Below, one piece after another: positions 1-64,000 of a DNA stretch of 64,000 nt. The position numbers and the translations under genes were made by a program. The notes beneath the pieces are model-generated. The model had not been told where the DNA came from and did no database searches. It worked only from the letters and a program-made list of their open reading frames with translations. Positions within the stretch are counted from its first letter, which is position 1; the number at the start of each line of letters is the position of its first letter. This stretch comes from a virus: the UHGV virus genome UHGV-0112899; one strand, given 5' to 3'.

Positions 1-43
1 GCATTTATCATCTCCATAAAACAAAACTCGCCGTAGCGAGTTC

Positions 44-73
44 AGATAAAAGAAAACCCGCACTCGGCGGGTT
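44..73 (-). terminator. rho-independent terminator (minus strand)
   Basis: 7-bp stem aacccgc/gcgggtt at 55-73; on the minus strand it is followed by a T-rich run (plus-strand A-rich 45-54). Confidence 0.5.
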
Positions 74-352
74 CGCATTCGTTCAAATTGCGTTTACTTC
101 TTGGCGTTCTGCTCATCCATATCGATATACCATGGGTTGCTTCCCTTGGGCATGTTTAACGACTGCTCGCGATAGTATCTGATGCGCTCCATGAAATACT
201 CGCGTGAGTGCTCAGGTTGCTCTCATGATACCTGCTCAGTGATAACAGGTATGTTAAGGCGCTCTCTGTACTCCATGCCTGATGCTGCAAGGTCAACGTT
301 TACCTTGTTCTGTTTTTCTTTCGATTTCTCGGCGATGTTATGCCTGACATTG

Positions 353-637
353 TCAACCCGCCTCCTTCTGAACATAACGGTTATAAATCAGTCCCTGAGG
401 GCCATAAGGAAGCGGGATGTGCAACTCCTCTGGTTCAGAAACTATCCATTCCCCGGCCATCTCCGCTGGAGAGGTAATGATAAGTTGTTTGCTAATAAAA
501 GGACCACTCCTCTCAACAACAAGCTTACCATCTTCATTAATAAAAGCTTGGATGTCAGGTGTGCTTCCACACTTAGTGATGCAGCGTTTGAACATTTTGT
601 GTCCCCCCATTTTATGGACGGGGTAATTATAACACAT
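353..637 (-). CDS. hypothetical protein
   Basis: 94-aa ORF with balanced composition, same strand as the neighbouring operon; no clear RBS, start uncertain. Confidence 0.3.
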   Translation of the reverse strand: MCYNYPVHKMGGHKMFKRCITKCGSTPDIQAFINEDGKLVVERSGPFISKQLIITSPAEMAGEWIVSEPEELHIPLPYGPQGLIYNRYVQKEAG

Positions 638-721
638 TGAAATATAGTAATATTTGACGTAGATTTCTTTTGATCTATAAGCGATTTTTTAATGCTTTTA
701 AGTTATAAATACTTGTTTTCA

Positions 722-1330
722 TCACCCATCTTGCTGCGGTGCTACTATTGAAAAGTACTCACACCCTTTAGCCCAAATAGTTTTGATAGTTGTCCAAGTG
801 ACTGGAACCTTGATTTCGATTCTCCCGCTGCCGTCACAAGTTTCGCAATCATCATCACCAAAGCATTCCGGGCAGCTTATAAACGTAGTTTCTGAAAATT
901 CACCGGATAGCACACCCTTAGCGCCGTTCTCAGCGGTTAGTTTCTTCGGCACTATAACCCAACCATCCGGAGTTACCGGAGAGTTGCCCGATGGCTCGTT
1001 CAACTTGCAAGTTTGGCTTACAGGTTCGGCTTCCAGTTCTGCTATGCGCTTTTTTGCTGTTTCCAGCTCGCCCAGCAGCGCCAAGACGGTAGCCGGATTG
1101 GCTGCGGCGATGAATTCAGCATTGGCCTGCTGTTCCATTTGGAAATCTTCATCGAAACCGCTTTCAGGATGCGCTCCTTCAATTCTGCAAATGGGAAGAT
1201 ATCCAACAACTTCACGATGAATTAGTGCATCACCAGCATCAAATCTCTCCTCTCCATATTCGAGCGACCACACACCACTCGTTGCTTTCTCTGCCTTTTC
1301 ACGCAGTGCCTGATAGTCAATCTTGCTCAC
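722..1330 (-). CDS. hypothetical protein, coiled-coil with C-terminal Cys-rich motif (Ead/Ea22-like)
   Basis: GTG start 6 nt after AAGGAGG; GTGA overlap with upstream stop; CPECFGDDDCETCDGSG cysteine cluster. Confidence 0.45.
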   Translation of the reverse strand: MSKIDYQALREKAEKATSGVWSLEYGEERFDAGDALIHREVVGYLPICRIEGAHPESGFDEDFQMEQQANAEFIAAANPATVLALLGELETAKKRIAELEAEPVSQTCKLNEPSGNSPVTPDGWVIVPKKLTAENGAKGVLSGEFSETTFISCPECFGDDDCETCDGSGRIEIKVPVTWTTIKTIWAKGCEYFSIVAPQQDG

Positions 1331-1830
1331 TGGTTGCCTCCTTTGCGAATCTGTTCCGCCCATTCTTCAAGGGATTTCTCCGCATATTCACCGGACAGGC
1401 CATCAATCGGATGCGGTTCATTAGCCAACTCTTCTTTCGCTGACAAAATCATGCGTGTAACGTCGAAAACTTCACGCAAAGACTTATTGATAAATCCGTG
1501 ATTGAACGCAGCAGCAAGACGGCTTGCGGTGTAGTTAATCCCCTCGTTGCGTGCCTCCGCACGTATTTCAGCCAGGAAAGCGTCGGTGGCTGACATATTT
1601 CCTGTTGCCTTCATGGCCTTCAAAATAACCAGAACGCCATCTTGCCCAACCAACTCGGAGATAATCTCAGTGTTGTCGCCAACAACCTCACAGAATGCCT
1701 GAACAGCTTTACGAGCAAGTGCATTCTCCGCCGCCAGCGCCGCGCGCTCTTTCTCAAGTCGGGAAATTTCCGTTACATACTCAGCGTTACGCTCTGCCAG
1801 TTGTGCGGGCGTTAAACCTTCAGACTTCAT
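1327..1830 (-). CDS. hypothetical coiled-coil protein
   Basis: 167-aa ORF translationally coupled to the downstream gene. Confidence 0.5.
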   Translation of the reverse strand: MKSEGLTPAQLAERNAEYVTEISRLEKERAALAAENALARKAVQAFCEVVGDNTEIISELVGQDGVLVILKAMKATGNMSATDAFLAEIRAEARNEGINYTASRLAAAFNHGFINKSLREVFDVTRMILSAKEELANEPHPIDGLSGEYAEKSLEEWAEQIRKGGNQ

Positions 1831-2137
1831 GTACTCTCCTTTCGAAATAAACGTACTGATTAATCATTCCCAGGGGCATTTCGAGTTTTTCTGCGATCTC
1901 ACGGCGGGGAACACCACACTGATGAAGCTGCCGCGCCAGTTCTATATCGCTCTGCCGGTATTTGGCTGACTGGTGAAAGTCTCCTTTCAGAATCATGCTG
2001 ATCCGCAGTTGCCGCGCTTTAGTCCTGACAGCACCACCGGTACGCCCGATCAGTCTCCCAATACCCTCGACTGTCATAGTCCCGGCGCACTGGCGGAGTA
2101 TCATGATTTCTGCCCTTCCCCATCCCCGCCAGCTCAC
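1820..2137 (-). CDS. hypothetical small protein with HTH-like segment
   Basis: 105-aa ORF in the same operon; helix-turn-helix-like stretch GVPRREIAEKL. Confidence 0.4.
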   Translation of the reverse strand: MSWRGWGRAEIMILRQCAGTMTVEGIGRLIGRTGGAVRTKARQLRISMILKGDFHQSAKYRQSDIELARQLHQCGVPRREIAEKLEMPLGMINQYVYFERRVHEV

Positions 2138-2745
2138 GCAGAACTCCTTCTAACCAAAAGAACGCCATCTTCAGAAACAACGTTGCAGGACTTCAGGTAA
2201 TTCATTGCCTCTTTCGGTAATGGATTCTTTGGATCGGCGCTTGCCAGGGATTTCGATAACCTCATGATAAATTTGATCATTACCTTCTGACGGAGCTTGT
2301 GCTCATGAGATGCAGACAGGTAATAGGAAATGGTATGGGCTAAACGCTCACGAAGCTGTTCTGTGCCGTGATATACAGCAGCGATATCACGCAGTGCATT
2401 GACCAGTTCCCGGTAAATATGCGGAGCAACCTGGCATTCAATGTTGGTTGGTGACTCATAAATTACATTCAGCCCCAGCTTTTGAGCCAGCTCGTGCTCT
2501 GCACGAGCGCCAACTGATTCCTCCCACCCCTTGAGCAAATAGACCGCATTAGCCGAACGCACCATTGCAAGGCAAATATCCATGTATTCGCTCTGGCAGA
2601 GGCCAGCAGGTAACAGCGCCGGATTCAGAACAATATGCCCTACCTCCATCAGCTCTTTTGCTTTCGAAAAAAACGCTGTGCGGTTGTAGTCGGGATAACC
2701 AGTCATCGGACCCGCGATGTAAATTTTCATAATGCGTTTTGACAT
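2134..2745 (-). CDS. nucleoside 2-deoxyribosyltransferase-like protein (DUF4406-like)
   Basis: N-terminal MKIYIAGPMTGYPDYN motif typical of this family; ATG at 2745 with GGGGA upstream. Confidence 0.5.
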   Translation of the reverse strand: MSKRIMKIYIAGPMTGYPDYNRTAFFSKAKELMEVGHIVLNPALLPAGLCQSEYMDICLAMVRSANAVYLLKGWEESVGARAEHELAQKLGLNVIYESPTNIECQVAPHIYRELVNALRDIAAVYHGTEQLRERLAHTISYYLSASHEHKLRQKVMIKFIMRLSKSLASADPKNPLPKEAMNYLKSCNVVSEDGVLLVRRSSA

Positions 2746-2940
2746 CAAAGTTTCCCCAGGAACGTTACGCAAAAGTTGATGAGAGCAAAGAGTTCAATGC
2801 CCAGCTCAAACAACGCCAGGACAGTGAAAAACAGGGCATATAGCAACCCAATTTCTGTACCGGATTGCTGGTGGATTGCACTTATTGCGACAAGCATCAT
2901 GACCTCCTGATATAGCGTCTGAAAAAAAGTATCTTCATTT

Positions 2941-2974
2941 TGTGTTAGAAAATCAATTTTGATTTTCTAACACA
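2941..2974. promoter_or_regulatory. 34-bp perfect palindrome, putative repressor operator
   Basis: tgtgttagaaaatcaa tt ttgattttctaacaca in a divergent intergenic region; half-site recurs at five other loci. Confidence 0.5.
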
Positions 2975-3017
2975 TTTGATCAACCATAGCGGCGATGTAG
3001 ACAAACCGGGTATTTCT

Positions 3018-3593
3018 ATGAAGCAAAGCTATTGGGAGAAACAGACACAAAAAGCCCTGCAAAAACTGGCTGATCCGAAATGGCGGGAGGAACAAAGGGC
3101 AAAGCGTCTTCAGCAAGCTCAACGCCAGCAGCAGCGTGCGCGAGAAAAAGCCGCATCGCCTGAATATCGGCAAAAGAAAATTGAAAAAGCGAAGCAATAT
3201 GAACAGCGAAGAAAAGAGAAGGCCGCTTCTGCTCCTGTCAAAAAAACTCGCGCGTCACGCGGCCTGAAAGGCAGAACACTCACAGCAGATGAGCGCCGGA
3301 TACAAACTGCCATCGGTGCTCTCCCCTGCATTGCCTGCCATATGCACGGACAGCATAGCCCTGTGGTATCCCTGCACCACATCTTCGGGAGAACAGCAGA
3401 GAACGCGCATAAATACGTCCTCCCTTTGTGTAAATGGCACCATCAACACGCAGCGCCAGCAGAGATCCGCGAGCAATACCCCTGGTTGGTTCCTGTTCAT
3501 GCTGATGGAAAAATAGGCGGCAAAGCAGATTTCAGGCGGCACAATGCTGATGAAATGACGTTGTATCAGATGGTGACTGAATTAATAAATTAA
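3018..3593 (+). CDS. HNH-motif protein with basic N-terminus, Ref-like (DUF968-like)
   Basis: Lys/Arg/Gln-rich N-terminal half, then CIACHMHG...HHIFG...CKWHH Cys/His cluster; ATG at 3018. Confidence 0.45.
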   Translation: MKQSYWEKQTQKALQKLADPKWREEQRAKRLQQAQRQQQRAREKAASPEYRQKKIEKAKQYEQRRKEKAASAPVKKTRASRGLKGRTLTADERRIQTAIGALPCIACHMHGQHSPVVSLHHIFGRTAENAHKYVLPLCKWHHQHAAPAEIREQYPWLVPVHADGKIGGKADFRRHNADEMTLYQMVTELIN

Positions 3594-3607
3594 TTTTCTA
3601 ACATTTT
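3592..3607. promoter_or_regulatory. operator-like motif copy
   Basis: aattttctaacatttt matches the dispersed TGTTAGAAAAT core. Confidence 0.35.
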
Positions 3608-3924
3608 AAGTTGAATTGTGAGATCCACCGTTGTACATTCACAACCGATTGGTACACCGGTCAACTTTTTGAGACAAACCGTTTGGTTTTTCGTATGATT
3701 GCCGCCGCCATACCAATGGCGGTGCAATATAGGTGGCTGAAAAGCCCCCGTTGACTCACGGTGTTCCAGCCTTTATTGCGCCGCCACCAGACCGTGGAAC
3801 AGTCGATGGCGGCTCCGAAAGCAAGGAGTCACTACACTATGAACAGCTACTGTCTTTTCCCATCACTCGTTGTCCGCCACTCACGCGATAATCTGCATTC
3901 TTTACTCGCGCTGGGGGTGTCAAA

Positions 3925-4092
3925 ATGACCGTTCGCTACCTCAACTTTCAAATCCAGAACATCACTGGCGGTTGCTATGACTGGTTTGTCACTCTCGGAA
4001 AAGAAGTGATCACCGGGAAGCTGGATGAAGTGAAAGCTAAAGCAATGGCCTACGCCTGCAAGCAAGCCCAAAAGAAGAAAAGAAAAGCATAA
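3925..4092 (+). CDS. small basic protein (55 aa)
   Basis: ATG preceded by GGGGGTG RBS; below the ORF-track length cutoff; terminator downstream. Confidence 0.3.
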   Translation: MTVRYLNFQIQNITGGCYDWFVTLGKEVITGKLDEVKAKAMAYACKQAQKKKRKA

Positions 4093-4197
4093 GAAAACAC
4101 ACAGTTGCGCCCTGGCATTATCGTGGGGTATATTTCTACGGCACCTTAGAAAAACGGGTGCCGGGATTGGAACCCCGGATAATGCAAAAGGCGACAC

Positions 4198-4220
4198 AGA
4201 CGCCGAAAGCGTCTTTTTTT
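4198..4220 (+). terminator. rho-independent terminator
   Basis: stem agacgc/gcgtct with 5-nt loop followed by T7 run. Confidence 0.6.
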
Positions 4221-4229
4221 GTGTCATGC

Positions 4230-4400
4230 CATCGCACAGCCATGCGTAGCGTTTAGCTCAGAGATCAATGGTAGTGCTGGCTGGGCTGCCGAAAGGCAGG
4301 CCGGTTCCCTTTTGCGCCGGTAGTTCCAACCCAGTCAGTGCTACCGCCATTGAGATTGGAACCTCACGCGGTAGCTCCTTAAATTAGCAAAAGGAGGCTG
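4230..4400 (+). ncRNA. candidate structured leader / antisense-type regulatory RNA (c4-like by position)
   Basis: long-range complementarity (caatggtagtgctgg vs cagtgctaccgccattg) plus ggctgcc hairpin directly upstream of the coupled small ORF and Rha gene. Confidence 0.25.
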
Positions 4401-4405
4401 CCAAT

Positions 4406-4621
4406 ATGGCTACTATCCCTACCCCAACTCATTCTGAATTTATCTGGCGTTTCTATTCCTGCCAAAAACACCTCTATATCTGCGTAATGGCTGCTACCGA
4501 AGCAGAGGCGCGCTCATACCTTCCCGAAGAACCCTGTATTTTTGCTGCTCGCTTCACTCTTGATGCGATGGAGATCCTCAATTACTGGAATCTGCCGATG
4601 AACTGCGTGGAGGTGCACTGA
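4406..4621 (+). CDS. small protein translationally coupled to antirepressor (icd-like by position)
   Basis: AGGAGG RBS; stop overlaps the Rha start (TGATG); paralog at 55481. Confidence 0.5.
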   Translation: MATIPTPTHSEFIWRFYSCQKHLYICVMAATEAEARSYLPEEPCIFAARFTLDAMEILNYWNLPMNCVEVH

Positions 4622-5562
4622 TGAATCTGTCCATCTCTCAAAAAGCGACAATGACCAGCATTGAGATCGCGGAACTGGTGGGAAGTCGTCACTCTGATGT
4701 TAAACGCAGCATCGAAAGACTTGTTGCTAAAGGAGTTATCCAACATACGCCATTGGCTACAGTTGAGAATAATCAATCACTTAGCCCTAATAAATACACA
4801 AAAGCCTATTTCTTCGAAGGCGAACAAGGCAAGCGCGATAGTATTATCGTCGTCGCGCAGCTCTCTCCGGAATTCACCGCCCGGCTGGTGGACCGCTGGC
4901 GCGAACTGGAGAATGTCAGGGGACCGTTAAAATCAAAAGCCGAAATCCTGGCTGAAATGGCGCAAATGCATCTTGAGCATGAACGCAGGATCAACGCCGT
5001 AAATGCCCAGGTAGCCGAGGTATCGGCACAAGTGTCCAGGGTCACCGAAACACTTGAGCAGATCAAGAAAGGCAATATTCCAGAAGGCTACATTGGCTAT
5101 CGCCAGTTGGCGGCAAAATGCGGCCTGACTGAAGCCAAATGCCGCAACCTGGTCAACGCTTACCGGATACCCACTGATACGCATGAGTTTTTAACTCCCG
5201 ACGGTTTGCTTGCGCGACGCTCCATTGTGGCCCTGGCCCCCTTCCGGAAAGCCTTTAAGCAGGTTATGTCGGAGGCAGAACCACGTAACAAACGCTGGTA
5301 TCATCCCAGGATGGGGCTATTTCAGGCCATTCACCATCCTGTGCCTGAAAGTCCAAAGGCAAACCTGTCGTTGCATACCGCCAGAGAGAAGATTAAAACA
5401 GGGTATGCAACCGTATGCCGTCGAGCATCCTGGCCTGAAAGTGTCTGGGTATGGCCCGAAAGAGGCTCACGGAAAAACTGGCGCACCATTCGCGACGGCA
5501 AGATCTGTGCGATTGATTTACAGCCAGAAGATGTAGCAGCGACCGACTGGATTGTTAGTTAA
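4621..5562 (+). CDS. Rha-family phage regulatory protein / antirepressor-like
   Basis: N-terminal SIEIAELVGSRHSDVKRSIERL (Rha-type); paralog at 55705; extra C-terminal domain present here. Confidence 0.65.
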   Translation: MNLSISQKATMTSIEIAELVGSRHSDVKRSIERLVAKGVIQHTPLATVENNQSLSPNKYTKAYFFEGEQGKRDSIIVVAQLSPEFTARLVDRWRELENVRGPLKSKAEILAEMAQMHLEHERRINAVNAQVAEVSAQVSRVTETLEQIKKGNIPEGYIGYRQLAAKCGLTEAKCRNLVNAYRIPTDTHEFLTPDGLLARRSIVALAPFRKAFKQVMSEAEPRNKRWYHPRMGLFQAIHHPVPESPKANLSLHTAREKIKTGYATVCRRASWPESVWVWPERGSRKNWRTIRDGKICAIDLQPEDVAATDWIVS

Positions 5563-5600
5563 TAGATTTGCCCCGGTCATGCCGGGGCTTTAACTACTAA

Positions 5601-5939
5601 GTGACCGGACACAGCAAAATGTATGCCACGAAAAAAATTGATTTCACTTATTCTTCCGCCACAATTGAGCGGCGCTTCACCCTCATTAGAGAGTTGGAAC
5701 TGTCAAAAGTCTGGTATCAAATTCTACTGGATGAAGAGTTCTCACTGATGATAATGGCTAAAAAAGAAGCAATGCCGAATGACCGGCATAAAGTCATTGC
5801 CAGCCTTGACCTGGTGACAAACAGATACTGGGAGACAGAGGAACTGCGTGAAGCGGGAGTAATTCGTGACCTGATGGAGAGTTCCGTTCCCCGCCGCTAT
5901 CGTGCGGGAAACGAAATCTCCGTGATTAAAGGGGCTTAA
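5601..5939 (+). CDS. hypothetical protein
   Basis: 112-aa ORF; GTG or downstream ATG start uncertain. Confidence 0.35.
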   Translation: MTGHSKMYATKKIDFTYSSATIERRFTLIRELELSKVWYQILLDEEFSLMIMAKKEAMPNDRHKVIASLDLVTNRYWETEELREAGVIRDLMESSVPRRYRAGNEISVIKGA

Positions 5940-6379
5940 AGCTCACCAGCACGCTGTTTTTCAAGCGTAGATTTAACATTGGGCGCTTTCCCTTTAAAAG
6001 AATGGAAAGTGCCACATTTTTCTGTTTTAACCTCGCGCAGAGCTTCGCCATCGGCGTTCTGCCATTGATGAGATAACGTCATATCACCGCGAGAAGGAAC
6101 ATCCAGCGAGTACAACGTGTAAGTTCCCCCCATCTCGGCATACTCCTGGAACACATAGCTCATTACGTCAGATTCAGTTTTCCGGTGCGCGTTATCAACC
6201 TTATTCCCATTCAGAAATATGGCGTTCGGATAGATTTTTATATCAAACCTACCGCACTTTACCTGCAAATTCCCAGCATTAGCAATCAAAGGAAAAAACA
6301 TTAATGCCGCTATAGCCAGCTTATTCAAGTTTGATGTCTTTGTTGAAGAAAATGGTTTCTCTTTTTTTATGCGTATCAT
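5936..6379 (-). CDS. secreted protein of unknown function
   Basis: N-terminal signal peptide ending LIANA-G; GGAG RBS 8 nt upstream of ATG 6379. Confidence 0.5.
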   Translation of the reverse strand: MIRIKKEKPFSSTKTSNLNKLAIAALMFFPLIANAGNLQVKCGRFDIKIYPNAIFLNGNKVDNAHRKTESDVMSYVFQEYAEMGGTYTLYSLDVPSRGDMTLSHQWQNADGEALREVKTEKCGTFHSFKGKAPNVKSTLEKQRAGEL

Positions 6380-6422
6380 TTCATTAACTCCATACATTGT
6401 TGTCTTTTCATCCAATTTGAGG

Positions 6423-7052
6423 TTAATTAGTACAATTCATTTTTGCAGCGACTTCGGCTACCCCACGATCAATGTAAGGCTGCTCACTTAATATCTTTTG
6501 GATCTCACTACGAATGCATTCCGCTGTAGGTTGCTTAGGTGCTTGTTTTTGCTTCGCGGATCGTTCAAGTTCCATCATGTTATTGAATCCTGCCACATCA
6601 CTTTGCCGAAGCATCCCTTTCCGGATAAGAAACTGCTGCCCTTCAGGCACCCAAGCCAGCATATACAAAGGCTGCAATAGATCTCCCATTCCTTGCTGAC
6701 GATAAAGCTCAAACTGCAACACGCCGTTACTTAACACCGACATTGTGTCTTTGGTGGAATACCCTGTCTTTTGTATGGCTTTGCCTGTTTCATCTGCTGC
6801 ATATGCAAATACACAGAACTCAATGTTGCTTTTAAAGAATGGCTCTACAGGTTTCAGCGGGATATTTTCTTTCTGGCAATAGTTTGAAACTTCATCAGGC
6901 GTATAGTTTGTTTTGGCGTTTCGCAACACCTTCAGCCCAGCCTCATACTTTGCAGGTAACGCGCCTGCATAGGCAGCATTAAGAGAAACTCCCCCCAATA
7001 TAACCGCGAGCACTGCTCCCAAAACCCTTAACTTCACAAAACCATCCTTCAT
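6423..7052 (-). CDS. secreted protein of unknown function
   Basis: signal peptide MKDGFVKLRVLGAVLAVILGGVSLNAAYA; same operon as 5936-6379. Confidence 0.5.
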   Translation of the reverse strand: MKDGFVKLRVLGAVLAVILGGVSLNAAYAGALPAKYEAGLKVLRNAKTNYTPDEVSNYCQKENIPLKPVEPFFKSNIEFCVFAYAADETGKAIQKTGYSTKDTMSVLSNGVLQFELYRQQGMGDLLQPLYMLAWVPEGQQFLIRKGMLRQSDVAGFNNMMELERSAKQKQAPKQPTAECIRSEIQKILSEQPYIDRGVAEVAAKMNCTN

Positions 7053-7267
7053 GTAAACAAACTGAAGTTTTATGTTACAAAAACAAACATCTACGCCAAA
7101 ATGACTTAGGCCAAATTCAGCGCGAATAAAAAATTCAAAAAAATTGTTGACACTATTCTGGAAATCACAATCTGGACAAAATCCATTGCGCAAACGGCTC
7201 CCGTTGAAGGTTCTTTTGACGACTAACTTTCAGCCGATGCGCGGTAGGGAGTCATAACGCCAAAGCA

Positions 7268-7291
7268 GGCCGCCATGTGCGGCCTTTTTTT
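7268..7291 (+). terminator. rho-independent terminator / attenuator
   Basis: stem ggccgc/gcggcc, loop catgt, T7 run; lies 27 nt upstream of the 7318 start. Confidence 0.5.
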
Positions 7292-7317
7292 GTGCCTGCT
7301 ATCGTGGAGTAAAAGCC

Positions 7318-7971
7318 ATGCAAAAGATCGCAATATTCAGTCTTTCTACTAACAAGCCGCTGATGGCTACGGCAGTCCTGAAAGACGGCGCGCTTGTAAT
7401 TGACAAAGTAAAGCCGCTCCCTGCATCTGCTATTGAACAAAAACGAAAAATTCCACCAGCAATTGCCGAGCTGCGTAAAAGTGAATTTAAGGTGCTGGTT
7501 GACGAAATCACGCCAACCATTTCAGCCGGTACAGGTGCCAGCCAGGTAACATTAAAAACACGGCACGCCGACGGCAGAGCAGCGATCATTGTCGGCATGG
7601 AGAGATACCGGGAGCTGAAACTACAAAGGCTGCTATCCCTGCCTGACAAGAACAAAGGGGCATTTGAGATCCCCGACTCTATCGTCGATACCGAATACAA
7701 CGGCAACGGTGAAGAGGTTTATCGAGTTAACTGGCAAGATATCCGACCAGAGCACATCCTGATGATTCTGTGCTGCTATGCAACGGTATACCACAATGTT
7801 GCCAGCGCGGATTACCTGAAACAAATGACAGGAGCGGTAGAGAAAGAAAACAAAGCAGGGATAATGGCCTCGTTCCTGTCCATTATCAGCGATCAAAAAG
7901 CTAAAGCAGGAAATACCCAACCAAAATCGCTGGCCGGGCAAGTAATTGATGAAGATACGGTGATACTTTAA
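7318..7971 (+). CDS. hypothetical protein
   Basis: 217-aa ORF with GGAG RBS. Confidence 0.5.
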   Translation: MQKIAIFSLSTNKPLMATAVLKDGALVIDKVKPLPASAIEQKRKIPPAIAELRKSEFKVLVDEITPTISAGTGASQVTLKTRHADGRAAIIVGMERYRELKLQRLLSLPDKNKGAFEIPDSIVDTEYNGNGEEVYRVNWQDIRPEHILMILCCYATVYHNVASADYLKQMTGAVEKENKAGIMASFLSIISDQKAKAGNTQPKSLAGQVIDEDTVIL

Positions 7972-8302
7972 TCAACTCAGTAGCTTTGTTAACTCCCTTA
8001 ATACCAGGTAGAAGAGTAACAAAAATACTAACGCCAGTATTTGCGTGGTCAACGAGGCGTTCATAAACAGAACAATTAGCTTTAACAATTCGAGAATAAC
8101 GTCCATGTCATTCACACTATTTAATTTTTAATCTACAGCCAGCAAACAATGAAGCTGGCCCCCGCATAAAGATTAATGAAAGTCACTTGTCACCAGTGAG
8201 GGGATTTATGAACCACATCCCCCTGAACTGGTGGACTGTCTGTTTCTCGCATTTCACACCCTGCATACAGTTCCCCCCAGGTTATGACTGTGAGGAACTG
8301 TT

Positions 8303-8632
8303 ATGAGTTACAGCAGGCTCGACGATCGATGCATTGAAGACGATGTGCTGCGCGCACTATTCCATCAGGAGATGATCAAGCGGGTATCGGAGTATCACTC
8401 CGATAATTTCCAGTACACGATAAAAATTGATGAGGTTTATCGCTCAGACCTGGCGGCCTATCGCGCCTATGGCAACGCTGATTTGCGCTGGGTATTTCGC
8501 GTGCTGGTGGGCCATGAGTCAGAAATGGAAGAAATGCCGGTCGGGACAACGTTAACTCTTCCTGACGCAGCATGGCTAAGAAACAAGATTCGCGATTACG
8601 CTGGCTCGGCACCGGAGATAGAAAATGCCTGA
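8303..8632 (+). CDS. hypothetical protein
   Basis: 109-aa ORF with GAGGA RBS; 8-nt overlap with the next gene. Confidence 0.5.
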   Translation: MSYSRLDDRCIEDDVLRALFHQEMIKRVSEYHSDNFQYTIKIDEVYRSDLAAYRAYGNADLRWVFRVLVGHESEMEEMPVGTTLTLPDAAWLRNKIRDYAGSAPEIENA

Positions 8633-9821
8633 CTTCCTGAAAAATCAGGACGGGCGATATATCACTGACGGCCTGTCCTCTAAGGATTTCACACGCGTAT
8701 TTGAACTCATCAGGAAAGAGCAAAACCGCAAACGCCGCCAGGCGCACAGGACACTCACGCCGGGCAGGCTTAGGAATAAATCAGCTGAAGACATTCTTAA
8801 GCTGGGGAAAAAGAAAGGCGGCACGTTCTTTACGCGTGACGATCTGAAAGGCTTCGAAAAGCTGCGAAGCAAAGCACGCGAAAAATATGACAGCAAGACG
8901 GCTGGCATCACATACGCACAACTGGTAGCGTCCAGCCAGGCTATCGATATTAAGCGAGCAAATAACGCCGTAGACGACGGTTCTGGTATCAAAAGAGCTA
9001 CGCCCGTATCTCTTCGTCACAATGTGATTAATATCCGCGTGGAAGCGTCCGATATATCCGTTCACCAGCACCACATTGTCCGGGTACGTTTTGAAGAATG
9101 GGATCAGATGGTCGATGACATCGCAGAAGACGATAAATCAGCCCTGAAAGTCACAAAATCACTGTGTGCCGGGCGAGTGTCTTTCGACTGTGACTGCGGT
9201 CGCCATCAATACTGGTATCGCTACATCGCCACTGCGGGTAACTTTGCCCTGGCCCCGCCAAAAGAATACGCCTATCCAAAAGTTCGCAACCCTAAGCTGC
9301 AAGGCGTCGCCTGTAAACATGTGATCCACTCAATGACACGACTACAGTCTGCCAGTTGGCAGATGAGTATTGCTCGTGCGCTACAAAAGGCTGCAACGCA
9401 AATTGCATTTGGTGACGATCGCCGCCGTACAACCAAACACTTCTCAAAAGAAGACGAGAAGGAGTTTAATCGCAATCGTAGCAGTAAAACGAACGTTGAA
9501 GCCGCCAAACGCGAATGGAGGCTCTATCAGAAGCGCCAGGCAGCTTTAAGTACAAAACTGGCGAAGGACAACGGCAAGATCGACAAGCTACGTGACCAAC
9601 TGACCAGGGCCAGAAAGTTGTCAGACGCACAGAAAAAACGAGCGGCAGCAAAAGAAGCGGCCTTGCAACGTGAGAAACAGAAAAACAAGGAGCTTCAGCA
9701 ACGCCTTGCCGATCAGTTCGCACTGAAGAAGCAGGCGTTCATTGATGCGCTGGTCATGGCAGGAACGTCACCTGGGCAAGCTGAAAAAATGTTTATGGAG
9801 TACGTGAAGAAAGGTTCTTGA
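8625..9821 (+). CDS. SWIM-like zinc-finger protein with Lys-rich coiled-coil C-terminus
   Basis: CDC...CKH motif (CxC-x39-CxH) followed by a basic coiled-coil tail. Confidence 0.45.
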   Translation: MPDFLKNQDGRYITDGLSSKDFTRVFELIRKEQNRKRRQAHRTLTPGRLRNKSAEDILKLGKKKGGTFFTRDDLKGFEKLRSKAREKYDSKTAGITYAQLVASSQAIDIKRANNAVDDGSGIKRATPVSLRHNVINIRVEASDISVHQHHIVRVRFEEWDQMVDDIAEDDKSALKVTKSLCAGRVSFDCDCGRHQYWYRYIATAGNFALAPPKEYAYPKVRNPKLQGVACKHVIHSMTRLQSASWQMSIARALQKAATQIAFGDDRRRTTKHFSKEDEKEFNRNRSSKTNVEAAKREWRLYQKRQAALSTKLAKDNGKIDKLRDQLTRARKLSDAQKKRAAAKEAALQREKQKNKELQQRLADQFALKKQAFIDALVMAGTSPGQAEKMFMEYVKKGS

Positions 9822-9855
9822 TTGACAACAAAGGCGGTCATACAGACCGCCGAAC

Positions 9856-10215
9856 TCATACACCAACCAGGCTTTCAAGAGGAATGCCAAACTGGGAATG
9901 TAAACGACGAATCATAGGTAACGTTAAATTTCGTGTTCCATTTAGCACTTCGTAAACACGATTTGACTTACCAATCGCCGGTTCCAGATCCTTCACGGTC
10001 AGCCCTTGCTGTTCCATACGGAATTTAATGGCCTCAATAGGTGATGGTGGCTCAATTGGGTAATGTTTTTTCTCGTACTCCTCAATGAGAAGACACATGA
10101 CCTCAAAGAAATCACCTTCCGGGGTGTTCATTTCCGGTTCGTTATCGAACATCGGTTCGACCGCACGCAGTGCGGCCTCATAATCTTGTTCTGTACGGAT
10201 AGGTTTAATGTTCAT
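9856..10215 (-). CDS. HigA-type (XRE HTH) antitoxin-like protein, orphan copy
   Basis: C-terminal LEPAIGKSNRVYEVLNGTRNLTLPMIRRLHSQFGIP resembles E. coli K-12 HigA-type HTH; no adjacent cognate toxin. Confidence 0.5.
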   Translation of the reverse strand: MNIKPIRTEQDYEAALRAVEPMFDNEPEMNTPEGDFFEVMCLLIEEYEKKHYPIEPPSPIEAIKFRMEQQGLTVKDLEPAIGKSNRVYEVLNGTRNLTLPMIRRLHSQFGIPLESLVGV

Positions 10216-10271
10216 TAATTCCAAAGGAAAGCCCACTTGTTAAGTGGGCTTTTTGTATGTGTTTTACTATA

Positions 10272-10610
10272 TCAGGCTGCTTTTTTATTCAGGTTCCGCT
10301 GAGAAATAAATTTTTCAGCAGTATTGATACGACTTAACTCTTCCTGAACGCGCATATCATTTTCGACTTCCCACAGGTCTACTGCGGTCTGAAGATTAAT
10401 CCAAAAATCTACAGAAGTATCGAATGCTTTTGCCAGGCGATATGCCATATCCATCGTTAGCTTACGATTATTATTAACAAGAGCACTTACGGTGTTACGA
10501 TGAACATGAAGTATTTCTGCTAACTCGTTGATCTTAAGCTCTAACGGCTCCAGGTATTCGTACAGCAGGATATCACCTACAGTCGTCGGTTTTCTGGTTG
10601 CCTGTTTCAT
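10272..10610 (-). CDS. higA: HigA antitoxin (XRE HTH)
   Basis: VGDILLYEYLEPLELKINELAEILHVHRNTVSALVNN...FWINLQ HTH signature; downstream of higB. Confidence 0.7.
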   Translation of the reverse strand: MKQATRKPTTVGDILLYEYLEPLELKINELAEILHVHRNTVSALVNNNRKLTMDMAYRLAKAFDTSVDFWINLQTAVDLWEVENDMRVQEELSRINTAEKFISQRNLNKKAA

Positions 10611-10681
10611 TTTTTGCCCTTACTAGCGTGCGTATTAAGTGGACTCTGGTCAGTACCCGGTCCATCCGCCGGGTATTTGTT

Positions 10682-10984
10682 TTAGTATTTGTGAGGGTCG
10701 AGATACAAGTCCTCGGCCTTTCCGTTAACCCACTTAAAAATTAACCTGTATTGCTTATTCACCCTTATTGATGAATAGCCGTTTAGCTTCCCTGACAATT
10801 CCTCATACCGATTACCTGGTGGTGATCTCAAGTCCTTCCAAGTAGTTGCAGCATTGATAATATCCAGCTTCCGCAACAATGTAATCTGAATATCAGAAGG
10901 TATCTTTTTGTGTGGTATTGAAAATTCAAAAAAATCATCAAGCCACTCATCCCTGAAATTCTTTATGTTAATCTTTTTGCTCAT
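10682..10984 (-). CDS. higB: HigB toxin (RelE/ParE superfamily)
   Basis: 100 aa; ...PPGNRYEELSGKLNGYSSIRVNKQYRLIFKW... signature; toxin-first gene order. Confidence 0.7.
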   Translation of the reverse strand: MSKKINIKNFRDEWLDDFFEFSIPHKKIPSDIQITLLRKLDIINAATTWKDLRSPPGNRYEELSGKLNGYSSIRVNKQYRLIFKWVNGKAEDLYLDPHKY

Positions 10985-11147
10985 CGATCATTTTATCCTC
11001 CATGATTATTAATGAATGTCATAATGATAGCGCACCGTTGCACCGTGCGCAAGTGCATATTGTAACAATTCCCCTCCTCCATCCAAAATCACAATCTCCC
11101 GAAAATCTTCCTTTCGATACCTGATAAATCGACCTTTGAGGACGCTT

Positions 11148-11939
11148 ATGGGCCGTTTTGATGAATGGCTTGCTGATGATGCAAGCCTGATGAGAAAGGG
11201 AACAGAACATGACAGCACGCAGAGAGAAGAGACAACGACGGTTGAAGCGAATGAAGGAAGCACAACGGAAAATGGGAATGTCAGTGCAGGGCCATTCAGT
11301 ATTCTGGAAGAGCACGCCGCCACCCAATCTAATAGCCATGATAATTGGCCTGATAATGCTGGTGACTCTGTTACGGAAGTGATTGAACCTGACATCGCTC
11401 CCCTACCGGCATCGCTCGCTAACAGAGAACCAAACCAGCAGCTTAAAACCCGATATAACGGACATAAAGCGTTCAACGACCAGATCCGCGCCGATTGGAT
11501 GCTCATTATTGAATCAAGCCCTGACGCGTTCGAGGCGCTTTTATACCGCCCGGCTGATGGCACCTATGGCGTCGTAAACGATGAAACAGGTGAAGAGTCT
11601 TTCACGCAACTGGACAACAACCAGCGTGAGCTTACCTATCTGGAACCGGAAATCGTATACGTCCTGGATAACCCGGACGGAAGGGATTCGTTTCATGCCA
11701 TTGATGCCGATGGAGAACAGGATGGTCTTGCTGATGAAGTGCTAATCCTGCGTATTGCTGCAAACAACGTACCTGTTGGTTCAATCCTGGAATGGAACGA
11801 AGAAATGGCGAATGGCCTCGCCCGCCGCTGGTGGTACGTGCATCGAATCTTCAGCTACGGAACACAACACGTCGGCTCCCTTTATTACTGCATCCCGGCC
11901 AGGAACTTTGATACCACTCAAAACGGAGTGATCGAATGA
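11148..11939 (+). CDS. hypothetical protein (possibly tail/baseplate-associated)
   Basis: ATG 11148 after GAGGA; ATGA coupling to the next gene. Confidence 0.4.
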   Translation: MGRFDEWLADDASLMRKGTEHDSTQREETTTVEANEGSTTENGNVSAGPFSILEEHAATQSNSHDNWPDNAGDSVTEVIEPDIAPLPASLANREPNQQLKTRYNGHKAFNDQIRADWMLIIESSPDAFEALLYRPADGTYGVVNDETGEESFTQLDNNQRELTYLEPEIVYVLDNPDGRDSFHAIDADGEQDGLADEVLILRIAANNVPVGSILEWNEEMANGLARRWWYVHRIFSYGTQHVGSLYYCIPARNFDTTQNGVIE

Positions 11940-12703
11940 CACCCAACAAAACTCTCCTGTCCCGCATTGGCGAGTGGCAGACAACGCGTACTGGAAAATT
12001 CCAGACAACTGGTCTGGAAAGAGTGGATAACGCTTTTGCTACGCTAATCAGTGACATTTTTTCTGACGTAACGCTGGTGGAACCAGCAAAAGAAGAAAGG
12101 CGCTTTGCATCATTCCTGAGTCGCCCACCAGCGGAGCGTGTTTATGTTGCCCGTTTTGATAACGCGGTCGAGTTCCTTAAAGCGGTTCGCCGTGCTAATG
12201 CCGGGCAAGGGAGAAAGCCAGAGAATCCGAACATTAATCGCGATGCACTCCCTCTGATTAATATCTCGCGCTCAATGGATATCAGCTATATCAACAATGA
12301 CCAGCAGATAGACCGCAAAAGATGTGATCACTTCTGCGAACCTGGCAGCGGTATGCCTTTAGTAGCCCTGGAATACACCCAGGCAAATCTGACGTATGAC
12401 GTTACATTAATGGCGACGGATAAGGCGACCATGAGTCTGATGTGTAACTCGCTAGGAGCACGTCTTCGCTTGATGGCAGGAACGCAGTTTGAAGCAACAA
12501 CCCCGCTGGTACGAGTACCCGTCCCGCTAATTTGCGCGATTCAGGATGCTAAAGACATCAGTTTTACTGATGTTTCAGCCCCAATTGGGGAAGAGCGTAT
12601 TTATGCTGCACAAACGGCAATTAGTGTTATAGCAGACGTGATCACCGCCTGGGAGCTGGACGCGAAACGAATTATTACTGAAACCTCTCTGAGAATGGGG
12701 TAA
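11936..12703 (+). CDS. hypothetical protein (possibly tail/baseplate-associated)
   Basis: 255-aa ORF coupled to flanking genes. Confidence 0.4.
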   Translation: MTPNKTLLSRIGEWQTTRTGKFQTTGLERVDNAFATLISDIFSDVTLVEPAKEERRFASFLSRPPAERVYVARFDNAVEFLKAVRRANAGQGRKPENPNINRDALPLINISRSMDISYINNDQQIDRKRCDHFCEPGSGMPLVALEYTQANLTYDVTLMATDKATMSLMCNSLGARLRLMAGTQFEATTPLVRVPVPLICAIQDAKDISFTDVSAPIGEERIYAAQTAISVIADVITAWELDAKRIITETSLRMG

Positions 12704-12706
12704 GCC

Positions 12707-13687
12707 ATGTCCCAGGAGCTACAGCAATACTTTCTACAGTCCATTACCATCAACGGAAACAAAGTGCCCAGGGAGTGGATATTCACTGCCGTATATGTGG
12801 AAAAGGCAAACCTGCGAGCACCATTGCTGAAACTGGAAATTCACGACATTACCGGCACCATAATTGATGACTGGAAAACAAAATACGGCGCAGCACTGGT
12901 TGCAGAGATGGGAGATCCACAAGGCAATTCAGGCACGTTTAAAACAACTTTTTTCGTAACATCTGCGGTGCTGGCTGGTGATGTCATCACGGTCATTGCA
13001 GTCAGTGAAGACGTTCGGATATTTAAGATCCCCGCTATACGGGCTAACCTGCATACAAATAAAACGCCTGATACCATTTTCAAGACGTATACCGGTACAC
13101 TGAAAATCGCCTCCAGCGCATTGAAACGAAGCTGTACGTACCATCTTTCCGCCGGGGAAAAACCCTCCAAAATGCTATCTGAAATGGCCCGCGATAAAGG
13201 CGCTTTATGCTGGGCCTGCCGTGGTCAGTTTAACTTTTATACATTAGCTGACCTTATGAAAGCCAAACCATCATTCACCTATGAAGGGAACAACCCCAGG
13301 GCGGAATACACGATTTCAAAAATGAGGCTTATACAGCAAGAGTATGCCGTTACGGCAAATACTCAGTATCGATTTACCGGCTATTCAATGACTGAAGGCT
13401 ATGTCGAATATGGCGATAGCTCACTTCCAATACGCTATATATCCGATCCGGATATGGAAACTCTGCGCAATATGCAATTGTCGCTCGTACCCAAAATGGA
13501 TATTGAGGTCGCGGGTAATCCCGACATCACGCCGGGAATGGTTATTGAGATCCTCGTGTATCGTTACGACCAGGAAAATAAGCTGGACGAATCGTTGCCT
13601 CGTAAGCTGCTGGTGAAAAACGTAGCCCATTTTGAAGACCGGATCGGCTATACAACACGAATGATATTAGGAGTACCCAACCAGTGA
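12707..13687 (+). CDS. putative baseplate hub / tail protein
   Basis: 326 aa, immediately upstream of the spike-like gene; assignment by position and size only. Confidence 0.3.
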   Translation: MSQELQQYFLQSITINGNKVPREWIFTAVYVEKANLRAPLLKLEIHDITGTIIDDWKTKYGAALVAEMGDPQGNSGTFKTTFFVTSAVLAGDVITVIAVSEDVRIFKIPAIRANLHTNKTPDTIFKTYTGTLKIASSALKRSCTYHLSAGEKPSKMLSEMARDKGALCWACRGQFNFYTLADLMKAKPSFTYEGNNPRAEYTISKMRLIQQEYAVTANTQYRFTGYSMTEGYVEYGDSSLPIRYISDPDMETLRNMQLSLVPKMDIEVAGNPDITPGMVIEILVYRYDQENKLDESLPRKLLVKNVAHFEDRIGYTTRMILGVPNQ

Positions 13688-14361
13688 AACGCAGAGCGCA
13701 AATCGTAGGGACCAAACACCCTGCCGGACTTATGCGAGCGCAGGTCCGCATACTGCCTGACTGGGACGGTGTACCGGATGAAGACCTCCCATGGGCAGAG
13801 TATCAAATGCCTATCGGTAACGCCTTTACACCTACAGTCAGCGGCGATTTAGTCTGGGTCGAATTTCCTTATCTGGATGCTAAAGGCAGGATAGACACGC
13901 GCCGACCTTTAATCGTTGGCGCGGCGCAGGATGCCCCAGGAGGCGTACCAAATGTGCCTCCGGAAGCCTCCGGACAAGGAAGTGGATGGTCGCCAGAAGA
14001 AGTTGATGGTGCTCCTGCCCGCCCCCAGTTTTCGGCGACTGAAGATTTTGTTATTCACCGAAACAATATCCTTGAGGTCAGAACGGCTGGCGGTGGCTAT
14101 GAAATAGCAAACACCGCCGCAGGATCAAGGATAGGGATGAACGAATCCGGCCAGATTTACATAATCGGCCCGGCGAATATAGTGCTTAATGCTGGTGGTG
14201 AGGTTAACGTCAAATCAAGCAGCAAAACCAATGTATCCTCTGATGGAGACGTTAATGTAAAAGGCAGCAATGTAACCGTCGCCGCTGATGGTGATATAGC
14301 CCTGAAAGCTGGTGGCGCGCTAAAAGCAACAGCGAGCAATTTCTCCTTTGTAAAGGGATAG
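13684..14361 (+). CDS. baseplate spike protein (gpV-like)
   Basis: N-terminal VRILPDWDGVPDEDLPWAEY...GDLVWVEF OB-fold-like motif and C-terminal beta-helix-like repeats. Confidence 0.45.
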   Translation: MKRRAQIVGTKHPAGLMRAQVRILPDWDGVPDEDLPWAEYQMPIGNAFTPTVSGDLVWVEFPYLDAKGRIDTRRPLIVGAAQDAPGGVPNVPPEASGQGSGWSPEEVDGAPARPQFSATEDFVIHRNNILEVRTAGGGYEIANTAAGSRIGMNESGQIYIIGPANIVLNAGGEVNVKSSSKTNVSSDGDVNVKGSNVTVAADGDIALKAGGALKATASNFSFVKG

Positions 14362-14367
14362 CAAAAT

Positions 14368-14415
14368 GCAAAACTGTGTTAGATAATTGAGTTTTATTTT
14401 CTAACACAGTTTTGC
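14368..14415. promoter_or_regulatory. 48-bp near-perfect inverted repeat with operator core
   Basis: gcaaaactgtgttagataa ... ttttctaacacagttttgc between the spike gene and rdgC. Confidence 0.5.
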
Positions 14416-14420
14416 GAAAC

Positions 14421-15326
14421 ATGAGATTAGTCGCCTTTAAAAACATATACGTCTATCGCCTTGCCCGCGAAATTAAACTGGACTCAACCACCGTTAGTGA
14501 TGCCTTAAGCCAATTCACATTCACTCCATGCGCATCACAAGAAATGGCAAAAGTCGGATGGGTGCCGGTTCTGGCTGACAACCTGATCCATGAATACCAC
14601 GGTTTTCTACTTCTCCAGCAACAGCGAGAAATTAAGCTCCTGCCCTCCCATGTCATTAAGGAGGAAGTGCAGAAAAAAGTGGAAAAGCTCGAAAATGAGC
14701 AATCTCGTAAGCTGAAGAAGTCGGAAAAAAACACCCTGAAGGATGAAGTTCTCCACTCTTTGTTGCCTCGCGCATTCACTCGCAAATCATTGTCGCGAAT
14801 CCTTATTGATCGCGACAACTATCTGGTCTTCGTAGAAGCTTCCAGCGCCAGAAAAGCAGAAGAAATGCTGGCGCTCTTACGTAAATCACTTGGCAGCCTG
14901 CCAGTGATTCCATTCACGCCGATAGAACCGCTCGAAATGACTATGACCGAATGGTTCAAGTCAACATTTCCTCAAGGCTTTAAAGCAGGCGAAGAAGCCA
15001 TATTGAAATCTCTGTTCGATGACGGCGGCGCAGTTCGTTGCAAGAAAGTAGACCTACAGTCAGAGGAAATAATGACTCATATTGAAGCCGGAAAAGTTGC
15101 AACAACAGTTGCAATCAACTGGCAGGACCGCGCGACCTTCAGGTTAAACGATGACATGAGCATCAAAGCACTGACGTTTTGCGATGATCTCTATGACCAG
15201 AACGATGACATCGACCGTGAAGATGTTGCCCAGCGATTTGATGCTGACTTCATTCTGTTCACAAGCGAATTATCCGCGATGTTTAGCTCGCTGGTGGAGG
15301 CCATTGGCGGTGAAGCAGAGCATTAA
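14421..15326 (+). CDS. rdgC: recombination-associated protein RdgC
   Basis: strong full-length similarity to E. coli RdgC (FKNIYVYRL, FTPCASQEMAKVGWVP, KLKKSEKNTLKDEVLHSLLPRAF, DREDVAQRFDADFIL). Confidence 0.85.
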   Translation: MRLVAFKNIYVYRLAREIKLDSTTVSDALSQFTFTPCASQEMAKVGWVPVLADNLIHEYHGFLLLQQQREIKLLPSHVIKEEVQKKVEKLENEQSRKLKKSEKNTLKDEVLHSLLPRAFTRKSLSRILIDRDNYLVFVEASSARKAEEMLALLRKSLGSLPVIPFTPIEPLEMTMTEWFKSTFPQGFKAGEEAILKSLFDDGGAVRCKKVDLQSEEIMTHIEAGKVATTVAINWQDRATFRLNDDMSIKALTFCDDLYDQNDDIDREDVAQRFDADFILFTSELSAMFSSLVEAIGGEAEH

Positions 15327-15342
15327 TAACCGACCGCTGGCG

Positions 15343-15990
15343 GTGAGTCTTTGTGATTATACAGGGAATATGGTTTCCCCCTGGCTGGAACACGGCATTG
15401 ATGCAGTCATTGTCGATCCGCAACACCAGGAGTCCGGCAGCCAATTGATGGAGTCAGGTGCTGTACTCACACGTATCAGCGCAATTATTGACAGTGATGA
15501 GGTCTACAATTTCCTTCGGAAAAATTTGCACAGAGTTGTATTTTTAGCCGGTTTCCCTCCATGTACTGACCTGGCTGTATCTGGCGCACGCTGGTTCGCA
15601 GATAAAGCAAAAAAAGATCCGGTTTTCCAGTTCAAAGCAATGCAGGTTGTCTGGCAGTGTTACGACATTGCAAAGATGATTGGTTGCCCGTACATGATTG
15701 AAAACCCGGTCAGCCAAATATCGACATTCTGGCGTAAACCTGATCACATATTCCATCCTTATCACTTCACTGCATATTGCAAGGAAGACAATTACACCAA
15801 AAAAACATGCCTGTGGAGCGGACAAGGATTCATCATGCCAACTCCGCGAATCGACAAGTCGTTAGGTGATCCAGATAACCGAATACACAAGGCACCGCCA
15901 GGGCCTGAAAGAGCGAATTTTCGTAGCGCGACACCTTACGGTTTTGCAAGAGCTGTATTTGAAGCAAATAAGGAGGGAATCCGTGGCTGA
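15343..15990 (+). CDS. short C5-cytosine methyltransferase-like protein
   Basis: GFPPCTDLAVSGARW (PC-motif-like) and MIENP (ENV-like); only ~215 aa; start GTG 15343 or ATG 15370. Confidence 0.3.
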   Translation: MSLCDYTGNMVSPWLEHGIDAVIVDPQHQESGSQLMESGAVLTRISAIIDSDEVYNFLRKNLHRVVFLAGFPPCTDLAVSGARWFADKAKKDPVFQFKAMQVVWQCYDIAKMIGCPYMIENPVSQISTFWRKPDHIFHPYHFTAYCKEDNYTKKTCLWSGQGFIMPTPRIDKSLGDPDNRIHKAPPGPERANFRSATPYGFARAVFEANKEGIRG

Positions 15991-16900
15991 TATTGGTGCT
16001 AAATTTATTTCTTATAGCGACAATCATCGTCCTGCGGCGGAAGCCACTATCAGCCATATGCGACGTATTCGCTCGGAGGACGAATTTGATCGCCCAGTCT
16101 TTAAGTGGGTCGGCGGCAAATTTTCTGCACTGCCCATTATCTTCGAACACCTGCCCCACGGAAAACGGTTGATAGAACCTTTCGTTGGAGGTGGCGCTGT
16201 TTTCACTAATGCCGGATTTAAAAGCAACCTGCTGAACGATATCAATAATGACCTGATTAACTTCTATCAGACATTGCAGCGTGAAGGGCATTCTCTTATC
16301 ACACTGGCATATCGTTTTTTTCAGGATTACAACTCTGCTGATGCATTTTTGAATGTTCGCAATGCATTCAACAATGGTGCTTATGATTCCCTTCACCATG
16401 CAGCGGCGTTCCTGTATCTCAATCGTCATTGTTTTAATGGCGTCACTCGCTATAACCGTAAAGGAGAGTTCAACGTCGGATATGGAAAGCAGAAATCACC
16501 CCACTTCCCTCTCGCGGAAATGGAGGCGTTCCTGGCTGACGATATTTCAAAGTATTCGGAATTTGTGTCCGGCGATTTTGCTGGTGTAATTGAGGCTGCC
16601 GGGAATGATGATGTGATTTTCTGCGATCCCCCCTATGAACCATTGCCCGACACTACCGGATTTACAAATTACTCAGGGCATAGCTTTAGGTTTGAAGATC
16701 AACAACGGCTGGTGTCACTGCTGGTGGATGCCCACAGACGCGGAGCGAAAATTGTGATAACAAACAGTGGTGCGCCTAACATTCGCGAACTTTACGTTGG
16801 CAATGGCTTCAAGGTGTATCCTATGCCATCCCGTCGCTCTGTATCCTGTAAAGCATCAACGCGAATGATAGCTAACGACATTATAGCCACACTTAATTAA
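15983..16900 (+). CDS. dam: DNA adenine methyltransferase (Dam family)
   Basis: FKWVGGKFS, EPFVGGGAVF, FLYLNRHCFNGVTRYN, DPPY motifs; GTG start after AAGGAGGG. Confidence 0.85.
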   Translation: MADIGAKFISYSDNHRPAAEATISHMRRIRSEDEFDRPVFKWVGGKFSALPIIFEHLPHGKRLIEPFVGGGAVFTNAGFKSNLLNDINNDLINFYQTLQREGHSLITLAYRFFQDYNSADAFLNVRNAFNNGAYDSLHHAAAFLYLNRHCFNGVTRYNRKGEFNVGYGKQKSPHFPLAEMEAFLADDISKYSEFVSGDFAGVIEAAGNDDVIFCDPPYEPLPDTTGFTNYSGHSFRFEDQQRLVSLLVDAHRRGAKIVITNSGAPNIRELYVGNGFKVYPMPSRRSVSCKASTRMIANDIIATLN

Positions 16901-16901
16901 G

Positions 16902-16926
16902 AAAAGCCCCATATGGGGCTTTTATA
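16902..16926. terminator. bidirectional rho-independent terminator
   Basis: stem aagcccc/ggggctt with atat loop flanked by A/T runs; between convergent dam and partition operons. Confidence 0.6.
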
Positions 16927-16939
16927 ACATCAAACAAGC

Positions 16940-17030
16940 ACCGTTACGGTACACTAACAACACCATTCTGGTACTAAAAAGGAATCAAAGTAGCCTCAAA
17001 ATAACACATGGACCCAAAACGGTGTCATTC
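16940..17030. repeat. partition-site-like repeats (two direct, one inverted copy of CACCNTTNNGGTAC)
   Basis: caccgttacggtacactaa, caccattctggtactaaa and inverted gacccaaaacggtg; related copy at 18149-18176. Confidence 0.4.
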
Positions 17031-17035
17031 CGGCG

Positions 17036-17323
17036 TCATTTTGTATCCTCAGACTCTGCAAGCATGAGGATAGCATGGCGGATCATATTCAATTTGCTGC
17101 GATTATGCTTTTTGCTTAACGCATCAAGTACCTGGTACTCGTATTCATTGAAGCCAACACGAATGGATTTAAAATCACGTGGGGCGTCCTTATCGAGCAC
17201 TTTGTTGTCTTCTGGTTGCTCACCCGGCACCAAATCAGCTTTGCTGGCAAAAGCCTCAATTCGGCGTTCAAGATCGAGGTCTTTTACTTCGGGGGCTTTT
17301 ACCGATTTACGAGGCTTAATCAC
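17036..17323 (-). CDS. ParG-like ribbon-helix-helix partition protein
   Basis: 95 aa; C-terminal RHH-like segment; GTG start after AAGGAG; coupled to the upstream ATPase. Confidence 0.55.
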   Translation of the reverse strand: MIKPRKSVKAPEVKDLDLERRIEAFASKADLVPGEQPEDNKVLDKDAPRDFKSIRVGFNEYEYQVLDALSKKHNRSKLNMIRHAILMLAESEDTK

Positions 17324-17957
17324 TTAATAACTCCTTAACCAACATCTGGATTTCACCTTTAGCTTTCCCGTTGTCCATCTCAACAACGCCCTTCCCTTCA
17401 GCCATACAATCGCGGTAAACCTTGCGATCGCGAATGATGGTTTTCAGCAACTTCAGTTGCGGATATTCAGCCAGGTACTCTTTGGCCTCATTGGCTTCAT
17501 TCACAACCGGATTGGATGGGGCCATTGTTAAAACTGCGCACGCCTTAATGCTAGGATTAGGCATCAGATCCAAAGCCTCTTCAAAGACTTCAACAAAATG
17601 CGCCAGCGTGTCTAAATCTGGCTGAGATGGCCTGAATGGAACAAGCAAAACATCCGCCGCAGTAATACCGGTGCGCATCTCTTTGCTATCACGACCAGCG
17701 GTATCAACAACCACAAATTCATAACGCTTGTCCAGATCAAGAAGTGTTTCACGAATATTCCCAAACTTCTGGACGCAATGAATTACTGGAGAAACCTCTG
17801 CCGCATTACGGTCCGATGCCCAACGGGCAGATGTTCCTTGCTTATCTGCATCAAGTAGAACTACGTCCTTATTTGCGCGGGCAAGCTCCGCACAAATGTT
17901 TACGCTGGTGGTTGATTTGCCACAGCCACCTTTTTGGCTGGCTACCAATATAATCAT
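17316..17957 (-). CDS. parA: ParA/ParF-type partition ATPase
   Basis: deviant Walker A ASQKGGCGKSTT; 213 aa (small type Ib ParA). Confidence 0.8.
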   Translation of the reverse strand: MIILVASQKGGCGKSTTSVNICAELARANKDVVLLDADKQGTSARWASDRNAAEVSPVIHCVQKFGNIRETLLDLDKRYEFVVVDTAGRDSKEMRTGITAADVLLVPFRPSQPDLDTLAHFVEVFEEALDLMPNPSIKACAVLTMAPSNPVVNEANEAKEYLAEYPQLKLLKTIIRDRKVYRDCMAEGKGVVEMDNGKAKGEIQMLVKELLSD

Positions 17958-18099
17958 ATCCGTCCCTCGGTGTTATTTTGGTATCAAAATGGCTCCAAAC
18001 AGAAGCCTTATTGATGCGGTTTTGGCTCTATAGTGGAGTCACTATGCTTTGCAAAAGTATAACACTAAACACTCGAAATTTGCCCTCTGTTGCATCCTG

Positions 18100-18176
18100 T
18101 TTAACACGAAATCAGCCTCAAAGTGGAACCAGACACAAAACAGCACCACAACAACACCGTTTTGGTACTAAAAGAG
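18100..18176. repeat. partition-site-like repeat upstream of the ParF-like gene
   Basis: caacaacaccgttttggtactaaaagag matches the motif at 16957-16983. Confidence 0.4.
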
Positions 18177-18200
18177 CACCAAATTAGAACCATAACAGTA

Positions 18201-18224
18201 TAAAAAAGGCTGCAAATTGCAGCC
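18201..18224 (-). terminator. rho-independent terminator (minus strand)
   Basis: stem ggctgca/tgcagcc with 3-nt loop; followed by T-run on the minus strand. Confidence 0.6.
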
Positions 18225-18242
18225 TTTGAAGATGTAGATTTG

Positions 18243-18608
18243 TTAATCAGGGAGTGAGTTTGCCAAATTCTGTGCAGAGCGGCTTTTCGAAACGCCAGGT
18301 TTTTTAACATCCGCTGAGGCTGAGGGGTTTCCTTCAGGGTTTTCCCGAACTTCAGGCGAAATTTCAAGAAATGAAACCAGCATTTTTCTGATCACTTCAG
18401 GGCTATTATCACCGGATAAAAGCGATGCCAACATGGGAGGTAATCTGCTATCAACCTCGCCAAGAGCGATACCTGCAAGCATCGCTGTGCGCGCCATATC
18501 ATTGCGATCTCTTAATGGATGGCCCTCAAGTTTTGCATCAGCATATTGCTCACTGGCGTTAAGACCAGGACGAAGATAAAACAATACTTTTCGACGTTCC
18601 TGAGACAT
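18243..18608 (-). CDS. parR: ParR/StbB-like partition adaptor
   Basis: 121-aa ORF immediately downstream of parM; assignment by position and size. Confidence 0.5.
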   Translation of the reverse strand: MSQERRKVLFYLRPGLNASEQYADAKLEGHPLRDRNDMARTAMLAGIALGEVDSRLPPMLASLLSGDNSPEVIRKMLVSFLEISPEVRENPEGNPSASADVKKPGVSKSRSAQNLANSLPD

Positions 18609-18618
18609 GGCAACCTCA

Positions 18619-19578
18619 TCAACCGATAGATTTTAGACCATAGACAAGAGCAAGTTGTGGATCATCAGCAACGAAAAACCTATCGTCACGAATGTTTACC
18701 TGCTCACGGATAGCATCAGCAACAAGCGGCGCGCCGCCACCAATGACCATAACATGCGTGTATCCTTTGAAATCACTGATCACATCCAGTACGCGTGTAC
18801 GGAGTCGTTCTATGCTTGACGAAATGGCTTTCTTAACATCATCAATAGCAGACGGATCGTTAATATTGTCGGTCAAATAATCCTCATCATCACGATTAAT
18901 GATTAATTGATCGACATTATAATTAGAGGTTTCGGTATTCGCTTTTGCAAGTGCCTGTCTGACCTCTTTAGTTACCAGCGAAACGCCGAGATTAGAATCG
19001 CCAAATACGCGAGAAACGGCGGTCATTTGCCCGGCGACCATCGACACATCCAGAGTAGTCCCACCAAGATCAACAATAAGCACAGAATGCGCTGGCACAA
19101 GGCTGTCGCACAGACCGATCCCTGCGGGTATTGACTCCGGGCGCACAGTCACTTTTTTGATAGTAAAAACCTGACCTTTGTTAAGGGTGACTGGTCGCAT
19201 CAGGCTGGCCTTTTTCCGCTCAATATTTTTCATGTTGTATTGTGCGTCGTCGTCATAAAACTCTGCCAGTGGCAACGTGACAACTATTTCCACTTCTTGA
19301 GGCTCAATGCCACTTGTAAGCAGGGCATGATGAACAGCAAGCACATTAAGCGGGCTGTATTGCCATTCCACATTATTCGTCGGCAGCACATCCGGCGAAA
19401 TCAAGTCATATGAATATTTTTCGTCATCAATGATGTAGTTAAACGGCTTTCCTGCGCCAAATGTGGCGGACCATCCACGTTTAAAACTGTTCGGACAGAT
19501 ATGGGTTCGAGTTTCCCCGTCTTGTTCCCACAGCATTTTGATATTGGTAGAACCATCGTCGATAAAAATGCGCATCAT
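18619..19578 (-). CDS. parM: ParM/StbA actin-like partition ATPase
   Basis: N-terminal MRIFIDDGSTNIKM and VDLGGTTLDV, VIGGGAPL actin-fold motifs; 320 aa from ATG 19578. Confidence 0.75.
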   Translation of the reverse strand: MMRIFIDDGSTNIKMLWEQDGETRTHICPNSFKRGWSATFGAGKPFNYIIDDEKYSYDLISPDVLPTNNVEWQYSPLNVLAVHHALLTSGIEPQEVEIVVTLPLAEFYDDDAQYNMKNIERKKASLMRPVTLNKGQVFTIKKVTVRPESIPAGIGLCDSLVPAHSVLIVDLGGTTLDVSMVAGQMTAVSRVFGDSNLGVSLVTKEVRQALAKANTETSNYNVDQLIINRDDEDYLTDNINDPSAIDDVKKAISSSIERLRTRVLDVISDFKGYTHVMVIGGGAPLVADAIREQVNIRDDRFFVADDPQLALVYGLKSIG

Positions 19579-19589
19579 ATTGCTCCACT

Positions 19590-19770
19590 TCTGAGACACA
19601 TTTGAGAAAGAATTGAATTTTATATGAGAAAACAAAATAAGACCAGAAGTTAGATAGCGTAAAAAGCATCAAACTAGAGACGTAAAAGAGACACAAAAGA
19701 GACTTAGATGATACATGATGTACCCATGATACCCTTTTGAGACAAATCAGAGACAAATATGAGAAGTAAG
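19590..19770. repeat. parC-like centromere: two clusters of ~11-bp GAGAC(A/G) iterons
   Basis: agagacgtaaa/agagacacaaa/agagacttaga and ttgagacaaatc/agagacaaata/tgagaagtaag flanking a central segment, upstream of parM. Confidence 0.5.
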
Positions 19771-19827
19771 AAATCTGAAGAGTGAAAATCACAAAGTGGA
19801 GAAGATTTAAGAAAAAGGAGGTGTTAG

Positions 19828-20112
19828 ATGAGTGCAATAGCGACCAGTGACACAGTTTGTTCTGGTCATGGAGGATTCCCTCCGCGACCTGTAGCAGAAA
19901 CAGTTTCCTGGTTTACCGTAAATGGAAAGCCAGTAGTTGTAGATGGGGGAGCGTTCCCCAGCCATACAGACGGAAATAGCGCGCACCCCGGATCAGCCGT
20001 ATCGACGCGCTCATGGTTTGCAATAGGCGGGAAAGGAGTTGTTTGTGTGGGAGATCCCCTTTCTTGTGGCTCAGTCATCGCCAATGGTGAGGCAATTTTT
20101 CAGGTGTCATAA
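19828..20112 (+). CDS. PAAR-like spike-tip protein
   Basis: 94 aa; VGDPLSCGSVIANGEAIF and CSGHGGFPP motifs; AGGAGG RBS. Confidence 0.4.
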   Translation: MSAIATSDTVCSGHGGFPPRPVAETVSWFTVNGKPVVVDGGAFPSHTDGNSAHPGSAVSTRSWFAIGGKGVVCVGDPLSCGSVIANGEAIFQVS

Positions 20113-20906
20113 TGCTTGATTCAATCGCTGAAGTTAATGCATTCAAAATTCTAAATGCATCAGGCACAACTACGCCTGCATCTATCACGCTAAGTAAAAC
20201 AGCGTCATCCAATGCCAGTTCTCTGGAAGAGAATATCCAGGCTCTTATCCTGAAGGATAAAGCATACCCGGCGTCGGTGGTTTCATGGGTCAATCAGCTT
20301 TCTGTCTTTTCAGAACAACTGAAAACTGTCAGTGCAGAAGCAACCAATTTAGCCGACTCGCTGTCTCCGTATACTTCGCCAACTGAATTACTTCAGATGA
20401 AAATTGGCTGGGAATGTTACGTCAAAGGTAATGAGTTATCTCCTGCGCCAGAATTTGCTCTCGTAACAGTTATGGGAGATACCCTGCATCCGCAATCGCT
20501 TATTGACGCGTTGGCAGCATTTGAACTGGTGCCAATCACTTCAGCCATGACCGCTATAAATGCAAAAGTTCAGGCGTCAAGCGGGGAGGCTTCAGGCAAC
20601 GGAAGTTCCACCGGAACAACACAGCAACCAGCACTAACAGAAGAAGAGATCAAAGCACTAAAAGACGCAGTGGAAGCAGCAACAGAACAAATAAATGCAA
20701 TAAACAACACGAGCAGTAGTCTCTCAACACTTGTACAGCAAGTTAAGGACTCTACCGGAAAAGCCAAACAGGGACTGGAGAATGCTGTAGCTATTACGTT
20801 AACCGGTTCTCTACTGGGCGATGAAGTAATGAGTCCGGCAATCAGTTTGATCATGCCACAAGGTGTGATCGATGCGCTCCAAAGCAACACTAAAAAGGAA
20901 CCATAA
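20112..20906 (+). CDS. hypothetical protein
   Basis: 264-aa ORF coupled (TAATG) to the PAAR-like gene. Confidence 0.45.
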   Translation: MLDSIAEVNAFKILNASGTTTPASITLSKTASSNASSLEENIQALILKDKAYPASVVSWVNQLSVFSEQLKTVSAEATNLADSLSPYTSPTELLQMKIGWECYVKGNELSPAPEFALVTVMGDTLHPQSLIDALAAFELVPITSAMTAINAKVQASSGEASGNGSSTGTTQQPALTEEEIKALKDAVEAATEQINAINNTSSSLSTLVQQVKDSTGKAKQGLENAVAITLTGSLLGDEVMSPAISLIMPQGVIDALQSNTKKEP

Positions 20907-20976
20907 CTACACCATTTTAGCCCATAAATGGTTACAAATTGGTACACATATCACACCAACAAAAAATCTGAAGAGG

Positions 20977-21435
20977 ATGGTTTTGAAAAAGATAATTTTG
21001 ATAGTAGTTGCGCTTTTAGCCATTTATGGAATTTACCGTACTACGGCGGCAGTTATCGATCACATCAGGTATATCCGTTCCCTGGAAGACTCAAAATCAC
21101 AACTTGAAAGCGAGAACAACACGCTTTCTACCGCATTGCAGTTAAGTGAAAAATCGCGATCTGCCATGATGGCTGAAAACGAAAGAATTAAAACACTGGA
21201 GAAGGAGTACCAGCGCAAAACAGCAGAACTGAATACCAGCCTGATCAAACAACGGGAGGAAAGCCAGAATGAAATTACTCGTCTTGAAACTGCTTTACGC
21301 AATGCTGGGGTTAATGATGTGCGTGTGCCTGATGACGTTATCAGGATGCAGCGGGAACGGGCAAAAGAAATCAATCAGCGTGCCAGTGAAAATTACCGTA
21401 GAAGCCACCAGCAAACCACAGGCAAATCTGATTGA
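20977..21435 (+). CDS. Rz-like i-spanin
   Basis: N-terminal transmembrane helix followed by coiled coil; contains the embedded Rz1-like ORF. Confidence 0.5.
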   Translation: MVLKKIILIVVALLAIYGIYRTTAAVIDHIRYIRSLEDSKSQLESENNTLSTALQLSEKSRSAMMAENERIKTLEKEYQRKTAELNTSLIKQREESQNEITRLETALRNAGVNDVRVPDDVIRMQRERAKEINQRASENYRRSHQQTTGKSD

Positions 21436-21601
21436 TTATACCCCTTGCATAGTGCCAGAGGACACGCCTGTGCTGTTAAACAAGTATCCGGCATACACTG
21501 AACAGTTATTCAGCACTATCGATGAATGCAACCAAAGAAACGCACTGAATAACCAAAGAAACAGGGAGATTTGGGAAGGGAAGGGGGATCAAGGCTCCTG
21601 A
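21269..21601 (+). CDS. Rz1-like o-spanin lipoprotein
   Basis: +1-frame ORF overlapping the Rz-like gene; lipobox LSGC. Confidence 0.5.
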   Translation: MKLLVLKLLYAMLGLMMCVCLMTLSGCSGNGQKKSISVPVKITVEATSKPQANLIDYTPCIVPEDTPVLLNKYPAYTEQLFSTIDECNQRNALNNQRNREIWEGKGDQGS

Positions 21602-22047
21602 AGCCAGATGTCCTGGCTGTCAGCTTCTTCGAAACCGTGACAGACGTTAAAGTCACTCAAGCGATACTGGCGCTGACGGCCTCTATTTCGCTCATGCCAA
21701 TGCATATATCCACCAGCAAATGCCAGCGGACAATCGCTATAGTCGATGTAGCCAATACCATTACCCAAACGCGCTTCGCGCGCCCCGGCTTTCCAGGACA
21801 GCAGAAAAGAGTCACGATCTGCCAGCATGACTACAAAATCATCCGGATCGCCTATGCAGTGAAGAATGCCTGCCTTGCATAACTGTTTGAGTGCCTTAGA
21901 CTGACTCAGGATGTCTTCACCGTAATACTGAAAACAATCATCAACAATAGCGGGATAGCCAGCGGGTGGATTCAGTCTGGTTGGTATAGCTGACGCGATA
22001 GCCAGCATTAAACGATATTGTGTTTTCGATGGGTTCGCGTGACTCAT
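21589..22047 (-). CDS. hypothetical protein
   Basis: ATG 22047 after AGAGGA. Confidence 0.45.
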   Translation of the reverse strand: MSHANPSKTQYRLMLAIASAIPTRLNPPAGYPAIVDDCFQYYGEDILSQSKALKQLCKAGILHCIGDPDDFVVMLADRDSFLLSWKAGAREARLGNGIGYIDYSDCPLAFAGGYMHWHERNRGRQRQYRLSDFNVCHGFEEADSQDIWLQEP

Positions 22048-22058
22048 GTTTCCTCTAC

Positions 22059-22451
22059 TCACTGTCTCCATGCATTTTTCAGCTCCGGAATATCAGCCAT
22101 TTCAACCAGCTTCCGAAGCCCCGCGCTGACCTTCCCATTACCAACCGCAGCAAGCCAATCCCTTACTGACTTCGGCATATAAAGAGTGGTCGTTACAGGA
22201 TCTTCCACTCTTACAGGCGTGCCAATTTGAGGCCACTTAACAGATACCAAAACGTCAGAAGGCGGGGTAAGCGCGGGAACATTAAGAATAGCCTTTCCTG
22301 AATGGAGAATCACGATTCGTTCAGCCAGGGAAAGAATGTCTCTTTCAGTAAGGATTGATGACAGTTGAGCTTCTACAAGGCATCTGCTGCTTGTATTCAG
22401 AGAATGGCTTTTAGCACCATTTTTGTATGAAACGAAGATCTTGTACGCCAT
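22059..22451 (-). CDS. hypothetical protein
   Basis: 130-aa ORF adjacent to the operator cluster. Confidence 0.45.
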   Translation of the reverse strand: MAYKIFVSYKNGAKSHSLNTSSRCLVEAQLSSILTERDILSLAERIVILHSGKAILNVPALTPPSDVLVSVKWPQIGTPVRVEDPVTTTLYMPKSVRDWLAAVGNGKVSAGLRKLVEMADIPELKNAWRQ

Positions 22452-22453
22452 TT

Positions 22454-22531
22454 GTTCTAATGTTTTATGTTAGAAAATTAAGATTAAACCATACTAACAC
22501 AAGATTGTTAACGAAAATTATTTTTCTAATG
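22454..22531. promoter_or_regulatory. cluster of three operator-like motifs in a divergent promoter region
   Basis: gttctaatg (22454-22462), tgttagaaaat (22469-22479), ttttctaatg (22522-22531). Confidence 0.45.
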
Positions 22532-22610
22532 CTATTGACTAAATAACAAAGTGAGTATTGTCACCTCGTCAAAAGAATCTTCACGCCGCGCCCGAATTTA
22601 GGGTTTAACC

Positions 22611-24308
22611 GTGAACAAGAACATTGAGCCAGCTCGTAAGCGCGAGCGCGAGATTATGAATCGGGCGGCAAGCGTCATGGCTATGACCGTCGATCCAACC
22701 ACTGATGCTGCCGGTAACATGATTACCGACAACGAAGTGATGATGGCTAACCTGGAAAAAGCTATCCAGAAAGAGCCAATGTTTGAAGGCGTTGGACCAG
22801 AAGCAGCTCGCCAGATCATTGGTAGCTGGGCCATGTCTATTCATGAATACAAACGCCAGCATGGGCATTATCCGGCAAGCGATGTATTAGCCAACGCCCA
22901 TGTAGCACTTGAGCGCCTGATGATGGAGTCCGCTAAAGAGACGCATGAAGGCGCTGGCAAAGCCATGTTTGAATCAGTAGCCAAGGACATGCGCACCTCC
23001 GATGGTGTAATGAAGGTTGCACAATATGCCGCACTGATCCTGCCTGCTTCTCTCGGCGCAGCCACCAGCGACGCATGTACGTTTATCCCTTGTGATCGTG
23101 ATGAAACCAATATTTACGAGCTGACCAACGTTGCTGGTACAAAATTCGGTACATTCGAGCAGGGCGATGAACTGAACATGCAGTCTGCTGGCGTGTATTC
23201 GCAGATGAAACGCCTGTACATCCTGACCGAAAAAGGCGATGGCAGCAAAACCACCTTCCAGTTTGATATCCAGAACTTCGAAGGCCAGGCCTGCCCGCTG
23301 CGCCAGGGCTACAACAAACTGCTGATTAACCGCAAACCGTCCAAAGTAGATGATGGTGACGGCAACCTGTATTTCAACGACAAAGACGTCAACGGCAACT
23401 CTTTCTCTGCTACAGCAAAAGTTAAATACGATACCGGCGTTATCGATATCACCTTTAATGAAGCACCAGCAGAAGGCACAGAAATCGCTGTTCAGGTTGA
23501 AATCAACATTGAACGCAATCCGAGCCTGATACCAGTCATTAACCAGTCCATGCGCAATTACGCCCTGCGCCCGTCGCAGTACGTGATCGCATCCGAACAT
23601 ACGGTTATGACAGCATCTGACCTGAGCCGTGAACACGGACTCGAACTGGCAGCATTGCAATTCTCCGCAATGCGCAACTGGATTTCCCACGAAATCGATA
23701 TGATGCGCCTGCGCACTCTGGTATTCCACACAGTTTACGGTCGTGAATTTGATGTGGCACTGCCAGAAGCGCAGAACTACGAATCGTGGGTTGGTTTAAT
23801 TCGCCATGTAGTGAACGCGCTGTCACAGGACATGGCTGACCGCACCCTGACTACCGGTATCCGTGGTGGCTTTGCTGGTGGCGATGCTGCTAACTTCCTG
23901 CGTTCCTTACCGCCGCAGCACTTCCAGTTGGCACCGGGCTATGTACAGTCGCCGTACATTCAATACATCGGCACCCTGTTTGGTTCCATTCGTATCTACG
24001 AAGTGCCGAAGCCTATCTGCAAACAATTCCAGGAACATGGCTACGACTTTGGCCTGGACGACATCTACTTCTATGGTCGTGGCGAAGGCATTGGTAAAGC
24101 TGGCCTGGTCGCTGGTGATGCTGTGCCTGCTATTCCGTATGTCCACGAAACAAATCCAGCCCTGGTAAACCGCACCACTCTTTGGGGTACAGCAATCAAC
24201 GATGTGCATCCGCGCAACGGTGAGAACTATTTCACTCGCCTTCGCCTGACACGTTCGAAAGAAGGTGCGATTGACATGTTGAGCGGGCAAATCAACGAAA
24301 AAAAGTAG
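22611..24308 (+). CDS. putative major capsid protein
   Basis: 565 aa; followed by an Ig-like small protein and a terminator; assignment by size and context only. Confidence 0.35.
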   Translation: MNKNIEPARKREREIMNRAASVMAMTVDPTTDAAGNMITDNEVMMANLEKAIQKEPMFEGVGPEAARQIIGSWAMSIHEYKRQHGHYPASDVLANAHVALERLMMESAKETHEGAGKAMFESVAKDMRTSDGVMKVAQYAALILPASLGAATSDACTFIPCDRDETNIYELTNVAGTKFGTFEQGDELNMQSAGVYSQMKRLYILTEKGDGSKTTFQFDIQNFEGQACPLRQGYNKLLINRKPSKVDDGDGNLYFNDKDVNGNSFSATAKVKYDTGVIDITFNEAPAEGTEIAVQVEINIERNPSLIPVINQSMRNYALRPSQYVIASEHTVMTASDLSREHGLELAALQFSAMRNWISHEIDMMRLRTLVFHTVYGREFDVALPEAQNYESWVGLIRHVVNALSQDMADRTLTTGIRGGFAGGDAANFLRSLPPQHFQLAPGYVQSPYIQYIGTLFGSIRIYEVPKPICKQFQEHGYDFGLDDIYFYGRGEGIGKAGLVAGDAVPAIPYVHETNPALVNRTTLWGTAINDVHPRNGENYFTRLRLTRSKEGAIDMLSGQINEKK

Positions 24309-24449
24309 CAGTGGCGAACGTGTCAGTTTCACCAACGGCAATTGAAGTAAACGAAGGTGAAACTATCGCCGCAAGCACTTCAAAGACACGAAAAACACCC
24401 AAAAAGAAGTAAGACAAGCCCCTGAATAGGGGGCTATATGGAGGAAAAA

Positions 24450-24728
24450 ATGGCTGATATTCAGGTAACTATTACCCCACCAAATGCGACAGATAAAACT
24501 TTCACTGTCGAATCCGATCATCCGGAAATTGTGAGTGTTGATGGAACCACATGCACCGCAGTATCTGCTGGTACTGCGGTACTAACCATCAAAACTACAG
24601 ATGGAAATAAAACAGCAACATGCACTGTAACGGTTAATGAAGCCGCAGTAAGTGTCAACTCTGTCAGCGTTGATCCGTCAACCAAAGAAGTGACGGTAGG
24701 TGACAGCTTCACGGTCGGCGAAGCCTGA
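24450..24728 (+). CDS. Ig-like (Big_2-like) domain protein, possible decoration protein
   Basis: Thr/Val-rich beta-sandwich-like sequence; GGAGGA RBS; terminator immediately downstream. Confidence 0.45.
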   Translation: MADIQVTITPPNATDKTFTVESDHPEIVSVDGTTCTAVSAGTAVLTIKTTDGNKTATCTVTVNEAAVSVNSVSVDPSTKEVTVGDSFTVGEA

Positions 24729-24730
24729 TA

Positions 24731-24765
24731 AAAGCCTCCCCATGCAAATGGGGAGGCTTCTCTCA
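24731..24765 (+). terminator. rho-independent terminator
   Basis: stem agcctcccca/tggggaggct with tgcaaa loop followed by T-rich tctct. Confidence 0.5.
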
Positions 24766-24793
24766 TCCGCTCGATAAAGAGGAAAAGAGCAGC

Positions 24794-26449
24794 ATGAATA
24801 AAATTGGTTTTTCTGTTGGTCAGGCGGCGGGCGTTGCGGTAGCGGACGTAAATGCCGATGCTATTCTGTCCAACACATCTGGCGGTGCTTCCGTCTTTGC
24901 CGGGCTGGTGATTTCCCGCAGAGGAGCACCAGGCAAGGTTTTGCAGGTTACAGCAGCCAACTATCAGAGCGTGTTAGGTTCACCTCTTCACCCGCGCACC
25001 GGGGCCGCATTTGAACCATATCGCCACGTTGAACGCGCAGTAAAAGGCGGCACCGGTTATGTGGTTCGCGTATGCGCAAAAGACATGAAAGTACCGGGCA
25101 TTGCCGTTTCTGTTCAGGCCAGGTCGAAAAGCACCAAGTCAGCAAAAACTCTGCAAATTGCTCCGACCGAAGCAACGGTAAATATCGGCGATACACTGAC
25201 CGTTCGTGCCGTTTCTGGAGCCACTTCTCCGGTAACTTTCGCTGCAAGCGAAACACCTGAAATTTCCGGCAGTGAACTGGCTATTTTCTACATAAAGGAC
25301 GGTGATGCTTCGACAAACCGCACGTTATCACTGACCCGTGAGGACGAAGAAAATGACCTGTTCACTCTGGAACTGAAAGAGACACAGACCGATGGTTCTG
25401 TAGAAACTTTGGAAAGCTACCAGGTTTCTTTCGATCCGGATGCAACGAACGATATGGGCCAGCCAGCATGGATTCCTGCGTTGTTAGAAAGTCAGTCCTC
25501 CAGGCTTGGAGCTGTACTGGCTGATGGTGCCGAAGACTCCGCTCACTTGCTGACTTTCGAAGATGTAGCGTTTGAAGGCGGTACAGATGGCGATCTGTCC
25601 TCAATTGACGCTGATGATTATCTGAAAGCGTTAGAGGTTCTCGAAGCGTCAGAAGTTAATTATACCGCACTGCTTTCTATGGGCTGCTACGACGCATCCG
25701 TGCTGGCAAAAATTAATTCGCTGGCAGAAGACGTTCGCGTGGATATGTTCTACGACCTGAAATGTGCTCAGACTGGTGATAACGCTATCGCGGAAGCTAA
25801 ATCACATGGTTTCGGCAAATCCCACCAGGCTGCACGTTATCACTTCCCGTACTCATGCCGTGACACTTTCAGCGGTATGAATGTGGTTTACGGAATCAGT
25901 TGTGATGCGTTCGTGGCAAAAGCGAAAGGCGTTGCGCTTGTGTCTGATGTAGGCGGCTGGCATTACGCCCCGGCTGGTCTGTCTCGCGCAATCATTGATC
26001 GCCAGAACATCACCAGACTCTCCGGAATTGGCACAATCGATCGTGAAGCGTATGTGACCGCTCGTATTAACCCTGTAAGCGTTGCAGCGGATGGTTCTGT
26101 CTACATCGACGACTCCCTGACGACATACAGCAAAAATAACTATCTGCGATTCCAGCACGTTTCATCACTGATGAATGCAATTGCCCGCAATTTCTATGAA
26201 GTTGCTCAGGCAATCAAGCATGAACCTGATGGCGTTACGCAGGAAAGTCTGACTAACGCACTGACAGATCTTCTGGACCGTTTTTATGCGGCTGGTGCGC
26301 TGGTTACACCACGCGATGAATCTCAAGGTTCTGACCCTTATGTGGTCAAGGTAACTCAAAAAGACATCGACTTGTGGGAAGTGGAATGGTCCGTGTGCCC
26401 AACAGGCACTGCCCGTCGAATCCTCGGCAAACCAATCCTGATGCGTTGA
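24794..26449 (+). CDS. virion structural protein, possibly tail sheath
   Basis: 551 aa with internal Ig-like insertion; AGAGGA RBS; assignment tentative. Confidence 0.3.
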   Translation: MNKIGFSVGQAAGVAVADVNADAILSNTSGGASVFAGLVISRRGAPGKVLQVTAANYQSVLGSPLHPRTGAAFEPYRHVERAVKGGTGYVVRVCAKDMKVPGIAVSVQARSKSTKSAKTLQIAPTEATVNIGDTLTVRAVSGATSPVTFAASETPEISGSELAIFYIKDGDASTNRTLSLTREDEENDLFTLELKETQTDGSVETLESYQVSFDPDATNDMGQPAWIPALLESQSSRLGAVLADGAEDSAHLLTFEDVAFEGGTDGDLSSIDADDYLKALEVLEASEVNYTALLSMGCYDASVLAKINSLAEDVRVDMFYDLKCAQTGDNAIAEAKSHGFGKSHQAARYHFPYSCRDTFSGMNVVYGISCDAFVAKAKGVALVSDVGGWHYAPAGLSRAIIDRQNITRLSGIGTIDREAYVTARINPVSVAADGSVYIDDSLTTYSKNNYLRFQHVSSLMNAIARNFYEVAQAIKHEPDGVTQESLTNALTDLLDRFYAAGALVTPRDESQGSDPYVVKVTQKDIDLWEVEWSVCPTGTARRILGKPILMR

Positions 26450-26492
26450 TTTATCTTCCCCGCTGAAACGCGGGGATGAATGAGGTTTCCTA

Positions 26493-27239
26493 ATGAAAAA
26501 CTATTCTGTTGTTGATCCATTCATGCGCGCGCTATTTGCAGGCAAAACAGCCGATAACGCAGATACAGCCATACTGGAAAGCGCCAAAGATTCTGGTTGT
26601 TTTGAAAGTGGCGATAACGCCATCCTGGAAAGTGCCAAGAATGGAACAGATGGCGCGGATATCGAAGCCGCAATGATGGAAGCGGTGGAATCCCGTGCAC
26701 AAAGTGACATCCGCAGTCTGGCAGCTTCAATGCTGGCGAGCTGGGTAGAAGATGGCGACCCTGAAGCGGATTCATTTGATGCGCTGGCAATCACAATGGC
26801 TGGCCTGGCCGACATTGACGAAGACACGGAACTGACCGACGAACAGGTTGACGCATATAACGACGCACTCGCGGCGTTGGCTAACGCGGCTGTGGCCCTG
26901 GGCGCTGATCAGGACGACGTCACCGAGATGATCGATGACGAAGATGACGCGGCAGCAGAACGCGTATTTGACGCACTGTCAGAAAGCGATAGTGAAATGA
27001 TGGAAGAAGCCATTGCGATTTACACCGTTGCTGGTGGCAATGCAGCAATGCTCGAAGCTGTCAGCAAAAAAGTCGTTCGTGATGGCAAGGTTACTATCAT
27101 CCGCAAACGCCCGCGCCCGCGTCGCATGACGTCCTTACAAAAGCAGGCGCTGAAAAAAGCTCGCCGTAAGGCACATACGTCGATAGCTAACACTCGCCGC
27201 CGTAAGTCTATCCGCATCCGCAAAAAACGCGGTCTGTAA
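26493..27239 (+). CDS. hypothetical protein, acidic with basic C-terminal tail
   Basis: Asp/Glu-rich body and RKRPRPRR...RRRKSIRIRKKRGL tail. Confidence 0.45.
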   Translation: MKNYSVVDPFMRALFAGKTADNADTAILESAKDSGCFESGDNAILESAKNGTDGADIEAAMMEAVESRAQSDIRSLAASMLASWVEDGDPEADSFDALAITMAGLADIDEDTELTDEQVDAYNDALAALANAAVALGADQDDVTEMIDDEDDAAAERVFDALSESDSEMMEEAIAIYTVAGGNAAMLEAVSKKVVRDGKVTIIRKRPRPRRMTSLQKQALKKARRKAHTSIANTRRRKSIRIRKKRGL

Positions 27240-27257
27240 TGATGTAAGCCACCTGTA

Positions 27258-27875
27258 ATGGTGGCCTGTTTGGGAGAAATAGCAGTGATTTGCGGCGCGA
27301 TCATGGCAGACGGCATAAGCCCGCTAATGAAAGCCTACATCAAGTCAAGTGAGGATATGGTAGTCGGATATATCGGCGAAGGTTCCTCTGCCGAACTATC
27401 GTCTCTGTGGCAGTCGCCATTTGAAGATAAAGCGATGGGCAGCATGTTAGGCGCTATTAGCGAGGCTGCATCATCTCTTGCAGGCATCGTGCAGACATCA
27501 TCAGGGTACACGAGTAAAAGCCGGTTCAACTCCACCCTCGTGTGGGAAGGGCAACAACCGCCGGAATTTACCCTTGTCCTGGATTTTTTAGCTACATCCA
27601 GCGCAAAAATTGAGGTGAATGACGCCATCACGACGTTGCTGAAAATGGCATCGCCAGAACTAAACGACATTACGCCTTTTGGTCGAGTCCCGGAGGCCGT
27701 AACGATAAATATCGGCAGGAACGTGATGTTAACGAACGTTGTGATCAAAAGCGTCAGCTATCAGCTTGACGCCCCGCGCACATCGGAAGGCTATTTCACC
27801 CACAACACGGTCACTCTGCAATGCAGTGGCAACACATCTATTAACCGCAGCAATATCTCATCTGTTTTTGTTTAG
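27258..27875 (+). CDS. hypothetical structural protein
   Basis: 205-aa ORF in the structural cluster; start uncertain. Confidence 0.4.
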   Translation: MVACLGEIAVICGAIMADGISPLMKAYIKSSEDMVVGYIGEGSSAELSSLWQSPFEDKAMGSMLGAISEAASSLAGIVQTSSGYTSKSRFNSTLVWEGQQPPEFTLVLDFLATSSAKIEVNDAITTLLKMASPELNDITPFGRVPEAVTINIGRNVMLTNVVIKSVSYQLDAPRTSEGYFTHNTVTLQCSGNTSINRSNISSVFV

Positions 27876-27883
27876 GAGTAATT

Positions 27884-28375
27884 ATGGCCGGTTTTTCAAA
27901 CACAAAAGCCGATCTCGCCTTCCTGAAAGCCAGATTCAACAAGAACCTGGCAGCAGGCGAAAAATTAATTGGCACTGAATATTGGATGACCATTAAGGGA
28001 TACGAAAATCTGTCAGTGCTGATCCGCACCGCGCAGTTACCGGAAATGACGCGTGAAGACGTAGAAGATTACGCTCCAGGCGGTATGAAGTTCAACCAAC
28101 ACGGCCCGCTGCGTAACTCAGGTGAATTTCAGGTTACCTGTGCGGAGACGATTGAAGGTGTTGTACTCGCTGCCGTCAAAGAGATGGTTTATCAGAAGAA
28201 ATATCTGGATATCTCTTTCCAGGCTGCCGCTGAATCTAACAGCGGTGACAGCAAAGGTCTGTCACGTACTTACTCACACTGCAAAGTGTATTCCGATGCC
28301 GTTGATTTCTCATCAGAAGATGTAACGGCGGTTGTCAGACCGACCCTGCGTATTGTGTACAACTGGGTTGAGTAA
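27884..28375 (+). CDS. putative tail tube protein
   Basis: 163 aa with AGGAG RBS; assignment by size and position. Confidence 0.3.
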   Translation: MAGFSNTKADLAFLKARFNKNLAAGEKLIGTEYWMTIKGYENLSVLIRTAQLPEMTREDVEDYAPGGMKFNQHGPLRNSGEFQVTCAETIEGVVLAAVKEMVYQKKYLDISFQAAAESNSGDSKGLSRTYSHCKVYSDAVDFSSEDVTAVVRPTLRIVYNWVE

Positions 28376-28426
28376 TACCGATCCCGCTCAAAAGAGCGGG
28401 ATTATCCCCCTCCGTCCGGAGTATTT

Positions 28427-28978
28427 ATGACACCTTCTGAACTATTAGAAAGCGTTAAAGCGCGATTCAATCCTCTTCTTGTACGGGAAGAGGAAACACT
28501 GAAAGCATTCCTGCTCAAAGCGTTGACTACTTACCAGGACAGGGCAGGCGTAGTTAAGGCGTTAAAGCTGGAGAAATCAGACGGCACGGCGATCCCTGTT
28601 CCGGATGATTATCTGTCTCTGGTCCACGTCACTGACCACAACGGGCTTCTGGTTTACGCCGACGAGATTGCCGGTTTTGTCGAACTTGAGCTTACCGGTT
28701 CTGAACGCTGGCCTTTCAAGATGCAATACCTTGTAAATCTCCGCGATCGCAACCTGGATGAGTGGCAAGTGCCACCTGCGATTATCGGAATGCTTGAGGA
28801 ATATCTTGAAGCACTTATCAATGTCCGCAACGTTGCCCGCCAGCGAAGGGCGTCAATTGATGGCAAGTTTGATTACTCCGATCTTCCTGATGAGGCGACG
28901 CTCTACGCGCGTGTTCAGGAGATAGAAGAAAAAATGGCAGCCAACCGGGCCATTATCCCTGGTGCTACCATTTTTTAA
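28427..28978 (+). CDS. hypothetical structural protein
   Basis: 183-aa ORF with GGAG RBS. Confidence 0.45.
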   Translation: MTPSELLESVKARFNPLLVREEETLKAFLLKALTTYQDRAGVVKALKLEKSDGTAIPVPDDYLSLVHVTDHNGLLVYADEIAGFVELELTGSERWPFKMQYLVNLRDRNLDEWQVPPAIIGMLEEYLEALINVRNVARQRRASIDGKFDYSDLPDEATLYARVQEIEEKMAANRAIIPGATIF

Positions 28979-28991
28979 CACGGAGGGCTAC

Positions 28992-29699
28992 GTGAGTATT
29001 TTTAGTGCTACAACGCAAACGCTAGCCAGTGCGGTATCGTTTAGCGCGAAATCGTTCACCAGCAACCTTATCAGCGACATTCTGGATAGAGCGGTGTCTG
29101 GCAGTGGCGTTAGTGGGAGCTACGGCAATGACATCGCTTACGGAAAGAACGTAGTTGCTACGGCTATGCGTATCCGCTATGCCCAGGGCTGGCAGTGGAC
29201 GGTAGACGTAGACGGATTAAGCGGCTTTGATATGTTCGTTAAGGACATCACTTACAGTAGCGGGAATATTGAAACAGAAAGCAAAATCATTGGTAGCGTC
29301 GAGTTCAATAAGCCAACGCACGTAACCGCCGGGCCGGTAACAATGACGGTCAGAGACACAGAAGACGGCAAAATAATGAATTGGTTCAAAGAGCGCCGCG
29401 CTCGTGTAACCAATAGCGATGGTACGCTAAACCTGCCGCCAGATTATCTCATGAATATCAGGCTATACCGCGTTACACAGGAAGGCGGGAAAGAGCTGGA
29501 AGAGGAAATGCGTGTATTTCCGACTCAGATAGGAGAGATCAGCCGCTCACGTGATCAGGTGTCCGAATTCTTGTCCTATCCGATCACGTTCCAGCGATAC
29601 ACATCTGCCGGTTCCGGCCTGTCCGCATTAGTCAATGGAGCTGCTGGTTTAGCAACAAGCGCACTTAAAAGCGCCGCCAGCAACGTGATCAAGTTTTGA
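28992..29699 (+). CDS. hypothetical structural protein
   Basis: GTG start 4 nt after GGAGGG; an alternative start at 28962 is possible. Confidence 0.4.
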   Translation: MSIFSATTQTLASAVSFSAKSFTSNLISDILDRAVSGSGVSGSYGNDIAYGKNVVATAMRIRYAQGWQWTVDVDGLSGFDMFVKDITYSSGNIETESKIIGSVEFNKPTHVTAGPVTMTVRDTEDGKIMNWFKERRARVTNSDGTLNLPPDYLMNIRLYRVTQEGGKELEEEMRVFPTQIGEISRSRDQVSEFLSYPITFQRYTSAGSGLSALVNGAAGLATSALKSAASNVIKF

Positions 29700-29741
29700 A
29701 ATGCAGTATTAAAGTGCGAGAAGGTGGGGAAGGGGCAAACT

Positions 29742-30035
29742 TGAGGGCAATATCTACACCTGCTGTTTACGTCAATGATGGCATTTTTTACACATCACAA
29801 CAAAATCAACGCGTTACAACCATAAAACATTCAACAGTAGTGCGATAAAAATAGCTATAGCATACGATGCCATCTGAGGGTGATTTTTACACATTCCTTA
29901 TTAATCAATAAATTACAAATAATGTTAGCCGTTAAAGATCCAACCAACTAACTAATGATGTAAGAATTGCCCTCAATCTCCCATCTTTAAGGGCAAATCC
30001 TACACCTACAGAGAGGTGTAGAAATTGCCCTTAAG
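29742..30035. repeat. control-type iterons downstream of rep (incA-like), mixed orientation
   Basis: tgagggcaatatctacacct, tgagggtgatttttacaca, inverted gatgtaagaattgccctca, and inverted pair ttaagggcaaatcctacacct/aggtgtagaaattgcccttaa. Confidence 0.6.
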
Positions 30036-30786
30036 ACTGCTGATAGGTGAATTTTATTTTTGTAACTCTGCCACCTTCTGTAACCTCTGAGAAAACTATT
30101 TTCATTTTTGTGTTTTTTTCGATTTCAGCTACAGCTTTTGCCAGAAAGCTTCTCTTAAATTCGGCGTACCGTTGATAGCTTTTGGGAAGACCATAACGCT
30201 CCCGCATCCATTCAACGCCAAGTATAGCGAAGCCGCTCCCATCATCCTTTCTATACTGGCATAAGGACTCATAAAGCCGCATAGAATAAGGGTTTGTCAG
30301 GCGAGACACTTCAGTAAAATTCAGCCTCGTGAACCTCTTATCAAGCAGAGTAAAAAACGGCATGAGATATGGATTCAGATGAATAATGTAAGTCCCCCGG
30401 CGTGGTGAGTAAGCCTCCTTAATCATCCAGGGATAAGACTCATAACTGTCTTCTGATTCGGTTGATTCATCAGGGTTATATATCGTGACTTTCTTCTCAC
30501 TAAGTCCGGAGATAGCTTTACGAATATCCTTGCTGGCTTCAGCAGAGGGCAAATTATACATCTCTGCATATTCGTTGACCGTCAACTCACAGGCACCTGA
30601 ACCAAGAACGCCATCCTTAGAAGCATAGCGAAGTCTTCCCACCACAATAAACAACAGTCGCTTTTGGTCGCGTGTCAGGTGATAAGCCGCCTCTGTGATC
30701 TCATTGGCCTGCGCCAAGCTACGGCTAATTGGTGTCGCTGATTCAATCAGACTGACGGCTTTTGCCGTTAATTCCGCTCTGTTCAT
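30031..30786 (-). CDS. repE: replication initiator, Rep_3 family (RepE-like)
   Basis: strong similarity to F-plasmid RepE (TEAAY..RDQKR, NPYSMRLYESLCQYRK.DGSG, PKSYQR); 251 aa from ATG 30786. Confidence 0.85.
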   Translation of the reverse strand: MNRAELTAKAVSLIESATPISRSLAQANEITEAAYHLTRDQKRLLFIVVGRLRYASKDGVLGSGACELTVNEYAEMYNLPSAEASKDIRKAISGLSEKKVTIYNPDESTESEDSYESYPWMIKEAYSPRRGTYIIHLNPYLMPFFTLLDKRFTRLNFTEVSRLTNPYSMRLYESLCQYRKDDGSGFAILGVEWMRERYGLPKSYQRYAEFKRSFLAKAVAEIEKNTKMKIVFSEVTEGGRVTKIKFTYQQS

Positions 30787-30810
30787 AACCCTGTGTGATC
30801 CTTCAAATGG

Positions 30811-30930
30811 TGAGGGCAATTTTTACATCACTTTGAGGGCAATTACTACACCTTTTGAGGGCAAATCTTACACCTGCTGAGGGCAAATCTTACACCTCAA
30901 TAGCTTAATTGAGGGCAAATCTTACACCTT
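30811..30930. repeat. origin iterons: five direct repeats of TGAGGGCAAATCTTACACCT
   Basis: copies start at 30811, 30834, 30856, 30879, 30911 with mostly 22-23 bp spacing. Confidence 0.8.
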
Positions 30931-30959
30931 GGTCCTCTACAAGCCCCGCCACCCCTGGC

Positions 30960-31069
30960 CTCCGCGATGCCTAAAAAGGATCTAAAAAGGATTAAAAAGA
31001 GAAAAAGGTTTATAAAAATACTCTGTGGATATGTGAATTGCGTCACTTAAGGTGTAAAAATCACCCTCA
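30960..31069. other. origin-associated AT-rich region, DnaA-box-like site and inverted iteron
   Basis: A-rich 30975-31020; TGTGGATAT (31024-31032, 8/9 to DnaA box); inverted iteron aggtgtaaaaatcaccctca at 31050-31069. Confidence 0.5.
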
Positions 31070-31172
31070 ATAGTTGCTGTTCGATCGACAAAGATCCTTA
31101 TTCAATACTCCCACAAATCACACACTCCCTATCCTCTGAAAAACTAACTGAACCTAGCTTTCGGAGGAATCC

Positions 31173-31997
31173 TTGAACATTCCCAAATTCCCATTGCCTT
31201 CACAGCCTGAAATAGAAATTCAGTTTCATGCACCTACTGTGAAAGATGCCCTGAAATATTCAGACATCAATCCGGCAGAAGACGAGGCAACCACAACAGA
31301 ATACCTCAATGCTATGCAAGACGGCGAAATTAACGACAGCTCAAACTGGACAGTTCAGGATCGCAGAACCGCGCTTTGGTGGATCTTTGTTAATTCCAGG
31401 CCTGATGCCGTCATGACTTACTCATACGAGTGTGGTCACTGTGGAAACGTTCATCACGCAGATATTAACCTTTCAGACCTTGCCGAAACGGTAGAAATCC
31501 TGACTGTCCCGCCGTTTATTAAAACTATGGTCCCTATAAACGGAGTACCAACCGAGTGGACGCTTAAACCACTAACAGGGAAAGGAGCTGAATTGCTTGA
31601 GCGTATGCGCGCCACTTTGCCTGATATGAAAACTCCAGAGTACAGTGCTGAGGTTGCTCGTCTCCGCATAGCTGAGTTGGCCTTGTGTACATCTCTGAAC
31701 GACGATCCAGAAGACTTCACACAAGCTGCAAACAGACGATTCGATATCATTGAAAACATGGCTCTGGAAACCGAGTTTACCCCTCTGGTAGCTCGCATTC
31801 AGCTCATGCAGAAAGACCTTCGCCACGGCTTAAAAATGGCTATTGAACGAGGCACAAGCCGCCTGATCCTACCGCCACAACGCTGCAAAAACGCTAAGGA
31901 GGGTGCAGACGTGACTACCACGCTGTACGCCCCATTTCTCAATAGAGAATTTATCCCATCAATTAGATCTGAATGGATGGCTAACCATTATCAATAA
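31173..31997 (+). CDS. hypothetical protein
   Basis: 274-aa ORF; TTG start 7 nt after GGAGG. Confidence 0.45.
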   Translation: MNIPKFPLPSQPEIEIQFHAPTVKDALKYSDINPAEDEATTTEYLNAMQDGEINDSSNWTVQDRRTALWWIFVNSRPDAVMTYSYECGHCGNVHHADINLSDLAETVEILTVPPFIKTMVPINGVPTEWTLKPLTGKGAELLERMRATLPDMKTPEYSAEVARLRIAELALCTSLNDDPEDFTQAANRRFDIIENMALETEFTPLVARIQLMQKDLRHGLKMAIERGTSRLILPPQRCKNAKEGADVTTTLYAPFLNREFIPSIRSEWMANHYQ

Positions 31998-32048
31998 CCT
32001 GACGTTATACGGCTACCAGCCAGTTAGTGACGTTGAACAATTACCGCA

Positions 32049-35000
32049 GTGGCGGGCACTCCATATGGAAAAAGCACTGGAAGAGAAATACAAAGCCCAC
32101 GCCAAAAAAACAGGGTGATCACCGCCGATGTAAGTGAGGTTATTTTGAACGATAAAAAAGACCGAATAGCGATAATCGACGCAATACAAACGGCAAACGC
32201 GAAAGAGCTAGCTGCGCTTTCAGAAATAAAAAAAGCACTTGAGTCTTACGGACGCAATCCTGATACCAGCGACGCACCACAAGGACGCGTAAGTCGTCGC
32301 CTGGCCCGAACAGGGAAAGCAGGGGCGCAACGCAACAGTTTCACACAGGGGCCGTATAAAGACCGGCTCCCTACCAGGAAACAGAGATTACGTATAAACA
32401 ACACTAGCGAGATAGATAATCCGCAAAAAGCAGCAGCAGATCACCGCACCGCTCATTCGGAATCAAAAACAGCACCGCTGGCTGAAGGCAAAGCCACGAA
32501 GTCATCACCTGAGCGCATTCAATCGCTCACTCCTGACATTCAGCCTGCAAGGCAAGAACAACCAGTTAGAGAAAACCAGAGCATCGCTGGTGCACCGTTA
32601 CGGGATAGCAACGGACGATTTGCCTCTCAGAAAAAAAACGAGGATCTCGCACGCCAGAATGAGCTACGCGCACAGGCAAAACTACAGGTTGGGTTCCTGC
32701 GAAAACTCGGTTCCATTATGGGGGTTGATGGTTCAGGGAAAGCCGACGATGGAGCTGTAACCGATGCTGCCGGGGTAGGGGCTGGTGGTCCACTATGGAT
32801 GGCAGCACGGGGCGTATTTGATATCAGCCGCGAGATTACTGGTAAGGCTAAATCATTGAAAGAATGGATAGATAATGGCAACGACAAGGCGGCTGGCGCA
32901 CCGGTGGTCGCAAAAGCCCCCGCCATTACTTACCCGGCACCTGACAATGAAAGGAAGACTCCAGATAACGCGCCCGGTTCAGCAAAGGCATTTACTGAAG
33001 CCGTTAAAGAAAAATCTGTGCGTGCGATCGAAGAACAAACGAAAGTTCTTCAACGCAACGACAGCCAGATAATTGATGAGCTGGAAACTGTATCCGAAGA
33101 GATCCGGAAGCTAAGAAAGTCCCAGGAGAGTGGGCTAAAACTGAGCGACCTCCTCGGCGGTGGCAGATTACGTACCAAAATATCCCCTACACGCGGTCGT
33201 AGCAGTGCACGTGGTGGCAACACGGGCCGCACTGGAGACAGTAAAGAAAACAAGGGCAAGAAGGGAAAAAACACCAGCAAACCTACTGAGACGGGCAGGA
33301 GTCAGGAAGGCAAAGAGGGGAAAAAAAATCAGCCAGGCAAAAACAACAGTGCGGGCGAGGAAAAAAATCGGACAAAAAATGCTGGTGGGAACGAGGGTAG
33401 TACCTCACCAAAATCATCGGGTGATAAATCTTCAGTTAAAACCAGAGCAGGTAAGGTCACTCAAGAAAGCGTAGCCAAAACGGCGGCTGGTGGAGCGGCA
33501 GGGAAAGACGCTGGTAAAGCGGCAACTTCCGCTGGGGAAAGCCTTACCAGGAAAGAGGCGGGTAAGGTTGCCGTTGCCACTGGTGAAAACATCGCGAAAA
33601 AAGAAGCTGGAAAAGTGGCTCTCAAAGCTGCCGGAGGTGTTGCCGCAAGGGCCGGATTCAGGGCGATTCCAGTCATCGGCCAGGTGGCTATGGTTGGTTA
33701 TGATGCCGTAGACGGCTACAGCGACACAGAAGCGCAGAGGGCGACTTATAACCTGAAGGAAGGGCAGGACGTTACAACACAGCAAAAGAGCGCCTACGCC
33801 GCTGCTAACGTCCTGGATATGGGCGGTCTGGTGACGGGAGCGGCTAACCTCATTGGCGAGGGGATGTCCGCGCTAGGCTTTGAAGGTGTCGGACAAAAAC
33901 TTCAGAGTCTTGATACCAGCAATATTGCTCGCGGCATAAATAGTTCTATCGACGCGTCGAAGAACGCATTCAGCAGCCTAAAAGAATCGTTCTCATCAAG
34001 CAGCGAAGGCACTGCGCAGGTTAAGAAAGCCGTTGAAGATGGCACCAAGCAAACGGTAGCCGCAATTAATGATCTGGCCCGACAGCTACAGGGCGGGCGC
34101 AGAGGTGAGGATGGCGTGGGTGAACACGGCTACAAATCGCCAGACGAATTTAAAGCGCCTGAAAAAAATACAATAACGACTGATCTGAATATAGGCGGAA
34201 GCAACGCCAAGAACAGGAATTACCGGAATAACAACCTGGGGAACCTGGTTTTTGCAAATCAGGAGGGGGCGGTACTGGAAGCGCCGAACGCGAAAGGCGA
34301 ACAGCGTTTTGCGCGGTTTAATACGCCCGAAGAAGGGATTCGGGCATTGGCAAACCAGGTATCGAGTTATTACAACGGTACAAGTGCTGCCGCTGGGTAT
34401 CAGAAGCTGCAAACAGTATCCAGCATCATTTCAAAATGGGCACCACCAACAGAGAACAACACCAATCAGTACATTGAAAACGTCAGCAAATATCTAGGGG
34501 TATCCCCCAACGATAAAATAGACGTTAGCAACCCTGAAGTTATGACGCACCTTGTTCGCGCTATTGCGACGAAGGAGGGGGGTAACCCGGCGGTTAACAA
34601 CAATTTCATCAAAACAGCTCTTGGTTCATTCAACGCTAAAACTGGGCGTTGGGAAGGGCAATTCAATGATGAAACGCTGGAACACATTAATAAAATCCAG
34701 AAGGAAAAGGGCGGTCCTCTAATCGCTCGCAACTCCCAATATAGTGTCGGTAGCAAAGTCAAATACGCCAACGGCTCATCTTCTGCTATTCCTGCGTCAA
34801 GCGTAGCCCAGGCTGTAATGCCTAGCCCTACTGACGTGGTTCAACACGCACAGGCAGCTAAAAAACCGAAGGCAGCTCAACAGGAAAATGCCCAAGCGAT
34901 CAGCCACGCGAAAGCTAGTGGCAATTCTTCCGCCGCAGCCGGATTGACGGAGCGGTTAATGAGTGCAGACGGTGTTGGGGGCGTCATCGCCGGGATAGTT

Positions 35001-35912
35001 GGGGGAGATCCCAATATGGGGCTAAATCTCGGCCCTGTCAGTTCTCCGGAAGAGATGTCCTCGTTAGCAGCAAAAGCCAAGCAATTGGATAAGTTTCTTG
35101 TTGAAAAAATATCCAGAGCAACGGGCAAAAACTTTAGTTTCCAGAAGGCGGAACAGATCGCCGATATCACTACGGCTATACAGCAAAAGCGCAACGTTAA
35201 CCGCGATACAGAAACCATTGGCCTGCTTCCGGAGAGTCCGGCAACCATCAGCGAGAAGCGTGCCACATCGACACCGGCGGGTGTGCAGATGTACGACAAC
35301 GGCTACAAGGTGGTTGAAGGTGAGGACAGGGGCTTCTTTGGCTCGCTATTTGATTCAACTGTGTCAGGGCTTAACCAGGTAGGCTCCGCCGTCCTCCCCG
35401 CCGTTGGAGATAACCTCTCGCGACTTGTGGGCGGTATTGATAGCACCGGAATGTTAAATGACTTTGTATTGCAGTCCTCTGGACAGAATACCGATGTTGC
35501 TCGCGCTATTAGTCCGTTAACAAGGAGTGTTGGCGGTTGGCTGAATGGTGGCATACAGAAAACGGCGGATACGATCAGGGACACAACTGGCGCAATCAAT
35601 CAAAGCCTGTTTGCTTCGGGCGTGGCTGCTAAAGAACCGTTCCTTGCAATGCCTCCGCAGCTACCAATCGTCACGGACCTCGCACGAAGCGGAATAAGGC
35701 AGATGCTAACAACAGATACCGCAAATAACGATCCGGCTATGTTGAAAGCACTGGAGAACGTTTATTCCGTTCTTAAAGAGATTCTTGGCGTAAGCAAAGA
35801 CAACCGCAAAGGCGATCAGGACAAAGTTGTGAACACATCACAACCACAACCTCGTCAGCGTGCCAGCACGACTATCAATGACCCATCTCTTGACAAATTA
35901 CTGGAGGATTAA
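32049..35912 (+). CDS. tape-measure-like protein with putative transglycosylase segment (Sit-like)
   Basis: 1287 aa with Lys/Gly-rich low-complexity region and EGGNPAVNN-containing segment; precedes baseplate genes; non-ATG start uncertain. Confidence 0.45.
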   Translation: MAGTPYGKSTGREIQSPRQKNRVITADVSEVILNDKKDRIAIIDAIQTANAKELAALSEIKKALESYGRNPDTSDAPQGRVSRRLARTGKAGAQRNSFTQGPYKDRLPTRKQRLRINNTSEIDNPQKAAADHRTAHSESKTAPLAEGKATKSSPERIQSLTPDIQPARQEQPVRENQSIAGAPLRDSNGRFASQKKNEDLARQNELRAQAKLQVGFLRKLGSIMGVDGSGKADDGAVTDAAGVGAGGPLWMAARGVFDISREITGKAKSLKEWIDNGNDKAAGAPVVAKAPAITYPAPDNERKTPDNAPGSAKAFTEAVKEKSVRAIEEQTKVLQRNDSQIIDELETVSEEIRKLRKSQESGLKLSDLLGGGRLRTKISPTRGRSSARGGNTGRTGDSKENKGKKGKNTSKPTETGRSQEGKEGKKNQPGKNNSAGEEKNRTKNAGGNEGSTSPKSSGDKSSVKTRAGKVTQESVAKTAAGGAAGKDAGKAATSAGESLTRKEAGKVAVATGENIAKKEAGKVALKAAGGVAARAGFRAIPVIGQVAMVGYDAVDGYSDTEAQRATYNLKEGQDVTTQQKSAYAAANVLDMGGLVTGAANLIGEGMSALGFEGVGQKLQSLDTSNIARGINSSIDASKNAFSSLKESFSSSSEGTAQVKKAVEDGTKQTVAAINDLARQLQGGRRGEDGVGEHGYKSPDEFKAPEKNTITTDLNIGGSNAKNRNYRNNNLGNLVFANQEGAVLEAPNAKGEQRFARFNTPEEGIRALANQVSSYYNGTSAAAGYQKLQTVSSIISKWAPPTENNTNQYIENVSKYLGVSPNDKIDVSNPEVMTHLVRAIATKEGGNPAVNNNFIKTALGSFNAKTGRWEGQFNDETLEHINKIQKEKGGPLIARNSQYSVGSKVKYANGSSSAIPASSVAQAVMPSPTDVVQHAQAAKKPKAAQQENAQAISHAKASGNSSAAAGLTERLMSADGVGGVIAGIVGGDPNMGLNLGPVSSPEEMSSLAAKAKQLDKFLVEKISRATGKNFSFQKAEQIADITTAIQQKRNVNRDTETIGLLPESPATISEKRATSTPAGVQMYDNGYKVVEGEDRGFFGSLFDSTVSGLNQVGSAVLPAVGDNLSRLVGGIDSTGMLNDFVLQSSGQNTDVARAISPLTRSVGGWLNGGIQKTADTIRDTTGAINQSLFASGVAAKEPFLAMPPQLPIVTDLARSGIRQMLTTDTANNDPAMLKALENVYSVLKEILGVSKDNRKGDQDKVVNTSQPQPRQRASTTINDPSLDKLLED

Positions 35913-35917
35913 GACCG

Positions 35918-36292
35918 ATGCTTTATGAGATTGATGCCCGCCTTCAGACAAACGAGAGCGGGGTGGTAATCGCTGAAGGCGACACAAACGCCTGGATAGC
36001 CCGACTCGATGAATGGCTACGGACACCAAATGGCAGCGTTTACGGATTGCCGTCATGGGGGAATCCGATGGAGGAGTTCAAACACGAATCCTTCGGTTCT
36101 GATACGTCACACATTGTTGAAGTGGCGATTGAAGCGCGAATGATGACGAAGCTACAGCAGGACTTACCAGGGCTTGGACTCCAGGCGATCCGCTGCGCGA
36201 CTGTCTCTGAAGACCAGTTACTAATTAGCTTCCAGGCAAAAGGAGGCACCGTGAATGTTGTTATGCAGAAAGATAGCGGAGATACAGCGTGA
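35918..36292 (+). CDS. baseplate wedge protein (gp25/GpW-like)
   Basis: 124 aa directly after the tape-measure-like gene; GGAGGA RBS. Confidence 0.4.
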   Translation: MLYEIDARLQTNESGVVIAEGDTNAWIARLDEWLRTPNGSVYGLPSWGNPMEEFKHESFGSDTSHIVEVAIEARMMTKLQQDLPGLGLQAIRCATVSEDQLLISFQAKGGTVNVVMQKDSGDTA

Positions 36293-37719
36293 GTATTACC
36301 GAATTACTGGACAAGTTTAATGCCAAGCTGAACGAAAACCCCTGGTGGGCGCGATTTGTAAACAGCCAGTTTATTCAAATGCAGTCCGTTTTGGGCGCGC
36401 AGATTGTTTATATTGCGCGTACATTTGCAAGCCGTGCACTTACAGAAGGATTCATTTCCACCGCGACGCGTAGAGCAAGTATTCTCGCGGCAGCGGAAGA
36501 CCGTGGCTATGTCGGTCGTTTGGTCGATGCGTCATACGGCACTGTTTCCATCACCAACAAAACCGACAGGGATATTACTCTACCCGGAGGGGCTGAATTA
36601 CTGACAAGTGACCAGACACCAATTGCAACCAGCAGTAGTGTTGTTATCCCTGCTGGTGAAACAGTACCCGGCATAGAAGTAAAACAGCATGAAGCAGTCA
36701 GCGTAACGTTCGACGTGGTGCAAGAAACACCATTCTTGACGCTGTTACTTTCCCGTGAGTTAACAGCAGAAGTCGCCAGCCTGGAAGTTGTCGTGATAAC
36801 TAATGGTGTCGAGGAAAAATGGACACATAACCCCCTGTTCCGCATGTCCAGGGATAACAGTAAACATTATGTGTTGGTTTATAAGCCGACAGAACAGATC
36901 GGCGTGCGCTTCGGTGATGGATCAATGGGGATGATGCCAGCGGCAGGGAGTCAGGTACGCATTGATATTATGGCAAGCCTCGGTGATTACACGCTGGCTG
37001 AAGGCCAGAAACTTGAACCAGCAGGGAACATCTCCGGGTATGTCGAATCACTGGAAGTAAAAACCGATTCGATCATTTCTGGCGGTGGTGGCATGGAAAC
37101 TACCGAGGAAACCCGAAACAGGGCGCAGTATTATGTGGCCTACGATGAGCAGGTTGTTTGGGGCGGTGATTACCGCCAGTTCATTCAGAACGTGGTCAGT
37201 GGCACGTCATGGCTTAACGTGTGGGGGGAGGCGCTACAGGAGAAAATCACGGGCTTTGATGTGCGTAATATCAACAAAATTTTCTTTTGTGGGCACAAGC
37301 CCGGCGTAACACAGGAAGCTCTGAAAACAGAGATATTATCAGCCCTTGAGAGTATCCCTAATGAGCTGAATAAGAAGTTCGAATACGTCGCCACCAATGA
37401 ACAGCCGTTCAACATCAAATTTACCGGTATCGTAAAAAAGAGTGTGCTGGTGGATGACGCGCTAACTGCAATTAAAGCGGCACTGGAGGAGAACTTCGGT
37501 AAAGACTCCATGTCATTTAGCCAGCTATTGCAGAGTGATGACGATTCACAGCAATGTTATGCACAGGTCAAAGTAAAAGATATCTGGCGAGTAATCGAAT
37601 CGCTGGATATGTTCCTGTCTTATGACGTGGCTACGCAGAACATGAAAGAAGCTGTGTACTTTAATGATTTTGTTTATCTGGACGTGGAATCATCAACGTT
37701 CAGCATAACCTATCCGTAA
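36289..37719 (+). CDS. putative baseplate protein (J-like)
   Basis: 476 aa, coupled to the wedge-like gene; assignment by position. Confidence 0.3.
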   Translation: MSITELLDKFNAKLNENPWWARFVNSQFIQMQSVLGAQIVYIARTFASRALTEGFISTATRRASILAAAEDRGYVGRLVDASYGTVSITNKTDRDITLPGGAELLTSDQTPIATSSSVVIPAGETVPGIEVKQHEAVSVTFDVVQETPFLTLLLSRELTAEVASLEVVVITNGVEEKWTHNPLFRMSRDNSKHYVLVYKPTEQIGVRFGDGSMGMMPAAGSQVRIDIMASLGDYTLAEGQKLEPAGNISGYVESLEVKTDSIISGGGGMETTEETRNRAQYYVAYDEQVVWGGDYRQFIQNVVSGTSWLNVWGEALQEKITGFDVRNINKIFFCGHKPGVTQEALKTEILSALESIPNELNKKFEYVATNEQPFNIKFTGIVKKSVLVDDALTAIKAALEENFGKDSMSFSQLLQSDDDSQQCYAQVKVKDIWRVIESLDMFLSYDVATQNMKEAVYFNDFVYLDVESSTFSITYP

Positions 37720-37728
37720 GAGGTCACA

Positions 37729-38571
37729 ATGCAGAATAACTGGCTAAAAGAGCGTCTGACGCAATTTAAACAGGATTCTAAATTGTGGGCCGCCTTTGTT
37801 GATACGATTCAGGACGTGTGGAATGAATCGGTTGAACCTATTCTCACGCGAATAAGCAACCGTAAATCGTTTTTCACAATGGCAAGGGAGGATATGGACA
37901 CTCGCATTGCTGAATATGGTCGTTTCTTTGTTATCACAGAAACGGACAAAACACGCAGGCCAATGCTATTAGCTCAACGACTGGATGAGGTGCACTTCAA
38001 AGGAACAGTAAGGCCGATAGAGCAAACGTTCTGGCGTGAATTTGGCACAATCCCCGTCTCATGGGAACCTTTGTATGCGCCTGTCGATACAGAAAAACAT
38101 CCCTATGGTTCATTCTTCGCGACCGCAAATGAAATACCGACCGCTCAGGCACAATATGGTGAGTTTTTCCTGACATCCAGAGGGCTGGTTGTCGTCAACC
38201 AAAATAAGCTGTATCGAGCTTATGATAGCGATGACCGAGACGTTGCTGTACAGAAGCTACTTGCTGATTTTGATACGGTTATAGCGCCGCTATTGCCATT
38301 GCATATCGTGTTTGATGGTGTTTCTTTCCAGTTAAGCGCAACATTGCCGGAAATGGCGGAGATCCTGAATTGCTTATCTGCGGAAGTGTCCTTTATTGAG
38401 GGGGTGTACACGACGCAAGAGATGGTCGATGAGCTATCTATTAGCGATACGATCATTCAAATAGGCGGCATCCAGTTCGCAGGAAGGCCAGACCGGACGA
38501 CGGAAAGAGTGCTTCATCTCGATGAACTCCCGCTCGACGCCTGGGCGCTGGATTATAATTTTGCACCTTAG
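37729..38571 (+). CDS. putative baseplate/tail protein
   Basis: 280-aa ORF within the baseplate cluster. Confidence 0.3.
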   Translation: MQNNWLKERLTQFKQDSKLWAAFVDTIQDVWNESVEPILTRISNRKSFFTMAREDMDTRIAEYGRFFVITETDKTRRPMLLAQRLDEVHFKGTVRPIEQTFWREFGTIPVSWEPLYAPVDTEKHPYGSFFATANEIPTAQAQYGEFFLTSRGLVVVNQNKLYRAYDSDDRDVAVQKLLADFDTVIAPLLPLHIVFDGVSFQLSATLPEMAEILNCLSAEVSFIEGVYTTQEMVDELSISDTIIQIGGIQFAGRPDRTTERVLHLDELPLDAWALDYNFAP

Positions 38572-38687
38572 CAAACCAGGCCCCGCCAACCTGGGTGGGG
38601 CCATTTCTCAAAACAAAAGACCACTGGAAATCACAAACTGAACATACTGCCCTTCGATTTATTGCTTGTTAAAGGGGCTATGTTCGT

Positions 38688-39134
38688 ATGGCTGAAACTT
38701 TAAAATCCCAAAGCGATTCCAGTATTTACAAGGCGCAACTCCTTTCTTACTACTACTCTCGCCGTGCAGAGTCTGCAATCGGCAGAGGTGAGCGTTTTGT
38801 TATGACAAAGGCTTATTGGTGCAAGTCCGATCTTGTGACGGTAAATAGTGCTGGTGGCTGGACTATTTCTGATATTCCGCTCGACTTCAAGTTAAGTGAT
38901 GCACAGCATTTTGCTGAATCCAATCTCATTCTTTCCAGCCTCGATGGTGTCATTACGATTAATGCCGCTTTTCCACAAGAAACGATGCCGGACGATACAC
39001 CTTACGATTTCAATACGCTGGTTCTCGTAGATGCAGAGGATCAGGCTTTTGGGGTTGTTTGTACTCAACAGGACACCTTATTCAAAGGTAAGCGATACAG
39101 CTTGCTCATGACCATTGAACAGGTCGAGGGATAA
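38688..39134 (+). CDS. hypothetical tail-associated protein
   Basis: 148-aa ORF immediately upstream of the tail fibre gene. Confidence 0.35.
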   Translation: MAETLKSQSDSSIYKAQLLSYYYSRRAESAIGRGERFVMTKAYWCKSDLVTVNSAGGWTISDIPLDFKLSDAQHFAESNLILSSLDGVITINAAFPQETMPDDTPYDFNTLVLVDAEDQAFGVVCTQQDTLFKGKRYSLLMTIEQVEG

Positions 39135-39136
39135 TT

Positions 39137-42100
39137 ATGTGCGCAGATAAAGTAAAGAACATTGTCACCTTATCTTCGGACATTTCCGCTCCACTAATTG
39201 CAGACATGCAATACTTTGAGCTGTATAGCACCGAAGCTCTAAACAGGAAGATGAAAAATATCGTTCTGCCCGGTGTGTACTGTGGGTTTGAACCGGTGCC
39301 AGGGGATGGCCTGTTTGTGCGGATTACATCCGAGAAAACAGAGGGAAGAGGGGCGGCTTCAGTTGACGTGGGTAAATGTCAGATATCCGTGCAGCAAGTC
39401 AGTGATGTTGTTGTTCCTGTAGAAGCAGGTGTAACGACAATCATCGTTCTTGAAGCTAATTACGAACATGGAGTGAAAACCAGCCAGGTAGATAGTTCAT
39501 CGGATATTAGCGCAGCGAGAATTATAGCTCTCGTTGATGAGGGCATAGCATCTAACCAGATTGAGCTATGCCGAGTGATCGTGCCTGACAATGCTCAAGC
39601 CGTTACCGCAGATATGATTAGCACTAAATATCGCGCTAATCGTGCTGTAGGTGTTGAGTTCTCCAGTGCTTTGGATAGTGACGAAGAATATAAAGCTGCA
39701 ACCCCCCTTGCTATCAGCACGTTAAATAAACTTAAAGCTCCGGTTGATAGCCCGGAATTTATAGGTATCCCTACATCTCCAACTCCGGAACAAGGTACAA
39801 ACAGTACACAAATCGCAAACGCTGCCTTTGTTCAGGCCGCTATAACCGCACTTATTGATGGTTCTCCTTCAGCGTTGGATACGCTGAAAAAAATTGCAGA
39901 TGCAATAAACAATGATCCCCAGTTTAGCCAGACGATTAATGATGCTTTAGCTCTTAAAGCGCCGTTATTAAGCCCGGCATTTACGGGGGTTCCAACAGCT
40001 CCTACGGCGTCACAAGGTACGAACAACACTCAGATTGCAACAACCGCTTATGTTCGTGCCGCTATTTCTGCATTGGTCGGCTCATCACCAGAAGCTCTTG
40101 ATACTCTTAATGAGCTTGCTGCGGCGCTGGGCAATGACCCGAACTTTGCGACTACAATGACAAATGCCCTGGCAGGTAAGCAGCCTCTCGACGCAACCTT
40201 AACCGCGCTCGCTGGCCTGGCGACGGGGGCAAATAAATTACCGTACTTTACCGGAACAGACACTGTAGCCCAGACTGATTTAACGTCAGTCGGTCGCGAT
40301 ATTCTTGCTAAAACAAGCACACTGGCTGTTATCCAATACCTTGGTTTAAGAGAACTCGGAACCAGCGGAGAAAAGCTCCCCCTGTTGAGCACAGCTAATA
40401 CCTGGAGTGCACGCCAGACTTTCAGCGCGGGGATCACTGGTACGCTGACCGGGAACGCCGATACTGCGACGAAATTAAAAACAGCCAGAAAGATTAACGG
40501 TGTGGCATTTGATGGGTCGGCAGATATTACTCTGACCCCTGAAGATCTTGGCTTAACGGATATTGCTTCTCAAGCTGGTAACGCAGTTCAGCGTTCTGGC
40601 GACACAATGGGGGGGCAGCTAAAAATTGGCACAATAAATGCCCTTCGAATATTTAACCAGGACTTTGGCCTTATCTTCAGGAGATCCGAGGAATATCTTC
40701 ATCTTATCCCGACAAATGAAGGGGAGGGTGAAAATGGTGACATCGGGCCATTAAGACCATTTTCTATAAACTTAAGAACTGGGTTGGTGTCCATCGGTAA
40801 CGGCGTAAAAGTTGGCGGTGGTATTACTGGTAATTTGACGGGAAACGCAGATACTGCCACAAAGCTCAAGACAGCTCGAACGATCGGCGGAGTGTCATTT
40901 GATGGCAGCGCCAATATCGACCTGCCTGGCGTGAATAAAACGGGTAATCAGAGCACTACCGGCAATGCTGCAACCGCAACGAAACTTCAGACGGCAAGAA
41001 CAATCGGCGGGGTGGCATTTGATGGCACTGCCAATATCAACCTGCCGGGTGTGAACATTGCTGGTAACCAGAACACAACAGGTAATGCTGCAACCGCTAC
41101 AAAACTGCAAACAGCCCGCACAATCAACGGTGTTAAGTTTGATGGTTCTGCGAACATTTCGATACCAACAATTACGTCCAGAGGGCGTGTTACTGCGCTC
41201 ACCAGTACAACGCAAGGTGCTACTACTGGATTGCAGATGTATGAGGCGTACAACAACGGCTATCCTTCTGCTTACGGGAATGTGCTTCATCTTAAGGGCG
41301 CAGCTGCCGCTGGTGAAGGCGAGTTGTTCATAGGTTGGAGCGGTACAAGTGGTGCTCATGCGCCTGTACATGTACGTTCACGACGAGATGCTGATACAGC
41401 CAGTTGGTCTGAGTGGGCGCAGGTCTACACATCGAAAGATTCCATCCCTGGTGTAAATACCACGGGCAACCAGAACACAACTGGGAACGCGGCGTCTGCA
41501 ACGAAATTACTAACGGCAAGAACTATTGGTGGTGTTTCATTTAATGGCACCGCAAATATCGACCTGCCGGGCGTGAATAAAACAGGTAATCAGAGCACTA
41601 CCGGCAATGCTGCAACTGCAACGAAACTTCAGACGGCACGCACAATCGGCGGGGTTTCGTTTGATGGTACAGCAAACATCAATCTTCCGGGCGTTAATAT
41701 TGCCGGAAATCAAAATACAAGTGGTAATGCAGCTACAGCGACAAAGTTAAAAACTGCCAGAAAAATAAGTGGAGTGGCTTTTGATGGTTCTGCAGACATC
41801 AGATTAACGGCAAGTCATGTTGGTGCGTTACCAACAACAGGTGGTACTGTTACCGGTGAAATTATATCCAGCAGCCAAAATGCTATACGCCTAACTTATA
41901 ATAATAACTATGGATTCCTAATAACTAATACTGGATATAGTTTCCAGATATCAACCACTGGGCAAAATGTTAATGGTGATGTCGTTTACACTCCATTAAA
42001 GATAGATGGCGGTGATGGTCGCGTAGAATTAGGACGTGCTGATGGTCATGTAAGGGTTATGGGGAATTTATCTGCCGCTGGTCAGATTACCCCTGGTAAC

Positions 42101-42406
42101 TATAGTAATTTCAACACGAAATATCAGGCTAAAAACACAGCATATGCCAACATTCATGGATGGCATAAGGATACATCAACTAAGGTGATGATGCAGTGGG
42201 GGTTTATAACAAATTTAACTCCAGGAAGCGTGGTTAAATTTCCGACTGCTTTTCCTGAGGCGTGTGCGGTAGTTGTGATTTCGCCTCACAGCGGGAATGC
42301 TGTCAATTCAATTCTTTATACATACAACCACTCAGCCACTGGTTTTACAGTGAAAAGTAGCTCCACTGATAAAATATATGCACAGTATGTTGCTTATGGG
42401 TATTAA
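39137..42406 (+). CDS. tail fibre protein with internal tandem repeats
   Basis: 1089 aa; many copies of GN(A/Q)xT(A/T)TKL(K/Q)TAR(T/K)I(G/N)GV.FDG.A(N/D)I; followed by a tail fibre assembly gene. Confidence 0.7.
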   Translation: MCADKVKNIVTLSSDISAPLIADMQYFELYSTEALNRKMKNIVLPGVYCGFEPVPGDGLFVRITSEKTEGRGAASVDVGKCQISVQQVSDVVVPVEAGVTTIIVLEANYEHGVKTSQVDSSSDISAARIIALVDEGIASNQIELCRVIVPDNAQAVTADMISTKYRANRAVGVEFSSALDSDEEYKAATPLAISTLNKLKAPVDSPEFIGIPTSPTPEQGTNSTQIANAAFVQAAITALIDGSPSALDTLKKIADAINNDPQFSQTINDALALKAPLLSPAFTGVPTAPTASQGTNNTQIATTAYVRAAISALVGSSPEALDTLNELAAALGNDPNFATTMTNALAGKQPLDATLTALAGLATGANKLPYFTGTDTVAQTDLTSVGRDILAKTSTLAVIQYLGLRELGTSGEKLPLLSTANTWSARQTFSAGITGTLTGNADTATKLKTARKINGVAFDGSADITLTPEDLGLTDIASQAGNAVQRSGDTMGGQLKIGTINALRIFNQDFGLIFRRSEEYLHLIPTNEGEGENGDIGPLRPFSINLRTGLVSIGNGVKVGGGITGNLTGNADTATKLKTARTIGGVSFDGSANIDLPGVNKTGNQSTTGNAATATKLQTARTIGGVAFDGTANINLPGVNIAGNQNTTGNAATATKLQTARTINGVKFDGSANISIPTITSRGRVTALTSTTQGATTGLQMYEAYNNGYPSAYGNVLHLKGAAAAGEGELFIGWSGTSGAHAPVHVRSRRDADTASWSEWAQVYTSKDSIPGVNTTGNQNTTGNAASATKLLTARTIGGVSFNGTANIDLPGVNKTGNQSTTGNAATATKLQTARTIGGVSFDGTANINLPGVNIAGNQNTSGNAATATKLKTARKISGVAFDGSADIRLTASHVGALPTTGGTVTGEIISSSQNAIRLTYNNNYGFLITNTGYSFQISTTGQNVNGDVVYTPLKIDGGDGRVELGRADGHVRVMGNLSAAGQITPGNYSNFNTKYQAKNTAYANIHGWHKDTSTKVMMQWGFITNLTPGSVVKFPTAFPEACAVVVISPHSGNAVNSILYTYNHSATGFTVKSSSTDKIYAQYVAYGY
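40440..41800 (+). repeat. intragenic repeat blocks in the tail fibre gene
   Basis: ~120-bp repeat units; a ~200-bp segment at 40928-41120 recurs near-identically at 41572-41770. Confidence 0.6.
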
Positions 42407-42437
42407 AAATATAGTTAATTAGAATGAAGGTGCTTAA

Positions 42438-42860
42438 ATGGCAAAGTATTACAGCAAAGAGACTGGTGGTTTCTACGACGACAGACTAAAAGAAGATTAC
42501 GATAAAAACGGTTCATGGCCGTCCGATACTGTACATATACCTGATGACTTATATGATGAATTGTTATCAGGGTATGGCAATGGGAAAATAATAATTGCAA
42601 ATGGCGATGGTTATCCAATGTTATCTGACCCACAACCTATGAGCTTAGAGGATAGAGTCAGCATTGCTGAAAACACCAAAAGTAGTCTTATGAATGATGT
42701 GAGCATAAAAATATCAACGCTTCAGGATGCTGTTGATATGGATATTGCCACTGATGAGGAAATAGAAATGTTGACAAAGTTAAAGAGGTATAGAGTTCTT
42801 CTTAATAGAGTTGACACTTCTGTTGATGCAGATATCTCATGGCCTGAGATGCCTGTATAA
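42438..42860 (+). CDS. tail fibre assembly protein (Tfa-like)
   Basis: 140 aa; MAKYYSKETGGFYDD...DLYDELLSG signature typical of tail fibre assembly chaperones. Confidence 0.65.
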   Translation: MAKYYSKETGGFYDDRLKEDYDKNGSWPSDTVHIPDDLYDELLSGYGNGKIIIANGDGYPMLSDPQPMSLEDRVSIAENTKSSLMNDVSIKISTLQDAVDMDIATDEEIEMLTKLKRYRVLLNRVDTSVDADISWPEMPV

Positions 42861-42903
42861 ACAATCATAACAATCCAATCAGCACTGCTTTTTTGATATT
42901 TCA

Positions 42904-42930
42904 AGCCCTCTTTTGTTGAGGGCTTTATTA
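42904..42930 (+). terminator. rho-independent terminator
   Basis: stem agccctc/gagggct with T-rich loop, followed by tttatt. Confidence 0.55.
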
Positions 42931-43320
42931 GTGAGTGCTTTTGTGACCTTTTTTAGTAATACAATCCTTTGGTACAAAAAAGCCGCCGTCCAGTCAATGA
43001 CGGCGGGCAAAATGAACACTCAGTTAGTTGTATCTGAGAGGGGGGCATTATATTCACTGAATGACGCTTGTGAAGACTCACATGTCATCATTTTGTCCTC
43101 AAGAATCAGCTCACATCTTGCGCATTCAAGCGTATTTCTCTTTAAAGCCGTGTTTGGACCATTTTGTTGATACGCGAATTTGGCATCCTCCACGCTCTGA
43201 GTGACGAGGTTTACGGACCACCGGGCCATCATATGCATCCATTTTGTGTGAATGGCATTTAGTCGGGAAATAACAAACTGGATAAGTTGAAGCCGCGTTA
43301 AACGTCATTTCTGGAGGGGT

Positions 43321-43647
43321 ATGTTTGCAGATTATGAAAATCTGGCTGTAGCAGTCATAACATCCCTGCTGAGTGGAACCGGCGTATTCCTTCTCGGAGT
43401 TAGAGACGGGCGCATTTCTGCGTCACTGCTCAACCTCGCGAGTGAATTGTTTACTGCAGTAACTGCCGGGCTTGCGGGGTTTTGGGTGGCTGATAGCTAT
43501 GAATGGCCGGAAGGCATCATTTACTGCGTTGTTCTGATTGCCAGTAACAACGGAAGTGAAATTTTACAGGGCTTGAAGTCCAGAGCTAGTAACGTCTTGA
43601 ATCTCTTAAGCGTAATAGCGAGTGGGGGAAAAGGTGGAGAGAAGTAA
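43321..43647 (+). CDS. putative holin (LydA-like)
   Basis: 108 aa with three predicted hydrophobic helices; GGAGGGG RBS. Confidence 0.4.
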   Translation: MFADYENLAVAVITSLLSGTGVFLLGVRDGRISASLLNLASELFTAVTAGLAGFWVADSYEWPEGIIYCVVLIASNNGSEILQGLKSRASNVLNLLSVIASGGKGGEK

Positions 43648-44093
43648 TGGGTGACTTTGGAAATTATTTCATTTTTATCATGGCATTTGTTGCCGTTATT
43701 GACCGTTTCTTATTTCGTCGCAAGAGTGTTGATATTTTGAGCATTGGCGAAGCTGTAGTGAAAGAGTCTGCTATAGCGTTTCCCGTGTCGCTTCGCGTTA
43801 AGCGAAGCTGGGTAAGCAATGCACAAATCGAATATTGGTTGCAGGACTTGAAAAATCCATCTGTGGTTATTTCGGGGAAAACAAGACCAGTTGACGCATC
43901 AAAACGCGGTGAGAGAGAAGAATATTTGCTCATCGACACGAAATATCTTGAGCCAGCGAAGTGGGATCTAAAGGTCACATTGACTAACGGTAATTGCCGC
44001 CTGAATCCGCTTTATCGCATTTTCCCTATCAATGACTGCATAGAACGTCAGTTTATGATTGAAAAGTGTGAAGGAGACTGGAATGTCAAATAA
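43647..44093 (+). CDS. membrane protein, possible antiholin (LydB-like)
   Basis: 148 aa with N-terminal hydrophobic helix; TAATG coupling to the holin-like gene. Confidence 0.3.
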   Translation: MGDFGNYFIFIMAFVAVIDRFLFRRKSVDILSIGEAVVKESAIAFPVSLRVKRSWVSNAQIEYWLQDLKNPSVVISGKTRPVDASKRGEREEYLLIDTKYLEPAKWDLKVTLTNGNCRLNPLYRIFPINDCIERQFMIEKCEGDWNVK

Positions 44094-44700
44094 ATCTAAT
44101 TATGTTCTTCTTAATTATGATGAGTTAAACGAAAAGGGGCTGGCAAAACTCGTCAAAGAAATCGGTAAAGGAGGCTACAAGATAGCGAGGGTGATCCCCG
44201 CCAGTAATGGCAGGAAGAAAGACGGGATCATGACGCGCACGTTTACCCTTATCGGAATCGATGAGCAGACGATGGACGTTCAGGTTAATGATACTGGTGA
44301 TATTTCTGGTGTAAAACTGAACGGAAAAATTGTTCCTTTCAAGCCAGTTAAAACGCTGATGGCTTTAGGGCAATCACTGGCTGCTTTATTTAATAAAGGC
44401 GCATCATCATTTCAGAAATCATTGGCGCGTAAGTTAGCTCGTGCGGCGAAAGATATTGATGATGGGAATAAGAAAATAAAAGGCGTTAAGTCCAATGCGC
44501 AGAAACTAGCAGAGGCAAAGGAATCTCGCGATGCGATCCGCGAGGATATTGAAAGGGCCAAAGAAAAATTAAATCAGGTGCAAGGTAATTCAGACCGCGC
44601 AACAAGAGAAACTGAAATCATTAGAACCGAGATGGCGCAGGAACTGGCGAAAACTCGCGTATTGAAAGAAGAAATAGCGCGCCTGGAGGAAGATGCATGA
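44083..44700 (+). CDS. Hdf-like protein (homologous to a DarA-like fragment)
   Basis: 205 aa; coiled-coil segment resembles part of the downstream 641-aa protein; AGGAG RBS. Confidence 0.35.
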   Translation: MSNKSNYVLLNYDELNEKGLAKLVKEIGKGGYKIARVIPASNGRKKDGIMTRTFTLIGIDEQTMDVQVNDTGDISGVKLNGKIVPFKPVKTLMALGQSLAALFNKGASSFQKSLARKLARAAKDIDDGNKKIKGVKSNAQKLAEAKESRDAIREDIERAKEKLNQVQGNSDRATRETEIIRTEMAQELAKTRVLKEEIARLEEDA

Positions 44701-46622
44701 TAAAGAAACCTATTCGAATAAATATCCAGTCCACTTTTGCAGATACGCTCACTGGATATACGCCTAATCGTTGGGTGGCGGAAGATATCACCGAGGATGA
44801 TTTACTTATCGAGCCTGCGACGCTGGAAGATATCGAGCTGGCCTATATGGGCAACGAAATTTTGGTAACTACCAATGAGGCAATGTTCGAAGCTTTAACC
44901 ACAACAAAATTGCGGTTAGCGCAAACAATGCGAGCATTTGTCCGGGCGCTTAATCGCGGCCTGAATGGCACTGACATTGCTGCGGGTACGGATGAGGCAG
45001 GTGAATATGAAGACGGACGTAATAGTATCGGTGGGGCAATCATTGGGCGCGTGCGCCGGGTTGCTAATATCCCTGTTGTAACAGCACAAATACCTCTAAC
45101 CGATGGACAAACGACAAGCATAATTTTCCATTCTCCAACCGCAGACGGCACAAGAATTAAAGGGGATGACGAGCTGGTTGCGTTTCAGTTTCTTCTTAAC
45201 AAAAGAAACGTTACGCATGTTGTTGCGCCAATCGGTGGGCGTGATGTATCTCTGAGCCAGGTGTGTCAGGCGCTTTCTAACCTCATTGAGCGTAACAGTG
45301 CAAAATTCAAAAAAGCAAAGGAGCGCCAGGACAAAATGAAGGCTGATATTGAGGGGTATCTCAATGAAGCCGACAAGCTGGCAGAAGAACGTTCTGTGCT
45401 GATTGAGCAGGTTGAAGACGCACAGCGGGGGCTGGCAGAGAAACGCTCAACACTCAATGATATGCAGAATAAATTAGACGCACAAAAAGCCCTTAACGGG
45501 GAATTGCAGGCTAAGCGCGATAATTTATTGTCAGCTAAGAGCCAAGGAACTAAAGAGCGTGCCTTCAATGATCAACTGCGACACATAAAACATAATCTTG
45601 CTACAGAAGGCCAAACAACGCTGGATAATGGTGCTGTAGTTAAGTATGTCACGTCAGGCAGTGATAGCTTTGTCACGATTGAGGCACCAGAAGGCAATTT
45701 CAGTATTGATGTCAGTGCTGTTAAAGGTGGGAGTTCAGCGGACGCTGCAACCAAATTACTTAAAGCCTATCGTGAACATAATGCTGATCAATACAAAGTG
45801 GATGTGTTGCCGGGCCAGCCTGAGCCAACTGATCAGCCGCAGCCTGAACAGGAGCCACAACCAGCATCACATCCTGATCCCCTGGAGGTTGGTAAATATC
45901 GCTATGCGCTACAATCTCGCCCGGCGGGTGTTGGTGCGGTTCCTGAAGGAAATAAAGCTGTACTTGACCGTCCTGATCAGGCTGATCCGTATTACGAATA
46001 TGCTCGTCACGGAATCATTACGTATGACCGCAAACTGACAGACGAAGAAGTCAGTCAGTACGAATTACGCTATCTGCCTGATGACGATGAACTGAGAGGG
46101 ATGGCGAACGAGCTGGTTGCGTCCAGCATGGTAAAACATATTGATGGCTATGTAGATCTGTTTGGAAGTGACCTGAAAACATTCAAGGCGCAAGTTAAAA
46201 TTCTTTTCCGCAAAGCGTTCCCGAACGTGGCATATCCACTTGGTGATGGGGAGAACCTTTTCATTATGGACGTGTATAACGCCCTTCAAAATCATTCAAG
46301 CGAAGTAAAAACAGATCCTGTAGTTGAGCCAGAATCGCAACCTGCACCAGCACCAGAACAGGAGCCGGAGCCAGAAGAAGCGGGTGAATCAGCAAGCGAA
46401 GCTGACCAGGAAGCAGATAAAGCGCTTGAGTACCTGAAATCCGTTCCGGAGCAGTTCACATCCCGCGATCTGACGGTCATAAGTGCTGAACTTGATCATG
46501 TGCAGGAAGCTGCAAACGCTCTTATCAGTGCTGGTCGATATGACGAGAACGAAGCAACTGTAGGTGCAGCCGTTGACTACCTGATCAATATTCTGGCTGA
46601 AATTCAGCAGGGAGGTGCTTAA
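44697..46622 (+). CDS. DarA-like antirestriction protein
   Basis: 641 aa; size and operon position match the P1 darA operon; no catalytic motif seen. Confidence 0.4.
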   Translation: MIKKPIRINIQSTFADTLTGYTPNRWVAEDITEDDLLIEPATLEDIELAYMGNEILVTTNEAMFEALTTTKLRLAQTMRAFVRALNRGLNGTDIAAGTDEAGEYEDGRNSIGGAIIGRVRRVANIPVVTAQIPLTDGQTTSIIFHSPTADGTRIKGDDELVAFQFLLNKRNVTHVVAPIGGRDVSLSQVCQALSNLIERNSAKFKKAKERQDKMKADIEGYLNEADKLAEERSVLIEQVEDAQRGLAEKRSTLNDMQNKLDAQKALNGELQAKRDNLLSAKSQGTKERAFNDQLRHIKHNLATEGQTTLDNGAVVKYVTSGSDSFVTIEAPEGNFSIDVSAVKGGSSADAATKLLKAYREHNADQYKVDVLPGQPEPTDQPQPEQEPQPASHPDPLEVGKYRYALQSRPAGVGAVPEGNKAVLDRPDQADPYYEYARHGIITYDRKLTDEEVSQYELRYLPDDDELRGMANELVASSMVKHIDGYVDLFGSDLKTFKAQVKILFRKAFPNVAYPLGDGENLFIMDVYNALQNHSSEVKTDPVVEPESQPAPAPEQEPEPEEAGESASEADQEADKALEYLKSVPEQFTSRDLTVISAELDHVQEAANALISAGRYDENEATVGAAVDYLINILAEIQQGGA

Positions 46623-46990
46623 TGGCTATCTCTGTTTTAGAACGCCTGAAATTAGGTAAAGAGCTATCAGATCTAATGCAGGCGCAGAAAACCGCGCCAG
46701 TATTGCAACGCGTCTCAATTGGTAAGCAGATTGTTGATGTGATGCTTAAACTGGGGCTTGGGGCTGCGGCCCAATCAGTATCGGATCCGCAGGCGCAGCC
46801 AGATACTGTTGCAGGTGACATTCCTAAGATAGTGACAGACTTCCTTGGAGGTGCATTCACAAAGTCCACGCAAATGGAATTTATTGATGCGCTACGTGGG
46901 ATCTCAAACTATGTAGGCGAGTTCCTTACGTTGGAACAGGCTAAAGAGCAGACCATAAGCTGGGTGAAAGCCAACGGTTATGCAGGGTAA
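46622..46990 (+). CDS. DdrA-like small protein
   Basis: 122 aa, TAATG-coupled to the DarA-like gene. Confidence 0.35.
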   Translation: MAISVLERLKLGKELSDLMQAQKTAPVLQRVSIGKQIVDVMLKLGLGAAAQSVSDPQAQPDTVAGDIPKIVTDFLGGAFTKSTQMEFIDALRGISNYVGEFLTLEQAKEQTISWVKANGYAG

Positions 46991-47083
46991 TCAAAGGGGC
47001 TGAAATGCCCCTTTCACTTTCCTGTAAGTCCATAAATCACACACTTTTTACACTTCCTGCTTTCTATGTAAGGGGAGTGTATT

Positions 47084-50000
47084 TTGAACAAGTCAGTTAC
47101 TTCCGCGCTATCCGAAGCAGCAGACATTAACAGTGTTATTGCGCTGGTTTCTTCATTAGAGAGGCGAGAAACACGCCAGGGGCGCAGTAGTTACGTAGTC
47201 ACCAGTAAAGGGGCAGAGGTAAAGACGGCTTTTAAGGTCGTTGATGCCAGCAGTCTGATCATTTCGAACAACCTTGACGGTACGATTAATCCGGCCTTCC
47301 CGGAAGAACTCCAACCACGAGATCGTACCCGGCTATCCAGCAAACTCCAGGTTAACCGTATTGCCTCCAATTTACGCCCGGCACAATTAACGGATTCCGG
47401 TATGAGCAGCCACGGAGCGCCGATAGTTGGTCCGGACAACGTTGTTGAATCCGGCAACGGAAGGAGTATGGGTATCTGGCGTGCCTATGAGCAAGGACAG
47501 GCGGATGAGTATCGCCAGTACCTGATCGACCATGCGAAAGAGTTTGGTCTGAATCCTGACGAAATTTCGCAAATGTCTATGCCCGTACTGGTGCGAGAAA
47601 GACTCACAGATGTAGACCGCGCTCAATTTGCCCGCGATTCAAACATTAGCGATCTGCAAGAGATGGCAGCAAGTGAAAAAGCGTATGCGGATGCGCAATT
47701 TCTCACTGAGAGCGTCATGGCGCTATTTAATCCTTCAGATGATGGAAATCTGCTGGCGCGGTCCAATGATGCGTTTATTCGTGCGTTTTTGCGCGAAATT
47801 GGCGATACAGCGACGGCAGGCTTGCTTACTGCCGATGGGCGTCCCACGAAACAGCTTATCGATCGCATCCAGAATGCAATTTTTGCCAAAGCGTACAAGG
47901 ATGAAAGGCTTGTTCGGTTGGTGGCGGAAGAGCCAGATCCGGAAATGCGTAACATCCTTACCGCATTAAATACGGCAGCCAGCGATTTTGCGCAAATGCA
48001 GTCGCTTTCAGGTGATGTTCACCATGACACGGTAACCGGACTGGTAGACGGTATAGAGCAATTGAATGGTCTGGATAAACAGGCTATTGCCGCGCTACAG
48101 GAAGCAATTAACCTTGTTCGTGAAGCAAAAGATAACGGTCAGGCAGTAGAAGAGGTGATCGCACAGCGTGGATTGTTTGGAGATAGCACTCCGGAAGCAG
48201 AAGCGCTTGCTCTGTTTATTGTTGCCAACAACCGAAGCGCTAAGCGAATGGGGGCAGCTTTCAAGAAACTGGCGCAAAAAATTAACGATGAACTTATTCA
48301 CCAGCAACAAGCGTTAGGCGATATGTTCGGCGGCGGAGATGTCGATCTGCGTAGCATTTTATCTGCCGTTTCTGATGAAATTGAGGCTGAGTATGGCGAA
48401 GGTAAAGGGCTTAATTTCGCCATGTTCGAATCGGTTTCGGGAGATGTCGAACCATACATTTCAAAGCTAATTGCTGATGCGACCAGCGTGGAGGACTTGA
48501 TCCGAATCGTGAAGGCGTCAGAAAAAATTAAGGAGTCCGCAAAAAAAATAAAGCGCAATGTATTTTTGGAACTTGGTTTTTATATTCGCAATGTCACCGT
48601 TAATGAGATTAAGGCGTGGGCTAAACGTTATGGATACAGCAACGCTGTGTTAACAACGATGTTATTGTCTTATCAACGCAGCAATTTTTATGCTAACGCA
48701 CTGCGTGACGCGATTGAAAAAGGAGATGAAGCTCCTTCACTCGCAGATGAAAGAAATATTGATTGTGACATTGAAACGTTTTGCAATATGTCAGAAGAAG
48801 GCGTGCCCGCTGAACAATTTATACGTGTTTTACATAATGCAGCAAAACATATTCCTGATGACTTTAGCATTGATGAATTGCGCAATGGTTGTCTTGTTTG
48901 GTTAGGTAACTATTTAAAATCTCCAGCGTCTATTGCAGAGAAAACAGCTTTAAGATTTAGAAAGGAAATGAATAAAGCTGGAAGCGCAGAAGAGATGGTG
49001 CGCATAATCCAAAATACTTTGAAGTTATTCAAAAAGAGCTTGCATAATATCAACGATATTATGGCGGCTGGTAGGAAAATAACAGCCAGCGTCGGAGTTA
49101 GCTCCGAACTAACGGCAGAGGAGATCGCTGATGCGTATATTGAGACACTTGTCAGGCTTAAGGAGATAGTGGAATTAGCAGAGCATTCCTCATATTACGG
49201 AATCAAGGAGCGCGTTGACTTTACTATAGAACAAATCAATAAAGTTAGGTCAAATAAGGAAAAACTCACTGACTACCTTGCTGAGGTTTTGCACCAGAAT
49301 GATCATGGGATTGGATATGATCTGAAAAAAATGCTTGTTTTTAATCTGGACATACCGGAAGACTTGCAAGCAGAATTATATGAAATAGCTTCATTAACAC
49401 GTGGACAAAAAGCCTATCCTAATGCGCTTGAAAATGTAGTACATAAAAAAGTCAGAGCCGCATTTGACATGATTCTTGAATCGTCAAATGTGTCACATGA
49501 CCAGTCTAAGGAATGGAGTCGTGGGATTGCTATTTCTGATGAAGCAGAGCAGTTAAGTGGTCACGATAATGAAACTTTCTCCCGTAAAGCATACAGTATT
49601 CGCGAGACAATTGAAAAAGCCTATATTATTTCAGGAGGGACTTTATCTACATTAAAAAATATTAACCACAAGAACAATGTTCGTGCTTTTGCAAGTCGAA
49701 ATGGGAATATAACAATTGATGCTAATAGTGATCATGAGCGTGTATTATGGCATGAAATAGGTCACCATATAGAACATTCAAATCCCCATCTATTGGAGAG
49801 GGCCAAAGCCTTCATTAAATCAAAAACTAACGGTAAAGTTTCTTATCATAATATTGGTAGCCGTGGCAGTGCTGAGTATTTGGTGCGAACCGACCTAAGT
49901 CATGGATATATGTCTAAAATTTATATGGAAAATACGGTAAGTTCTGTCAGCGGCAGATTTATATCAAAGCCACCTGCATTAAGCAATTGCAGGGCGACTG

Positions 50001-50125
50001 AGATTTTTTCTATGGCCTTGCAGATGTATGCCGATCCTGAGCAGGCGACTAACTCTGTATTAAACAATGACGGCGTGCTGGAATTTTTCTTGGGATGTAT
50101 GAAGGAGTTGCAAAATGAAGTATAG
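47084..50125 (+). CDS. DdrB-like large protein with HExxH motif
   Basis: 1013 aa; HEIGHH at about nt 49751-49768; operon position matches ddrB; TTG start. Confidence 0.4.
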   Translation: MNKSVTSALSEAADINSVIALVSSLERRETRQGRSSYVVTSKGAEVKTAFKVVDASSLIISNNLDGTINPAFPEELQPRDRTRLSSKLQVNRIASNLRPAQLTDSGMSSHGAPIVGPDNVVESGNGRSMGIWRAYEQGQADEYRQYLIDHAKEFGLNPDEISQMSMPVLVRERLTDVDRAQFARDSNISDLQEMAASEKAYADAQFLTESVMALFNPSDDGNLLARSNDAFIRAFLREIGDTATAGLLTADGRPTKQLIDRIQNAIFAKAYKDERLVRLVAEEPDPEMRNILTALNTAASDFAQMQSLSGDVHHDTVTGLVDGIEQLNGLDKQAIAALQEAINLVREAKDNGQAVEEVIAQRGLFGDSTPEAEALALFIVANNRSAKRMGAAFKKLAQKINDELIHQQQALGDMFGGGDVDLRSILSAVSDEIEAEYGEGKGLNFAMFESVSGDVEPYISKLIADATSVEDLIRIVKASEKIKESAKKIKRNVFLELGFYIRNVTVNEIKAWAKRYGYSNAVLTTMLLSYQRSNFYANALRDAIEKGDEAPSLADERNIDCDIETFCNMSEEGVPAEQFIRVLHNAAKHIPDDFSIDELRNGCLVWLGNYLKSPASIAEKTALRFRKEMNKAGSAEEMVRIIQNTLKLFKKSLHNINDIMAAGRKITASVGVSSELTAEEIADAYIETLVRLKEIVELAEHSSYYGIKERVDFTIEQINKVRSNKEKLTDYLAEVLHQNDHGIGYDLKKMLVFNLDIPEDLQAELYEIASLTRGQKAYPNALENVVHKKVRAAFDMILESSNVSHDQSKEWSRGIAISDEAEQLSGHDNETFSRKAYSIRETIEKAYIISGGTLSTLKNINHKNNVRAFASRNGNITIDANSDHERVLWHEIGHHIEHSNPHLLERAKAFIKSKTNGKVSYHNIGSRGSAEYLVRTDLSHGYMSKIYMENTVSSVSGRFISKPPALSNCRATEIFSMALQMYADPEQATNSVLNNDGVLEFFLGCMKELQNEV

Positions 50126-50408
50126 CATTGTGAGTCCCGCTGGGATTAGAGGGATTGTTGAATGCTCTGATGACGGCACATTGCGTATATTTGAAGGCGA
50201 TATTTCGGAAGAAAATATTGCGCAAGATTTACGCTTTATCAACACAAATTCCGCAATGGGGATCGTGAATACCATTCATGCCGATGGGGTGTTTGTTCTG
50301 CGGAGCCTGGAAACTGTTGGCTGGGAGGTTGAGTGGCCAGAGGTGGAAGGAGATCCTGACGACGAAGACGATACTGGCGAATCATATCAAGACATTGATG
50401 TGAATTGA
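50115..50408 (+). CDS. small acidic protein
   Basis: 97 aa with acidic C-terminus DPDDEDDTGESYQDIDVN; AGGAG RBS; overlaps the previous gene end. Confidence 0.5.
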   Translation: MKYSIVSPAGIRGIVECSDDGTLRIFEGDISEENIAQDLRFINTNSAMGIVNTIHADGVFVLRSLETVGWEVEWPEVEGDPDDEDDTGESYQDIDVN

Positions 50409-50421
50409 TATGATTGATAAT

Positions 50422-50444
50422 CCCGCCGTCAGGCGGGTTTTTTT
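50422..50444 (+). terminator. rho-independent terminator
   Basis: stem cccgcc/ggcggg with gtca loop followed by T7. Confidence 0.65.
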
Positions 50445-50706
50445 AGCGTGGTGTAAGAATAAATTCAGGATGCTCTCCAGCAAGCAATAACAGGTACTCA
50501 AATTCACCAGCCATAAGGCGTCTCGGTTTATTTCTATCTTCTTTGAATTGCCAAGCCCGGAGTTGATACCCCATTTTGTGGGCTAACTCCGTTTGCGTTA
50601 GCCCCATTCGCTGGCGGATTTCAATTATGGTTTCCGGGGTGTTTGGTGGGAGTTGTTTCACAATATGCCCTTTGCCAATGCTGTGATTCGCAACGAAGTA
50701 TATCAT
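50443..50706 (-). CDS. XRE-family HTH protein
   Basis: 87 aa; IIEIRQRMGLTQTELAHKMG helix-turn-helix. Confidence 0.55.
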   Translation of the reverse strand: MIYFVANHSIGKGHIVKQLPPNTPETIIEIRQRMGLTQTELAHKMGYQLRAWQFKEDRNKPRRLMAGEFEYLLLLAGEHPEFILTPR

Positions 50707-50718
50707 CGTTGAATCGAT

Positions 50719-51023
50719 TCACAGAGCTGCGCCGAACAGACCGCAGCATGGCATCCCTTCATCACAGTACCTGGCCCATTCTTTTTGGCATTCTTCTGTT
50801 TGCGCGTATTGGCTTAACGCGTCATCCAGCATATCCCAGGCCTTATAGGAATCCTCTGCAACGCTAAACAAAGTCCTGCCTTCCCGGCTTAGAATTTGCA
50901 GATTGTAAATGTTTTCATTGCTCAGACATGCGTGGCTGATATGCATGTAAACCGACCATGCAGGAACTCGATTTTTGATAGCAAGTTGGTGTAATTTGGA
51001 ATTAATTAAAGAGCTTTTCATGG
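50719..51023 (-). CDS. hypothetical protein upstream of the HTH gene
   Basis: 101 aa from ATG 51023 with GGAG RBS; 12-nt gap to the HTH gene. Confidence 0.4.
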
Positions 51024-51204
51024 GATTTCTCCGCAGCAAAGTGGTCAACTTTTTCAATCTTAATACGCACAATGTGCATATGCAAGTTTTATTCTTCACT
51101 TTGTTACGAGAGGGGCCAGCCAATATTTCTAGTTGAAAAGATCCATCATCAAAAATCACATACTGATTATGCTGCCGCAAACTGAAAACATTTCGCGGTG
51201 ACTC

Positions 51205-52890
51205 ATGGCAACGAAAGACAAAAACAAAGGCTTTCTGTCGGCATTGAAGAAAGCCTTCAACAGTGGCGATGTCACGCCTGCTGATCCGGTCGTTTTTACA
51301 AGCGGTCATAGTGTCGTTGCGCGTTCTGGTCTGTCTGCTTTACGTCCGGGTATCCTGGGTGGCAATAGCGATGGCATGACAAGCGCGGCAGATACAGTAT
51401 CAATTTCGGCAGAACTGCCCGGCGACCGCCTGCAAAAATACAACATACTGGAGACGATGGCGAAAAGTCCGACTATCTCCACAGCATTAAACATTCACAT
51501 TGCGCATTCTCTGGCTCCATCAAAAAAAACAGGCCTCGCATTTATTCTCGCTCCGAAAAATGGGGCAGATAAGGAGGCTGTAAGTCGATGTGAGGAATTG
51601 ACCGCTGATTTAAGCTCAATGATTAATGATGGCCTGCCATCGTGGGCCATGATCATGGCTATTTTCGGTGTGTCGTATATCCGTCCATATGCAGAGCAAG
51701 GGAAGGGGATAACTGGAATTGAGTCGAGCTATTACACGCTCCCTCATTTCGTTCAGGAGTTTTATCGCGGTAGCCAACTTGTCGGATTCAGCGGTGATTA
51801 CATTCTGGATACGCATACTTTGCGCAGAGTTATAACCGAACCATGGAATCTGGTTTCCATGAAAAACCCGTACTGGACGCCTCAGCATAATGTAATGCCA
51901 GTAACTTACGGCACTAAAGGCTATTCCTTGCTTAGTGAACAGCAGGACAAGCCGTTAATGGAGACGCAGAACTACGGTACGTCATTTCTTGAATACAGTT
52001 ATGAACCCTACCTGAATTTATGTGCCGCGCTTGCTGCGCTGAAAGCAACGCGAAACAACGCTGCAAAAATTGATCGCCTGATTGCACTCACAACGAACAC
52101 GATAGATCCGGTAAATGCGGCGAATTATACGCGCGGGGTCAGCCAGGCACTGAAGCGTCATAGCGACCTCGTAGCGCAACGGTCGATTAATTCTAATGCT
52201 CTCCCATCTGTACTTAACCATCTGATACCCGTCATGGGGGATGGGAAGAACGGGATCACCATTGATACGCAATCTATACCCGCAGATATCAGTGGTATCG
52301 AAGACGTTATGTTTCATCTCCGACAGCTCGCGGCAAGCCTCGGTATTGACGCAACAATGCTTGGCTGGGCTGATCAGATGAGTGGTGGACTTGGAGAAGG
52401 CGGTTGGCAGCAAACAGCTATCCAGGCCGCCTTACGCGCGAACTGGATCAGACAGGCCGCCCAGCGGACTATTTATCGGCTTCATGACATTCACCTCGCT
52501 TATAAATACGGGAAGGTTTACACCGAAAAAAACCGTCCTTATGACGTGCAATTCAACTCAATGAACACAGCTATCCAGGAAGAGGAAAACCGAGAGCTGG
52601 ATGCGCGCGCCAACTTCGTAGCTGTCATCTCGCAAATAATGGACCAGATCCAGAACAACCCGAAACTGGCGGGTAGCGACGCGTTTATGCGTTATCTGTT
52701 CACCGAACAGCTTTGTATCGACGATGACACTCTCAACGTAATGATCAAAGAGTTTAAAGCGAATGAATCAGAGCAAAACAACGAGCATGGTATGTACGAA
52801 TCCGCGCCGTTGTCGTCCGGTGACGATCCGGAAAACTGGACGCAAGAACAATTAATCAACTTTGCAAAATTTGTGATGAGCAATAATTAA
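51205..52890 (+). CDS. putative portal protein
   Basis: 561 aa without Walker motifs, followed by a protease/scaffold-like gene; assignment by context. Confidence 0.35.
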   Translation: MATKDKNKGFLSALKKAFNSGDVTPADPVVFTSGHSVVARSGLSALRPGILGGNSDGMTSAADTVSISAELPGDRLQKYNILETMAKSPTISTALNIHIAHSLAPSKKTGLAFILAPKNGADKEAVSRCEELTADLSSMINDGLPSWAMIMAIFGVSYIRPYAEQGKGITGIESSYYTLPHFVQEFYRGSQLVGFSGDYILDTHTLRRVITEPWNLVSMKNPYWTPQHNVMPVTYGTKGYSLLSEQQDKPLMETQNYGTSFLEYSYEPYLNLCAALAALKATRNNAAKIDRLIALTTNTIDPVNAANYTRGVSQALKRHSDLVAQRSINSNALPSVLNHLIPVMGDGKNGITIDTQSIPADISGIEDVMFHLRQLAASLGIDATMLGWADQMSGGLGEGGWQQTAIQAALRANWIRQAAQRTIYRLHDIHLAYKYGKVYTEKNRPYDVQFNSMNTAIQEEENRELDARANFVAVISQIMDQIQNNPKLAGSDAFMRYLFTEQLCIDDDTLNVMIKEFKANESEQNNEHGMYESAPLSSGDDPENWTQEQLINFAKFVMSNN

Positions 52891-52903
52891 CCGGAGGGAA
52901 ATA

Positions 52904-53902
52904 ATGCAATCACTGAATACCGTTACGGATCGCTTCTCCCTGGTAGAGAAAATCCGCAAACACACACCTCAGAACAATCGCAATTACGTTATCCAGTCGG
53001 TACGAGACACATTCAACTCGCCAGAAACAAAAGAGCGTATCGCACTGGGTGAGATGTATGGTTATTACGGTCATGGTCGCCGGGCGATGCACTATAACAA
53101 AACGAAAAGCCTGGACTTGCCGGAAGTCTCTGTTGTGATGGTAGATGGGAAGCCTGTTGTATTGGAGAACGTGCCGTCAAACAGGACTATCGACATTTCA
53201 ATTGACGACAACGGCATTGTTACCCATACACAGGAAATACTGGATACGGACACCGGACGTATTGTTCAGGGTATGATTAATTCTGGCGCAGGTGGTTGGT
53301 CATGGGCTACATCTGGTCCAGATTACTCTGTATCCCTGGTAAAGTCTTTTCACGGTTTTGATTACGTAACTGTGCCTAACTATATCAGCCTCGACAAGAA
53401 AAGCCTGATGCTTGAATCAGCAGAAGAACGCGACGCGGCGATTCATGCGGCACTTATCGAACAAGGTTTTACCGATAATGCTGCTACGGATCTGGTTCAC
53501 CACTTTTCAGCAATGAAGAGTCAGCAAGCCATATTCGAATCAGCACAACGTGAAGTTCTGGAGTCGGAACTGATACATCTTGAAGTGGAAAATATGCAGC
53601 TTCGCGACAAACTACGCGACCAGGCCGCGATGATGGAAAGCCAGGGGGAGAACGCGAAGAAATGCCGCCGTATTTTGCGTGATGCTATCCAGGAAATGCC
53701 TGTTTTTATCAGCGCAGAACAGCGCCGGGCGCTCTGCCGTATGCAGTCAGAGGATGATGCACGCATTGTCGCAGCGATGCTTGAATCCCTGGGGGCTAAT
53801 GCCACTTATGGTCTGCCAATATCAGCCAATAAACAACAAGAAATACCGGTGAAAGAGAACAAGACGGTGACTCCGCTGATCTTTGTGTCTAAGAGGATGT
53901 GA
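52904..53902 (+). CDS. putative prohead protease / scaffold protein
   Basis: 332 aa with coiled-coil C-terminus; GGAGGG RBS. Confidence 0.3.
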   Translation: MQSLNTVTDRFSLVEKIRKHTPQNNRNYVIQSVRDTFNSPETKERIALGEMYGYYGHGRRAMHYNKTKSLDLPEVSVVMVDGKPVVLENVPSNRTIDISIDDNGIVTHTQEILDTDTGRIVQGMINSGAGGWSWATSGPDYSVSLVKSFHGFDYVTVPNYISLDKKSLMLESAEERDAAIHAALIEQGFTDNAATDLVHHFSAMKSQQAIFESAQREVLESELIHLEVENMQLRDKLRDQAAMMESQGENAKKCRRILRDAIQEMPVFISAEQRRALCRMQSEDDARIVAAMLESLGANATYGLPISANKQQEIPVKENKTVTPLIFVSKRM

Positions 53903-53917
53903 GCTAAAAGCTAGCTT

Positions 53918-53950
53918 AATTTTCTAACACAGTGTGTTTTTATACACTGT
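53918..53950. promoter_or_regulatory. operator-like motif with adjacent inverted repeat
   Basis: aattttctaacacagtgtg plus IR acagtgt/acactgt. Confidence 0.4.
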
Positions 53951-54016
53951 TGATCCGACGGCACGTGATCGAGTAGGATCGCGGTCACTGCTCCGGTAGC
54001 GACTGCCAAAAAAAGC

Positions 54017-54042
54017 AAAAGCCGCTGAGTAGCGGCTTTTGG
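54017..54042. terminator. rho-independent terminator (potentially bidirectional)
   Basis: stem aagccgct/agcggctt with gagt loop flanked by A-run and T-run. Confidence 0.55.
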
Positions 54043-54101
54043 GTGTATAAATCCACTGGCATAGATTTATACGGTAGATAGATTTTTCACGGAACTATCT
54101 G

Positions 54102-55064
54102 GTGAGTATTTTAAATTCAGTTTCAGTTACTTTCAACACTTCTGAGTATAAAAACAACACTGAATACCACAAAAAAATCAAAGGTCATCAGTTGAGTTTT
54201 TTTGCTCGTCATAGCGGTTTTCTTTCCCCTTCACATAGCGCCATTATTGCCGAGTTCGCCAACCTGGCAGGAGCTACCGATGAATACATGATCCGTCGCT
54301 CATATGCGGATATGTCCGAGATTACAGGACGCAGTATTTCTACTGTGCGCCGGGCATTTGCCGAAGCGACGAAGTGCGGAATGCTTGTTAAGCAGCATCA
54401 GGTAGCGAATAACAATGCTCAGGTGTGTAACGTGTACCGGTTTACAACACAATTTCTCCACTTCATTCATGTAGCAATGGAGATAGGGAGTAAGCAGGGC
54501 ATCAAATTTGCCAACGCCACAAAACTGGTTAAGCAGTTGATTTCAAAGGTTCGTTATTTTTTTGAAACTGGGAACCCCCTGTTCAAATTGAACAAGTCCC
54601 CCCATGTTCAAAATGAACAGCCAATAGAAAATAAGAGTCACTCTATAGCCAAAAGAAGAGAAAGATCATGCGCGGTTCAGCCAAAGGCTTCACCAGCAGA
54701 TAGTTCTCAAGCGGATAATGGGGGGCTGGATAAAAAACCAGTAATCAGGGAAGAACATACCAACCACTGCCTGGCGGCGGCAAAAGCGAGAGCTGCAAAG
54801 CGTCGTTCAGATGAGGGGCACGCAAAACGGCAGGCTCTGTATCGTACCGCTGAAAAGCTGGCAAAAAAATTTGCATGGATACGTAGTGCCGCTACAGCAG
54901 TGAATAAGCCTAAACAATCCAGTGCCCTGGATTTCTCAATGGATTATTCTGGCTCCCAGGGGTGTGCAACCATTGGTGAAGCCTTTGACCTGATGAAACA
55001 GCGTGGCTATCGGTCTGAATTTGACCGGGAAGACTGGTCAATTCCGGAGGGCTTTCGGGGATGA
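54102..55064 (+). CDS. HTH-containing protein, possible replication initiator (RepL-like by position)
   Basis: 320 aa; HTH-like SISTVRRAFAEATKCGML; flanked by operator-like motifs; GTG start uncertain. Confidence 0.3.
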   Translation: MSILNSVSVTFNTSEYKNNTEYHKKIKGHQLSFFARHSGFLSPSHSAIIAEFANLAGATDEYMIRRSYADMSEITGRSISTVRRAFAEATKCGMLVKQHQVANNNAQVCNVYRFTTQFLHFIHVAMEIGSKQGIKFANATKLVKQLISKVRYFFETGNPLFKLNKSPHVQNEQPIENKSHSIAKRRERSCAVQPKASPADSSQADNGGLDKKPVIREEHTNHCLAAAKARAAKRRSDEGHAKRQALYRTAEKLAKKFAWIRSAATAVNKPKQSSALDFSMDYSGSQGCATIGEAFDLMKQRGYRSEFDREDWSIPEGFRG

Positions 55065-55121
55065 TGTTGCGATTGACTGTACAATAACCGTGCGGCGGGA
55101 ATTTCATCGCTCGAAAATGTA

Positions 55122-55221
55122 TGTTAGAAAATTAAATTGATGTTTCTAATCAAGAATGTATGATTTATATCGTCACTAAAAAACAGCATCTGATAAAAAT
55201 TCTGTTGATCTTTCTAATGTT
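55122..55221. promoter_or_regulatory. cluster of three operator-like motifs
   Basis: tgttagaaaattaa (55122-55135), tgtttctaatc (55141-55151), tttctaatg (55211-55219). Confidence 0.45.
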
Positions 55222-55239
55222 CAGGCTTATATTCATGCC

Positions 55240-55470
55240 GTCGTAGCAAATTCTGCGACCGGGTTTAGCAGCCTGAATGTTAGTGCGGACAACCGCAGAT
55301 ATCCGATATTGCGGTATTTTTGTGTCCGTAAAACCGCGTTACGCCCAAATTATGGTGGGGCGTGATGGGGAGGCTTCGGCCTGCTGGTTTCACTAACGCC
55401 AGTCTGCTAACCCCGTCACGTCCTGCCACCTGTTTAGCAGCGGGTAGCAGGTTGTTAAACCTGTTAGTGA
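55240..55470 (+). ncRNA. candidate structured leader / regulatory RNA of second immunity cassette
   Basis: multiple complementary segments (gtttagcagcc / cctgtttagcagcgggtagcagg) upstream of the coupled small ORF. Confidence 0.2.
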
Positions 55471-55480
55471 GGCCGTAACT

Positions 55481-55705
55481 ATGGTTAATGCCAATCCTTG
55501 CTCACGTCCAGAATTCATCTGGCGTTTTCACTCCCTGCAAAAACACTGCGATCACTTCGCAATTGCCGCAACTGAAAAAGAAGCCCGTTCTCTGATCCCT
55601 GATCAGTATGGCGTTCTCACTGGTCGTTTCTCTACTTCCCCACAACCAAACACCAATCCCTGGTATCGCAATATTACCAATCCCGGCATTGCGGAGGCTC
55701 ACTGA
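55481..55705 (+). CDS. small protein coupled to antirepressor (icd-like by position), paralog of 4406-4621
   Basis: shared EFIWRF...AATE.EARS motif with the first copy; TGATG overlap with the Rha gene. Confidence 0.5.
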   Translation: MVNANPCSRPEFIWRFHSLQKHCDHFAIAATEKEARSLIPDQYGVLTGRFSTSPQPNTNPWYRNITNPGIAEAH

Positions 55706-56412
55706 TGGATATCTGCATTCTCGAAAAGCCATCAATGACCAGCATTGAGATCGCGGAGCTGGTGGGAAAACGTCATGACAATGTGAAACGCACTATTGAG
55801 ACATTAGACAAAGGTGGCGTTATTGTTCGTCCTCAAATTGAGGTTTTCGAAAAAATCAATAACTTAGGACTACGACGTAGTGTTGAGGCTTACGTCTTCG
55901 AAGGCGAGCAAGGCAAGCGCGATAGCATTATCGTCGTCGCGCAGCTCTCTCCCGAATTCACCGCCCGGCTGGTGGACCGCTGGCGCGAACTGGAAGAACA
56001 AGTACGCCAGCCGTTGACCGAAATAGAGATGATCGCTGCAATGGCTGCAAATGCAGTTCAGCAGCAAAAGCGGCTTCATGTTGTTGAGTCAAAGGTTAGC
56101 CAGGTTGCTGAAACCGTCGAGCAGATCAAGAAGGGCAACATGCCAGAAGGTTACATTGGCTATCGTCAGTTAGCGGCGAAATGCGGCCTGACTGAAGCCA
56201 AATGCCGCAACCTGGTCAACGCTTACCGGATTCCCACAGATACGCATGAGTTTATGACGCCAGAGGTGGTATTGTCGCGTCGTACTATTGTGGCCTTATC
56301 TCCCTTCATGAATGCCTTTACCCTGATGATGTCGGAGGCTGAACACCGAGGAAAACGCTGGTATCACCCAAGGATGGGACAATTCCAGGTGATCGGTTGG
56401 GGAGGCGAGTGA
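55705..56412 (+). CDS. Rha-family phage regulatory protein / antirepressor-like, paralog of 4621-5562
   Basis: SIEIAELVGKRHDNVKRTIETL; ~105-bp and ~110-bp stretches near-identical to the first copy. Confidence 0.65.
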   Translation: MDICILEKPSMTSIEIAELVGKRHDNVKRTIETLDKGGVIVRPQIEVFEKINNLGLRRSVEAYVFEGEQGKRDSIIVVAQLSPEFTARLVDRWRELEEQVRQPLTEIEMIAAMAANAVQQQKRLHVVESKVSQVAETVEQIKKGNMPEGYIGYRQLAAKCGLTEAKCRNLVNAYRIPTDTHEFMTPEVVLSRRTIVALSPFMNAFTLMMSEAEHRGKRWYHPRMGQFQVIGWGGE

Positions 56413-56609
56413 TGGATATCATGCAGGCGGTAAAAAAAATCAGGGAAGGACAGGCTGAAGTGTGCCGCCGTAAAGCATGGAGTGTTGGTATATGGATCTG
56501 GCCTGATAATTGCTCTACTACCGGATGGTTTTGTATTAATGGATGCCAGATCCGGGAAGTCGATTTATCGACGGCGGATGCAGTCGGTAATGATTGGATC
56601 GTAACTTGA
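56412..56609 (+). CDS. small protein homologous to the C-terminal domain of the 4621-5562 product
   Basis: VCRRKAWSVGIWIWPD...DWIVT vs VCRRASWPESVWVWPE...DWIVS; TGATG coupling; GGAGG RBS. Confidence 0.5.
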   Translation: MDIMQAVKKIREGQAEVCRRKAWSVGIWIWPDNCSTTGWFCINGCQIREVDLSTADAVGNDWIVT

Positions 56610-56617
56610 AGTGTGAT

Positions 56618-56641
56618 GCCCCGGCCTGGCCGGGGCTTTTT
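56618..56641 (+). terminator. rho-independent terminator
   Basis: stem gccccgg/ccggggc followed by T-run. Confidence 0.55.
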
Positions 56642-57132
56642 CATGCCTCATTAGTTGAGGTTGCTGCGTCGCCGACAGGTAACAGAGCTGTATTGCGTGG
56701 TTCGCCAGCAGGCCAGCGATAGCCAGACACTCTTGATGTTGGGAATGCGCGAATATTAACAGCATCCCCCTGGTTCCCACCCAAGACAAGCAGATCGCCA
56801 TTGGCGCGGCGTCCGACAACAAAGCCTACATGCCCACCGCCTGCGCGAGTAAATACAACGATACATCCGTATGCCGGTGTATCTAATTTCTCGCCCCAAT
56901 CCAGATAGGATTTTGCCGACTCAAATCTTGTTGAGCGGATGCCTACACGTTCCAGCATTGCACCGACAAATGCTGCGCACCACGGCGTTTCATCGTCTTT
57001 AATTCCACCGCGCTTAATATCCCGCCAGAACTGGACGATCTCAGGATTGTGTTTCGCTCCTTTTATTTCGGTGACTCCAATATTTTTACGGGCTTCAATA
57101 AGCCAGCGAGGTTCATTATTGATCATAATCAT
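56641..57132 (-). CDS. putative peptidoglycan hydrolase (TIGR02594-like / CHAP-like)
   Basis: 163 aa; GVTEIKGAKHNPEIVQFW...TPWCAAFVG signature with candidate catalytic Cys. Confidence 0.45.
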   Translation of the reverse strand: MIMINNEPRWLIEARKNIGVTEIKGAKHNPEIVQFWRDIKRGGIKDDETPWCAAFVGAMLERVGIRSTRFESAKSYLDWGEKLDTPAYGCIVVFTRAGGGHVGFVVGRRANGDLLVLGGNQGDAVNIRAFPTSRVSGYRWPAGEPRNTALLPVGDAATSTNEA

Positions 57133-57319
57133 GCTCCGAATGAAAAAAGAGCAATAACTATGTTGAGAATGTGATTTCTATTACACCAAACATTATTAAA
57201 CGGCATTCATCTTTAACTTTATTCAATGTATTATCTAACAGAAAAGTTAAGTTGCGCTAAGTTAATGATAACACTGGTTATTATTTGTTTGCGTTATTTA
57301 TTTGAGAAAAGAGAAAGTT

Positions 57320-57817
57320 ATGAAAAAAGCAATATTAGCGACTATTGTTTGTGCATTTGCATTATCAGGATGCGCTCCGGTTCAGACATACAACAAGCCT
57401 CAGCAAGTAAAACAGTTTGTTAAACGCCCAGCATTCCCTGTAGAGGAATATCAGGCATTGCCGAAAAAAGGCACAGGTAAGGTTAAGGGGGAATTATTTG
57501 GAGTAACTCGCGGAGGGGATGTGAAGATTGGTGCTGGCTCCAATATCATACTGCGTCCGTATACTTCATATATCAAAAATACCCCCAAAATTGATTACGA
57601 CACTCAGACCTTAGAAATAATCGACGGCAGGGTTGCGGAATATGACAGAACTGTCCTGACTGATGCTCAAGGCAAATTTGAGTTCGAAAACGTACCACCA
57701 GGCCAGTATGAAGTGATTGGTTCGTTCAGTTGGTATGCTGGAAATTTCCCGCAAATCGTTCTTCTGAACAAAATCATTACCGTTAAGAACGGTGATGTTA
57801 TCCAGGTTCAACCATGA
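57320..57817 (+). CDS. lipoprotein with carboxypeptidase-regulatory-like domain
   Basis: signal peptide with lipobox ALSGC; TDAQGKFEFENVPPGQYEV beta-sandwich-like motif. Confidence 0.55.
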   Translation: MKKAILATIVCAFALSGCAPVQTYNKPQQVKQFVKRPAFPVEEYQALPKKGTGKVKGELFGVTRGGDVKIGAGSNIILRPYTSYIKNTPKIDYDTQTLEIIDGRVAEYDRTVLTDAQGKFEFENVPPGQYEVIGSFSWYAGNFPQIVLLNKIITVKNGDVIQVQP

Positions 57818-57928
57818 TCCCCTTTTGAGTAAGAACCTTCGGGGTGTGATTCTGCGAAATTAACACACTCCATACCCTCTCAAACCGTACCGCTTAAGGC
57901 GGATTTAACGGTTTTGAGGGGGCTTCCT

Positions 57929-60900
57929 TTGGACAAAATAATTGATTCAATTAGCCAGGCCACCAGCATTGGGGCGCTGATTGAAATTGTTAGTCGGTTG
58001 CATAAACCGCGAGCTGTAGTGACCTTTGGCGTTAAGAAAGTCGATGGCGTCAGTATTCAGAAAACACGCCGGGCAGCAAACAACGCCGCAGTAAATCTTC
58101 TTAATTCCCTTCCGCCTGGCTTCGATGGGGCGAAATTAACTGACGAACAGCGCCAGATTCTTGCCGGGTATACCGGTGAAGGCGGCCTGACAGATGGTGA
58201 GGGCAGCCAATACGAATACTATACGCCACAGTTTATGGCAGAAGGTATATGGGATCTCTTCGGCGACTACGGTATTGATAGCGGTCACGTACTGGAACCG
58301 TCAGCAGGCACAGGTATTTTCCAGGAGACAAAACGGCAGGGCATGATAATGACCAGCGCCGAACTGTCTCCGATCTCCGGTCGAATAAACCAGCTTTTGC
58401 ACCCGGAAGATGATGTGAATATCGGGGCGTTTGAGGCGCTGGCGGCGAAAGATGCAATGTATGACCACGCAGTTGGTAACGTACCGTTTGGCGAAGGGCG
58501 TTCCGGCGTCGCCGGGCTTGATCCGGCATATGCAAACGAGAAGAACGTTGGCAATTATTTTGTGCTGCGCACGATCGACAAGGTTAAGCCTGGTGGACTA
58601 ATTGTATTGGTGGTGCCGAATGGCATGACCGATGGTACGAAATACAAAAAATTGCGCGATAAAGTCAGCCGTAAAGCGGAATTTTTGGGCGCGCATCGTA
58701 TGCCTTCTGGTACGTTCAGCGAATCCGGTACAGATACCGTGGTGGACGTATGGGTATTGCGTAAACACCCGGAAGCCTTTCTGGAGATGATCCCCGATAC
58801 GGATGATTCGACGCTCAAATCGGCAAACGTCCTTTGGGATACCTTCCTCAAAGGAAAATGGTTTACAACCGAAGGGAAGCGATTTGTTTACGGCGATATG
58901 GAGCGTACCAGCTTCCGCAATACCCTGGTGGTGAAAAAGGACGGTCGTGTATCCAATGAGTCGATGAAAACCGCTCTATCGCGCCGCTTTGAAAGCCGCA
59001 TTAATTGGGATTTGCTCGGCGTAACTACTCAGGCATGGCAGGGCGCGAAAGTGGGCGATAAACGCCTTGTAGGCGGCATCTGGCATGAGTTTGATGGCCT
59101 GAAATGGGTCAAGGACACGACAACCAAATCCTCCGCGCTTGATGTAAGCCGATATGGTGTTTCGACGTTTGGCGATCTGCAGATCGCGTTTCAGTCAACA
59201 AATGGCATTCTGGCGTTGTCATGGGACCAGATATCGGCGATCGCGTCCGACTATCCATCGGTTATCAGTGATGAAGTAGCGGCAATGATTCGCTTTGCTG
59301 GCAAGCAGAGAGAAAAAGACAGAGAACGCGTTATGCGCGGCGCACTGATAGGGCAGTTGATCAACAAGGCGCTTGATAAGCGTAATCTGGGGGAAAATGT
59401 TGATGATGAACTTGCTGATGCCGCGCGCCTGGCGGAAGCCGAAATTGCGAAGTATGGTCCGCCGCACGCGATTAAGCTGAATGGGATTGCTGAAGCTGGC
59501 GCTAAAAACTGGATGACTTTCACTGGCAACGTGAAACAGGACGGCTCTGCTTCTGACCTCCTTGCTGGACGACTTGATGTAACGGATGGTGCTGCCGGTA
59601 TTGACTTTACACGCCCGGAACAAGTTGTAACCCACCTTTTCAGTGACGTGGCACTTAATCCAATCACACTGGACGATTTTCGTGAGGCGTTTGCTGGCGA
59701 ACTGCCAGGAGACGACGATGCTGCTCTGGAATACCTGGCGAAATTTGATGATATCGCTATTGATGGGTATGGCTGCCTGCTGCCGATGGACCGCGCCACC
59801 AGCGGCGATATTGCAACCAAAACAGCATTGCTGGTGGGCTGGCGTGATGCGTCAACAGGTGAGCAGAAAGCGAACTTTGAGCGTCAGTTGGCGAAAATCG
59901 AAGAGAAACGCATTTTTACGCCGCTAAATAAAGTCACCGTTAATCTGAACGCCCGCTGGCTGGATCGCCGCTTGATAAAAGAGTTCCTGGCAGAGCAGGG
60001 CTATGACGAGTTTAAGTATACAGAACCCGACCTTAAGGTTGAGGACGGCATTCTGGTATCTCCGGACGATTACGAAGGTAAGGACGGGGTATTTACTGGC
60101 TATCAACTACGAACCGTAAACGGCAAAAACGGGAATGAGTTCAAGAAGGCCAACAATAAAGACGGCTTCCTGAACCAGTTAGAAAACTACCTGAACGGCA
60201 TTAAACCGCGTGGGCAGAACGCTAACGAGTACCTGGATAAGATTGCTCAACTGGAAATTAGCTTCAACGACTGGTTACGCACTCACCCGCAGGCTGATCA
60301 GATAGCCCGCGACTATAACGACGCATTTAATGGCTTCATCCCGTTTACGCATTCTGACGCACCGCTTGGCCTGGAGGGGATTAGTGGGAAGCGCATTCCT
60401 CTGACTTATCAGAATGAAGAAGTTCGTCGCTTATCAGAAGATGGGCGCGGCATCATGGGATTTGGCACCGGGCTGGGTAAAACCACGACCGCGCTTGCGC
60501 TTGAAGCGTATAACTTCGAAACAGGTCGCACTAAACGCACGTGTATTGTTGTTCCGAAGGCGGTTTATCAGAACTGGTATCACGAGGCACAGAGTTTCTA
60601 CAGTGCTGATGCCTTCGCCAATATGATGTTTATCGGTTTGGATGAAGTTCGTGATGACAGCGGAAATATTCTGACCGCGCCGGTGCTTGATGAAAATGGC
60701 GAACCACGCCTCGACAGTAACGGGCTGCCTCTTACCCGAAATGTTGTGAAAGAGTCCGCCAGTGCCGTTATCGTTCAGCGCATGAACATGATCCCGTCGT
60801 CAAATTGGCGAACGGTCATCATGACAAAAGAGCAATTCGCGTCTATCCCGCTACGAGAAGAAACCATTGAGGAAAACTCACAGCAAGCGGTCTTTAATGC

Positions 60901-63900
60901 TGTGGAAATGGGGCGTCTTGACCTGGCATCTGGCAAACACCGTGACGCGCAGAAGAAGAACAAAATTAAGGACCAGGCCGCAAATACCGGTACAACGAAG
61001 AAGCAGAATATCCCGTACTTTGAGGATATGAACTTCGATAGCGTGATAGCCGACGAAGGGCATAACTACCGCAACTCCTTTAGCGCCGGGCGCGAAGCGG
61101 GGCAACTGGCATATTTGCCTAACCCGGCAGTATCCAAAATGGCTCGTGATATGGCTGTAAAAGCTGCGTACATGATGAAACGCAACAACGGGCGTGGTGT
61201 GGTTATGCTGACGGCAACACCGCTGGTGAACAGCCCGATTGATGCTTTCAACATGCTGTCTACTGTCATTCCGCAGGAAGAGTGGATGCGCATGGGCATC
61301 ATTACGCCGGATGATTTCGTTCGCGTGTTCGGTAAAACAGCCACAGTTCAGGTTCAGAAAATTTCCGGTGAGGTGGAAGAGAAGCAGGGGCTGGTGGGCT
61401 TCCAGAACCTGGATGGTCTGCGTGGTATTTTCCATCGCTGGACTACTCTGAAGACTGCTGCGGACGTCGGGGCGACGGTAAAAATCCCTGATATTGTCGA
61501 GAATACCTTGCAGATCCCGATGACAGGAGAGCAAGAGGCCATTTACGAAGAACTTCGTAAGCGTGCACAGGAGTTAAGTAGTAAAGATGCGCTGACGGTC
61601 GATGAAAACGGGCATATCACAAACGAAAAACCGGATGATTTCATCTTCTCCATCATCCGCGACATGGATAAGGTTGCTATAGATCCTGATCTGTATGCCA
61701 GTGCGATTACATTCCAGTTCCCCGTTGAGCTTGCAGACAAGGTAAAAGCTATTGCTGATGCCCTGCCAAAAGTAGCTGGCGGTAAAGTGGCAGATGATGC
61801 GGACGAGGCCGAAGAAGATGGCGCTGGTGGGCTGGTCAGTACGCGTACCAGCAAGGTAGTGAAGACCACCTTTAGCGAACATCCGTCGCATGTTGAAATA
61901 CGTGCTGGCATTGAACTGGAAGCTGAAATACTGAAGGCCATTGCGGCTGCCGGTATTGATATGCAGCAGGTATCACACCCCATCCCGCCGAAGTATGCCG
62001 CGCTGATCGAAAACCTTCGTGAAGGTCTGAAGAACGGTAAACAAATCGTCTTCATTGATGAAAAAGCCCAGCACCAGAAGCTGCGCCGTATTATTGCCAG
62101 TGCACTGCAAATGCCGGAGCAGGAGATAGGCATTATCAATGCGACGACAGTTAGCCAGGCTGGCGGCGTCAAGCTGAAGAAGGTGAATAAGCCGACTGAA
62201 CCTACGCCAAATAAAAACGGTGAATACAAAGAAGGCGCATGGGAAACCTACTACAGCAAACTTGCCCAATATGAGGATTATCTCTCAGCTAAAAATGATG
62301 CTGGCCTTGAGGGCATGGAAGGTATTGCCGCCGACTATAACGAAGGTCGCACGCGCATCATAATCTGTAACAAGAAGGCTGAAGTAGGTATTAACTTGCA
62401 CATCGGGACAACCGATATCCACCATCTGACACTACCCTGGACTCCTGCCAGTATCGACCAACGTAATGGGCGCGGCGCTCGGGTAGGCTCACCACAAGAA
62501 AAGGTCAATGTTCACTACTATTGTGGCAAAGGCACATTTGATGACTTCCGTCTGGATACGCTGAAACGTAAGAAGGACTGGATCAATATGGTGATGACCT
62601 CCGACATGTCAGAGATCGCCAATGGTGATGCGGATGACGCAGATGAACGCGCCATTATGCTGGCGGCAAATCCGGAAGAACGCCGTGCAATCATGAGTCG
62701 TCAGGCGCAAGAGCGTGAAGAACGTCTGAAACTGAAAGCCCTACGCGAAGCCAATAATGCTCTCGATAACTACCTGAAAGCGGCGAATGCTGCCGGGAAA
62801 GATATCGGCATGATGGAGACAGAACTGAAAAGCGCGATGGAGCAGGTAGAGCATTACCAGCGCAATCTTGACGACCTGATTAAAGCGGGGACGAACAGGA
62901 ACGGGCAGAAATATGTTCTGGAACAGTTGCGAGACTACAGAAAACGTGTGCGGGAGCTACGCTTTGCGATCACCAGAGCTAAAGACGCTGACACCGTTAT
63001 GAAACGTTCTCGTGGTGATCTGGAACGTGCGATTAAAGCCGGGGTTCTGGAGCTTGATGCCGATGTATTGCAGAACCCACAGGAGTATGTACGCACTGAG
63101 AAAAATATCTTGTTGCACAAGGACAGCCATTATCGCGCGATCATCGATGAGAATCACAATACGACAGCAATTGTTCGTGTTACCGCCATTGATGCGGAAA
63201 GGGGCGGGTGTACGTGCCGCATATCCTGGCTGGATGTGGCTAGTCGTTACTCTCGTTCTCCGGGTACGGCATTATTTTTGCCCTTTAACCTGATAATTGA
63301 ATCGGTAACCTTTGAAGAGGGAGTTGCAGAATCGCGTGAAACAGCTGCACGTGGTGTTCAATGCCACCAGCTATCAACAACACTTACGCGCGATCAGTTC
63401 TATGATGCTATTCGCAATGGGGTAATGAATGTCACTGCCGGGAAGCCTGGTAGAGTATGGGGCGGTGGTTCAGCTATTAAATACTGGGCTTATCGCACCG
63501 ATGATGGTCAGATTGCACTGTCATCGGCTTATGATGGCGTAATAGGTCAAAAAATCGGGCGAGCATCGGATATAGCGCCTGAGCGGTGGATTTACCCTGA
63601 TGGCAACGATGAGGCGCTGAAGCGTGAAGTGGCAAAAATACAAGCCAGTGATAACCCGCTGAATATCGTGGACGGCGAGGGATTCCTCCAGGCATTGTAT
63701 GGGTATGATTACATCCAGGGAATGCAGGCATGGGGCGCACAGGCAACGATGGATGATGTTGTCCAGGAGTTCGAAAACTGGATGGCTGGGCGTGGTCTGT
63801 CAGGTCGTTCGCTTAATAAAGTCACTTCTGAAGATATTCTTAGCTTGTTCCGCAAACCGTCCGGAGAAGGTCTGGAATCATTCTGGAGGACCGTGCTGGC

Positions 63901-64000
63901 ATACCGTTTATTCCAGGGCAGAATGAAAGCCTTTAGCAATATCGATGATATTGAACGGATGTTTAATCAGGTCAAGATCGCGAAAATTAAGACGAAGATC
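57929..64000 (+). CDS. giant N6-methyltransferase plus SF2 helicase fusion protein (DarB-like), 3' end beyond window
   Basis: single open frame over 2000 codons; EPSAGTG and NVPFG methyltransferase motifs; GTGLGKTT, DEGH and QRNGRGAR helicase motifs; TTG start after GAGGGGG is tentative. Confidence 0.6.
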   Translation, partial: MDKIIDSISQATSIGALIEIVSRLHKPRAVVTFGVKKVDGVSIQKTRRAANNAAVNLLNSLPPGFDGAKLTDEQRQILAGYTGEGGLTDGEGSQYEYYTPQFMAEGIWDLFGDYGIDSGHVLEPSAGTGIFQETKRQGMIMTSAELSPISGRINQLLHPEDDVNIGAFEALAAKDAMYDHAVGNVPFGEGRSGVAGLDPAYANEKNVGNYFVLRTIDKVKPGGLIVLVVPNGMTDGTKYKKLRDKVSRKAEFLGAHRMPSGTFSESGTDTVVDVWVLRKHPEAFLEMIPDTDDSTLKSANVLWDTFLKGKWFTTEGKRFVYGDMERTSFRNTLVVKKDGRVSNESMKTALSRRFESRINWDLLGVTTQAWQGAKVGDKRLVGGIWHEFDGLKWVKDTTTKSSALDVSRYGVSTFGDLQIAFQSTNGILALSWDQISAIASDYPSVISDEVAAMIRFAGKQREKDRERVMRGALIGQLINKALDKRNLGENVDDELADAARLAEAEIAKYGPPHAIKLNGIAEAGAKNWMTFTGNVKQDGSASDLLAGRLDVTDGAAGIDFTRPEQVVTHLFSDVALNPITLDDFREAFAGELPGDDDAALEYLAKFDDIAIDGYGCLLPMDRATSGDIATKTALLVGWRDASTGEQKANFERQLAKIEEKRIFTPLNKVTVNLNARWLDRRLIKEFLAEQGYDEFKYTEPDLKVEDGILVSPDDYEGKDGVFTGYQLRTVNGKNGNEFKKANNKDGFLNQLENYLNGIKPRGQNANEYLDKIAQLEISFNDWLRTHPQADQIARDYNDAFNGFIPFTHSDAPLGLEGISGKRIPLTYQNEEVRRLSEDGRGIMGFGTGLGKTTTALALEAYNFETGRTKRTCIVVPKAVYQNWYHEAQSFYSADAFANMMFIGLDEVRDDSGNILTAPVLDENGEPRLDSNGLPLTRNVVKESASAVIVQRMNMIPSSNWRTVIMTKEQFASIPLREETIEENSQQAVFNAVEMGRLDLASGKHRDAQKKNKIKDQAANTGTTKKQNIPYFEDMNFDSVIADEGHNYRNSFSAGREAGQLAYLPNPAVSKMARDMAVKAAYMMKRNNGRGVVMLTATPLVNSPIDAFNMLSTVIPQEEWMRMGIITPDDFVRVFGKTATVQVQKISGEVEEKQGLVGFQNLDGLRGIFHRWTTLKTAADVGATVKIPDIVENTLQIPMTGEQEAIYEELRKRAQELSSKDALTVDENGHITNEKPDDFIFSIIRDMDKVAIDPDLYASAITFQFPVELADKVKAIADALPKVAGGKVADDADEAEEDGAGGLVSTRTSKVVKTTFSEHPSHVEIRAGIELEAEILKAIAAAGIDMQQVSHPIPPKYAALIENLREGLKNGKQIVFIDEKAQHQKLRRIIASALQMPEQEIGIINATTVSQAGGVKLKKVNKPTEPTPNKNGEYKEGAWETYYSKLAQYEDYLSAKNDAGLEGMEGIAADYNEGRTRIIICNKKAEVGINLHIGTTDIHHLTLPWTPASIDQRNGRGARVGSPQEKVNVHYYCGKGTFDDFRLDTLKRKKDWINMVMTSDMSEIANGDADDADERAIMLAANPEERRAIMSRQAQEREERLKLKALREANNALDNYLKAANAAGKDIGMMETELKSAMEQVEHYQRNLDDLIKAGTNRNGQKYVLEQLRDYRKRVRELRFAITRAKDADTVMKRSRGDLERAIKAGVLELDADVLQNPQEYVRTEKNILLHKDSHYRAIIDENHNTTAIVRVTAIDAERGGCTCRISWLDVASRYSRSPGTALFLPFNLIIESVTFEEGVAESRETAARGVQCHQLSTTLTRDQFYDAIRNGVMNVTAGKPGRVWGGGSAIKYWAYRTDDGQIALSSAYDGVIGQKIGRASDIAPERWIYPDGNDEALKREVAKIQASDNPLNIVDGEGFLQALYGYDYIQGMQAWGAQATMDDVVQEFENWMAGRGLSGRSLNKVTSEDILSLFRKPSGEGLESFWRTVLAYRLFQGRMKAFSNIDDIERMFNQVKIAKIKTKI

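Follow-up and report, generated by a model that had tools for sequence, protein, structure and literature searches.

Two genes pointing away from each other across a perfect palindrome raise the question of what binds the palindrome, and whether the genes that it separates serve a common function. This arrangement is found in the virus genome UHGV-0112899, of which one stretch of 64,000 nucleotides, referred to here as the window, was analyzed. An earlier note, made from the sequence alone, had placed a deoxyribosyltransferase-like protein of the DUF4406 type and a Ref-like HNH protein around a palindromic operator, and had considered that the pair may belong to a repressor-controlled DNA-metabolism or anti-defence unit. 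Family memberships, fold, motif distribution and conservation were computed for the locus; repressor binding, the location of the promoters and what the DUF4406 protein acts on are what we infer.

The Element and Its Relatives

Judged by sequence comparison, the window is a D6-like phage-plasmid of the P1 family, featuring 89.8% DNA identity to phage D6 over 2.4 kb and 99.7% to the E. marmotae plasmid NZ_CP099353 (L008). Escherichia phage D6 shows the same gene content, order and orientation, namely orf87 (Ref-like), orf88 and orf89 (DUF4406), and carries a comparable series of minus-strand accessory genes. The gene set, order and orientation of D6-like plasmid prophages such as pYU39_89 also match the window, and database matches place the pair of ref and DUF4406 genes in about 110 plasmids. 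The gene arrangement is not new, as the annotations of phage D6 and of about 110 plasmid records already include it, and the locus is the ordinary, known early-gene control region of a D6-like plasmid prophage, that is, its ref control region. In the D6-like records, the labels ‘Ref-like RecA filament endonuclease’ and ‘DUF4406 domain-containing protein’ are present and no operator is annotated, which also applies to the GenBank record of D6 itself.

Genes Flanking the Palindrome

The open reading frame (ORF) at positions 3018–3593 on the plus strand, encoding 191 aa, is a homologue of the Ref-family RecA-dependent HNH nucleases according to its Pfam, PDB and PHROG matches. Hits were obtained to the Pfam family RecA_dep_nuc (PF16786, E = 5.2e-36, 123.3 bits at a gathering cut-off of 26.9, model positions 2–102 of 103), to the structure of P1 Ref (3PLW, phmmer, E = 3e-52) and to phrog_2321, ‘Ref-like RecA filament endonuclease’ (E = 2e-81). 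The protein is 92% identical to D6 Ref and 54% identical to its P1 orthologue, with which it has in common a basic N-terminal domain and the same histidine positions: SLHHI, CxWHHQH and VPVHADG occupy identical positions in the alignment to 3PLW, and those of P1 H134 and H153, to which Zn-coordinating/catalytic roles have been ascribed (PMC4713147), are conserved. Residues 1–88 are basic (28 K+R versus 9 D+E, pI 10.9) and are followed by the C-terminal nuclease domain; the corresponding region of P1 Ref comprises 76 aa, 25 of them positively charged (PMC4713147). The earlier description of a Ref-type HNH protein with a basic N-terminus was thus borne out by the PF16786 match and by the pI of residues 1–88. 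In P1, ref has been described as a C1-repressed lytic gene (PMC4713147).

Transcription of the DUF4406 gene divergently from the HNH gene, as first proposed, also stands; the DUF4406 gene, however, is not promoter-proximal, because a 51-aa ORF intervenes (2745–2900, minus strand). This first operon gene, annotated as orf88 in D6, encodes a very hydrophobic peptide (GRAVY 1.46; phrog_8890, E = 7e-31), is preceded by an AGGAGG Shine–Dalgarno sequence, and its stop codon overlaps the start of the DUF4406 gene (TGATG). The latter (2134–2745, minus strand, 203 aa, likely start ATG at 2745) comes second in a leftward operon of tightly packed genes, and its stop codon in turn overlaps the GTG start (GTGA) of a gene for a putative DNA-binding protein of 105 aa (1820–2137, minus strand), which matched phrog_323, ‘transcriptional regulator, D5-like’ (E = 1e-26), and weakly Sigma70_r4_2, and which PGAP labels ‘DNA-binding protein’. 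Further overlapping ORFs at 722–1830 on the minus strand, encoding a phrog_614 protein (1327–1830) and an Ead/Ea22-like protein (722–1363), continue what is a long run of lambdoid-type accessory genes. Searches of four proteins against NCBIfam and of five locus proteins against the PADLOC defence models returned no matches.

A Predicted Operator between the Divergent Genes

A 34-bp palindrome between the divergent DUF4406 and ref ORFs, as reported previously, was confirmed at positions 2941–2974. Its arms (2941–2956 and 2959–2974) are 16 nt long each, 100% complementary and separated by a 2-nt centre (16+2+16), so that no other perfect inverted repeat in the 64 kb window is as long, whereas the longest arm across 30 Markov-1 simulations measured 11 nt. 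It is composed of two half-sites, ATTGATTTTCTAACA at 2943–2957 on the minus strand abutting TTTGATTTTCTAACA at 2958–2972 on the plus strand, head-to-head. In the alignment of D6-like elements, the operator core forms an invariant island within diverged intergenic DNA, the flanking promoter and 5′-UTR sequences of D6 and its relatives differing from those of the window. While the left arm is invariant, most relatives have a degenerate right arm; in D6 and the majority of the others, the right half-site reads TTTGAATATCTAAyn, so that perfect symmetry is specific to the sub-lineage of the window.

A perfect inverted repeat with 16-nt arms might also represent a structural element, i.e., a cruciform, a bidirectional terminator or a recombination site, and D6 does bear rox and cix recombination sites, sited elsewhere in its genome. 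This explanation is hardly credible, however, as the palindrome is AT-rich, without a GC stem or a flanking T-run, was not called terminator-like by the scan, and separates two divergent start codons, a position that calls for no termination. Moreover, half-sites occurring singly elsewhere imply that symmetry is not required, and arms that evolve unequally, with the left invariant and the right degenerate, fit protein half-sites and not a hairpin with compensatory pairing; the structural explanation was rejected on these grounds.

The half-site motif, with the consensus (A/T)TT(G/A)ATTTTCTAACA, was found 10 times in the window versus 2.9 matches expected, a number that 0 out of 100 shuffles reached, and TTTCTAACA occurs 8 times versus 0.63 expected. 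In D6, the two halves of the genome contain 7 and 10 matches (about 2.4 expected each), and the near-identical plasmid L008 contains 9 (0.8 expected). Besides the ref palindrome, half-sites in the window are located upstream of the repL homologue (53915), upstream of hrdC/dmt (14377–14406) and ahead of both icd/ant (immI) modules (3589 and 55122–55151). The site at 3589–3603 on the plus strand, ATTAATTTTCTAACA, overlaps the ref stop codon (3591–3593), heads the immI-like region and is predicted to be a monovalent D6-type C1 operator. In D6 and L008, half-sites are also found 14–30 bp ahead of c1 and about 80 bp ahead of lpa. Many of the half-sites elsewhere are single and asymmetric, and the abutting geometry is identical at every bivalent site seen. 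Since the genes under C1 in P1 include c1, lpa, repL, immI and ref (PMC8546580; P1 record), the distribution of half-sites appears to mirror the C1 regulon of that phage. The earlier idea that the palindrome serves as an operator for a repressor is consequently supported, as its half-site recurs across the element with significant enrichment, at the positions of C1 operators in P1.

The motif differs from the P1 consensus: compared with ATTGCTCTAATAAATTT in P1, the window’s ATTGATTTTCTAACA has ATTG and TCTAA in common, at a spacing 3 nt longer. This failure to match suggests a different specificity and, hence, an operator of the D6 type, not of the P1 type. A candidate remnant of a P1-type operator at the 3′ end of ref, TAATAAATT, was indistinguishable from chance in AT-rich sequence. 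A literature search for a published D6-type operator consensus yielded nothing relevant.

Regarding the cognate repressor, tblastn with D6 C1 as the query found no C1-type repressor gene in the window, so the case for C1 control is drawn from the relatives. In D6 and the 99.7%-identical plasmid, a C1-homologous gene is located between the recombinase gene and pacB. Its product, WP_151411845 in NZ_CP099353, is 81% conserved between these two elements, is distantly homologous to P1 C1 (E = 2e-7, with 21% identity across 241 aa) and matched no family in the Pfam search. Alternatively, the palindrome could be bound by a local regulator, e.g., the 105-aa HTH-type protein (1820–2137) encoded in the operon behind it, which would autoregulate the leftward operon together with ref, and dimeric HTH proteins are indeed suited by symmetric sites. 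Control by this protein is decidedly unlikely, though: the half-site is spread over the whole element, at the c1, lpa, repL and immI homologues, a pattern that marks the regulon of the master repressor in P1; the frequency of single, asymmetric sites resembles the situation for the monomeric P1 C1; and the HTH gene would be silent in the lysogen just when the sites need occupancy. The dispersal of half-sites at C1-regulon genes led to rejection of the local regulator, and the preferred interpretation of the palindrome is that of a predicted bivalent operator for a D6-type C1 prophage repressor, whose c1 gene would lie outside the window. The perfect inverted repeat, the motif enrichment and the conservation of the core all point to this assignment.

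Candidate Promoters and the Comparison with P1

Two back-to-back promoters are proposed at the palindrome. The putative ref promoter (2959–2987, plus strand) would consist of the -35 hexamer TTGATT (2959–2964), a 17-nt spacer and the -10 hexamer AACCAT (2982–2987), the latter being AATCAT in D6, and the block TTGA..N..A(A/T)CAT is kept in all D6-like sequences aligned. The putative leftward promoter (2928–2956, minus strand) would likewise comprise TTGATT (2956–2951), a 17-nt spacer and GATACT (2933–2928), with TTGATT-16-TAATAT at this position in D6. Transcription would accordingly begin near 2994 in the rightward and near 2921 in the leftward direction. Consensus scores amount to 8/12 for the leftward and 7/12 for the ref promoter, and a sigma-70 consensus scan at a threshold of 9/12 called no promoter within the intergenic stretch 2901–3017. 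About 55 nt past ref, a terminator-like hairpin with a T-run (3647–3672, plus strand), called by the consensus scan only, may serve to terminate ref transcription or may belong to the leader of immI.

The layout around ref is the one known from P1, in which the C1 operator Oref (Op2a) is located inside the promoter P2ref and Omat (Op2b) over the ref stop codon. Oref, however, is monovalent and serves ref only, with c8 upstream in the same direction, whereas the operator in the window is bivalent and is predicted to serve two divergent promoters. Downstream of ref, the window carries immI (c4/icd/ant) and P1 carries mat. Bivalent operators of P1, such as Oc1ab, are similar to that of the window in consisting of opposed half-sites that form a perfect or imperfect palindrome over the -35 region and in belonging to a dispersed regulon (PMC8546580). 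In operators of the Oc1ab type, the two 17-mers have an overlap of 6 bp and together cover 28 bp, whereas D6-type half-sites abut without overlap and span about 30–34 bp.

The DUF4406 Protein as a Probable Nucleotide N-Glycosidase

The DUF4406 ORF, which contains MKIYIAGPMTG, matched PF14359 over the full model (1–91; E = 6.9e-35, 119.8 bits at a cut-off of 22) and phrog_355 (E = 4e-44). Its length of 203 aa agrees with that annotated in D6, and a protein cluster with 52 members shows 100% identity to it. The assignment to a deoxyribosyltransferase-like protein of the DUF4406 type therefore held in the HMM search, with the reservation that the Pfam domain covers residues 1–91 alone and not the whole protein. 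For the N-terminal domain (residues 1 to ~97), a Rossmann-like fold of the NDT/MilB type was predicted with pLDDT values above 90. The lineage-specific C-terminal region of about 105 aa was modeled as helical with low confidence (pLDDT 31–72), and a Pfam search with this half gave a chance-level match only.

The N-terminal strand-loop (I/V)Y(I/F)AGP is common to the DUF4406 protein and the N-glycosidases of the NDT superfamily (DNPH1/Rcl, the CMP hydrolases MilB/BcmB, and 4JEN), although DUF4406 is a separate Pfam family and its extra helical C-terminal region distinguishes the protein from these enzymes. A counterpart of their general-acid aspartate was not securely assignable in the DUF4406 protein. 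E83 is invariant in 41 DUF4406 homologues and aligns to the glutamate of GTAFE (2A0K) and GTHIE (4JEN); S77, also invariant, precedes it by six residues (Ser-x5-Glu). In a profile alignment, weak at E = 0.17–0.34, S77-x5-E83 was placed over S-P-G-T-H-I-E of the CMP N-glycosidase 4JEN and D-C-G-T-A-F-E of the NDT 2A0K, and sequence matches to solved enzymes, at E = 0.17–0.39, are not significant alone. The same spacing separates the nucleophile E104 from the phosphate-binding S98 in DNPH1 (PMC10603095), and 4JEN likewise has a serine six residues before the nucleophile glutamate. A serine at this distance was taken to denote nucleotide 5′-phosphate binders, and an aspartate, nucleoside-specific NDTs. 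Homologues in phages are fused to, or encoded next to, MazG-like pyrophosphohydrolases and dCMP deaminases. A full-text literature search for a published activity of any DUF4406 member returned three incidental mentions only. On the basis of the NDT/MilB fold and the Ser-x5-Glu motif, the protein is probably a nucleotide N-glycosidase. As DUF4406 is a widespread phage family (>600 phage genomes), the conserved Y9/S77/E83 provide a concrete hypothesis of nucleotide N-glycosidase activity for it.

Also considered, but regarded as very improbable, was that the two-domain DUF4406 protein works as an N-glycosidase of the lytic phase, has a non-canonical substrate and, in D6-like elements, was recruited together with Ref to one repressor switch. 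Since the NDT fold is related to TIR and SLOG, its substrate might then be a modified dNMP or an immune signal derived from a nucleotide. If this were true, damage of host DNA by Ref and clearance of a nucleotide or signal by the DUF4406 protein would be deployed jointly at induction. The evidence does not favor this reading.

Ref and DUF4406 as a Possible Functional Unit

That Ref and the DUF4406 protein form a two-gene module acting on one substrate or pathway, be it in DNA metabolism or in anti-defence, is very unlikely. Conservation of the pair is confined to one close lineage (at least 79% DNA identity) and is hence not independent evidence. In P1-type phages, ref has the neighbors c8 and mat and occurs without DUF4406; conversely, DUF4406 was recorded in 603 phage records without Ref, in the contexts of lambdoid nin regions as well as T7-like and N15-like phages, and D6 is the only entry common to the phage match lists of both families. 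Furthermore, the DUF4406 gene is set apart from the operator by another ORF, inside a long operon, and neither protein matched PADLOC. The repressor-controlled DNA-metabolism or anti-defence unit of the earlier note thus found no support, as both families are found together in the D6 lineage alone and lack a PADLOC match. What links Ref and the DUF4406 protein is probably common regulation and no joint mechanism.

Proposed Working of the Locus

Taken together, the locus can with good confidence be considered the ref control region of a D6-like prophage, in which the palindrome would act as a bivalent C1 operator over back-to-back promoters and the DUF4406 protein would be N-glycosidase-like. 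The repressor would be supplied by a c1-type gene outside the window, adjoining a cre/rox-like recombinase gene. Each half-site would carry the TTGATT -35 hexamer of one of the two promoters; given this position of the hexamers, binding of the repressor in the lysogen would silence both. Upon induction or infection, the rightward unit would express ref, encoding a presumed HNH nuclease that depends on Zn, has a basic, presumably unstructured N-terminus for DNA binding and would cut RecA-bound DNA; P1 Ref boosts the SOS response and the lytic switch. At the same time, the translationally coupled leftward operon would deliver the 51-aa membrane peptide, the DUF4406 protein, the small HTH protein and the Ead/Ea22-type proteins. 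For the DUF4406 N-terminal domain, with its putative nucleophile E83 and putative phosphate-type S77, cleavage or exchange of the base on a (deoxy)nucleoside monophosphate appears most likely, and by such a reaction, nucleotide pools may be adjusted in lytic growth.

The finding is of little consequence beyond annotation. D6-like plasmid prophages, often found in E. coli and Salmonella, would keep the logic of P1, comprising a dispersed regulon of C1 operators and an operator-flanked ref, with another operator sequence and another bivalent geometry. The operator consensus may therefore be usable to predict the early/lytic regulon and the immunity specificity of D6-like elements.

Gene Content of the Locus and Its Source Element

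The ref/DUF4406 gene pair is already known and is annotated by homology in public records. In the Pfam search, the minus-strand protein encoded by the ORF ending at position 2134, which carries the MKIYIAGPMTG motif, matched the whole 91-position model of DUF4406 (PF14359; E=6.9e-35, 119.8 bits vs. a cut-off of 22), while the plus-strand protein (3018–3593) matched RecA_dep_nuc (PF16786; E=5.2e-36). The latter also matched the sequence of the P1 Ref crystal structure 3PLW (E=3e-52) and phrog_2321, ‘Ref-like RecA filament endonuclease’ (E=2e-81). The earlier note, which had described a DUF4406-type and a Ref-like protein diverging from a palindrome, thus named both families and all elements correctly. 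However, a 51-aa ORF separates the palindrome from the DUF4406 gene, and the domain covers only the first ~91 residues of a 203-aa protein.

The 2.4 kb around the locus was found to be 89.8% identical to Escherichia phage D6, a plasmid prophage related to P1. Its record shows the same arrangement, with orf87 (‘Ref-like RecA filament endonuclease’), orf88 (hypothetical), and orf89 (‘DUF4406 domain-containing protein’). Among 112 plasmid matches in PLSDB, 110 contained the whole pair, the top match being the Escherichia marmotae plasmid NZ_CP099353 (99.7% identity), and PGAP names were present on both genes in all matching plasmids.

A Predicted Bivalent C1-Type Operator

The palindrome consists of two 16-nt arms (2941–2956 and 2959–2974) that are 100% complementary, representing the longest perfect inverted repeat of the window; arms did not exceed 11 nt in 30 Markov-1 simulations. 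Its half-site, ATTGATTTTCTAACA, has ten matches in the window when ≤3 mismatches are allowed (2.9 expected), a number reached in none of 100 shuffles, and the core TTTCTAACA occurred in eight copies vs. 0.63 expected. All core copies are intergenic except one within the tail-sheath gene, where the half-site ACTGACTTTCTAACA at 25482–25496 may have arisen by chance or act as an internal site. Further operator-like sites were located at the head of the c4/icd/ant immunity region (3589–3603, overlapping the ref stop codon), before an hrdC/dmt-like operon (14377–14406, where two inverted half-sites abut), at 22468 in the divergent region preceding the capsid gene, upstream of the repL homologue (53915–53929, single), and before a second icd/ant module (55122–55136/55137–55151, bivalent). 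In D6 and the near-identical E. marmotae plasmid, the motif also precedes the c1 repressor gene by 14–30 bp and the lpa homologue by about 80 bp. The motif-bearing genes of these three elements correspond to those under C1 control in P1. Judged by this dispersal at homologues of C1-controlled genes and by the half-site enrichment, the palindrome is a predicted bivalent C1-type operator, and its previous reading as an operator was right.

Across D6-like elements, the operator core forms an invariant island, whereas the rest of the intergenic DNA has diverged. The left half-site hardly varies. Most relatives have a degenerate right half-site (TTTGAATATCTAAyn); a perfect one occurs only in the sub-lineage of the window. 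The flanks (2901–2940 and 2975–3017), comprising the leftward -10 element and 5'-UTR as well as the ref 5'-UTR and Shine-Dalgarno sequence, are strongly diverged from D6, the coding regions being about 90% identical. This divergence suggests that the expression signals evolved fast while the operator between them stayed fixed, or that a recombination boundary lies here.

Comparison with the P1 Regulon

In P1, the asymmetric 17-bp operator is scattered over the genome in 22 copies (PMC8546580), and ref is a lytic-cycle gene under C1 repression (PMC4713147). According to the curated P1 record, the C1 operator Oref lies within the promoter P2ref and a second one, Omat, spans the ref stop codon (2628–2645), the position that the site at 3589–3603 occupies in the window. 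The operator–ref–operator layout is therefore common to both elements, but the gene downstream of ref differs (immI in the D6-like element, mat in P1), as do the operator sequences. Thus, ref may lie at a conserved regulatory boundary or may move as an operator-flanked cassette.

Bivalent operators built from two inverted monovalent sites are also annotated in P1 (Oc1ab). However, the P1 17-mers overlap by 6 bp, whereas the half-sites in the window abut. All bivalent D6-type operators seen consist of two 15-nt half-sites arranged head-to-head with neither gap nor overlap, as at 14377–14406 in the window, at 6844–6873 and 10682–10711 in the E. marmotae plasmid, and at 64116–64145 in D6. ATTG and TCTAA are shared with the P1 consensus but lie 3 nt farther apart in the motif of the window. 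Because sequence and bivalent geometry both differ from P1, the predicted operator is of D6-type rather than P1 specificity. The D6-type repressor, distantly homologous to P1 C1 (21% identity over 241 aa, E=2e-7), is 81% conserved between D6 and the E. marmotae plasmid; its gene was not found within the 64-kb window.

Candidate Promoters and the Leftward Operon

Each half-site contains a TTGATT hexamer, from which a candidate leftward promoter (TTGATT-17-GATACT, 2956–2928) and a candidate ref promoter (TTGATT-17-AACCAT, 2959–2987; AATCAT in D6) are proposed, scoring 8/12 and 7/12 against the consensus, respectively; neither was reported by the promoter scan tool. Downstream of the former lie an AGGAGG Shine-Dalgarno sequence and the very hydrophobic 51-aa ORF (2745–2900, minus strand; phrog_8890, E=7e-31). 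Coupling between the leftward genes is tight: the stop codon of this ORF and the start of DUF4406 overlap (TGATG), as do the stop of DUF4406 and the GTG of the next gene (GTGA), which encodes a 105-aa HTH protein, and phrog_614 and Ead/Ea22-like genes follow via further overlaps. DUF4406 would therefore represent one cistron of a long, lambdoid-type accessory operon, and its gene is not a stand-alone partner of ref. In the D6-like plasmid p13ZX36-90 (NZ_MN101855), a partial tandem duplication (2290–3900) comprises a truncated ref followed by a full one, each preceded by the right operator half and a conserved promoter block.

Ref and the Immunity Regions

The Ref protein shows 54% identity to its P1 counterpart and 92% to that of D6, retaining the SLHHI, WHHQH, and VPVHADG motifs, including the positions of P1 His134 and His153, which coordinate Zn and are required for nuclease activity (PMC4713147). 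Residues 1–88 (28 K+R vs. 9 D+E, pI 10.9) agree with the charged, unstructured DNA-binding N-domain of P1 Ref (PMC4713147). By homology, this protein would be expected to cleave RecA-bound ssDNA and D-loops and to strengthen the SOS response and the lytic switch.

Directly 3' of ref, the immI-like region (3600–5562) contains a sub-threshold C4-like RNA (3712–3791; 39.5 bits vs. a gathering score of 45), a conserved 55-aa ORF (3925–4092), an isrK-like RNA (4141–4219, 62.5 bits), a C4 antisense RNA (4264–4351, 76.7 bits), icd (4406–4621), and a Rha/Ant-type antirepressor gene (4621–5562). From the tandem arrangement of C4-like elements, antisense control appears to be duplicated or layered. The second icd/ant-type module (55122–56412), with its own bivalent operator, lies just after the repL homologue (54102–55064); two c4/icd regions are also present in D6 and pYU39_89 (PMC6799933).

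The DUF4406 Protein

Full-length homologues, down to 69% identity, were restricted to the D6-like lineage, while the N-terminal ~95 residues occur in many phages as stand-alone 110–130-aa proteins or fused to other modules. In the AlphaFold model (41 sequences), residues 1–100 were confident (pLDDT 81–97) and the helical C-terminus was poor. Foldseek against viral models retrieved phage ‘deoxyribosyltransferase’, ‘hydrolase’, and dATP/dGTP-diphosphohydrolase fusion proteins. L71, W74, S77, G79, A80, and E83 are invariant in the alignment, the IYIAGPMTG loop being nearly so. In a profile search, S77-x5-E83 aligned with S-P-G-T-H-I-E of the CMP N-glycosidase 4JEN and D-C-G-T-A-F-E of the T. brucei NDT 2A0K, both with marginal E-values (0.17–0.34). 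In human DNPH1, the nucleophile is E104, and the 5'-phosphate is bound by S98, six residues earlier (PMC10603095). With modest confidence, we read the protein as a (deoxy)nucleoside-monophosphate N-glycosidase and not as a nucleoside transferase. Some phage homologues adjoin or are fused to MazG-like pyrophosphohydrolases or dCMP deaminases, which agrees with a nucleotide-pool role.

The C-terminal helical region (2134–2440, aa ~105–203) lies outside the domain. Since residues ~105–150 are shared with five PHROGs of unknown function and an Edwardsiella phage Edno5 protein (69% identity over 32 aa), they look like a separate mobile helical module, perhaps serving oligomerisation or protein binding.

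Relationship between Ref and DUF4406

The DUF4406 domain was found in 603 phage records, with Mycobacterium, Vibrio, Arthrobacter, and Pseudomonas phages predominating, and Ref in 23 (D6, P1-type phages, and a few Pseudomonas phages), D6 being the sole phage on both lists. Three distant DUF4406 genes were examined in context: one in a lambdoid nin region, one in another phage-like contig, with unnamed small genes on one side and lysis/terminase genes on the other, and one in a phage region with RdgC, SSB, antiterminator Q, and integrase; none had a Ref neighbour. In P1, the neighbours of ref are c8 and mat. No PADLOC defence model matched the locus proteins. The suggestion that both genes might form a DNA-metabolism or anti-defence unit is thus unsupported, and the evidence is against a functional unit, the sole link being shared regulation by one predicted operator.

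Overall, the locus represents standard P1-family prophage regulation in a D6-like element: in the lysogen, the bivalent repressor operator would keep ref and the accessory early operon silent. The remaining interest lies in the widespread, uncharacterised DUF4406 enzymes and in the consensus and geometry of the D6-type operator.

Follow-up and report, generated by a model that had tools for sequence, protein, structure and literature searches.

Dispersed operator-like sites, probably for a C1-type master repressor, in a D6-like phage-plasmid of the P1 family

Introduction

The C1 repressor of phage P1 binds 22 dispersed asymmetric 17-bp operators (PMC8546580), and the P1 genes ref, dmt, and kilA are controlled by C1 and induced at the lytic switch (PMC4713147). 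The RefSeq record of P1 (NC_005856), from which the operators were extracted for comparison, annotates every C1 operator and late promoter. The record of Escherichia phage D6 (NC_050154 / MF356679), itself a plasmid prophage of the P1 family, annotates ref, icd/ant (twice), hrdC, repL, lpa, c1, and homologues of the P1 morphogenesis genes; no operators are annotated in it. The literature search, which did not extend to the D6 genome paper of Gilcrease and Casjens (2018), found no paper linking D6 with operators.

The DNA analyzed here is a stretch of 64,000 nucleotides of viral origin (hereafter, the window). The original prediction, made from its letters, described a dispersed motif distributed like the C1 operators of P1, ascribed it to a master repressor encoded elsewhere, and named a late-promoter activator site as the alternative.

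Results

Identity of the element and the genes adjoining the sites

Positions 1721–19630 of the window aligned with Escherichia phage D6 at 84% identity, in inverted orientation, and the window as such was 95–98.5% identical to ~90-kb non-mobilizable E. coli plasmids, e.g., NZ_CP104667 and NZ_LR890273 (98%). On sequence comparison, the element is accordingly classed as a D6-like, P1-family phage-plasmid of a sister lineage to D6. Positions 1–1700, carrying an ead/Ea22-like gene and small genes of the early-left operon, matched segments of Stx-converting lambdoid prophages at 92–98% identity rather than D6, which indicates mosaic exchange of early accessory genes.

The genes located beside the sites encode a Ref nuclease (3018–3593), an RdgC/HrdC protein (14421–15326; Pfam match to RdgC, E-value = 1e-100), a RepL-like protein (54102–55064), and two Rha-type Ant proteins. 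Rfam models matched C4 antisense RNAs at 4264–4351 and 55348–55433, c4-a1b1 at 55227–55279, and isrK at 4141–4219; because two C4 RNAs were found together with c4-a1b1 and isrK, two cassettes similar to P1 immI were recognized. These antirepressor cassettes occupy 4141–5562 (isrK-like RNA, C4, icd, and ant) and 55227–56412 (c4-a1b1, C4, icd, and ant), and P1 has one such cassette.

Frequency and consensus of the motif

In the 64-kb window, TGTTAGAAAATTAA was matched eight times at ≤2 mismatches (0.69 expected), a number reached in none of 100 dinucleotide shuffles, and the 11-mer TGTTAGAAAAT was matched 11 times at ≤1 mismatch (1.5 expected). The relaxed core [GA]TTAGAAA had 14 matches in the window, of which 10 were wholly intergenic, 1 straddled a gene boundary, and 3 were coding; the boundary match was treated as intergenic in one count and left out of the count of 10. 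The original prediction had implied that the motif should be scarcer inside genes, and this was borne out, with 10 core matches in 5.4 kb of intergenic DNA (0.62 expected; shuffle maximum of 4 in 500) versus 3 in 59.3 kb of coding DNA, i.e., a 37-fold greater density in intergenic DNA. The intergenic 5.4 kb is the remainder of a greedy ORF map, and the expectation was derived from 500 intergenic-only dinucleotide shuffles.

The first position weight matrix (PWM), built from eight sites, was overfitted and missed ATTAGAAA variants; therefore, pattern-based counts were used. The half-site consensus was T(G/A)TGTTAGAAAATTAA, which in the orientation of the P1 operator reads TTAATTTTCTAACA; the combined consensus was drawn from sites chosen by a PWM trained on window sites and is thus partly circular. 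The proposed repressor half-site is asymmetric and roughly 18 bp long. Strong and weaker copies together amounted to ~12 half-sites in the window, almost all of them intergenic. The search of the complete element, which had been suggested as a check, was carried out on an element reconstructed from a relative and gave ~21 half-sites, of which 12 lie in the window and 9 in the rest of the element. A text search of the literature for the motif word returned unrelated primer matches only. There was no tRNA in the window, and an RNA explanation of the motif found no support; the Rfam matches (C4, c4-a1b1, and isrK) adjoin the sites and do not coincide with them, and the RNA-element reading was rejected.

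Individual sites

The sites and candidates of the window are as follows (the sites of D6 itself score 15–27 with the D6-type PWM):

2941–2974, both strands: predicted divalent operator with convergent half-sites TGTGTTAGAAAATCAA / TTGATTTTCTAACACA
3586–3607 (core 3590–3603), minus strand: predicted monovalent operator overlapping the ref stop codon (3591–3593)
7069–7090, plus strand: weak candidate site of low confidence, TTTATGTTACAAAAACAAACAT, core G replaced, simB–mat intergenic region (PWM 14.8–16)
14368–14415, both strands: predicted divalent operator directly upstream of hrdC/rdgC (ATG at 14421)
22452–22464, minus strand: weak third copy of low confidence, TTGTTCTAATG on the plus strand, below the PWM threshold
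22464–22485, plus strand: predicted strong monovalent operator (PWM 26–28), D6 counterpart at 54200–54221
22514–22535, minus strand: predicted operator, ATTAGAAAAAT (PWM 21.3)
53912–53933, minus strand: predicted monovalent operator with the top PWM score (29.6), between pro (ends at 53902) and the repL-like gene (54102–55064)
55118–55155, both strands: predicted divalent operator just past the repL stop, half-sites 55118–55139 and 55134–55155, core offset 27
55202–55223, minus strand: predicted operator half-site, TTTCTAATG, directly 3' of the −35 of TTGATC-17-TATATT (55205–55233)
57223–57244, minus strand: candidate operator of medium-low confidence, TTTCTGTTAGATAATACATTGA, intergenic (PWM 12–18)

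All six loci for which the motif had been predicted contained it, and two sites absent from that list, namely, 57223–57244 and the weak 7069–7090, were added. Placement upstream of the Ref-like, rdgC, and RepL-like genes also held (2941–2974, 14368–14415, and 53912–53933, respectively). The site at 2941–2974, described earlier as a 34-bp perfect palindrome, has 16-nt arms (2941–2956 and 2959–2974) that are 100% complementary, but its 2-nt centre is non-palindromic. It lies in a divergent region between ref (3018–3593, plus strand) and the leftward early operon (from 2900, minus strand); on either strand, the TTGATT hexamer at its centre resembles a −35, with a promoter-like TTGATT-17-GATACT on the minus strand, and the site forms a conserved island in four lineages with diverged flanks. 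The site overlapping the ref stop codon, which is kept in D6 and in the relatives L005 and L006, is followed by a promoter-like TTGAAT-17-TACATT (3611–3639) heading the operon that leads to isrK/C4/icd/ant. A weak site matching 7069–7090 is present at the orthologous position of D6 (72194–72215). The 48-bp inverted repeat predicted at 14368–14415 is present, although its 20-nt arms are 95% complementary around 8 nt; its left half-site is the variant TAGATAAT, the GATAAT of which is −10-like and belongs to the promoter candidate TAGCAA-17-GATAAT, and D6 retains the pair as well as this GATAAT variant.

Three copies had been expected at 22454–22531, of which one was strong (22464–22485) and one good (22514–22535), while the third (22452–22464) was weak; the latter forms a divergent pair with 22464–22485, and its TCTAATG is conserved in D6. 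The strong site lies between the divergent orf52 homologue (22059–22451, minus strand) and capsid gene 23 (22611–24308, plus strand). The sites predicted upstream of the capsid gene are therefore present, but the region is divergent and a late-promoter motif (22541–22553) is closer to the gene. The site at 22514–22535 abuts this motif and overlaps a leftward −10-like AAAAAT; its position beside a late promoter resembles the Omat/LPmat and O26/LP26 arrangement of P1.

At 55122–55221, the three predicted copies were recovered as 55118–55139, 55134–55155, and 55202–55223. The right half-site of 55118–55155 lies within the spacer of the promoter-like TTGATG-16-TATGAT (55137–55164), and the promoter-like element at 55205–55233 precedes c4-a1b1 (55227–55279), the C4 RNA (55348–55433), icd, and ant (55705–56412). 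Sites had been assigned to both antirepressor cassettes; this applies to the promoters of the second one (55.2–56.4 kb), whereas the first (C4 RNA at 4264–4351, icd–ant at 4406–5562) has no promoter site of its own, the nearest site (3586–3607) being ~660 bp upstream of the C4 gene. The candidate at 57223–57244 is upstream of the gene at 57302 and of darB and overlaps the −10 of TTCATC-17-TATTAT. A cluster of three GATC (Dam) sites was also observed at 53951–53985 between the operator and the repL-like gene; it is reminiscent of the kilA/repL promoter region of P1, for which three Dam sites are annotated.

When the intergenic regions at ref, the ref stop, hrdC, repL, c4, and gene 23 were aligned, the sites stood out as conserved blocks amid diverged flanks. 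A 71-bp query containing the palindrome found matches in 100 of 5,426 complete E. coli genomes, in every case on a plasmid, with no chromosomal match and no annotated feature under any match; in distant matches, the alignment was limited to the palindrome and ~15 bp of flank.

In convergent pairs, which follow the pattern GTTAGAAA-N12-TTTCTAAC, the core offset was exactly 27 in all 10 pairs from the window, D6, NZ_LR890273, and E. fergusonii pEF-4. The core positions are:

window: 2944/2971, 14378/14405, and 55123/55150
D6: 64117/64144, 76618/76645, and 80710/80737
L005: 6039/6066
L006: 5781/5808, 8219/8246, and 24367/24394

The core centres are 20 bp apart, or about two helical turns, so both lie on one face of the DNA. 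The fixed spacing suggests cooperative or dimeric binding with a geometry unlike that of P1 Obanab.

Half-sites were contained in the spacers of two promoter-like elements (55137–55164 and 55205–55233; 9 of 12 matches), and a −35-like TTGATN directly abutted the core at four sites. A strict sigma-70 scan gave promoters at one of five loci; the candidates elsewhere come from a laxer scan and are hypotheses, with a plausible operator–promoter overlap at the ref, hrdC, and 57.2-kb sites and weak promoter-like elements only near 3586–3607, 22464–22485, and 53912–53933.

Correspondence with the P1 operators

The distribution of the sites had been likened to that of the P1 C1 operators, and the comparison agreed in both position and orientation:

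2941–2974: P1 Oref, upstream of ref
3586–3607: P1 Omat, identically oriented and likewise overlapping the ref stop codon
14368–14415: P1 Odmt, upstream of the hrdC operon (uhr-hrdC-dmt in P1)
53912–53933: P1 OrepL, upstream of repL (kilA-repL in P1), same orientation relative to the gene
55118–55155: P1 Orlf, just past the repL stop
55134–55155 and 55202–55223: P1 Oc4, upstream of c4-icd-ant

When aligned on the TCTAA core, TTAATTTTCTAACA and ATTGCTCTAATAAATTT had the same orientation relative to the downstream gene in six of six places. The promoter at 55205–55233 showed homology at the DNA level to the P1 promoter P1c4/P51b. The P1 set is completed by Olpa and the c1-proximal operators, D6-type counterparts of which were seen in relatives only.

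The P1-type operator itself had no match in the window at ≤3 mismatches to ATTGCTCTAATAAATTT. Conversely, the D6-type PWM gave two weak coding matches in P1, and these at the score-13 cut-off only, with none at an operator position. The common ground with the P1 operator is the 5-bp TCTAA/TTAGA core with A/T-rich flanks and could partly be due to chance. Since P1-type matches were absent and the TCTAA core alone was common, the sites are not operators of P1/P7 immunity but those of a heteroimmune relative.

Repressor gene and its co-variation with the word

No homologue of C1 or Lpa was detected in the window by tblastn or by a profile of the 55-sequence family in six frames, in line with the predicted location of the master repressor outside it; relatives do encode one. 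The close relative NZ_LR890273 has a segment that the window lacks, and in it a 345-aa protein is encoded beside cre-like and pacAB genes. This protein and P1 C1 both matched phrog_1678 (E-value = 6e-159 and 3e-140, respectively), BLASTP identity between them was 21% over 241 residues (E-value = 1e-7), and the precomputed Pfam family of the protein is PF27008 (Phage_P7_repressor_C1). An Lpa homologue was also found in relatives (PF25716, E-value = 2.5e-50). As the repressor gene is outside the window, the link between C1 and the sites rests on relatives.

In NZ_LR890273, the word occurs 20 bp, ~105 bp, and ~190 bp upstream of c1, and further copies are located upstream of lpa, on both sides of pmgS, past the cre homologue, and in the interval separating the homologues of ppp and pdcB; D6 carries the same set of sites. 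The GTTAGAAA word persisted upstream of c1 and lpa at C1 identities of 100, 81 (D6), 69 (E. fergusonii pEF-4), 48, and 43%, and at ref in the lineages with 81, 69, 48, and 43% identity. In Pantoea eucalypti pEuc3 (C1 31% identical), the D6-type word was absent at c1, lpa, and ref, and an exact 12-mer, GCAATTCTAAGG, was found upstream of the c1 and lpa homologues (16496–16507 and 22915–22926). This 12-mer, of which motif discovery in pEuc3 gave two clear copies only (chance estimated at ~0.03), is a candidate for a third operator specificity around the TTAGA core. In P1 (C1 21% identical), the word is replaced by ATTGCTCTAAT. The D6-type, Pantoea, and P1 words all contain TTAGA/TCTAA, and the joint pattern of word and repressor fits what would be expected of heteroimmune members of one repressor family.

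Predicted fold of C1

Tus, the replication terminus protein of E. coli, recognizes its long asymmetric site (Ter, ~21 bp) as a monomer, by means of inter-domain beta-strands, and monomeric binding to asymmetric operators has been reported for P1 C1 as well. The AlphaFold2 model of D6-type C1, built on a 55-sequence alignment, had a pLDDT of 95.1 and a pTM of 0.82, and the top four Foldseek matches to it were Tus–DNA complexes (E-value from 8e-7 to 8e-6, probability 1.0, TM 0.36–0.44); the next match had an E-value of 0.6, so that among solved structures the model resembles Tus only. A link between C1 and Tus was searched for at the sequence level, and none was found; the literature search found no paper mentioning both proteins, and a BFVD fold search with the C1 model was uninformative. 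The family-invariant residues R157 and R159 are on the long strand 155–170 of the model. D6-clade C1 has additional C-terminal helices (~276–342) missing from P1-size homologues, and, judging from the model, these might underlie the fixed-spacing pairs. The C1 family, for which there is no solved structure, is small, with 59 cluster representatives in a set of 1.84 billion proteins.

It is conceivable, though we would put it at somewhat under even odds, that C1 in the whole P1/P7 family is a Tus-fold monomeric clamp that acts through inter-domain beta-strands and not through a helix-turn-helix, with the D6-clade helices perhaps pairing two clamps across convergent half-sites. If so, pairing at the invariant centre distance of 20 bp would be a divalent-operator geometry other than that of P1, and the dispersed operators, several of which are at gene 3' ends, could also be orientation-dependent roadblocks. 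The resemblance, if confirmed, would explain the long-known oddity of the asymmetric operators of P1 C1.

Discussion

In agreement with the original prediction, the motif most probably marks the operators at which a master repressor of C1 type acts in a D6-like plasmid prophage of the P1 family (probability of about 0.85). That C1 binds the sites and represses from them, and with what stoichiometry it would occupy a pair, is inferred. Assignment of the sites to another protein encoded by the element, such as a Rha/winged-helix Ant or a small HTH protein of the early-left operon or toxin–antitoxin region, appears improbable: both Ant proteins match Phage_pRha and winged-HTH, and D6 and its relatives have several annotated HTH genes, but each C1 operator of P1 is replaced by one of the sites, matching it in position and orientation, and the word follows the C1 lineage at 43–100% identity and changes at 31% and 21%. 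Moreover, three sites are clustered upstream of c1 like the c1-proximal operators of P1, and an asymmetric half-site suits a monomeric binder of the C1 type better than a dimeric HTH protein. Still less probable is that the word is part of a shared early-promoter architecture (a TTGATN −35 with an A/T-rich spacer, or a UP-like element) or a site for a host nucleoid protein, with no repressor involved. The A/T-richness of the motif, the −35-like hexamers abutting the core at four sites, and the binding of H-NS at P1 ref (PMC4713147) can be counted for this explanation; however, neither the invariant G nor the TTAGA core belongs to the promoter consensus, a suitably spaced −10 is missing at many sites, the pair spacing is exact in 10 of 10 cases, and the palindrome region was confined to D6-like plasmids among the 5,426 E. 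coli genomes.

The proposal that Lpa-dependent late promoters are recognized through this motif, which corresponds to the alternative offered by the original prediction, is barely credible. Relatives do encode an Lpa homologue (PF25716), and the site at 22514–22535 adjoins the upstream region of the capsid gene, but the late operons are preceded by another motif, AAATCACAAACTG, followed 3–4 nt on by a −10-like TAnnnT. Found by inspecting the regions upstream of late genes, AAATCACAAACTG had 13 matches in the window at ≤2 mismatches (2.6 expected), 12 of them on the plus strand; it lies 42–70 bp upstream of eight gene starts (gene 7, upfC, gene 23, pmgB, R, lydA, ddrB-like, and prt), and a ninth copy is 156 bp upstream of mat. 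The late-promoter-like motifs are:

7162, 11086, 19786, 22541, 31115, 38628, 43268, 47034, and 51153, plus strand: AAATCACAAACTG

These places include orthologues of P1 LP23, LPs, LPdar, LPpro, and LPmat, and AAATCACAAACTG is presumably the D6-type Lpa site. TGTTAGAAAAT is missing at most of them, precedes the early genes ref, hrdC, repL, and c4-icd-ant (in relatives, also lpa and c1), and, unlike a promoter element, occurs in both orientations and as palindromes. A box near −22 with a fixed −10 on the coding strand of morphogenesis and lysis operons describes AAATCACAAACTG and not TGTTAGAAAAT; as AAATCACAAACTG accounts for the late promoters, the late-promoter reading of TGTTAGAAAAT was rejected.

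On the preferred explanation, repression by C1, the 345-aa repressor of the lysogen, encoded ~20 kb outside the window, would bind the half-sites singly or as convergent pairs. The half-sites would lie on, or right beside, the −35, spacer, or −10 of sigma-70 promoters, so that the bound repressor would exclude RNA polymerase; the simplest mechanism would be promoter occlusion by bound C1, as in P1. In the window, repression would reach ref together with the long early operon diverging from it, the ref-stop operon running into the first c4-icd-ant cassette, hrdC, the orf52 operon next to capsid gene 23, repL, and the second cassette of this kind; in relatives, it would also cover lpa and, by autoregulation, c1. 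Relief of repression by the antirepressors or by loss of C1 would turn on Lpa, which would then activate the separate late promoters.

The operator word would thereby define the immunity regulon of widespread ~90-kb phage-plasmids of E. coli and Salmonella, predict the genes silent in the lysogen (ref, hrdC, repL, the two antirepressor cassettes, and lpa), and offer an explanation for heteroimmunity with P1. It would also provide a natural series of repressor–operator co-evolution, namely, ATTAGAGCAAT in P1, CTTAGAATTGC in Pantoea, and GTTAGAAAAnT in the D6 clade, all around TTAGA.

Compared with D6, the window has the same gene order, ~84% DNA identity, a C1 (in its relatives) ~80–81% identical, and the word at orthologous places, D6 having sites upstream of c1 (195–216) and lpa (4628–4649); D6 differs in that its ref palindrome is imperfect and its repL site is TTGCTAACA. 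The resemblance of C1 to Tus is at the level of fold and comes from a predicted model, while the functions differ, being fork arrest for Tus–Ter and transcriptional repression for C1. As for the Lpa-dependent late promoters of P1 (ACAAGTGACT and a −10), the orthologous late operons here use a different box, AAATCACAAACTG, and the P1 −22 box was not enriched in the window (32 matches vs. 51 expected).

The P1/P7 C1 operators resemble the sites described here in being many dispersed asymmetric sites on a ~90-kb plasmid prophage (~21 here vs. 22 in P1), in their neighbourhoods (ref, the ref stop, hrdC/dmt, repL, c4-icd-ant, lpa, and c1), and, at some of the sites, in a probable overlap with sigma-70 promoter elements, and the two repressors belong to one protein family (phrog_1678 / PF27008). 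They differ outside the core (ATTGCTCTAATAAATTT vs. TTAATTTTCTAACA here), and the D6-type repressor is 21% identical to P1 C1, is 62 aa longer, and has extra C-terminal helices. In Obanab, the only divalent operator annotated in P1, the two 17-bp sites face the other way relative to each other and share 6 bp, whereas the pairs here are convergent, with cores 20 bp apart. The D6-type operator set, unannotated in databases, is expected biology for the P1 phage family and no new kind of system.

Follow-up and report, generated by a model that had tools for sequence, protein, structure and literature searches.

Organisation of the first cassette

The window, by which the whole 64-kb stretch of DNA analysed (64,000 nucleotides) is meant, belongs to a D6-like, P1-related plasmid prophage of E. 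coli. Two cassettes are found in it, at 4105-5588 and 55120-56636, all features of which lie on the plus strand. No tRNA or tmRNA genes were found in the window by ARAGORN, and tblastn with RCS47 C1 and Coi detected no c1 repressor gene in it; the c1 of D6 lies outside the span that is syntenic with the window.

The first cassette opens with a promoter-like site, recognised by direct reading of the sequence (4105-4134), in which a -35 element TTGCGC (4105-4110) is separated by 18 nt from a -10 element TATATT (4129-4134). Transcription from this site would start at about 4141, where isrK begins. By consensus the promoter is weak, lying under the threshold of the consensus promoter scan; its layout (TTGCGC...TATATT/TATGCT) is kept upstream of isrK in related loci. 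The isrK gene, encoding an IsrK-family sRNA, extends from 4141 to 4219 (Rfam RF01394, 62.5 bits against a gathering threshold of 50) and consists of two 5' hairpins followed by a Rho-independent terminator, identified by terminator scan and folding (stem 4198-4214 plus U-run). A preliminary description of this DNA had started the cassette at that terminator (4198-4220). The terminator is indeed present, as a stem and T-run, but it forms the 3' end of the IsrK sRNA rather than closing an upstream protein gene, and the cassette begins further upstream.

Within IsrK, the a1 sequence UUGGAAC (4167-4173) lies in the loop of hairpin 2, and is followed by b1, GCAAAAGG (4184-4191). The Rfam model c4-a1b1 (RF03163) has no match in cassette 1; isrK fills its place, with a1 in the equivalent hairpin loop. 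Downstream lies a C4 antisense RNA gene, C4-1 (4264-4351; Rfam RF01695, 76.7 bits against 45, E=3e-13), the mature product of which, by analogy with P1, would be found at approximately 4270-4348. Its b' segment, CCUUUUGC (4308-4315), occupies the loop of hairpin 2, while a', GUUCCAA (4323-4329), is in a single-stranded junction. The closing stem of C4-1 is 17 bp long and accounts for the long-range complementarity noted earlier in the region 4230-4400; the structured leader of about 170 nt in the preliminary description is this gene. The downstream targets of C4-1 (4356-4397) are exact complements of a' and b', namely a2, UUGGAAC (4356-4362), and b2, GCAAAAGG (4387-4394), the latter overlapping the icd1 Shine-Dalgarno sequence AAGGAGG (4391-4397).

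The first protein-coding gene, icd1 (4406-4621), encodes a 71-aa Icd-like product (NCBIfam NF033153 phage_ICD_like, E=3.3e-13; phrog_1426) with 63% identity to P1 Icd. The stop codon of icd1 (TGA, 4619-4621) and the start codon of ant1 (ATG, 4621-4623) share a base in the sequence TGATG (4619-4623), and ant1 (4621-5562) encodes a 313-aa Rha/Roi-family protein and putative antirepressor (Pfam PF09669, phrog_63). The matches to NF033153 and Phage_pRha thus bear out the earlier reading of a 71-aa ORF with its stop overlapping the start of a Rha-family gene. A GC-rich hairpin, GCCCCGG...CCGGGGC, with a short T-run (5570-5591) is evident by direct reading at the end of the cassette; its T-tract is weak and it was not called by the terminator scan.

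Organisation of the second cassette

Cassette 2 begins with an operator-like site, TATGTTAGAAAATTAAAT (55120-55137), a recurrent motif found de novo as a repeat upstream of the cassette. The site abuts the -35 element of the upstream cassette-2 promoter, in a position corresponding to P1 Oc4/Op51 at P51a, and is a candidate D6-type C1 repressor site. The motif also occurs at 2941/2957 (upstream of the ref homologue), 3588, 14375/14391, 22466 and 53914 (upstream of repL, which is here upstream of cassette 2), giving ten matches with at most four mismatches in the window against 0.9 expected. The P1 C1 operator consensus, ATTGCTCTAATAAATTT, differs from this motif and has no match in the window at up to three mismatches. 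A further candidate operator, TTGATNTTTCTAAT, was dropped, its frequency being no higher than chance. The promoter contexts of the two cassettes consequently differ: the motif stands at the cassette-2, ref and repL promoters, and not at that of isrK, which a motif scan of the window found to adjoin no such site. The copy at 3588 is 500 bp upstream of cassette 1, so that read-through could place that cassette partly under C1 control.

Two tandem sigma-70-like promoters follow (55137-55233; promoter scan and P1 alignment), at 55137-55164 (TTGATG-16-TATGAT) and 55205-55233 (TTGATC-17-TATATT). In position they correspond to P1 P51a and P51b, with the -35 and -10 elements of P51b aligning onto 55205-55210 and 55228-55233. 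An a1b1 element occupies 55227-55323 (Rfam RF03163, 53.9 bits against 46.7 at 55227-55279), and folds as a hairpin, a1, b1 and a terminator-like hairpin (55293-55314), with UAUUUUUGU after it. Transferred from the P1 annotation, a1 is UUAGCAG (55265-55271) and b1 is GUUAGUGC (55279-55286), and in related loci both covary with the loops of the second C4 gene. This gene, C4-2, lies at 55348-55433 (Rfam RF01695, 70 bits against 45, E=1.4e-11), so that the covariance-model search proposed for both leaders returned C4 in each. Mapping from P1 predicts the mature RNA to lie at 55354-55430; b' is UCACUAAC (55390-55397) and a' is CUGCUAA (55404-55410). C4-2 aligns with the 77-nt P1 c4 RNA, from which its a' segment differs. 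The downstream targets (55434-55470), mapped from the annotated a2 and b2 of P1, are UUAGCAG (a2, 55434-55440) and GUUAGUGA (b2, 55463-55470), and b2 again overlaps the Shine-Dalgarno sequence (GUGAGG) of the next gene, icd2.

The 74-aa Icd-like product of icd2 (55481-55705; NCBIfam NF033153, E=3e-10) is 61% identical to P1 Icd, and its stop overlaps the ant2 start in a TGATG at 55703-55707. Translational coupling of ant to icd is predicted in both cassettes from this overlap. The 235-aa product of ant2 (55705-56412; Pfam PF09669, 36.8 bits; phrog_63) is likewise a Rha/Roi-family protein and putative antirepressor. A 65-aa ORF (56412-56609; phrog_7385) starts with an ATG that overlaps the ant2 stop in another TGATG; its product is a homologue of the C-terminal domain of Ant1. 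A Rho-independent terminator, an 8-bp all-GC stem followed by TTTTT (56618-56641), ends the cassette. Hence the architecture of cassette 1 does recur at 55240-56609, as had been described, except that 56412-56609 is a separate ORF. The resemblance to P1 immI drawn in the preliminary description is upheld by the Rfam C4 matches at both sites and by the base-for-base alignment of the cassette-2 leader, the orthologue of that of immI, with the experimentally annotated P1 features; the observation is a correct recognition of a known design, the antisense-RNA control of an antirepressor at P1 immI.

Pairing, specificity and covariation of the C4 RNAs

In both cassettes the a' and b' segments of C4 have exact complements, of 7 and 8 nt, at the targets. 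The recognition sequences themselves are unrelated, with GUUCCAA/CCUUUUGC in C4-1 and CUGCUAA/UCACUAAC in C4-2, for which reason neither C4 should silence the other cassette. Cognate loop-target duplexes have energies of -8.5 to -13.1 kcal/mol, against -0.8 to -6.2 kcal/mol for cross-cassette duplexes, as calculated from the loop segments alone because inclusion of stem flanks gave noisy cross-energies. C4-1 and C4-2 are therefore predicted not to cross-react.

The same specificity can be followed through related loci. Six specificity classes are present among 80 Icd1-type loci, and the a1/b1 sequences of isrK, the a'/b' segments of C4 and the a2/b2 targets shift together between them; 24 Icd2-type loci fall into five classes with the same three-way covariation. 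On contigs with both cassettes, the classes assort freely. That the C4 loops and both sets of targets change in concert across approximately 100 related loci implies that the pairing is under selection.

Covariation of stems and targets was computed on 31 distinct cassette-1-type leaders. Both sides of a pair have changed at 8 of the 17 positions in the C4 closing stem, 4 of 5 in hairpin 1 and 1 of 5 in hairpin 2, and 99.8% of C4 stem cells are paired, against 26-50% in controls with slid partners. Compensatory changes affect 4 of the 7 pairs of a' with a2 and 3 of the 8 of b' with b2, with 100% pairing; taken over the a'-a2, b'-b2, a1-a' and b1-b' helices, 99.5-100% of positions are paired (slid controls again 26-50%). 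Independent control of the two cassettes at the level of RNA is well supported, and the earlier proposal of two independently controlled antirepressors stands to this extent, given the unrelated C4 recognition sequences and the different promoter contexts.

Proposed control of the two operons

It is considered probable that the window holds two homologous, non-interchangeable 'anti-immunity' operons of the immI type, with control by C4, an IsrK decoy and Rha/Roi-family antirepressors. Each operon would be expressed as one transcript comprising the decoy a1/b1, the C4 RNA, the true targets a2/b2, icd and ant. C4 would be excised from this transcript, as by RNase P in P1; both C4 genes keep an acceptor-like stem and a 3' GCC(A)/ACC tail. 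The single-stranded a' and b' segments of C4 would then pair with a2 and b2, the latter covering the ribosome-binding site of icd. Translation of icd would be blocked, and the Rha/Roi gene, translationally coupled to it, would not be expressed. Repression by C4 in P1 also halts transcription early.

The two operons would differ in how this block is lifted. As the counterpart of P1 immI, cassette 2 would be responsive both to infection and to the loss of C1, its upstream promoter having a C1-operator-like site and being joined by a second promoter. In cassette 1 the a1/b1 element is a self-terminated sRNA, and IsrK would act in trans to lift the block and turn on icd1-ant1, offering a second entry to derepression that would be driven by host physiology and is possibly Hfq-dependent. 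That isrK a1/b1 is complementary to C4 a'/b' and covaries with it is consistent with such action in trans at this locus. A simple decoy model may be incomplete, as constitutive expression of the C4-like RNA of Gifsy-1 did not offset the toxicity of IsrK (PMC4825925).

The covariation could also be explained if the main role of the two C4 RNAs were immunity in trans rather than control of induction of the resident itself, each constitutively made C4 silencing the matching ant operon of incoming related phage-plasmids, and the polymorphic specificities of the two cassettes setting superinfection-immunity or compatibility groups. This is a serious possibility, if one short of being probable. The polymorphism sits exactly in the recognition nucleotides (six and five classes), the three sites are adapted to one another and assortment of the classes is free, which is the pattern of P1/P7 heteroimmunity at immI; between cassette 2 and P1, the a site is the sole difference. 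Heteroimmunity of P1 and P7 at immI is known, and the P1 record annotates the sites. Immunity in trans is nevertheless compatible with control of the element's own operons, rather than exclusive of it, and leaves unexplained both the self-terminated IsrK form of a1/b1 and the retention of decoys. Control by each C4 of its own operon, with the upstream element as decoy, remains the preferred reading.

Effector proteins and a possible Tad2-like domain

The preliminary description of the cassettes as paralogous agrees with the similarity of their products: Icd1 and Icd2 are 45% identical, and Ant1 and Ant2 64% identical. The N-terminal Phage_pRha domain (PF09669) scores 33.6 bits in Ant1 and 36.8 bits in Ant2 against a gathering threshold of 29.9, while the match of the Rha proteins to NCBIfam TIGR02681 is below the family cut-off. 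Ant1 matches phrog_63, 'anti-repressor Ant', with E=1e-57. In Ant1 an N-terminal Rha winged-helix domain is followed by a long helix and then by a conserved, Roi-like middle part; a putative Tad2-like domain of 65 residues makes up the C-terminus (aa 249-313). By tblastn the nearest relatives bearing a name are DNA-binding proteins of lambdoid phages, namely the Roi of Stx, HK97 and mEp phages, together with P42 of APSE; among phage records, only D6 gave a full-length match, and its ant2 counterpart, orf18, is annotated as 'similar to HK97 Roi'. BLASTP revealed no similarity at E<=0.01 between the Ant1 or Ant2 of the window and P1 Ant1 or KilA. It is from gene position and database naming alone that the Rha/Roi proteins are inferred to be antirepressors, which would inactivate C1.

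This leaves room for a reading in which C4 control holds but the plasmid C1 is not what the Rha/Roi proteins counteract; they would instead be DNA-binding regulators required for lytic development, like the Roi of HK022 and HK97, or would act on other residents. Repressors of co-resident lambdoid prophages could then be among the targets, much as Gifsy-1 AnrP switches on antQ. The Roi proteins are after all the named relatives of Ant1 and Ant2, the N-terminus of which is a winged-helix DNA-binding domain (Pfam HTH_24, Phage_pRha), and neither resembles P1 Ant1, a protein shown to bind C1. Furthermore, the isrK-C4-icd leader of RCS47 and JL22 is joined to a different, Ant1-like gene, which argues that the leader is a portable module of control that can serve more than one effector. 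Such a role is nonetheless judged unlikely: the Rha/Roi genes occupy the exact position of P1 ant and are coupled to icd in the same way, the PHROG and GenBank curators call the family anti-repressor (a naming itself inferred), and AnrP, in the same genetic position in Gifsy-1, induces its own prophage (PMC4825925). The favoured function for Ant1 and Ant2 hence continues to be that of putative antirepressors.

One lead concerns a candidate Tad2-like domain, which is fused to Ant1 and forms a separate ORF after Ant2. The 65-aa ORF is homologous to Ant1 aa 249-313 (BLASTP E=1e-16). Against Pfam PF11195 (Tad2-like/DUF2829) it reaches 16.9 bits (E=0.0095), and a relative, P0124, 23.9 bits, both under the cut-off of 25. 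An exhaustive HMMER search with the ORF gave seven matches, including two useful relatives; a word-indexed search gave three, all near-identical. Its AlphaFold2 model has a pLDDT of 77, and the top 12 Foldseek hits in the PDB are all Tad2 (probability 0.91-0.98, TM 0.55-0.60, E 0.08-0.3). Alignment to the D6 DUF2829 protein with hhalign was not significant, and sequence searches of the PDB with the ORF and with the Ant profile returned nothing meaningful. The full-length Ant1 model (mean pLDDT 56, below 50 in the C-terminal half) was left out of the fold searches.

Distribution and implications of the paired cassettes

Both cassettes are found at matching positions in Escherichia phage D6 (NC_050154/MF356679), which is 88-90% identical in nucleotide sequence to the window across them; D6 orf83 and orf82 correspond to icd1 and ant1, and orf19, orf18 and orf17 to icd2, ant2 and the 65-aa ORF. 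In PLSDB, approximately 90-110 plasmids carry each cassette in full, the same plasmids appearing in both searches; these are about 90 kb in size, and on closed examples the cassettes are about 50 kb apart. Each is carried in full by 86-96 of 5,426 complete E. coli genomes, which puts D6-like plasmid prophages in approximately 1.6-1.8% of them, and 11 IMG/VR contigs have both. A second c4 and icd region has already been noted in the D6-like plasmid pYU39_89 (PMC6799933, 2019). The two-cassette layout is therefore a conserved and already annotated trait of a plasmid family rather than an oddity, and the earlier view that two copies on one element are unusual is not supported, the more so as the P1-like RCS47 and JL22 also have a pair. 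Recent redundant duplication, or an artefact of assembly or co-assembly of two elements, might be suggested by blocks of 96-100% nucleotide identity between ant1 and ant2, and was rejected as highly improbable on the grounds of synteny with D6, co-occurrence on closed plasmids and leaders that are merely about 30-55% identical with different Rfam families upstream (isrK and c4-a1b1); gene conversion between old paralogues is the better account of the identical blocks.

Both icd/ant pairs are annotated in the D6 record, which names the proteins and no RNA genes, and places a minus-strand orf84, probably spurious, across C4-1. More generally, public records name the proteins while the two C4 genes and isrK are mostly unannotated, so that the present finding mostly serves annotation. 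To the known design it makes three modest additions: the two locks are orthogonal; each is polymorphic, its decoy, antisense and target sites being adapted to one another; and IsrK, an sRNA known from work on Salmonella, seems to serve as the a1/b1 element of a C4 system. Taken together, these points offer a simple basis on which heteroimmunity and cross-talk in induction could be predicted for these widespread plasmids, a number of which bear resistance genes.

A broader proposal is offered only tentatively, as one more doubtful than not: that D6-like and many P1-like phage-plasmids share a two-lock RNA immunity code, with two orthogonal, polymorphic locks (of at least six and at least five classes), an IsrK sponge tying induction to host physiology, and a Tad2-like anti-Thoeris or signal-binding add-on. 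If true, the two locks together would decide which related elements silence each other's antirepressors, and in the IsrK-type lock the upstream target copy would be a free-standing sRNA sponging its own C4. No description of a two-lock code for D6-like plasmids was found in the literature searched, nor, the D6 genome paper lying outside that search, of the specificity classes or the exchange of IsrK for a1b1.

Comparison with known systems

The closest parallel to cassette 2 is the immI of P1 and P7, which has the same order of parts (Oc4/Op51, P51a, P51b, a1, b1, c4, a2, b2, icd, ant1/ant2). The P1 leader aligns throughout with that of cassette 2, and the C4 RNAs differ essentially in the a' segment, with an a site of UUGACAG in P1 against UUAGCAG here; in both, the ribosome-binding site of icd is overlapped by b2, and the stop of icd by the start of the gene after it. 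By contrast, the Ant1/Ant2 effector of P1 and P7 has no similarity to the Rha/Roi-family protein of the window, and kilA-repL follows ant in P1, where cassette 2 has the 65-aa, putatively Tad2-like ORF.

Cassette 1 is most readily compared with isrK-orf45-anrP of the Salmonella prophage Gifsy-1, a likeness that rests on the Rfam model only, as distant blastn of the phage collection did not recover the Gifsy-1 sequence. There too an IsrK-family sRNA has its own terminator, and a read-through mRNA carries a small ORF coupled to an antirepressor-like gene, as that of cassette 1 would. When the Gifsy-1 IsrK, which binds Hfq, is supplied in trans, the downstream ORF and the antirepressor are translated more than 100-fold better (Hershko-Shalev et al. 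2016, PMC4825925). A processed RNA of about 80 nt (STnc1160) is produced downstream of IsrK (PMC4825925); it lies between the parts and is complementary to IsrK, and C4-1 is similarly placed. Gifsy-1 differs in that orf45, which is unconserved in amino-acid sequence, overlaps the processed-RNA region, whereas here C4 and a conserved Icd-like ORF are separate; in being an integrated lambdoid prophage rather than a plasmid prophage; and in its antQ-type target, which has no known counterpart here.

The Gifsy-1 authors regarded IsrK as a structural homologue of P4 SeqA, and likened the locus to P4 seqA/CI (PMC4825925). In seqA-CI-seqC of P4, as here, a small RNA is cut from the leader of the operon it controls and has complementary sites on both sides, but CI acts by terminating transcription of replication genes, not on an antirepressor. 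The immA of N15 (CA RNA, icd, antA/B/C) also has a leader-derived small RNA with complementary sites on both sides.

Finally, the P1-like elements RCS47 and JL22 have, besides a canonical immI, a second isrK-C4-icd-ant cassette between pacB and c1, a genomic position different from that in the window. Its effector is a 371-aa protein 54% identical to P1 Ant1, and not of the Rha/Roi family, while in P1-like contigs such as L043 a P1-type C1 operator lies just upstream of the isrK promoter. The isrK-C4 leader of RCS47 and JL22 is nonetheless 93-96% identical to that of cassette 1.

RNA genes and coding sequences of the two cassettes

A scan of the whole window against Rfam at gathering thresholds gave four matches, every one within the two cassettes. 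Cassette 1 contains isrK (4141-4219, 62.5 bits) and a C4 antisense RNA gene (4264-4351); cassette 2 contains a c4-a1b1 element (55227-55279, 53.9 bits) and a second C4 gene (55348-55433). The covariance-model check for C4 suggested in a preliminary description is hence positive in both cassettes (76.7 and 70 bits, respectively). The terminator noted there in cassette 1 is present, as a stem at 4198-4214 followed by a T-run, and belongs to the IsrK gene, and the 'long-range complementarity' corresponds to the 17 bp closing stem of C4. The reported overlap of the 71 aa ORF's stop codon with the start of a Rha-family gene is found, as TGATG, and occurs likewise at the 74 aa ORF of cassette 2; the recurrence of the architecture is borne out, with C4, an Icd-like ORF and a Rha ORF at each site. 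Both small ORFs (71 aa and 74 aa) match NF033153 (Icd-like) and are 61-63% identical to P1 Icd. Ant1 and Ant2, the Rha-family proteins of cassettes 1 and 2, each have an N-terminal Rha domain, are both assigned to phrog_63 'anti-repressor Ant' and are 64% identical to one another. The 313 aa Ant1 includes a C-terminal domain of 65 residues that had been missed; its counterpart in cassette 2 is a separate ORF (56412-56609), the ATG of which overlaps the ant2 stop codon.

The leaders of the two cassettes are only ~30-55% identical, unlike two blocks within ant1 and ant2 (4811-4913 against 55895-55998, and 5118-5157 against 56181-56220) with 96-100% nucleotide identity. The near identity of these blocks despite the divergent leaders suggests gene conversion between cassettes of the same plasmid.

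Distribution of the cassettes

In Escherichia phage D6, which is a plasmid prophage related to P1, both cassette regions (2 kb each) have counterparts with 88-90% nucleotide identity, likewise ~50 kb apart at syntenic positions. The closest records come from closed E. coli plasmids of ~90 kb, NZ_CP085065.1 among them (97.3% and 99.5% identity over the two regions). Both cassettes therefore reside on a single element, and the synteny with D6 and the closed plasmids rule out an artefactual origin of the second copy. The D6 record annotates 'Icd-like' and 'anti-repressor Ant' at both sites (orf83/82 and orf19/18); the c1 repressor gene of D6 lies within the portion of that genome outside the span of the window. 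A hypothetical protein, orf84, is also annotated in D6 over the isrK and C4-1 genes (4151-4450 of the D6 locus, L001, minus strand; approximately 4050-4350 of the window), and is probably a spurious ORF call on top of the RNA genes.

Of 5,426 complete E. coli genomes, 86 carry cassette 1 in full length and 96 carry cassette 2; in PLSDB, the corresponding numbers of plasmids are 92 and 110. The carriers of both are largely the same ~90-kb plasmids, from E. coli, Salmonella and Shigella. The isrK-C4-icd leader by itself occurs in 430 genomes, and Ant1-like proteins in hundreds of ~90-kb contigs. The earlier interpretation is largely right, and holds as regards immI-type modules with C4, but not as regards the rarity of paired copies: two copies per element had been called unusual, yet ~100 plasmids and 86-96 E. 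coli genomes carry each cassette. Certain Stx2 phage records annotate 'C4 antisense RNA' and 'isrK' adjacently. In view of the D6 and Stx2 annotation and this wide occurrence, the double-cassette finding is already known in substance.

Pairing sites in cassette 1

Cassette 1 shares its plan, though not its sequences, with cassette 2. Transcription from a promoter-like site (4105-4134) would begin at isrK. The loop of IsrK hairpin 2 contains a1, UUGGAAC (4167-4173), displayed exactly as by hairpin 2 of the c4-a1b1 model, and b1, GCAAAAGG (4184-4191), lies just 3' of this hairpin, before the terminator. The recognition segments of C4-1 are b', CCUUUUGC, in a hairpin-2 loop, and a', GUUCCAA, in a single-stranded junction. 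Downstream of C4-1 the targets recur as a2, UUGGAAC (4356-4362), and b2, GCAAAAGG (4387-4394), the latter overlapping the icd1 AAGGAGG. As the a1 and b1 sites inside IsrK are repeated as a2 and b2, IsrK is, judged from sequence, the a1/b1 element of the cassette-1 C4 variant plus a terminator.

Folding of the leader also places the Shine-Dalgarno sequence of icd1 within a local hairpin (4365-4400; GCUCCUU...AAGGAGGC). This could be an extra cis block beside C4 pairing, comparable to 'structure A/B' of Gifsy-1.

Covariation and specificity classes

Among 80 IMG/VR loci encoding Icd1-like proteins, six classes can be distinguished, in each of which the isrK sites, C4 loops and downstream sites change together. 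The a site and its complement occur as UUGGAAC/GUUCCAA, UUGAGAC/GUCUCAA, UUGGCCU/AGGCCAA or UUGGUCU/AGACCAA, and the b site as GCAAAAGG/CCUUUUGC, GUCAAAGG/CCUUUGAC or GUCUAAGG/CCUUGGAC. Counted on 31 distinct leaders, 100% of cells are paired in the a'-a2, b'-b2 and b1-b' helices and 99.5% in a1-a'; both sides have changed in 4/7 pairs of each a helix (a'-a2 and a1-a') and 3/8 pairs of each b helix (b'-b2 and b1-b'). Across the structure as a whole, pairing falls to 26-50% when the partners are shifted by 1-3 columns, and the observed covariation is matched by 0/500 shuffles. The sole exception to the three-way covariation, locus L039 (IMG/VR 2778261639_000014), combines an isrK a1 of UUGAGAC with its own C4 a' and a2 of the UUGGAAC class, and looks like a recombinant.

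The 24 Icd2-type loci fall into five classes that co-change in the same manner: the a site is UAGCAG or UGACAG and the b site GUUAGUG, ACGAAUG, ACUUACG or GAUUGUG, with C4 holding the exact complement. Judged from this natural variation, the pairing of C4 with its targets is real. In 11 contigs with both cassettes, the classes of one cassette assort freely with those of the other.

Cognate loop-only duplexes have predicted energies of -8.5 to -13.1 kcal/mol, and cross-cassette duplexes -0.8 to -6.2 kcal/mol. Together with the differing promoter contexts, these weak cross-cassette duplexes support the proposal that the two effectors are separately controlled, as a matter of sequence logic. The literature searched yielded no description, for these plasmids, of IsrK as the a1/b1 element of a C4 system with a terminator added, of orthogonality of the two C4 locks or of polymorphism in the population with co-adaptation of all three sites; IsrK and c4 are separate entries in a review from 2025.

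A candidate operator

An 18-nt motif, TATGTTAGAAAATTAAAT, abuts a promoter-like site of cassette 2 (55137-55164). This operator-like motif, also written TGTGTTAGAAAATnAA, has 10 matches in the window at no more than four mismatches, against 0.9 expected, with copies at 2941-2974, 3588-3605, 14375-14408, 22466-22483, 53914-53931 and 55120-55137; in places it forms overlapping inverted pairs, with paired starts at 2941/2957 and 14375/14391. Copies lie upstream of a ref homologue (2941/2957), repL (53914) and cassette 2 (55120). As ref and repL are C1-controlled in P1, the motif is a candidate D6-type C1 operator, which at cassette 2 would occupy the Op51 position. No match to the P1 operator consensus was found within the 64-kb window. 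No copy of the motif is seen at the isrK promoter, the nearest being 500 bp upstream; cassette 1 thereby differs from P1-like contigs such as L043, in which a P1-type C1 operator, TTTGCTCTAATAAATTG (1165-1181 of L043), is positioned just 5' of the isrK promoter.

The effector proteins

Ant1 and Ant2 belong to the Roi/Rha family, with Roi of HK97, Stx and mEp phages and P42 of APSE as named relatives, and are putative antirepressors by gene position and naming only. Among phage records the full-length match is to D6 only, and no similarity to P1 Ant1 or KilA was detectable. AlphaFold2 predicts Ant1 with confidence only in the winged-helix domain at the N-terminus and in the long helix. The 65-aa ORF (56412-56609) and its Ant1 counterpart (5365-5559) have sub-threshold Pfam matches to Tad2-like/DUF2829; Tad2 is an anti-Thoeris sponge fold. 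The 12 best PDB Foldseek matches to the AlphaFold2 model of this ORF (pLDDT 77) are all Tad2, with weak E-values (0.08-0.3). The agreement of two independent weak signals makes a Tad2-like fold for both sequences a lead.

Comparison with P1, Gifsy-1 and P1-like plasmids

The P1 record annotates Oc4/Op51, P51a, P51b, a1, b1, a 77-nt c4 RNA, a2, b2, icd and ant1/2. Alignment of this stretch with the window places the P51b equivalent at 55205-55233, downstream of the promoter-like site abutting the motif, followed by a1 (55265-55271), b1 (55279-55286), mature C4 (55354-55430), a2 (55434-55440), b2 over the icd2 Shine-Dalgarno sequence (55463-55470) and the icd ATG (55481). C4-2 differs from P1 C4 essentially only in a' (CUGCUAA in the window, CUGUCAA in P1), and a1 and a2 are altered to match. 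The a1b1 element of cassette 2 is followed by a weaker, predicted terminator-like hairpin and U-run (55293-55323). In the P1 immI model, C4 is cut from the leader of its own operon and blocks icd, and thereby the coupled gene. By analogy, C4 of cassette 2 would be processed out of its operon's leader and would pair with a2 and b2 to stop icd translation, a block that would extend to the coupled downstream gene; the effector would be made if the putatively C1-controlled promoter yields a surplus of transcripts, or upon entry into a C4-free cell.

Gifsy-1 offers, by analogy, the best experimental guide to cassette 1. There, the majority of isrK transcripts terminate and the read-through mRNA is translationally silent, while translation of the ORF and antirepressor located downstream increases >100-fold when short IsrK is supplied in trans (PMC4825925). 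Between isrK and these genes lies STnc1160, a processed RNA of ~80 nt, and pairing of IsrK with this region was proven by compensatory mutations; IsrK increases in stationary phase and stress, and the authors liken IsrK to SeqA and STnc1160 to CI of P4 (PMC4825925). In cassette 1, IsrK would compete with a2/b2 for C4, which fits the covariation seen. A pure decoy model does not fit the finding that added C4-like RNA gave no relief of IsrK toxicity in Gifsy-1 (PMC4825925).

In many P1-like phage-plasmids, the region between pacB and c1 holds a second isrK-C4-icd cassette, which drives a gene for an Ant1-like protein. Those of RCS47 (L003, 103.4-105.0 kb) and JL22 have a leader 93-96% identical to that of cassette 1, but an effector 54% identical to P1 Ant1, in place of the Rha/Roi protein in the window. 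With so similar a leader joined to different effectors, the isrK-C4 leader is, by sequence comparison, a portable control module.

Follow-up and report, generated by a model that had tools for sequence, protein, structure and literature searches.

Small envelope proteins that stop the DNA of homologous phages from entering the cell after adsorption are encoded by several phages, and include Spackle and Imm of T4, Llp of T5, Cor of phi80, gp15 of HK97 and SieA of P22. Of these, Spackle is small, helical and located in the periplasm, where it inhibits the lysozyme of the incoming tail. In phage P1, we take SimC to be the protein that causes exclusion and the one member of the Sim group for which a phenotype has been demonstrated. 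Three genes (simA, simB and simC) make up the P1 sim operon, all encoding proteins with a signal peptide and located beside the immI region (c4-icd-ant); the role assigned to SimB in P1 is only that of a 'putative accessory' protein. For Sim, exclusion of superinfecting P1 at the step of DNA entry has been reported (references cited in PMC8546580), and the operon is dispensable for lytic growth (PMC10695390). The operon analysed here, composed of two genes designated ORF A and ORF B, resembles sim in being a small, dispensable operon of a P1-family plasmid prophage that encodes proteins with predicted Sec-type export. It differs in having two proteins, which are also found fused, and in showing no detectable homology to SimA, SimB or SimC. 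Moreover, while sim sits between pmgC and c4 in P1, the slot of ORF A and ORF B adjoins mat.

The window, meaning the whole stretch of 64,000 nucleotides that was analysed, is, judging from its sequence, a D6-like, P1-family phage-plasmid of Escherichia coli. Phage D6 and hundreds of non-mobilizable plasmids of approximately 90 kb from E. coli, Shigella and Salmonella align with it; it encodes two C4 antisense RNAs, and carries the P1-type genes ref, icd, ant, pmgF, mat, 26, 25, pmgC and tub. An earlier note, made from the window's letters, had described a prophage-like element with a two-gene operon at positions 5936-7052. Both descriptions hold: the alignments with D6 and the plasmids, together with the C4 RNAs, give the element its precise identity, and the interval corresponds exactly to ORF A and ORF B, two open reading frames on the minus strand separated by a gap of 43 nt (table 1). 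The region between ORF A and mat presumably holds the promoter and control sites of the operon. No sigma-70 consensus was recognised near the operon, no P1 C1 operator was found anywhere in the 64,000 nt, and the P1 late-promoter consensus is absent from the vicinity of the operon, with a single distant match in the window that is likely due to chance.

Table 1. Features of the ORF A-ORF B locus, in window coordinates.
Feature	Position	Strand	Remarks
pmgF-like gene	5601..5939	plus	Left boundary of the slot; convergent, its stop overlapping the ORF B stop by 4 nt
ORF B, 147-aa precursor	6379..5936	minus	Mature protein ~112 aa (12.6 kDa); phrog_13864, E 4e-88
G6 run in ORF B	6126..6131	minus	In the coding strand, codons M-G-G of YAEMGG
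ORF B predicted signal peptide, residues 1-35	6275..6379	minus	Long basic n-region, LAIAALMFFPLI, ANA, cut before G
Shine-Dalgarno of ORF B, GGAG	6388..6391	minus	8 nt 5' of the ORF B ATG
ORF A, 209-aa precursor	7052..6423	minus	Mature protein ~180 aa (20 kDa); phrog_12786, E 6e-118
ORF A predicted signal peptide, residues 1-29	6966..7052	minus	MKDGFVKLR / VLGAVLAVILGGVSL / NAAYA, cut before G
Region between ORF A and mat	7053..7317		Block 7146-7293 94.6% identical to D6
mat (maturation control) homologue	7318..7971	plus	Delimits the slot on the right as its constant anchor; divergent from ORF A

Comparison with homologues gives dN/dS values of 0.08-0.38 for ORF A and ORF B, indicating purifying selection. 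Because of these values, combined with confident structure models, both can be regarded as real genes. The start of ORF A may alternatively be the GTG at 7037, which is preceded by an AAGGA Shine-Dalgarno and where several homologues begin with MKLRVLG; the RefSeq-type start, a TTG at 7193 that yields 256 aa, is probably too long. At the ribosome-binding site of ORF B, phage D6 has an identical TATGGAGTTAATGAAATG block. The G6 run within ORF B is a frameshift site in several database copies of the gene.

The two signal peptides are tripartite, each with a positively charged n-region, a single hydrophobic segment and an AXA motif (AYA|G in ORF A and ANA|G in ORF B), and the best 15-aa Kyte-Doolittle windows score 2.54 and 2.12, respectively. 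That of ORF A is conserved among its homologues. Neither protein has a second hydrophobic segment, as no Kyte-Doolittle window exceeds 1.5 past residue 40. Four Cys residues are invariant in ORF A and two in ORF B, as expected of periplasmic proteins that form disulfide bonds, and this conservation further supports their export. The earlier note's observation of clear N-terminal signal peptides thus agrees with the tripartite anatomy, the AXA motifs and the conserved Cys, and we infer a periplasmic location for both proteins. The cleaved signal peptide and periplasmic placement of P1 SimC are matched by ORF A and ORF B at the level of sequence.

Searches of Pfam, NCBIfam, PADLOC and PDB sequences returned no match for either protein, and the protein models of PADLOC-DB gave none at E <= 0.01. 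In PHROGs, however, both fall into families, ORF A in phrog_12786 and ORF B in phrog_13864, each of unknown function; the earlier statement that no homology could be placed is correct for the first group of databases. With ORF A and ORF B as queries, a tblastn search of 50,697 phage records of INPHARED, P1 included, had no match, from which we conclude that no cultured phage carries them. The families are small: at 90% identity they comprise seven clusters for ORF A and nine for ORF B among 5.8 billion proteins, and the ORF A profile has 22 matches among 1.84 billion cluster representatives. A pattern search for relatives of ORF B in genomes found none, and the ORF A alignment is too divergent to permit such a search.

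The AlphaFold model of ORF A is all-alpha, with a mean pLDDT of 86.8, and has no neighbour among PDB or viral structures. In the model of ORF B the mature part has a pLDDT above 90 and consists of nine beta strands and a C-terminal helix, predicting a generic beta meander; the protein carries the motif YAEMGGxY. In ORF A, invariance is limited to Cys, Gly and Pro residues and to a helix-capping GYSxxDT motif, a pattern that suggests a structural rather than a catalytic role. Neither protein has a fold in common with the solved structures of T4 Spackle, MliC/PliC, Ivy or LprI, and no enzyme fold or enzyme family was found for them. One of the two functions proposed earlier for the operon, envelope modification, accordingly gained no specific support, there being no enzyme motif or fold in either product. 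A different contribution to the envelope would be that of a lysogenic-conversion 'moron', in which a pair of periplasmic binding proteins defends the bacterium against unrelated phages or protects it from host lysozyme, bile or other envelope stress; we regard this as unlikely.

In all loci of D6-like plasmids and viral contigs examined, ORF A lies directly 5' of ORF B and is divergent from mat. The other flank of the pair is variable, and consists of pmgF/ant/icd, a three-gene dcd cassette or ref. The order of A followed by B is kept even in pairs that are only about 25-40% identical to the proteins of the window (L006, L007 and L023). In Enterobacter hormaechei, on contigs of about 87 kb, the two are joined in one protein whose N-domain resembles ORF A and whose C-domain resembles ORF B (P0026/L022), and a second lineage has the same kind of fusion (P0029/L024). 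These natural fusions favour cooperating partners over a toxin and its antidote, and a toxin-antitoxin pair was ruled out as a reading of the operon on this ground. ORF A and ORF B probably form a physical complex.

One connection with sim comes from the slot itself. In phage D6, the upstream region is kept and is followed by the first 17 codons of ORF A, then by TATGGAGTTAATGAA-ATG and about 13 leader codons of ORF B. Beyond this leader the gene encodes a homologue of SimB (52% identity to the P1 protein, E 5e-26), extended by an additional domain at the C-terminus. From the anatomy of the junction it follows that the body of ORF A was deleted and the cargo of the second gene swapped. The D6 gene product gp048, annotated as a 'putative superimmunity accessory function protein', agrees with ORF B in position and strand, in the upstream region and ribosome-binding site, and in the first ~13 codons, but differs from it in its mature part, which is a SimB domain joined to an unrelated C-terminal domain of 160 aa. 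The annotated D6 ORF of 298 aa is a chimera that starts in the remnant of ORF A.

Other elements combine the same parts in different ways. Two have a tightly packed operon of ORF A-like, SimB-like and ORF B-like genes (L006 and L023), and in another simB is followed by the A::B fusion (L024). A P1-like element of the Citrobacter type, about 90 kb long (L074), encodes an exported protein of 123 aa, an ORF A-like and a SimB-like protein, with icd-ant-kilA directly downstream. In L005 and L020, a dcd cassette is followed by ORF B and ORF A. A substitution of simB has been published (PMC6799933), and its five proteins are taken to be the dcd cassette plus ORF B and ORF A; in record CP032492, the dcd annotation occurs together with a homologue of ORF A. 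The pair thus belongs to a sim-type locus, with an operon and expression slot in common with sim-family genes of P1-family elements.

This relationship does not extend to the proteins. Neither BLASTP nor hhalign with the profiles of ORF A and ORF B found any match to P1 SimC, and no sequence or profile similarity was seen with SimA, SimB or the C-terminal domain of D6. The SimB HMM matches D6 gp048 and the SimB-like proteins of L006, L023, L024 and L074, but neither ORF A nor ORF B. Homology to SimA, SimB, SimC or the D6 C-terminal domain was ruled out by these comparisons. What the sequences make very probable is that ORF A and ORF B are an exported accessory pair whose slot is common to simB.

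The D6 genome also bears on a role in the lytic cycle, in which the two proteins would be spanin-like, control lysis or help virion release, co-regulated with mat. The location of the operon, next to the divergent mat and then the baseplate genes 26 and 25, and the adjacent arrangement of two genes for envelope proteins, as in Rz/Rz1, are consistent with such a role. Yet D6 is a cultured, viable phage without the ORF A and ORF B proteins, and a SimB-type cassette replaces the pair in about half of the D6-like plasmids, so ORF A-B is dispensable. In addition, a lipobox is missing from ORF B, the model of ORF A shows a compact globular helical bundle rather than an extended coiled coil, the genes are neither nested nor overlapping, and their neighbours are pmgF and mat instead of a holin and an endolysin. 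Two-component spanins of the Rz/Rz1 type were rejected on this anatomy (lipobox, coiled coil and location in a lysis cassette), and a lytic function of any of these kinds seems very unlikely.

The named members of the ORF A family are distributed over E. coli, Shigella, Salmonella, Enterobacter, Citrobacter, Vibrio and Proteus, and the contigs that carry them mostly measure 80-105 kb, as P1-like phage-plasmids do. Judged by these sequences, both families appear confined to P1-like phage-plasmids. A version is present in 79 of 5,426 complete E. coli genomes, at 87 places of which 80 lie on plasmids. In PLSDB, an ORF A-like protein is present in 67 plasmids and the D6-type SimB cassette in about 56, the two cassettes being counted separately; the A-B and SimB-type cassettes are similarly frequent in this database.

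Comparison with the closest plasmid (L004) reveals a nearly identical backbone. The dN and dS values are 0.000 and 0.007 for mat and 0.000 and 0.014 for gp26 (dN/dS about 0 in both cases), and 0.008 and 0.000 for pmgF (dN/dS not defined). For ORF A, the fastest-evolving local gene in this comparison, they are 0.149 and 0.395 (dN/dS 0.38), and for ORF B 0.031 and 0.196 (dN/dS 0.16). Near-identical backbones combined with divergent ORF A and ORF B indicate that alleles were swapped by recombination. Fast evolution and allele exchange are the pattern expected of a conflict locus, and could represent the signature of an arms race.

A rival explanation involves attack by other bacteria instead of phages. 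According to this explanation ORF A-B is an orphan immunity locus that shields the host from toxins acting in the periplasm, such as the Tlde1-type peptidoglycan effectors of type VI secretion systems (T6SS). It arises from a distant homologue of ORF B (P0021; 29% identity, with the EYAEMGGTYSLY motif in common) on another P1-like plasmid, located 3 nt 5' of a gene with a Tlde1 domain (Pfam E 2e-31); a 94-aa membrane protein and Hcp are encoded next. The same four-gene block is present in a Pseudenterobacter chromosome. The known immunity protein Tldi1 of Salmonella SPI-6 is Sec-exported, beta-rich, periplasmic and about 138 aa long (PMC13478106), and is similar in these traits and in size to ORF B, a likeness of description. 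A comparison of the Tlde1-like protein with PDB found nothing.

The genomic context of the effector argues against this explanation. In 45 genomic loci with close relatives of the Tlde1 effector adjacent to P0021, the conserved unit in the chromosome is Tlde1-TM90-Hcp. An ORF B-like gene lies upstream of Tlde1 in one of the 45, another locus has a remnant of it, and the upstream side shows no other conservation; the conserved adjacency to the effector that would be expected of Tldi-type immunity is thus not seen. TM90 is the better candidate for immunity, as it diverges fastest (20-84% identity, compared with 60-92% for the effector). A related plasmid (L027) has kept the ORF B-like gene, TM90 and Hcp without the effector. 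The survey and this plasmid together imply that ORF B-like proteins are not the regular immunity partner, which weakens the explanation. Furthermore, there is no effector or Hcp near the operon in the window, ORF A lacks any link to T6SS, and outside the P0021-type block the two families are limited to P1-like phage-plasmids. T6SS immunity as suggested by the P0021-Tlde1-Hcp locus was largely rejected on the 45 loci, and we consider it quite unlikely for ORF A-B.

Exclusion of related phages is the most likely of the explanations, because the slot holds a sim-family gene in related phages. We therefore propose, tentatively and with somewhat less than even confidence, that ORF A and ORF B form a periplasmic complex that blocks the entry of related phages by analogy with P1 Sim. 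Superinfection exclusion had been the other function guessed in the earlier note; the slot and operons in common with SimB, the confinement to P1-like elements and the fast evolution speak for it indirectly. The lack of homology to SimC speaks against it, as do the only putative role of SimB, the lack of a recognised promoter, the absence of simple covariation with Sit, and the lone ORF B-like genes located beside a T6SS Hcp/Tlde1 island in another P1-like lineage. According to this proposal, the operon would be transcribed, we infer in the lysogen, from the conserved region that it has in common with mat. Both products would be exported via Sec and cleaved by signal peptidase I, and the mature proteins would fold in the periplasm with disulfide bonds and assemble as a complex that binds or blocks, rather than acting as an enzyme. 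After adsorption, this complex would prevent superinfecting P1/D6-like phages from passing their DNA through the periplasm and across the inner membrane, in analogy to Sim.

The candidate target would be the tail-tip/transglycosylase (Sit) apparatus or the passage through the inner membrane; no support was found for one particular target. For an action on the Sit transglycosylase, T4 Spackle provides a plausible model by analogy. The sit alleles divide by sub-lineage and one Sit type accompanies different ORF A alleles, as illustrated by the Sit allele of the window, which belongs to a small sub-lineage carrying different ORF A alleles. The alleles of ORF A were not seen to covary in any simple way with the tail transglycosylase Sit.

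A broader version of the exclusion proposal, which we hold to be doubtful although possible, is that ORF A-B represents a hitherto unrecognised two-component periplasmic entry-blocking system, made of two folds without known relatives. It would be one cassette of a shuffling 'sim supermodule' exchanged for mutual exclusion among P1-family phage-plasmids. In that reading the supermodule might include SimA, SimB, SimC, ORF A, ORF B, the C-terminal domain of D6 and the 123-aa protein of L074. If exclusion is false, ORF A-B would be an ordinary accessory periplasmic pair.

Phage-plasmids of the P1 family are frequent among Enterobacterales and act as carriers of resistance genes, and to our knowledge the rules of their co-infection and displacement are poorly understood. 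Sim is the only exclusion system of P1 that we know of, and we are aware of no mechanism for it since its description in the 1980s. The sim slot is a polymorphic site at which unrelated exported proteins interchange at comparable frequencies, and the proteins A and B, linked and in some lineages fused, have new folds and stand outside the SimA, SimB and SimC families. If they do act in exclusion, the pair would be a tractable two-protein system for studying a periplasmic block to DNA entry, as well as a marker for exclusion groups of phage-plasmids. Should the pair prove to be a two-component system, the mechanism of A-B would offer the first mechanistic handle on Sim-type exclusion.

The gap between ORF A, the first gene of the exported protein pair, and its divergent neighbour mat contains a block (7146-7293, + strand) with 94.6% identity to phage D6, a conservation far higher than that of the flanking genes. 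The block includes TTGACA with a CAAAAT/CATAAT -10-like box, followed by a structured RNA, about 100 nt long, with a closing stem (GGCUCCC/GGGAGUC), two hairpins and, at its 3' end, an intrinsic terminator. At the distant Enterobacter hormaechei locus carrying an ORF A-ORF B fusion (L022) the stem of this terminator is retained, with an altered loop. No Rfam family was assigned to the RNA, the isrK model scoring 14.7 bits where 50 are required, and its fold has a modest z-score of -1.5. We regard it as a candidate sRNA or mat leader/attenuator, which may also control the divergent operon of ORF A and its downstream partner ORF B. Elsewhere in the window, two immI-type regulatory RNA regions were identified (4141-4351 and 55227-55433), the second of which neighbours a repL-like gene as well as another icd/ant-like pair. 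The coordinates of these and other features are listed in the table.

Features identified in the window and at related loci
Feature	Position	Strand	Remark
isrK-like RNA, first immI-type region	4141-4219		upstream of icd-ant
C4 antisense RNA, first immI-type region	4264-4351		
Intrinsic terminator, 3' end of ~100-nt RNA	7267-7285 plus U7	+	25 nt ahead of the ribosome site of mat
Sit-like transglycosylase/tape measure gene	32049-35912		
Tail fibre gene	39137-42406		
a1/b1 target element of second C4 RNA	55227-55279		
Second C4 RNA	55348-55433		
Three-gene dcd cassette	L005 2420-4412; L020 5518-7522		relatives of the window; insertion point at window ~5939
T6SS cargo island loci	L003 8001-9711; L027 4968-6216; L028-L072		P1-like plasmids (L003, L027); loci with Tlde1-effector relatives (L028-L072)

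Three database homologues of ORF A (P0001, P0002 and P0005; 253-256 aa) are annotated from an upstream TTG and thereby gain about 47 residues without signal-peptide logic, corresponding to 7053-7193 of the window. The shorter homologues begin MKLRVLG, and the start codon of the long form has probably been mis-called. D6 gp048 (L001 5138-6034), annotated as a 298-aa "simB-like" ORF, is a chimera: it opens within a 17-codon remnant of an ORF A gene and runs on, in frame, through the gene proper. For the latter, the most likely start is MFFIKNGKRF..., with a GGAG of its own and a signal peptide.

The Sit-like gene and the tail fibre gene of the window are both strongly mosaic, the latter having patchy matches. 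The sit allele of the window is found at no less than 98.8% identity in 6-7 plasmids only; in other plasmids the central ~0.75-1.2 kb alone aligns, with around 77% identity. In a comparison of D6-like prophages, sit and the simB region were named as the divergent parts (PMC6799933).

P1-like phage-plasmids can also carry a T6SS cargo island, composed of a Tlde1-domain effector, a membrane protein of about 90 aa and Hcp. The same unit is dispersed over the chromosomes of 40+ species of Enterobacter, Pantoea, Erwinia and Leclercia. The membrane protein gene overlaps the 3' end of the effector gene and diverges fast; its product, unannotated, is likely the immunity protein.

Many relatives of the window have a three-gene insertion between pmgF and ORF B, encoding proteins of 101 aa and 357 aa and a dCTP deaminase-like Dcd. 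The DCD/dUTPase domain is the only one recognised by Pfam in this cassette, and PADLOC returned no match for it; it may act in nucleotide-depletion defence or in counter-defence. ORF B itself contains a G6 run (6126-6131), kept by most alleles. Several database copies of the gene (P0012, P0013 and P0015, the last with 16 members) carry a frameshift precisely here, where G6 has become G5 and the product reads EMGELTRC..., which could reflect sequencing error, decay or slippage; the copy in L020 has a nonsense mutation instead. Finally, the Vibrio parahaemolyticus plasmid pLH214-1, typed as conjugative, has truncated remnants resembling ORF A and ORF B (L073, 18183-18959) beside a repL gene; they look like what is left of a phage-plasmid segment in another type of replicon.
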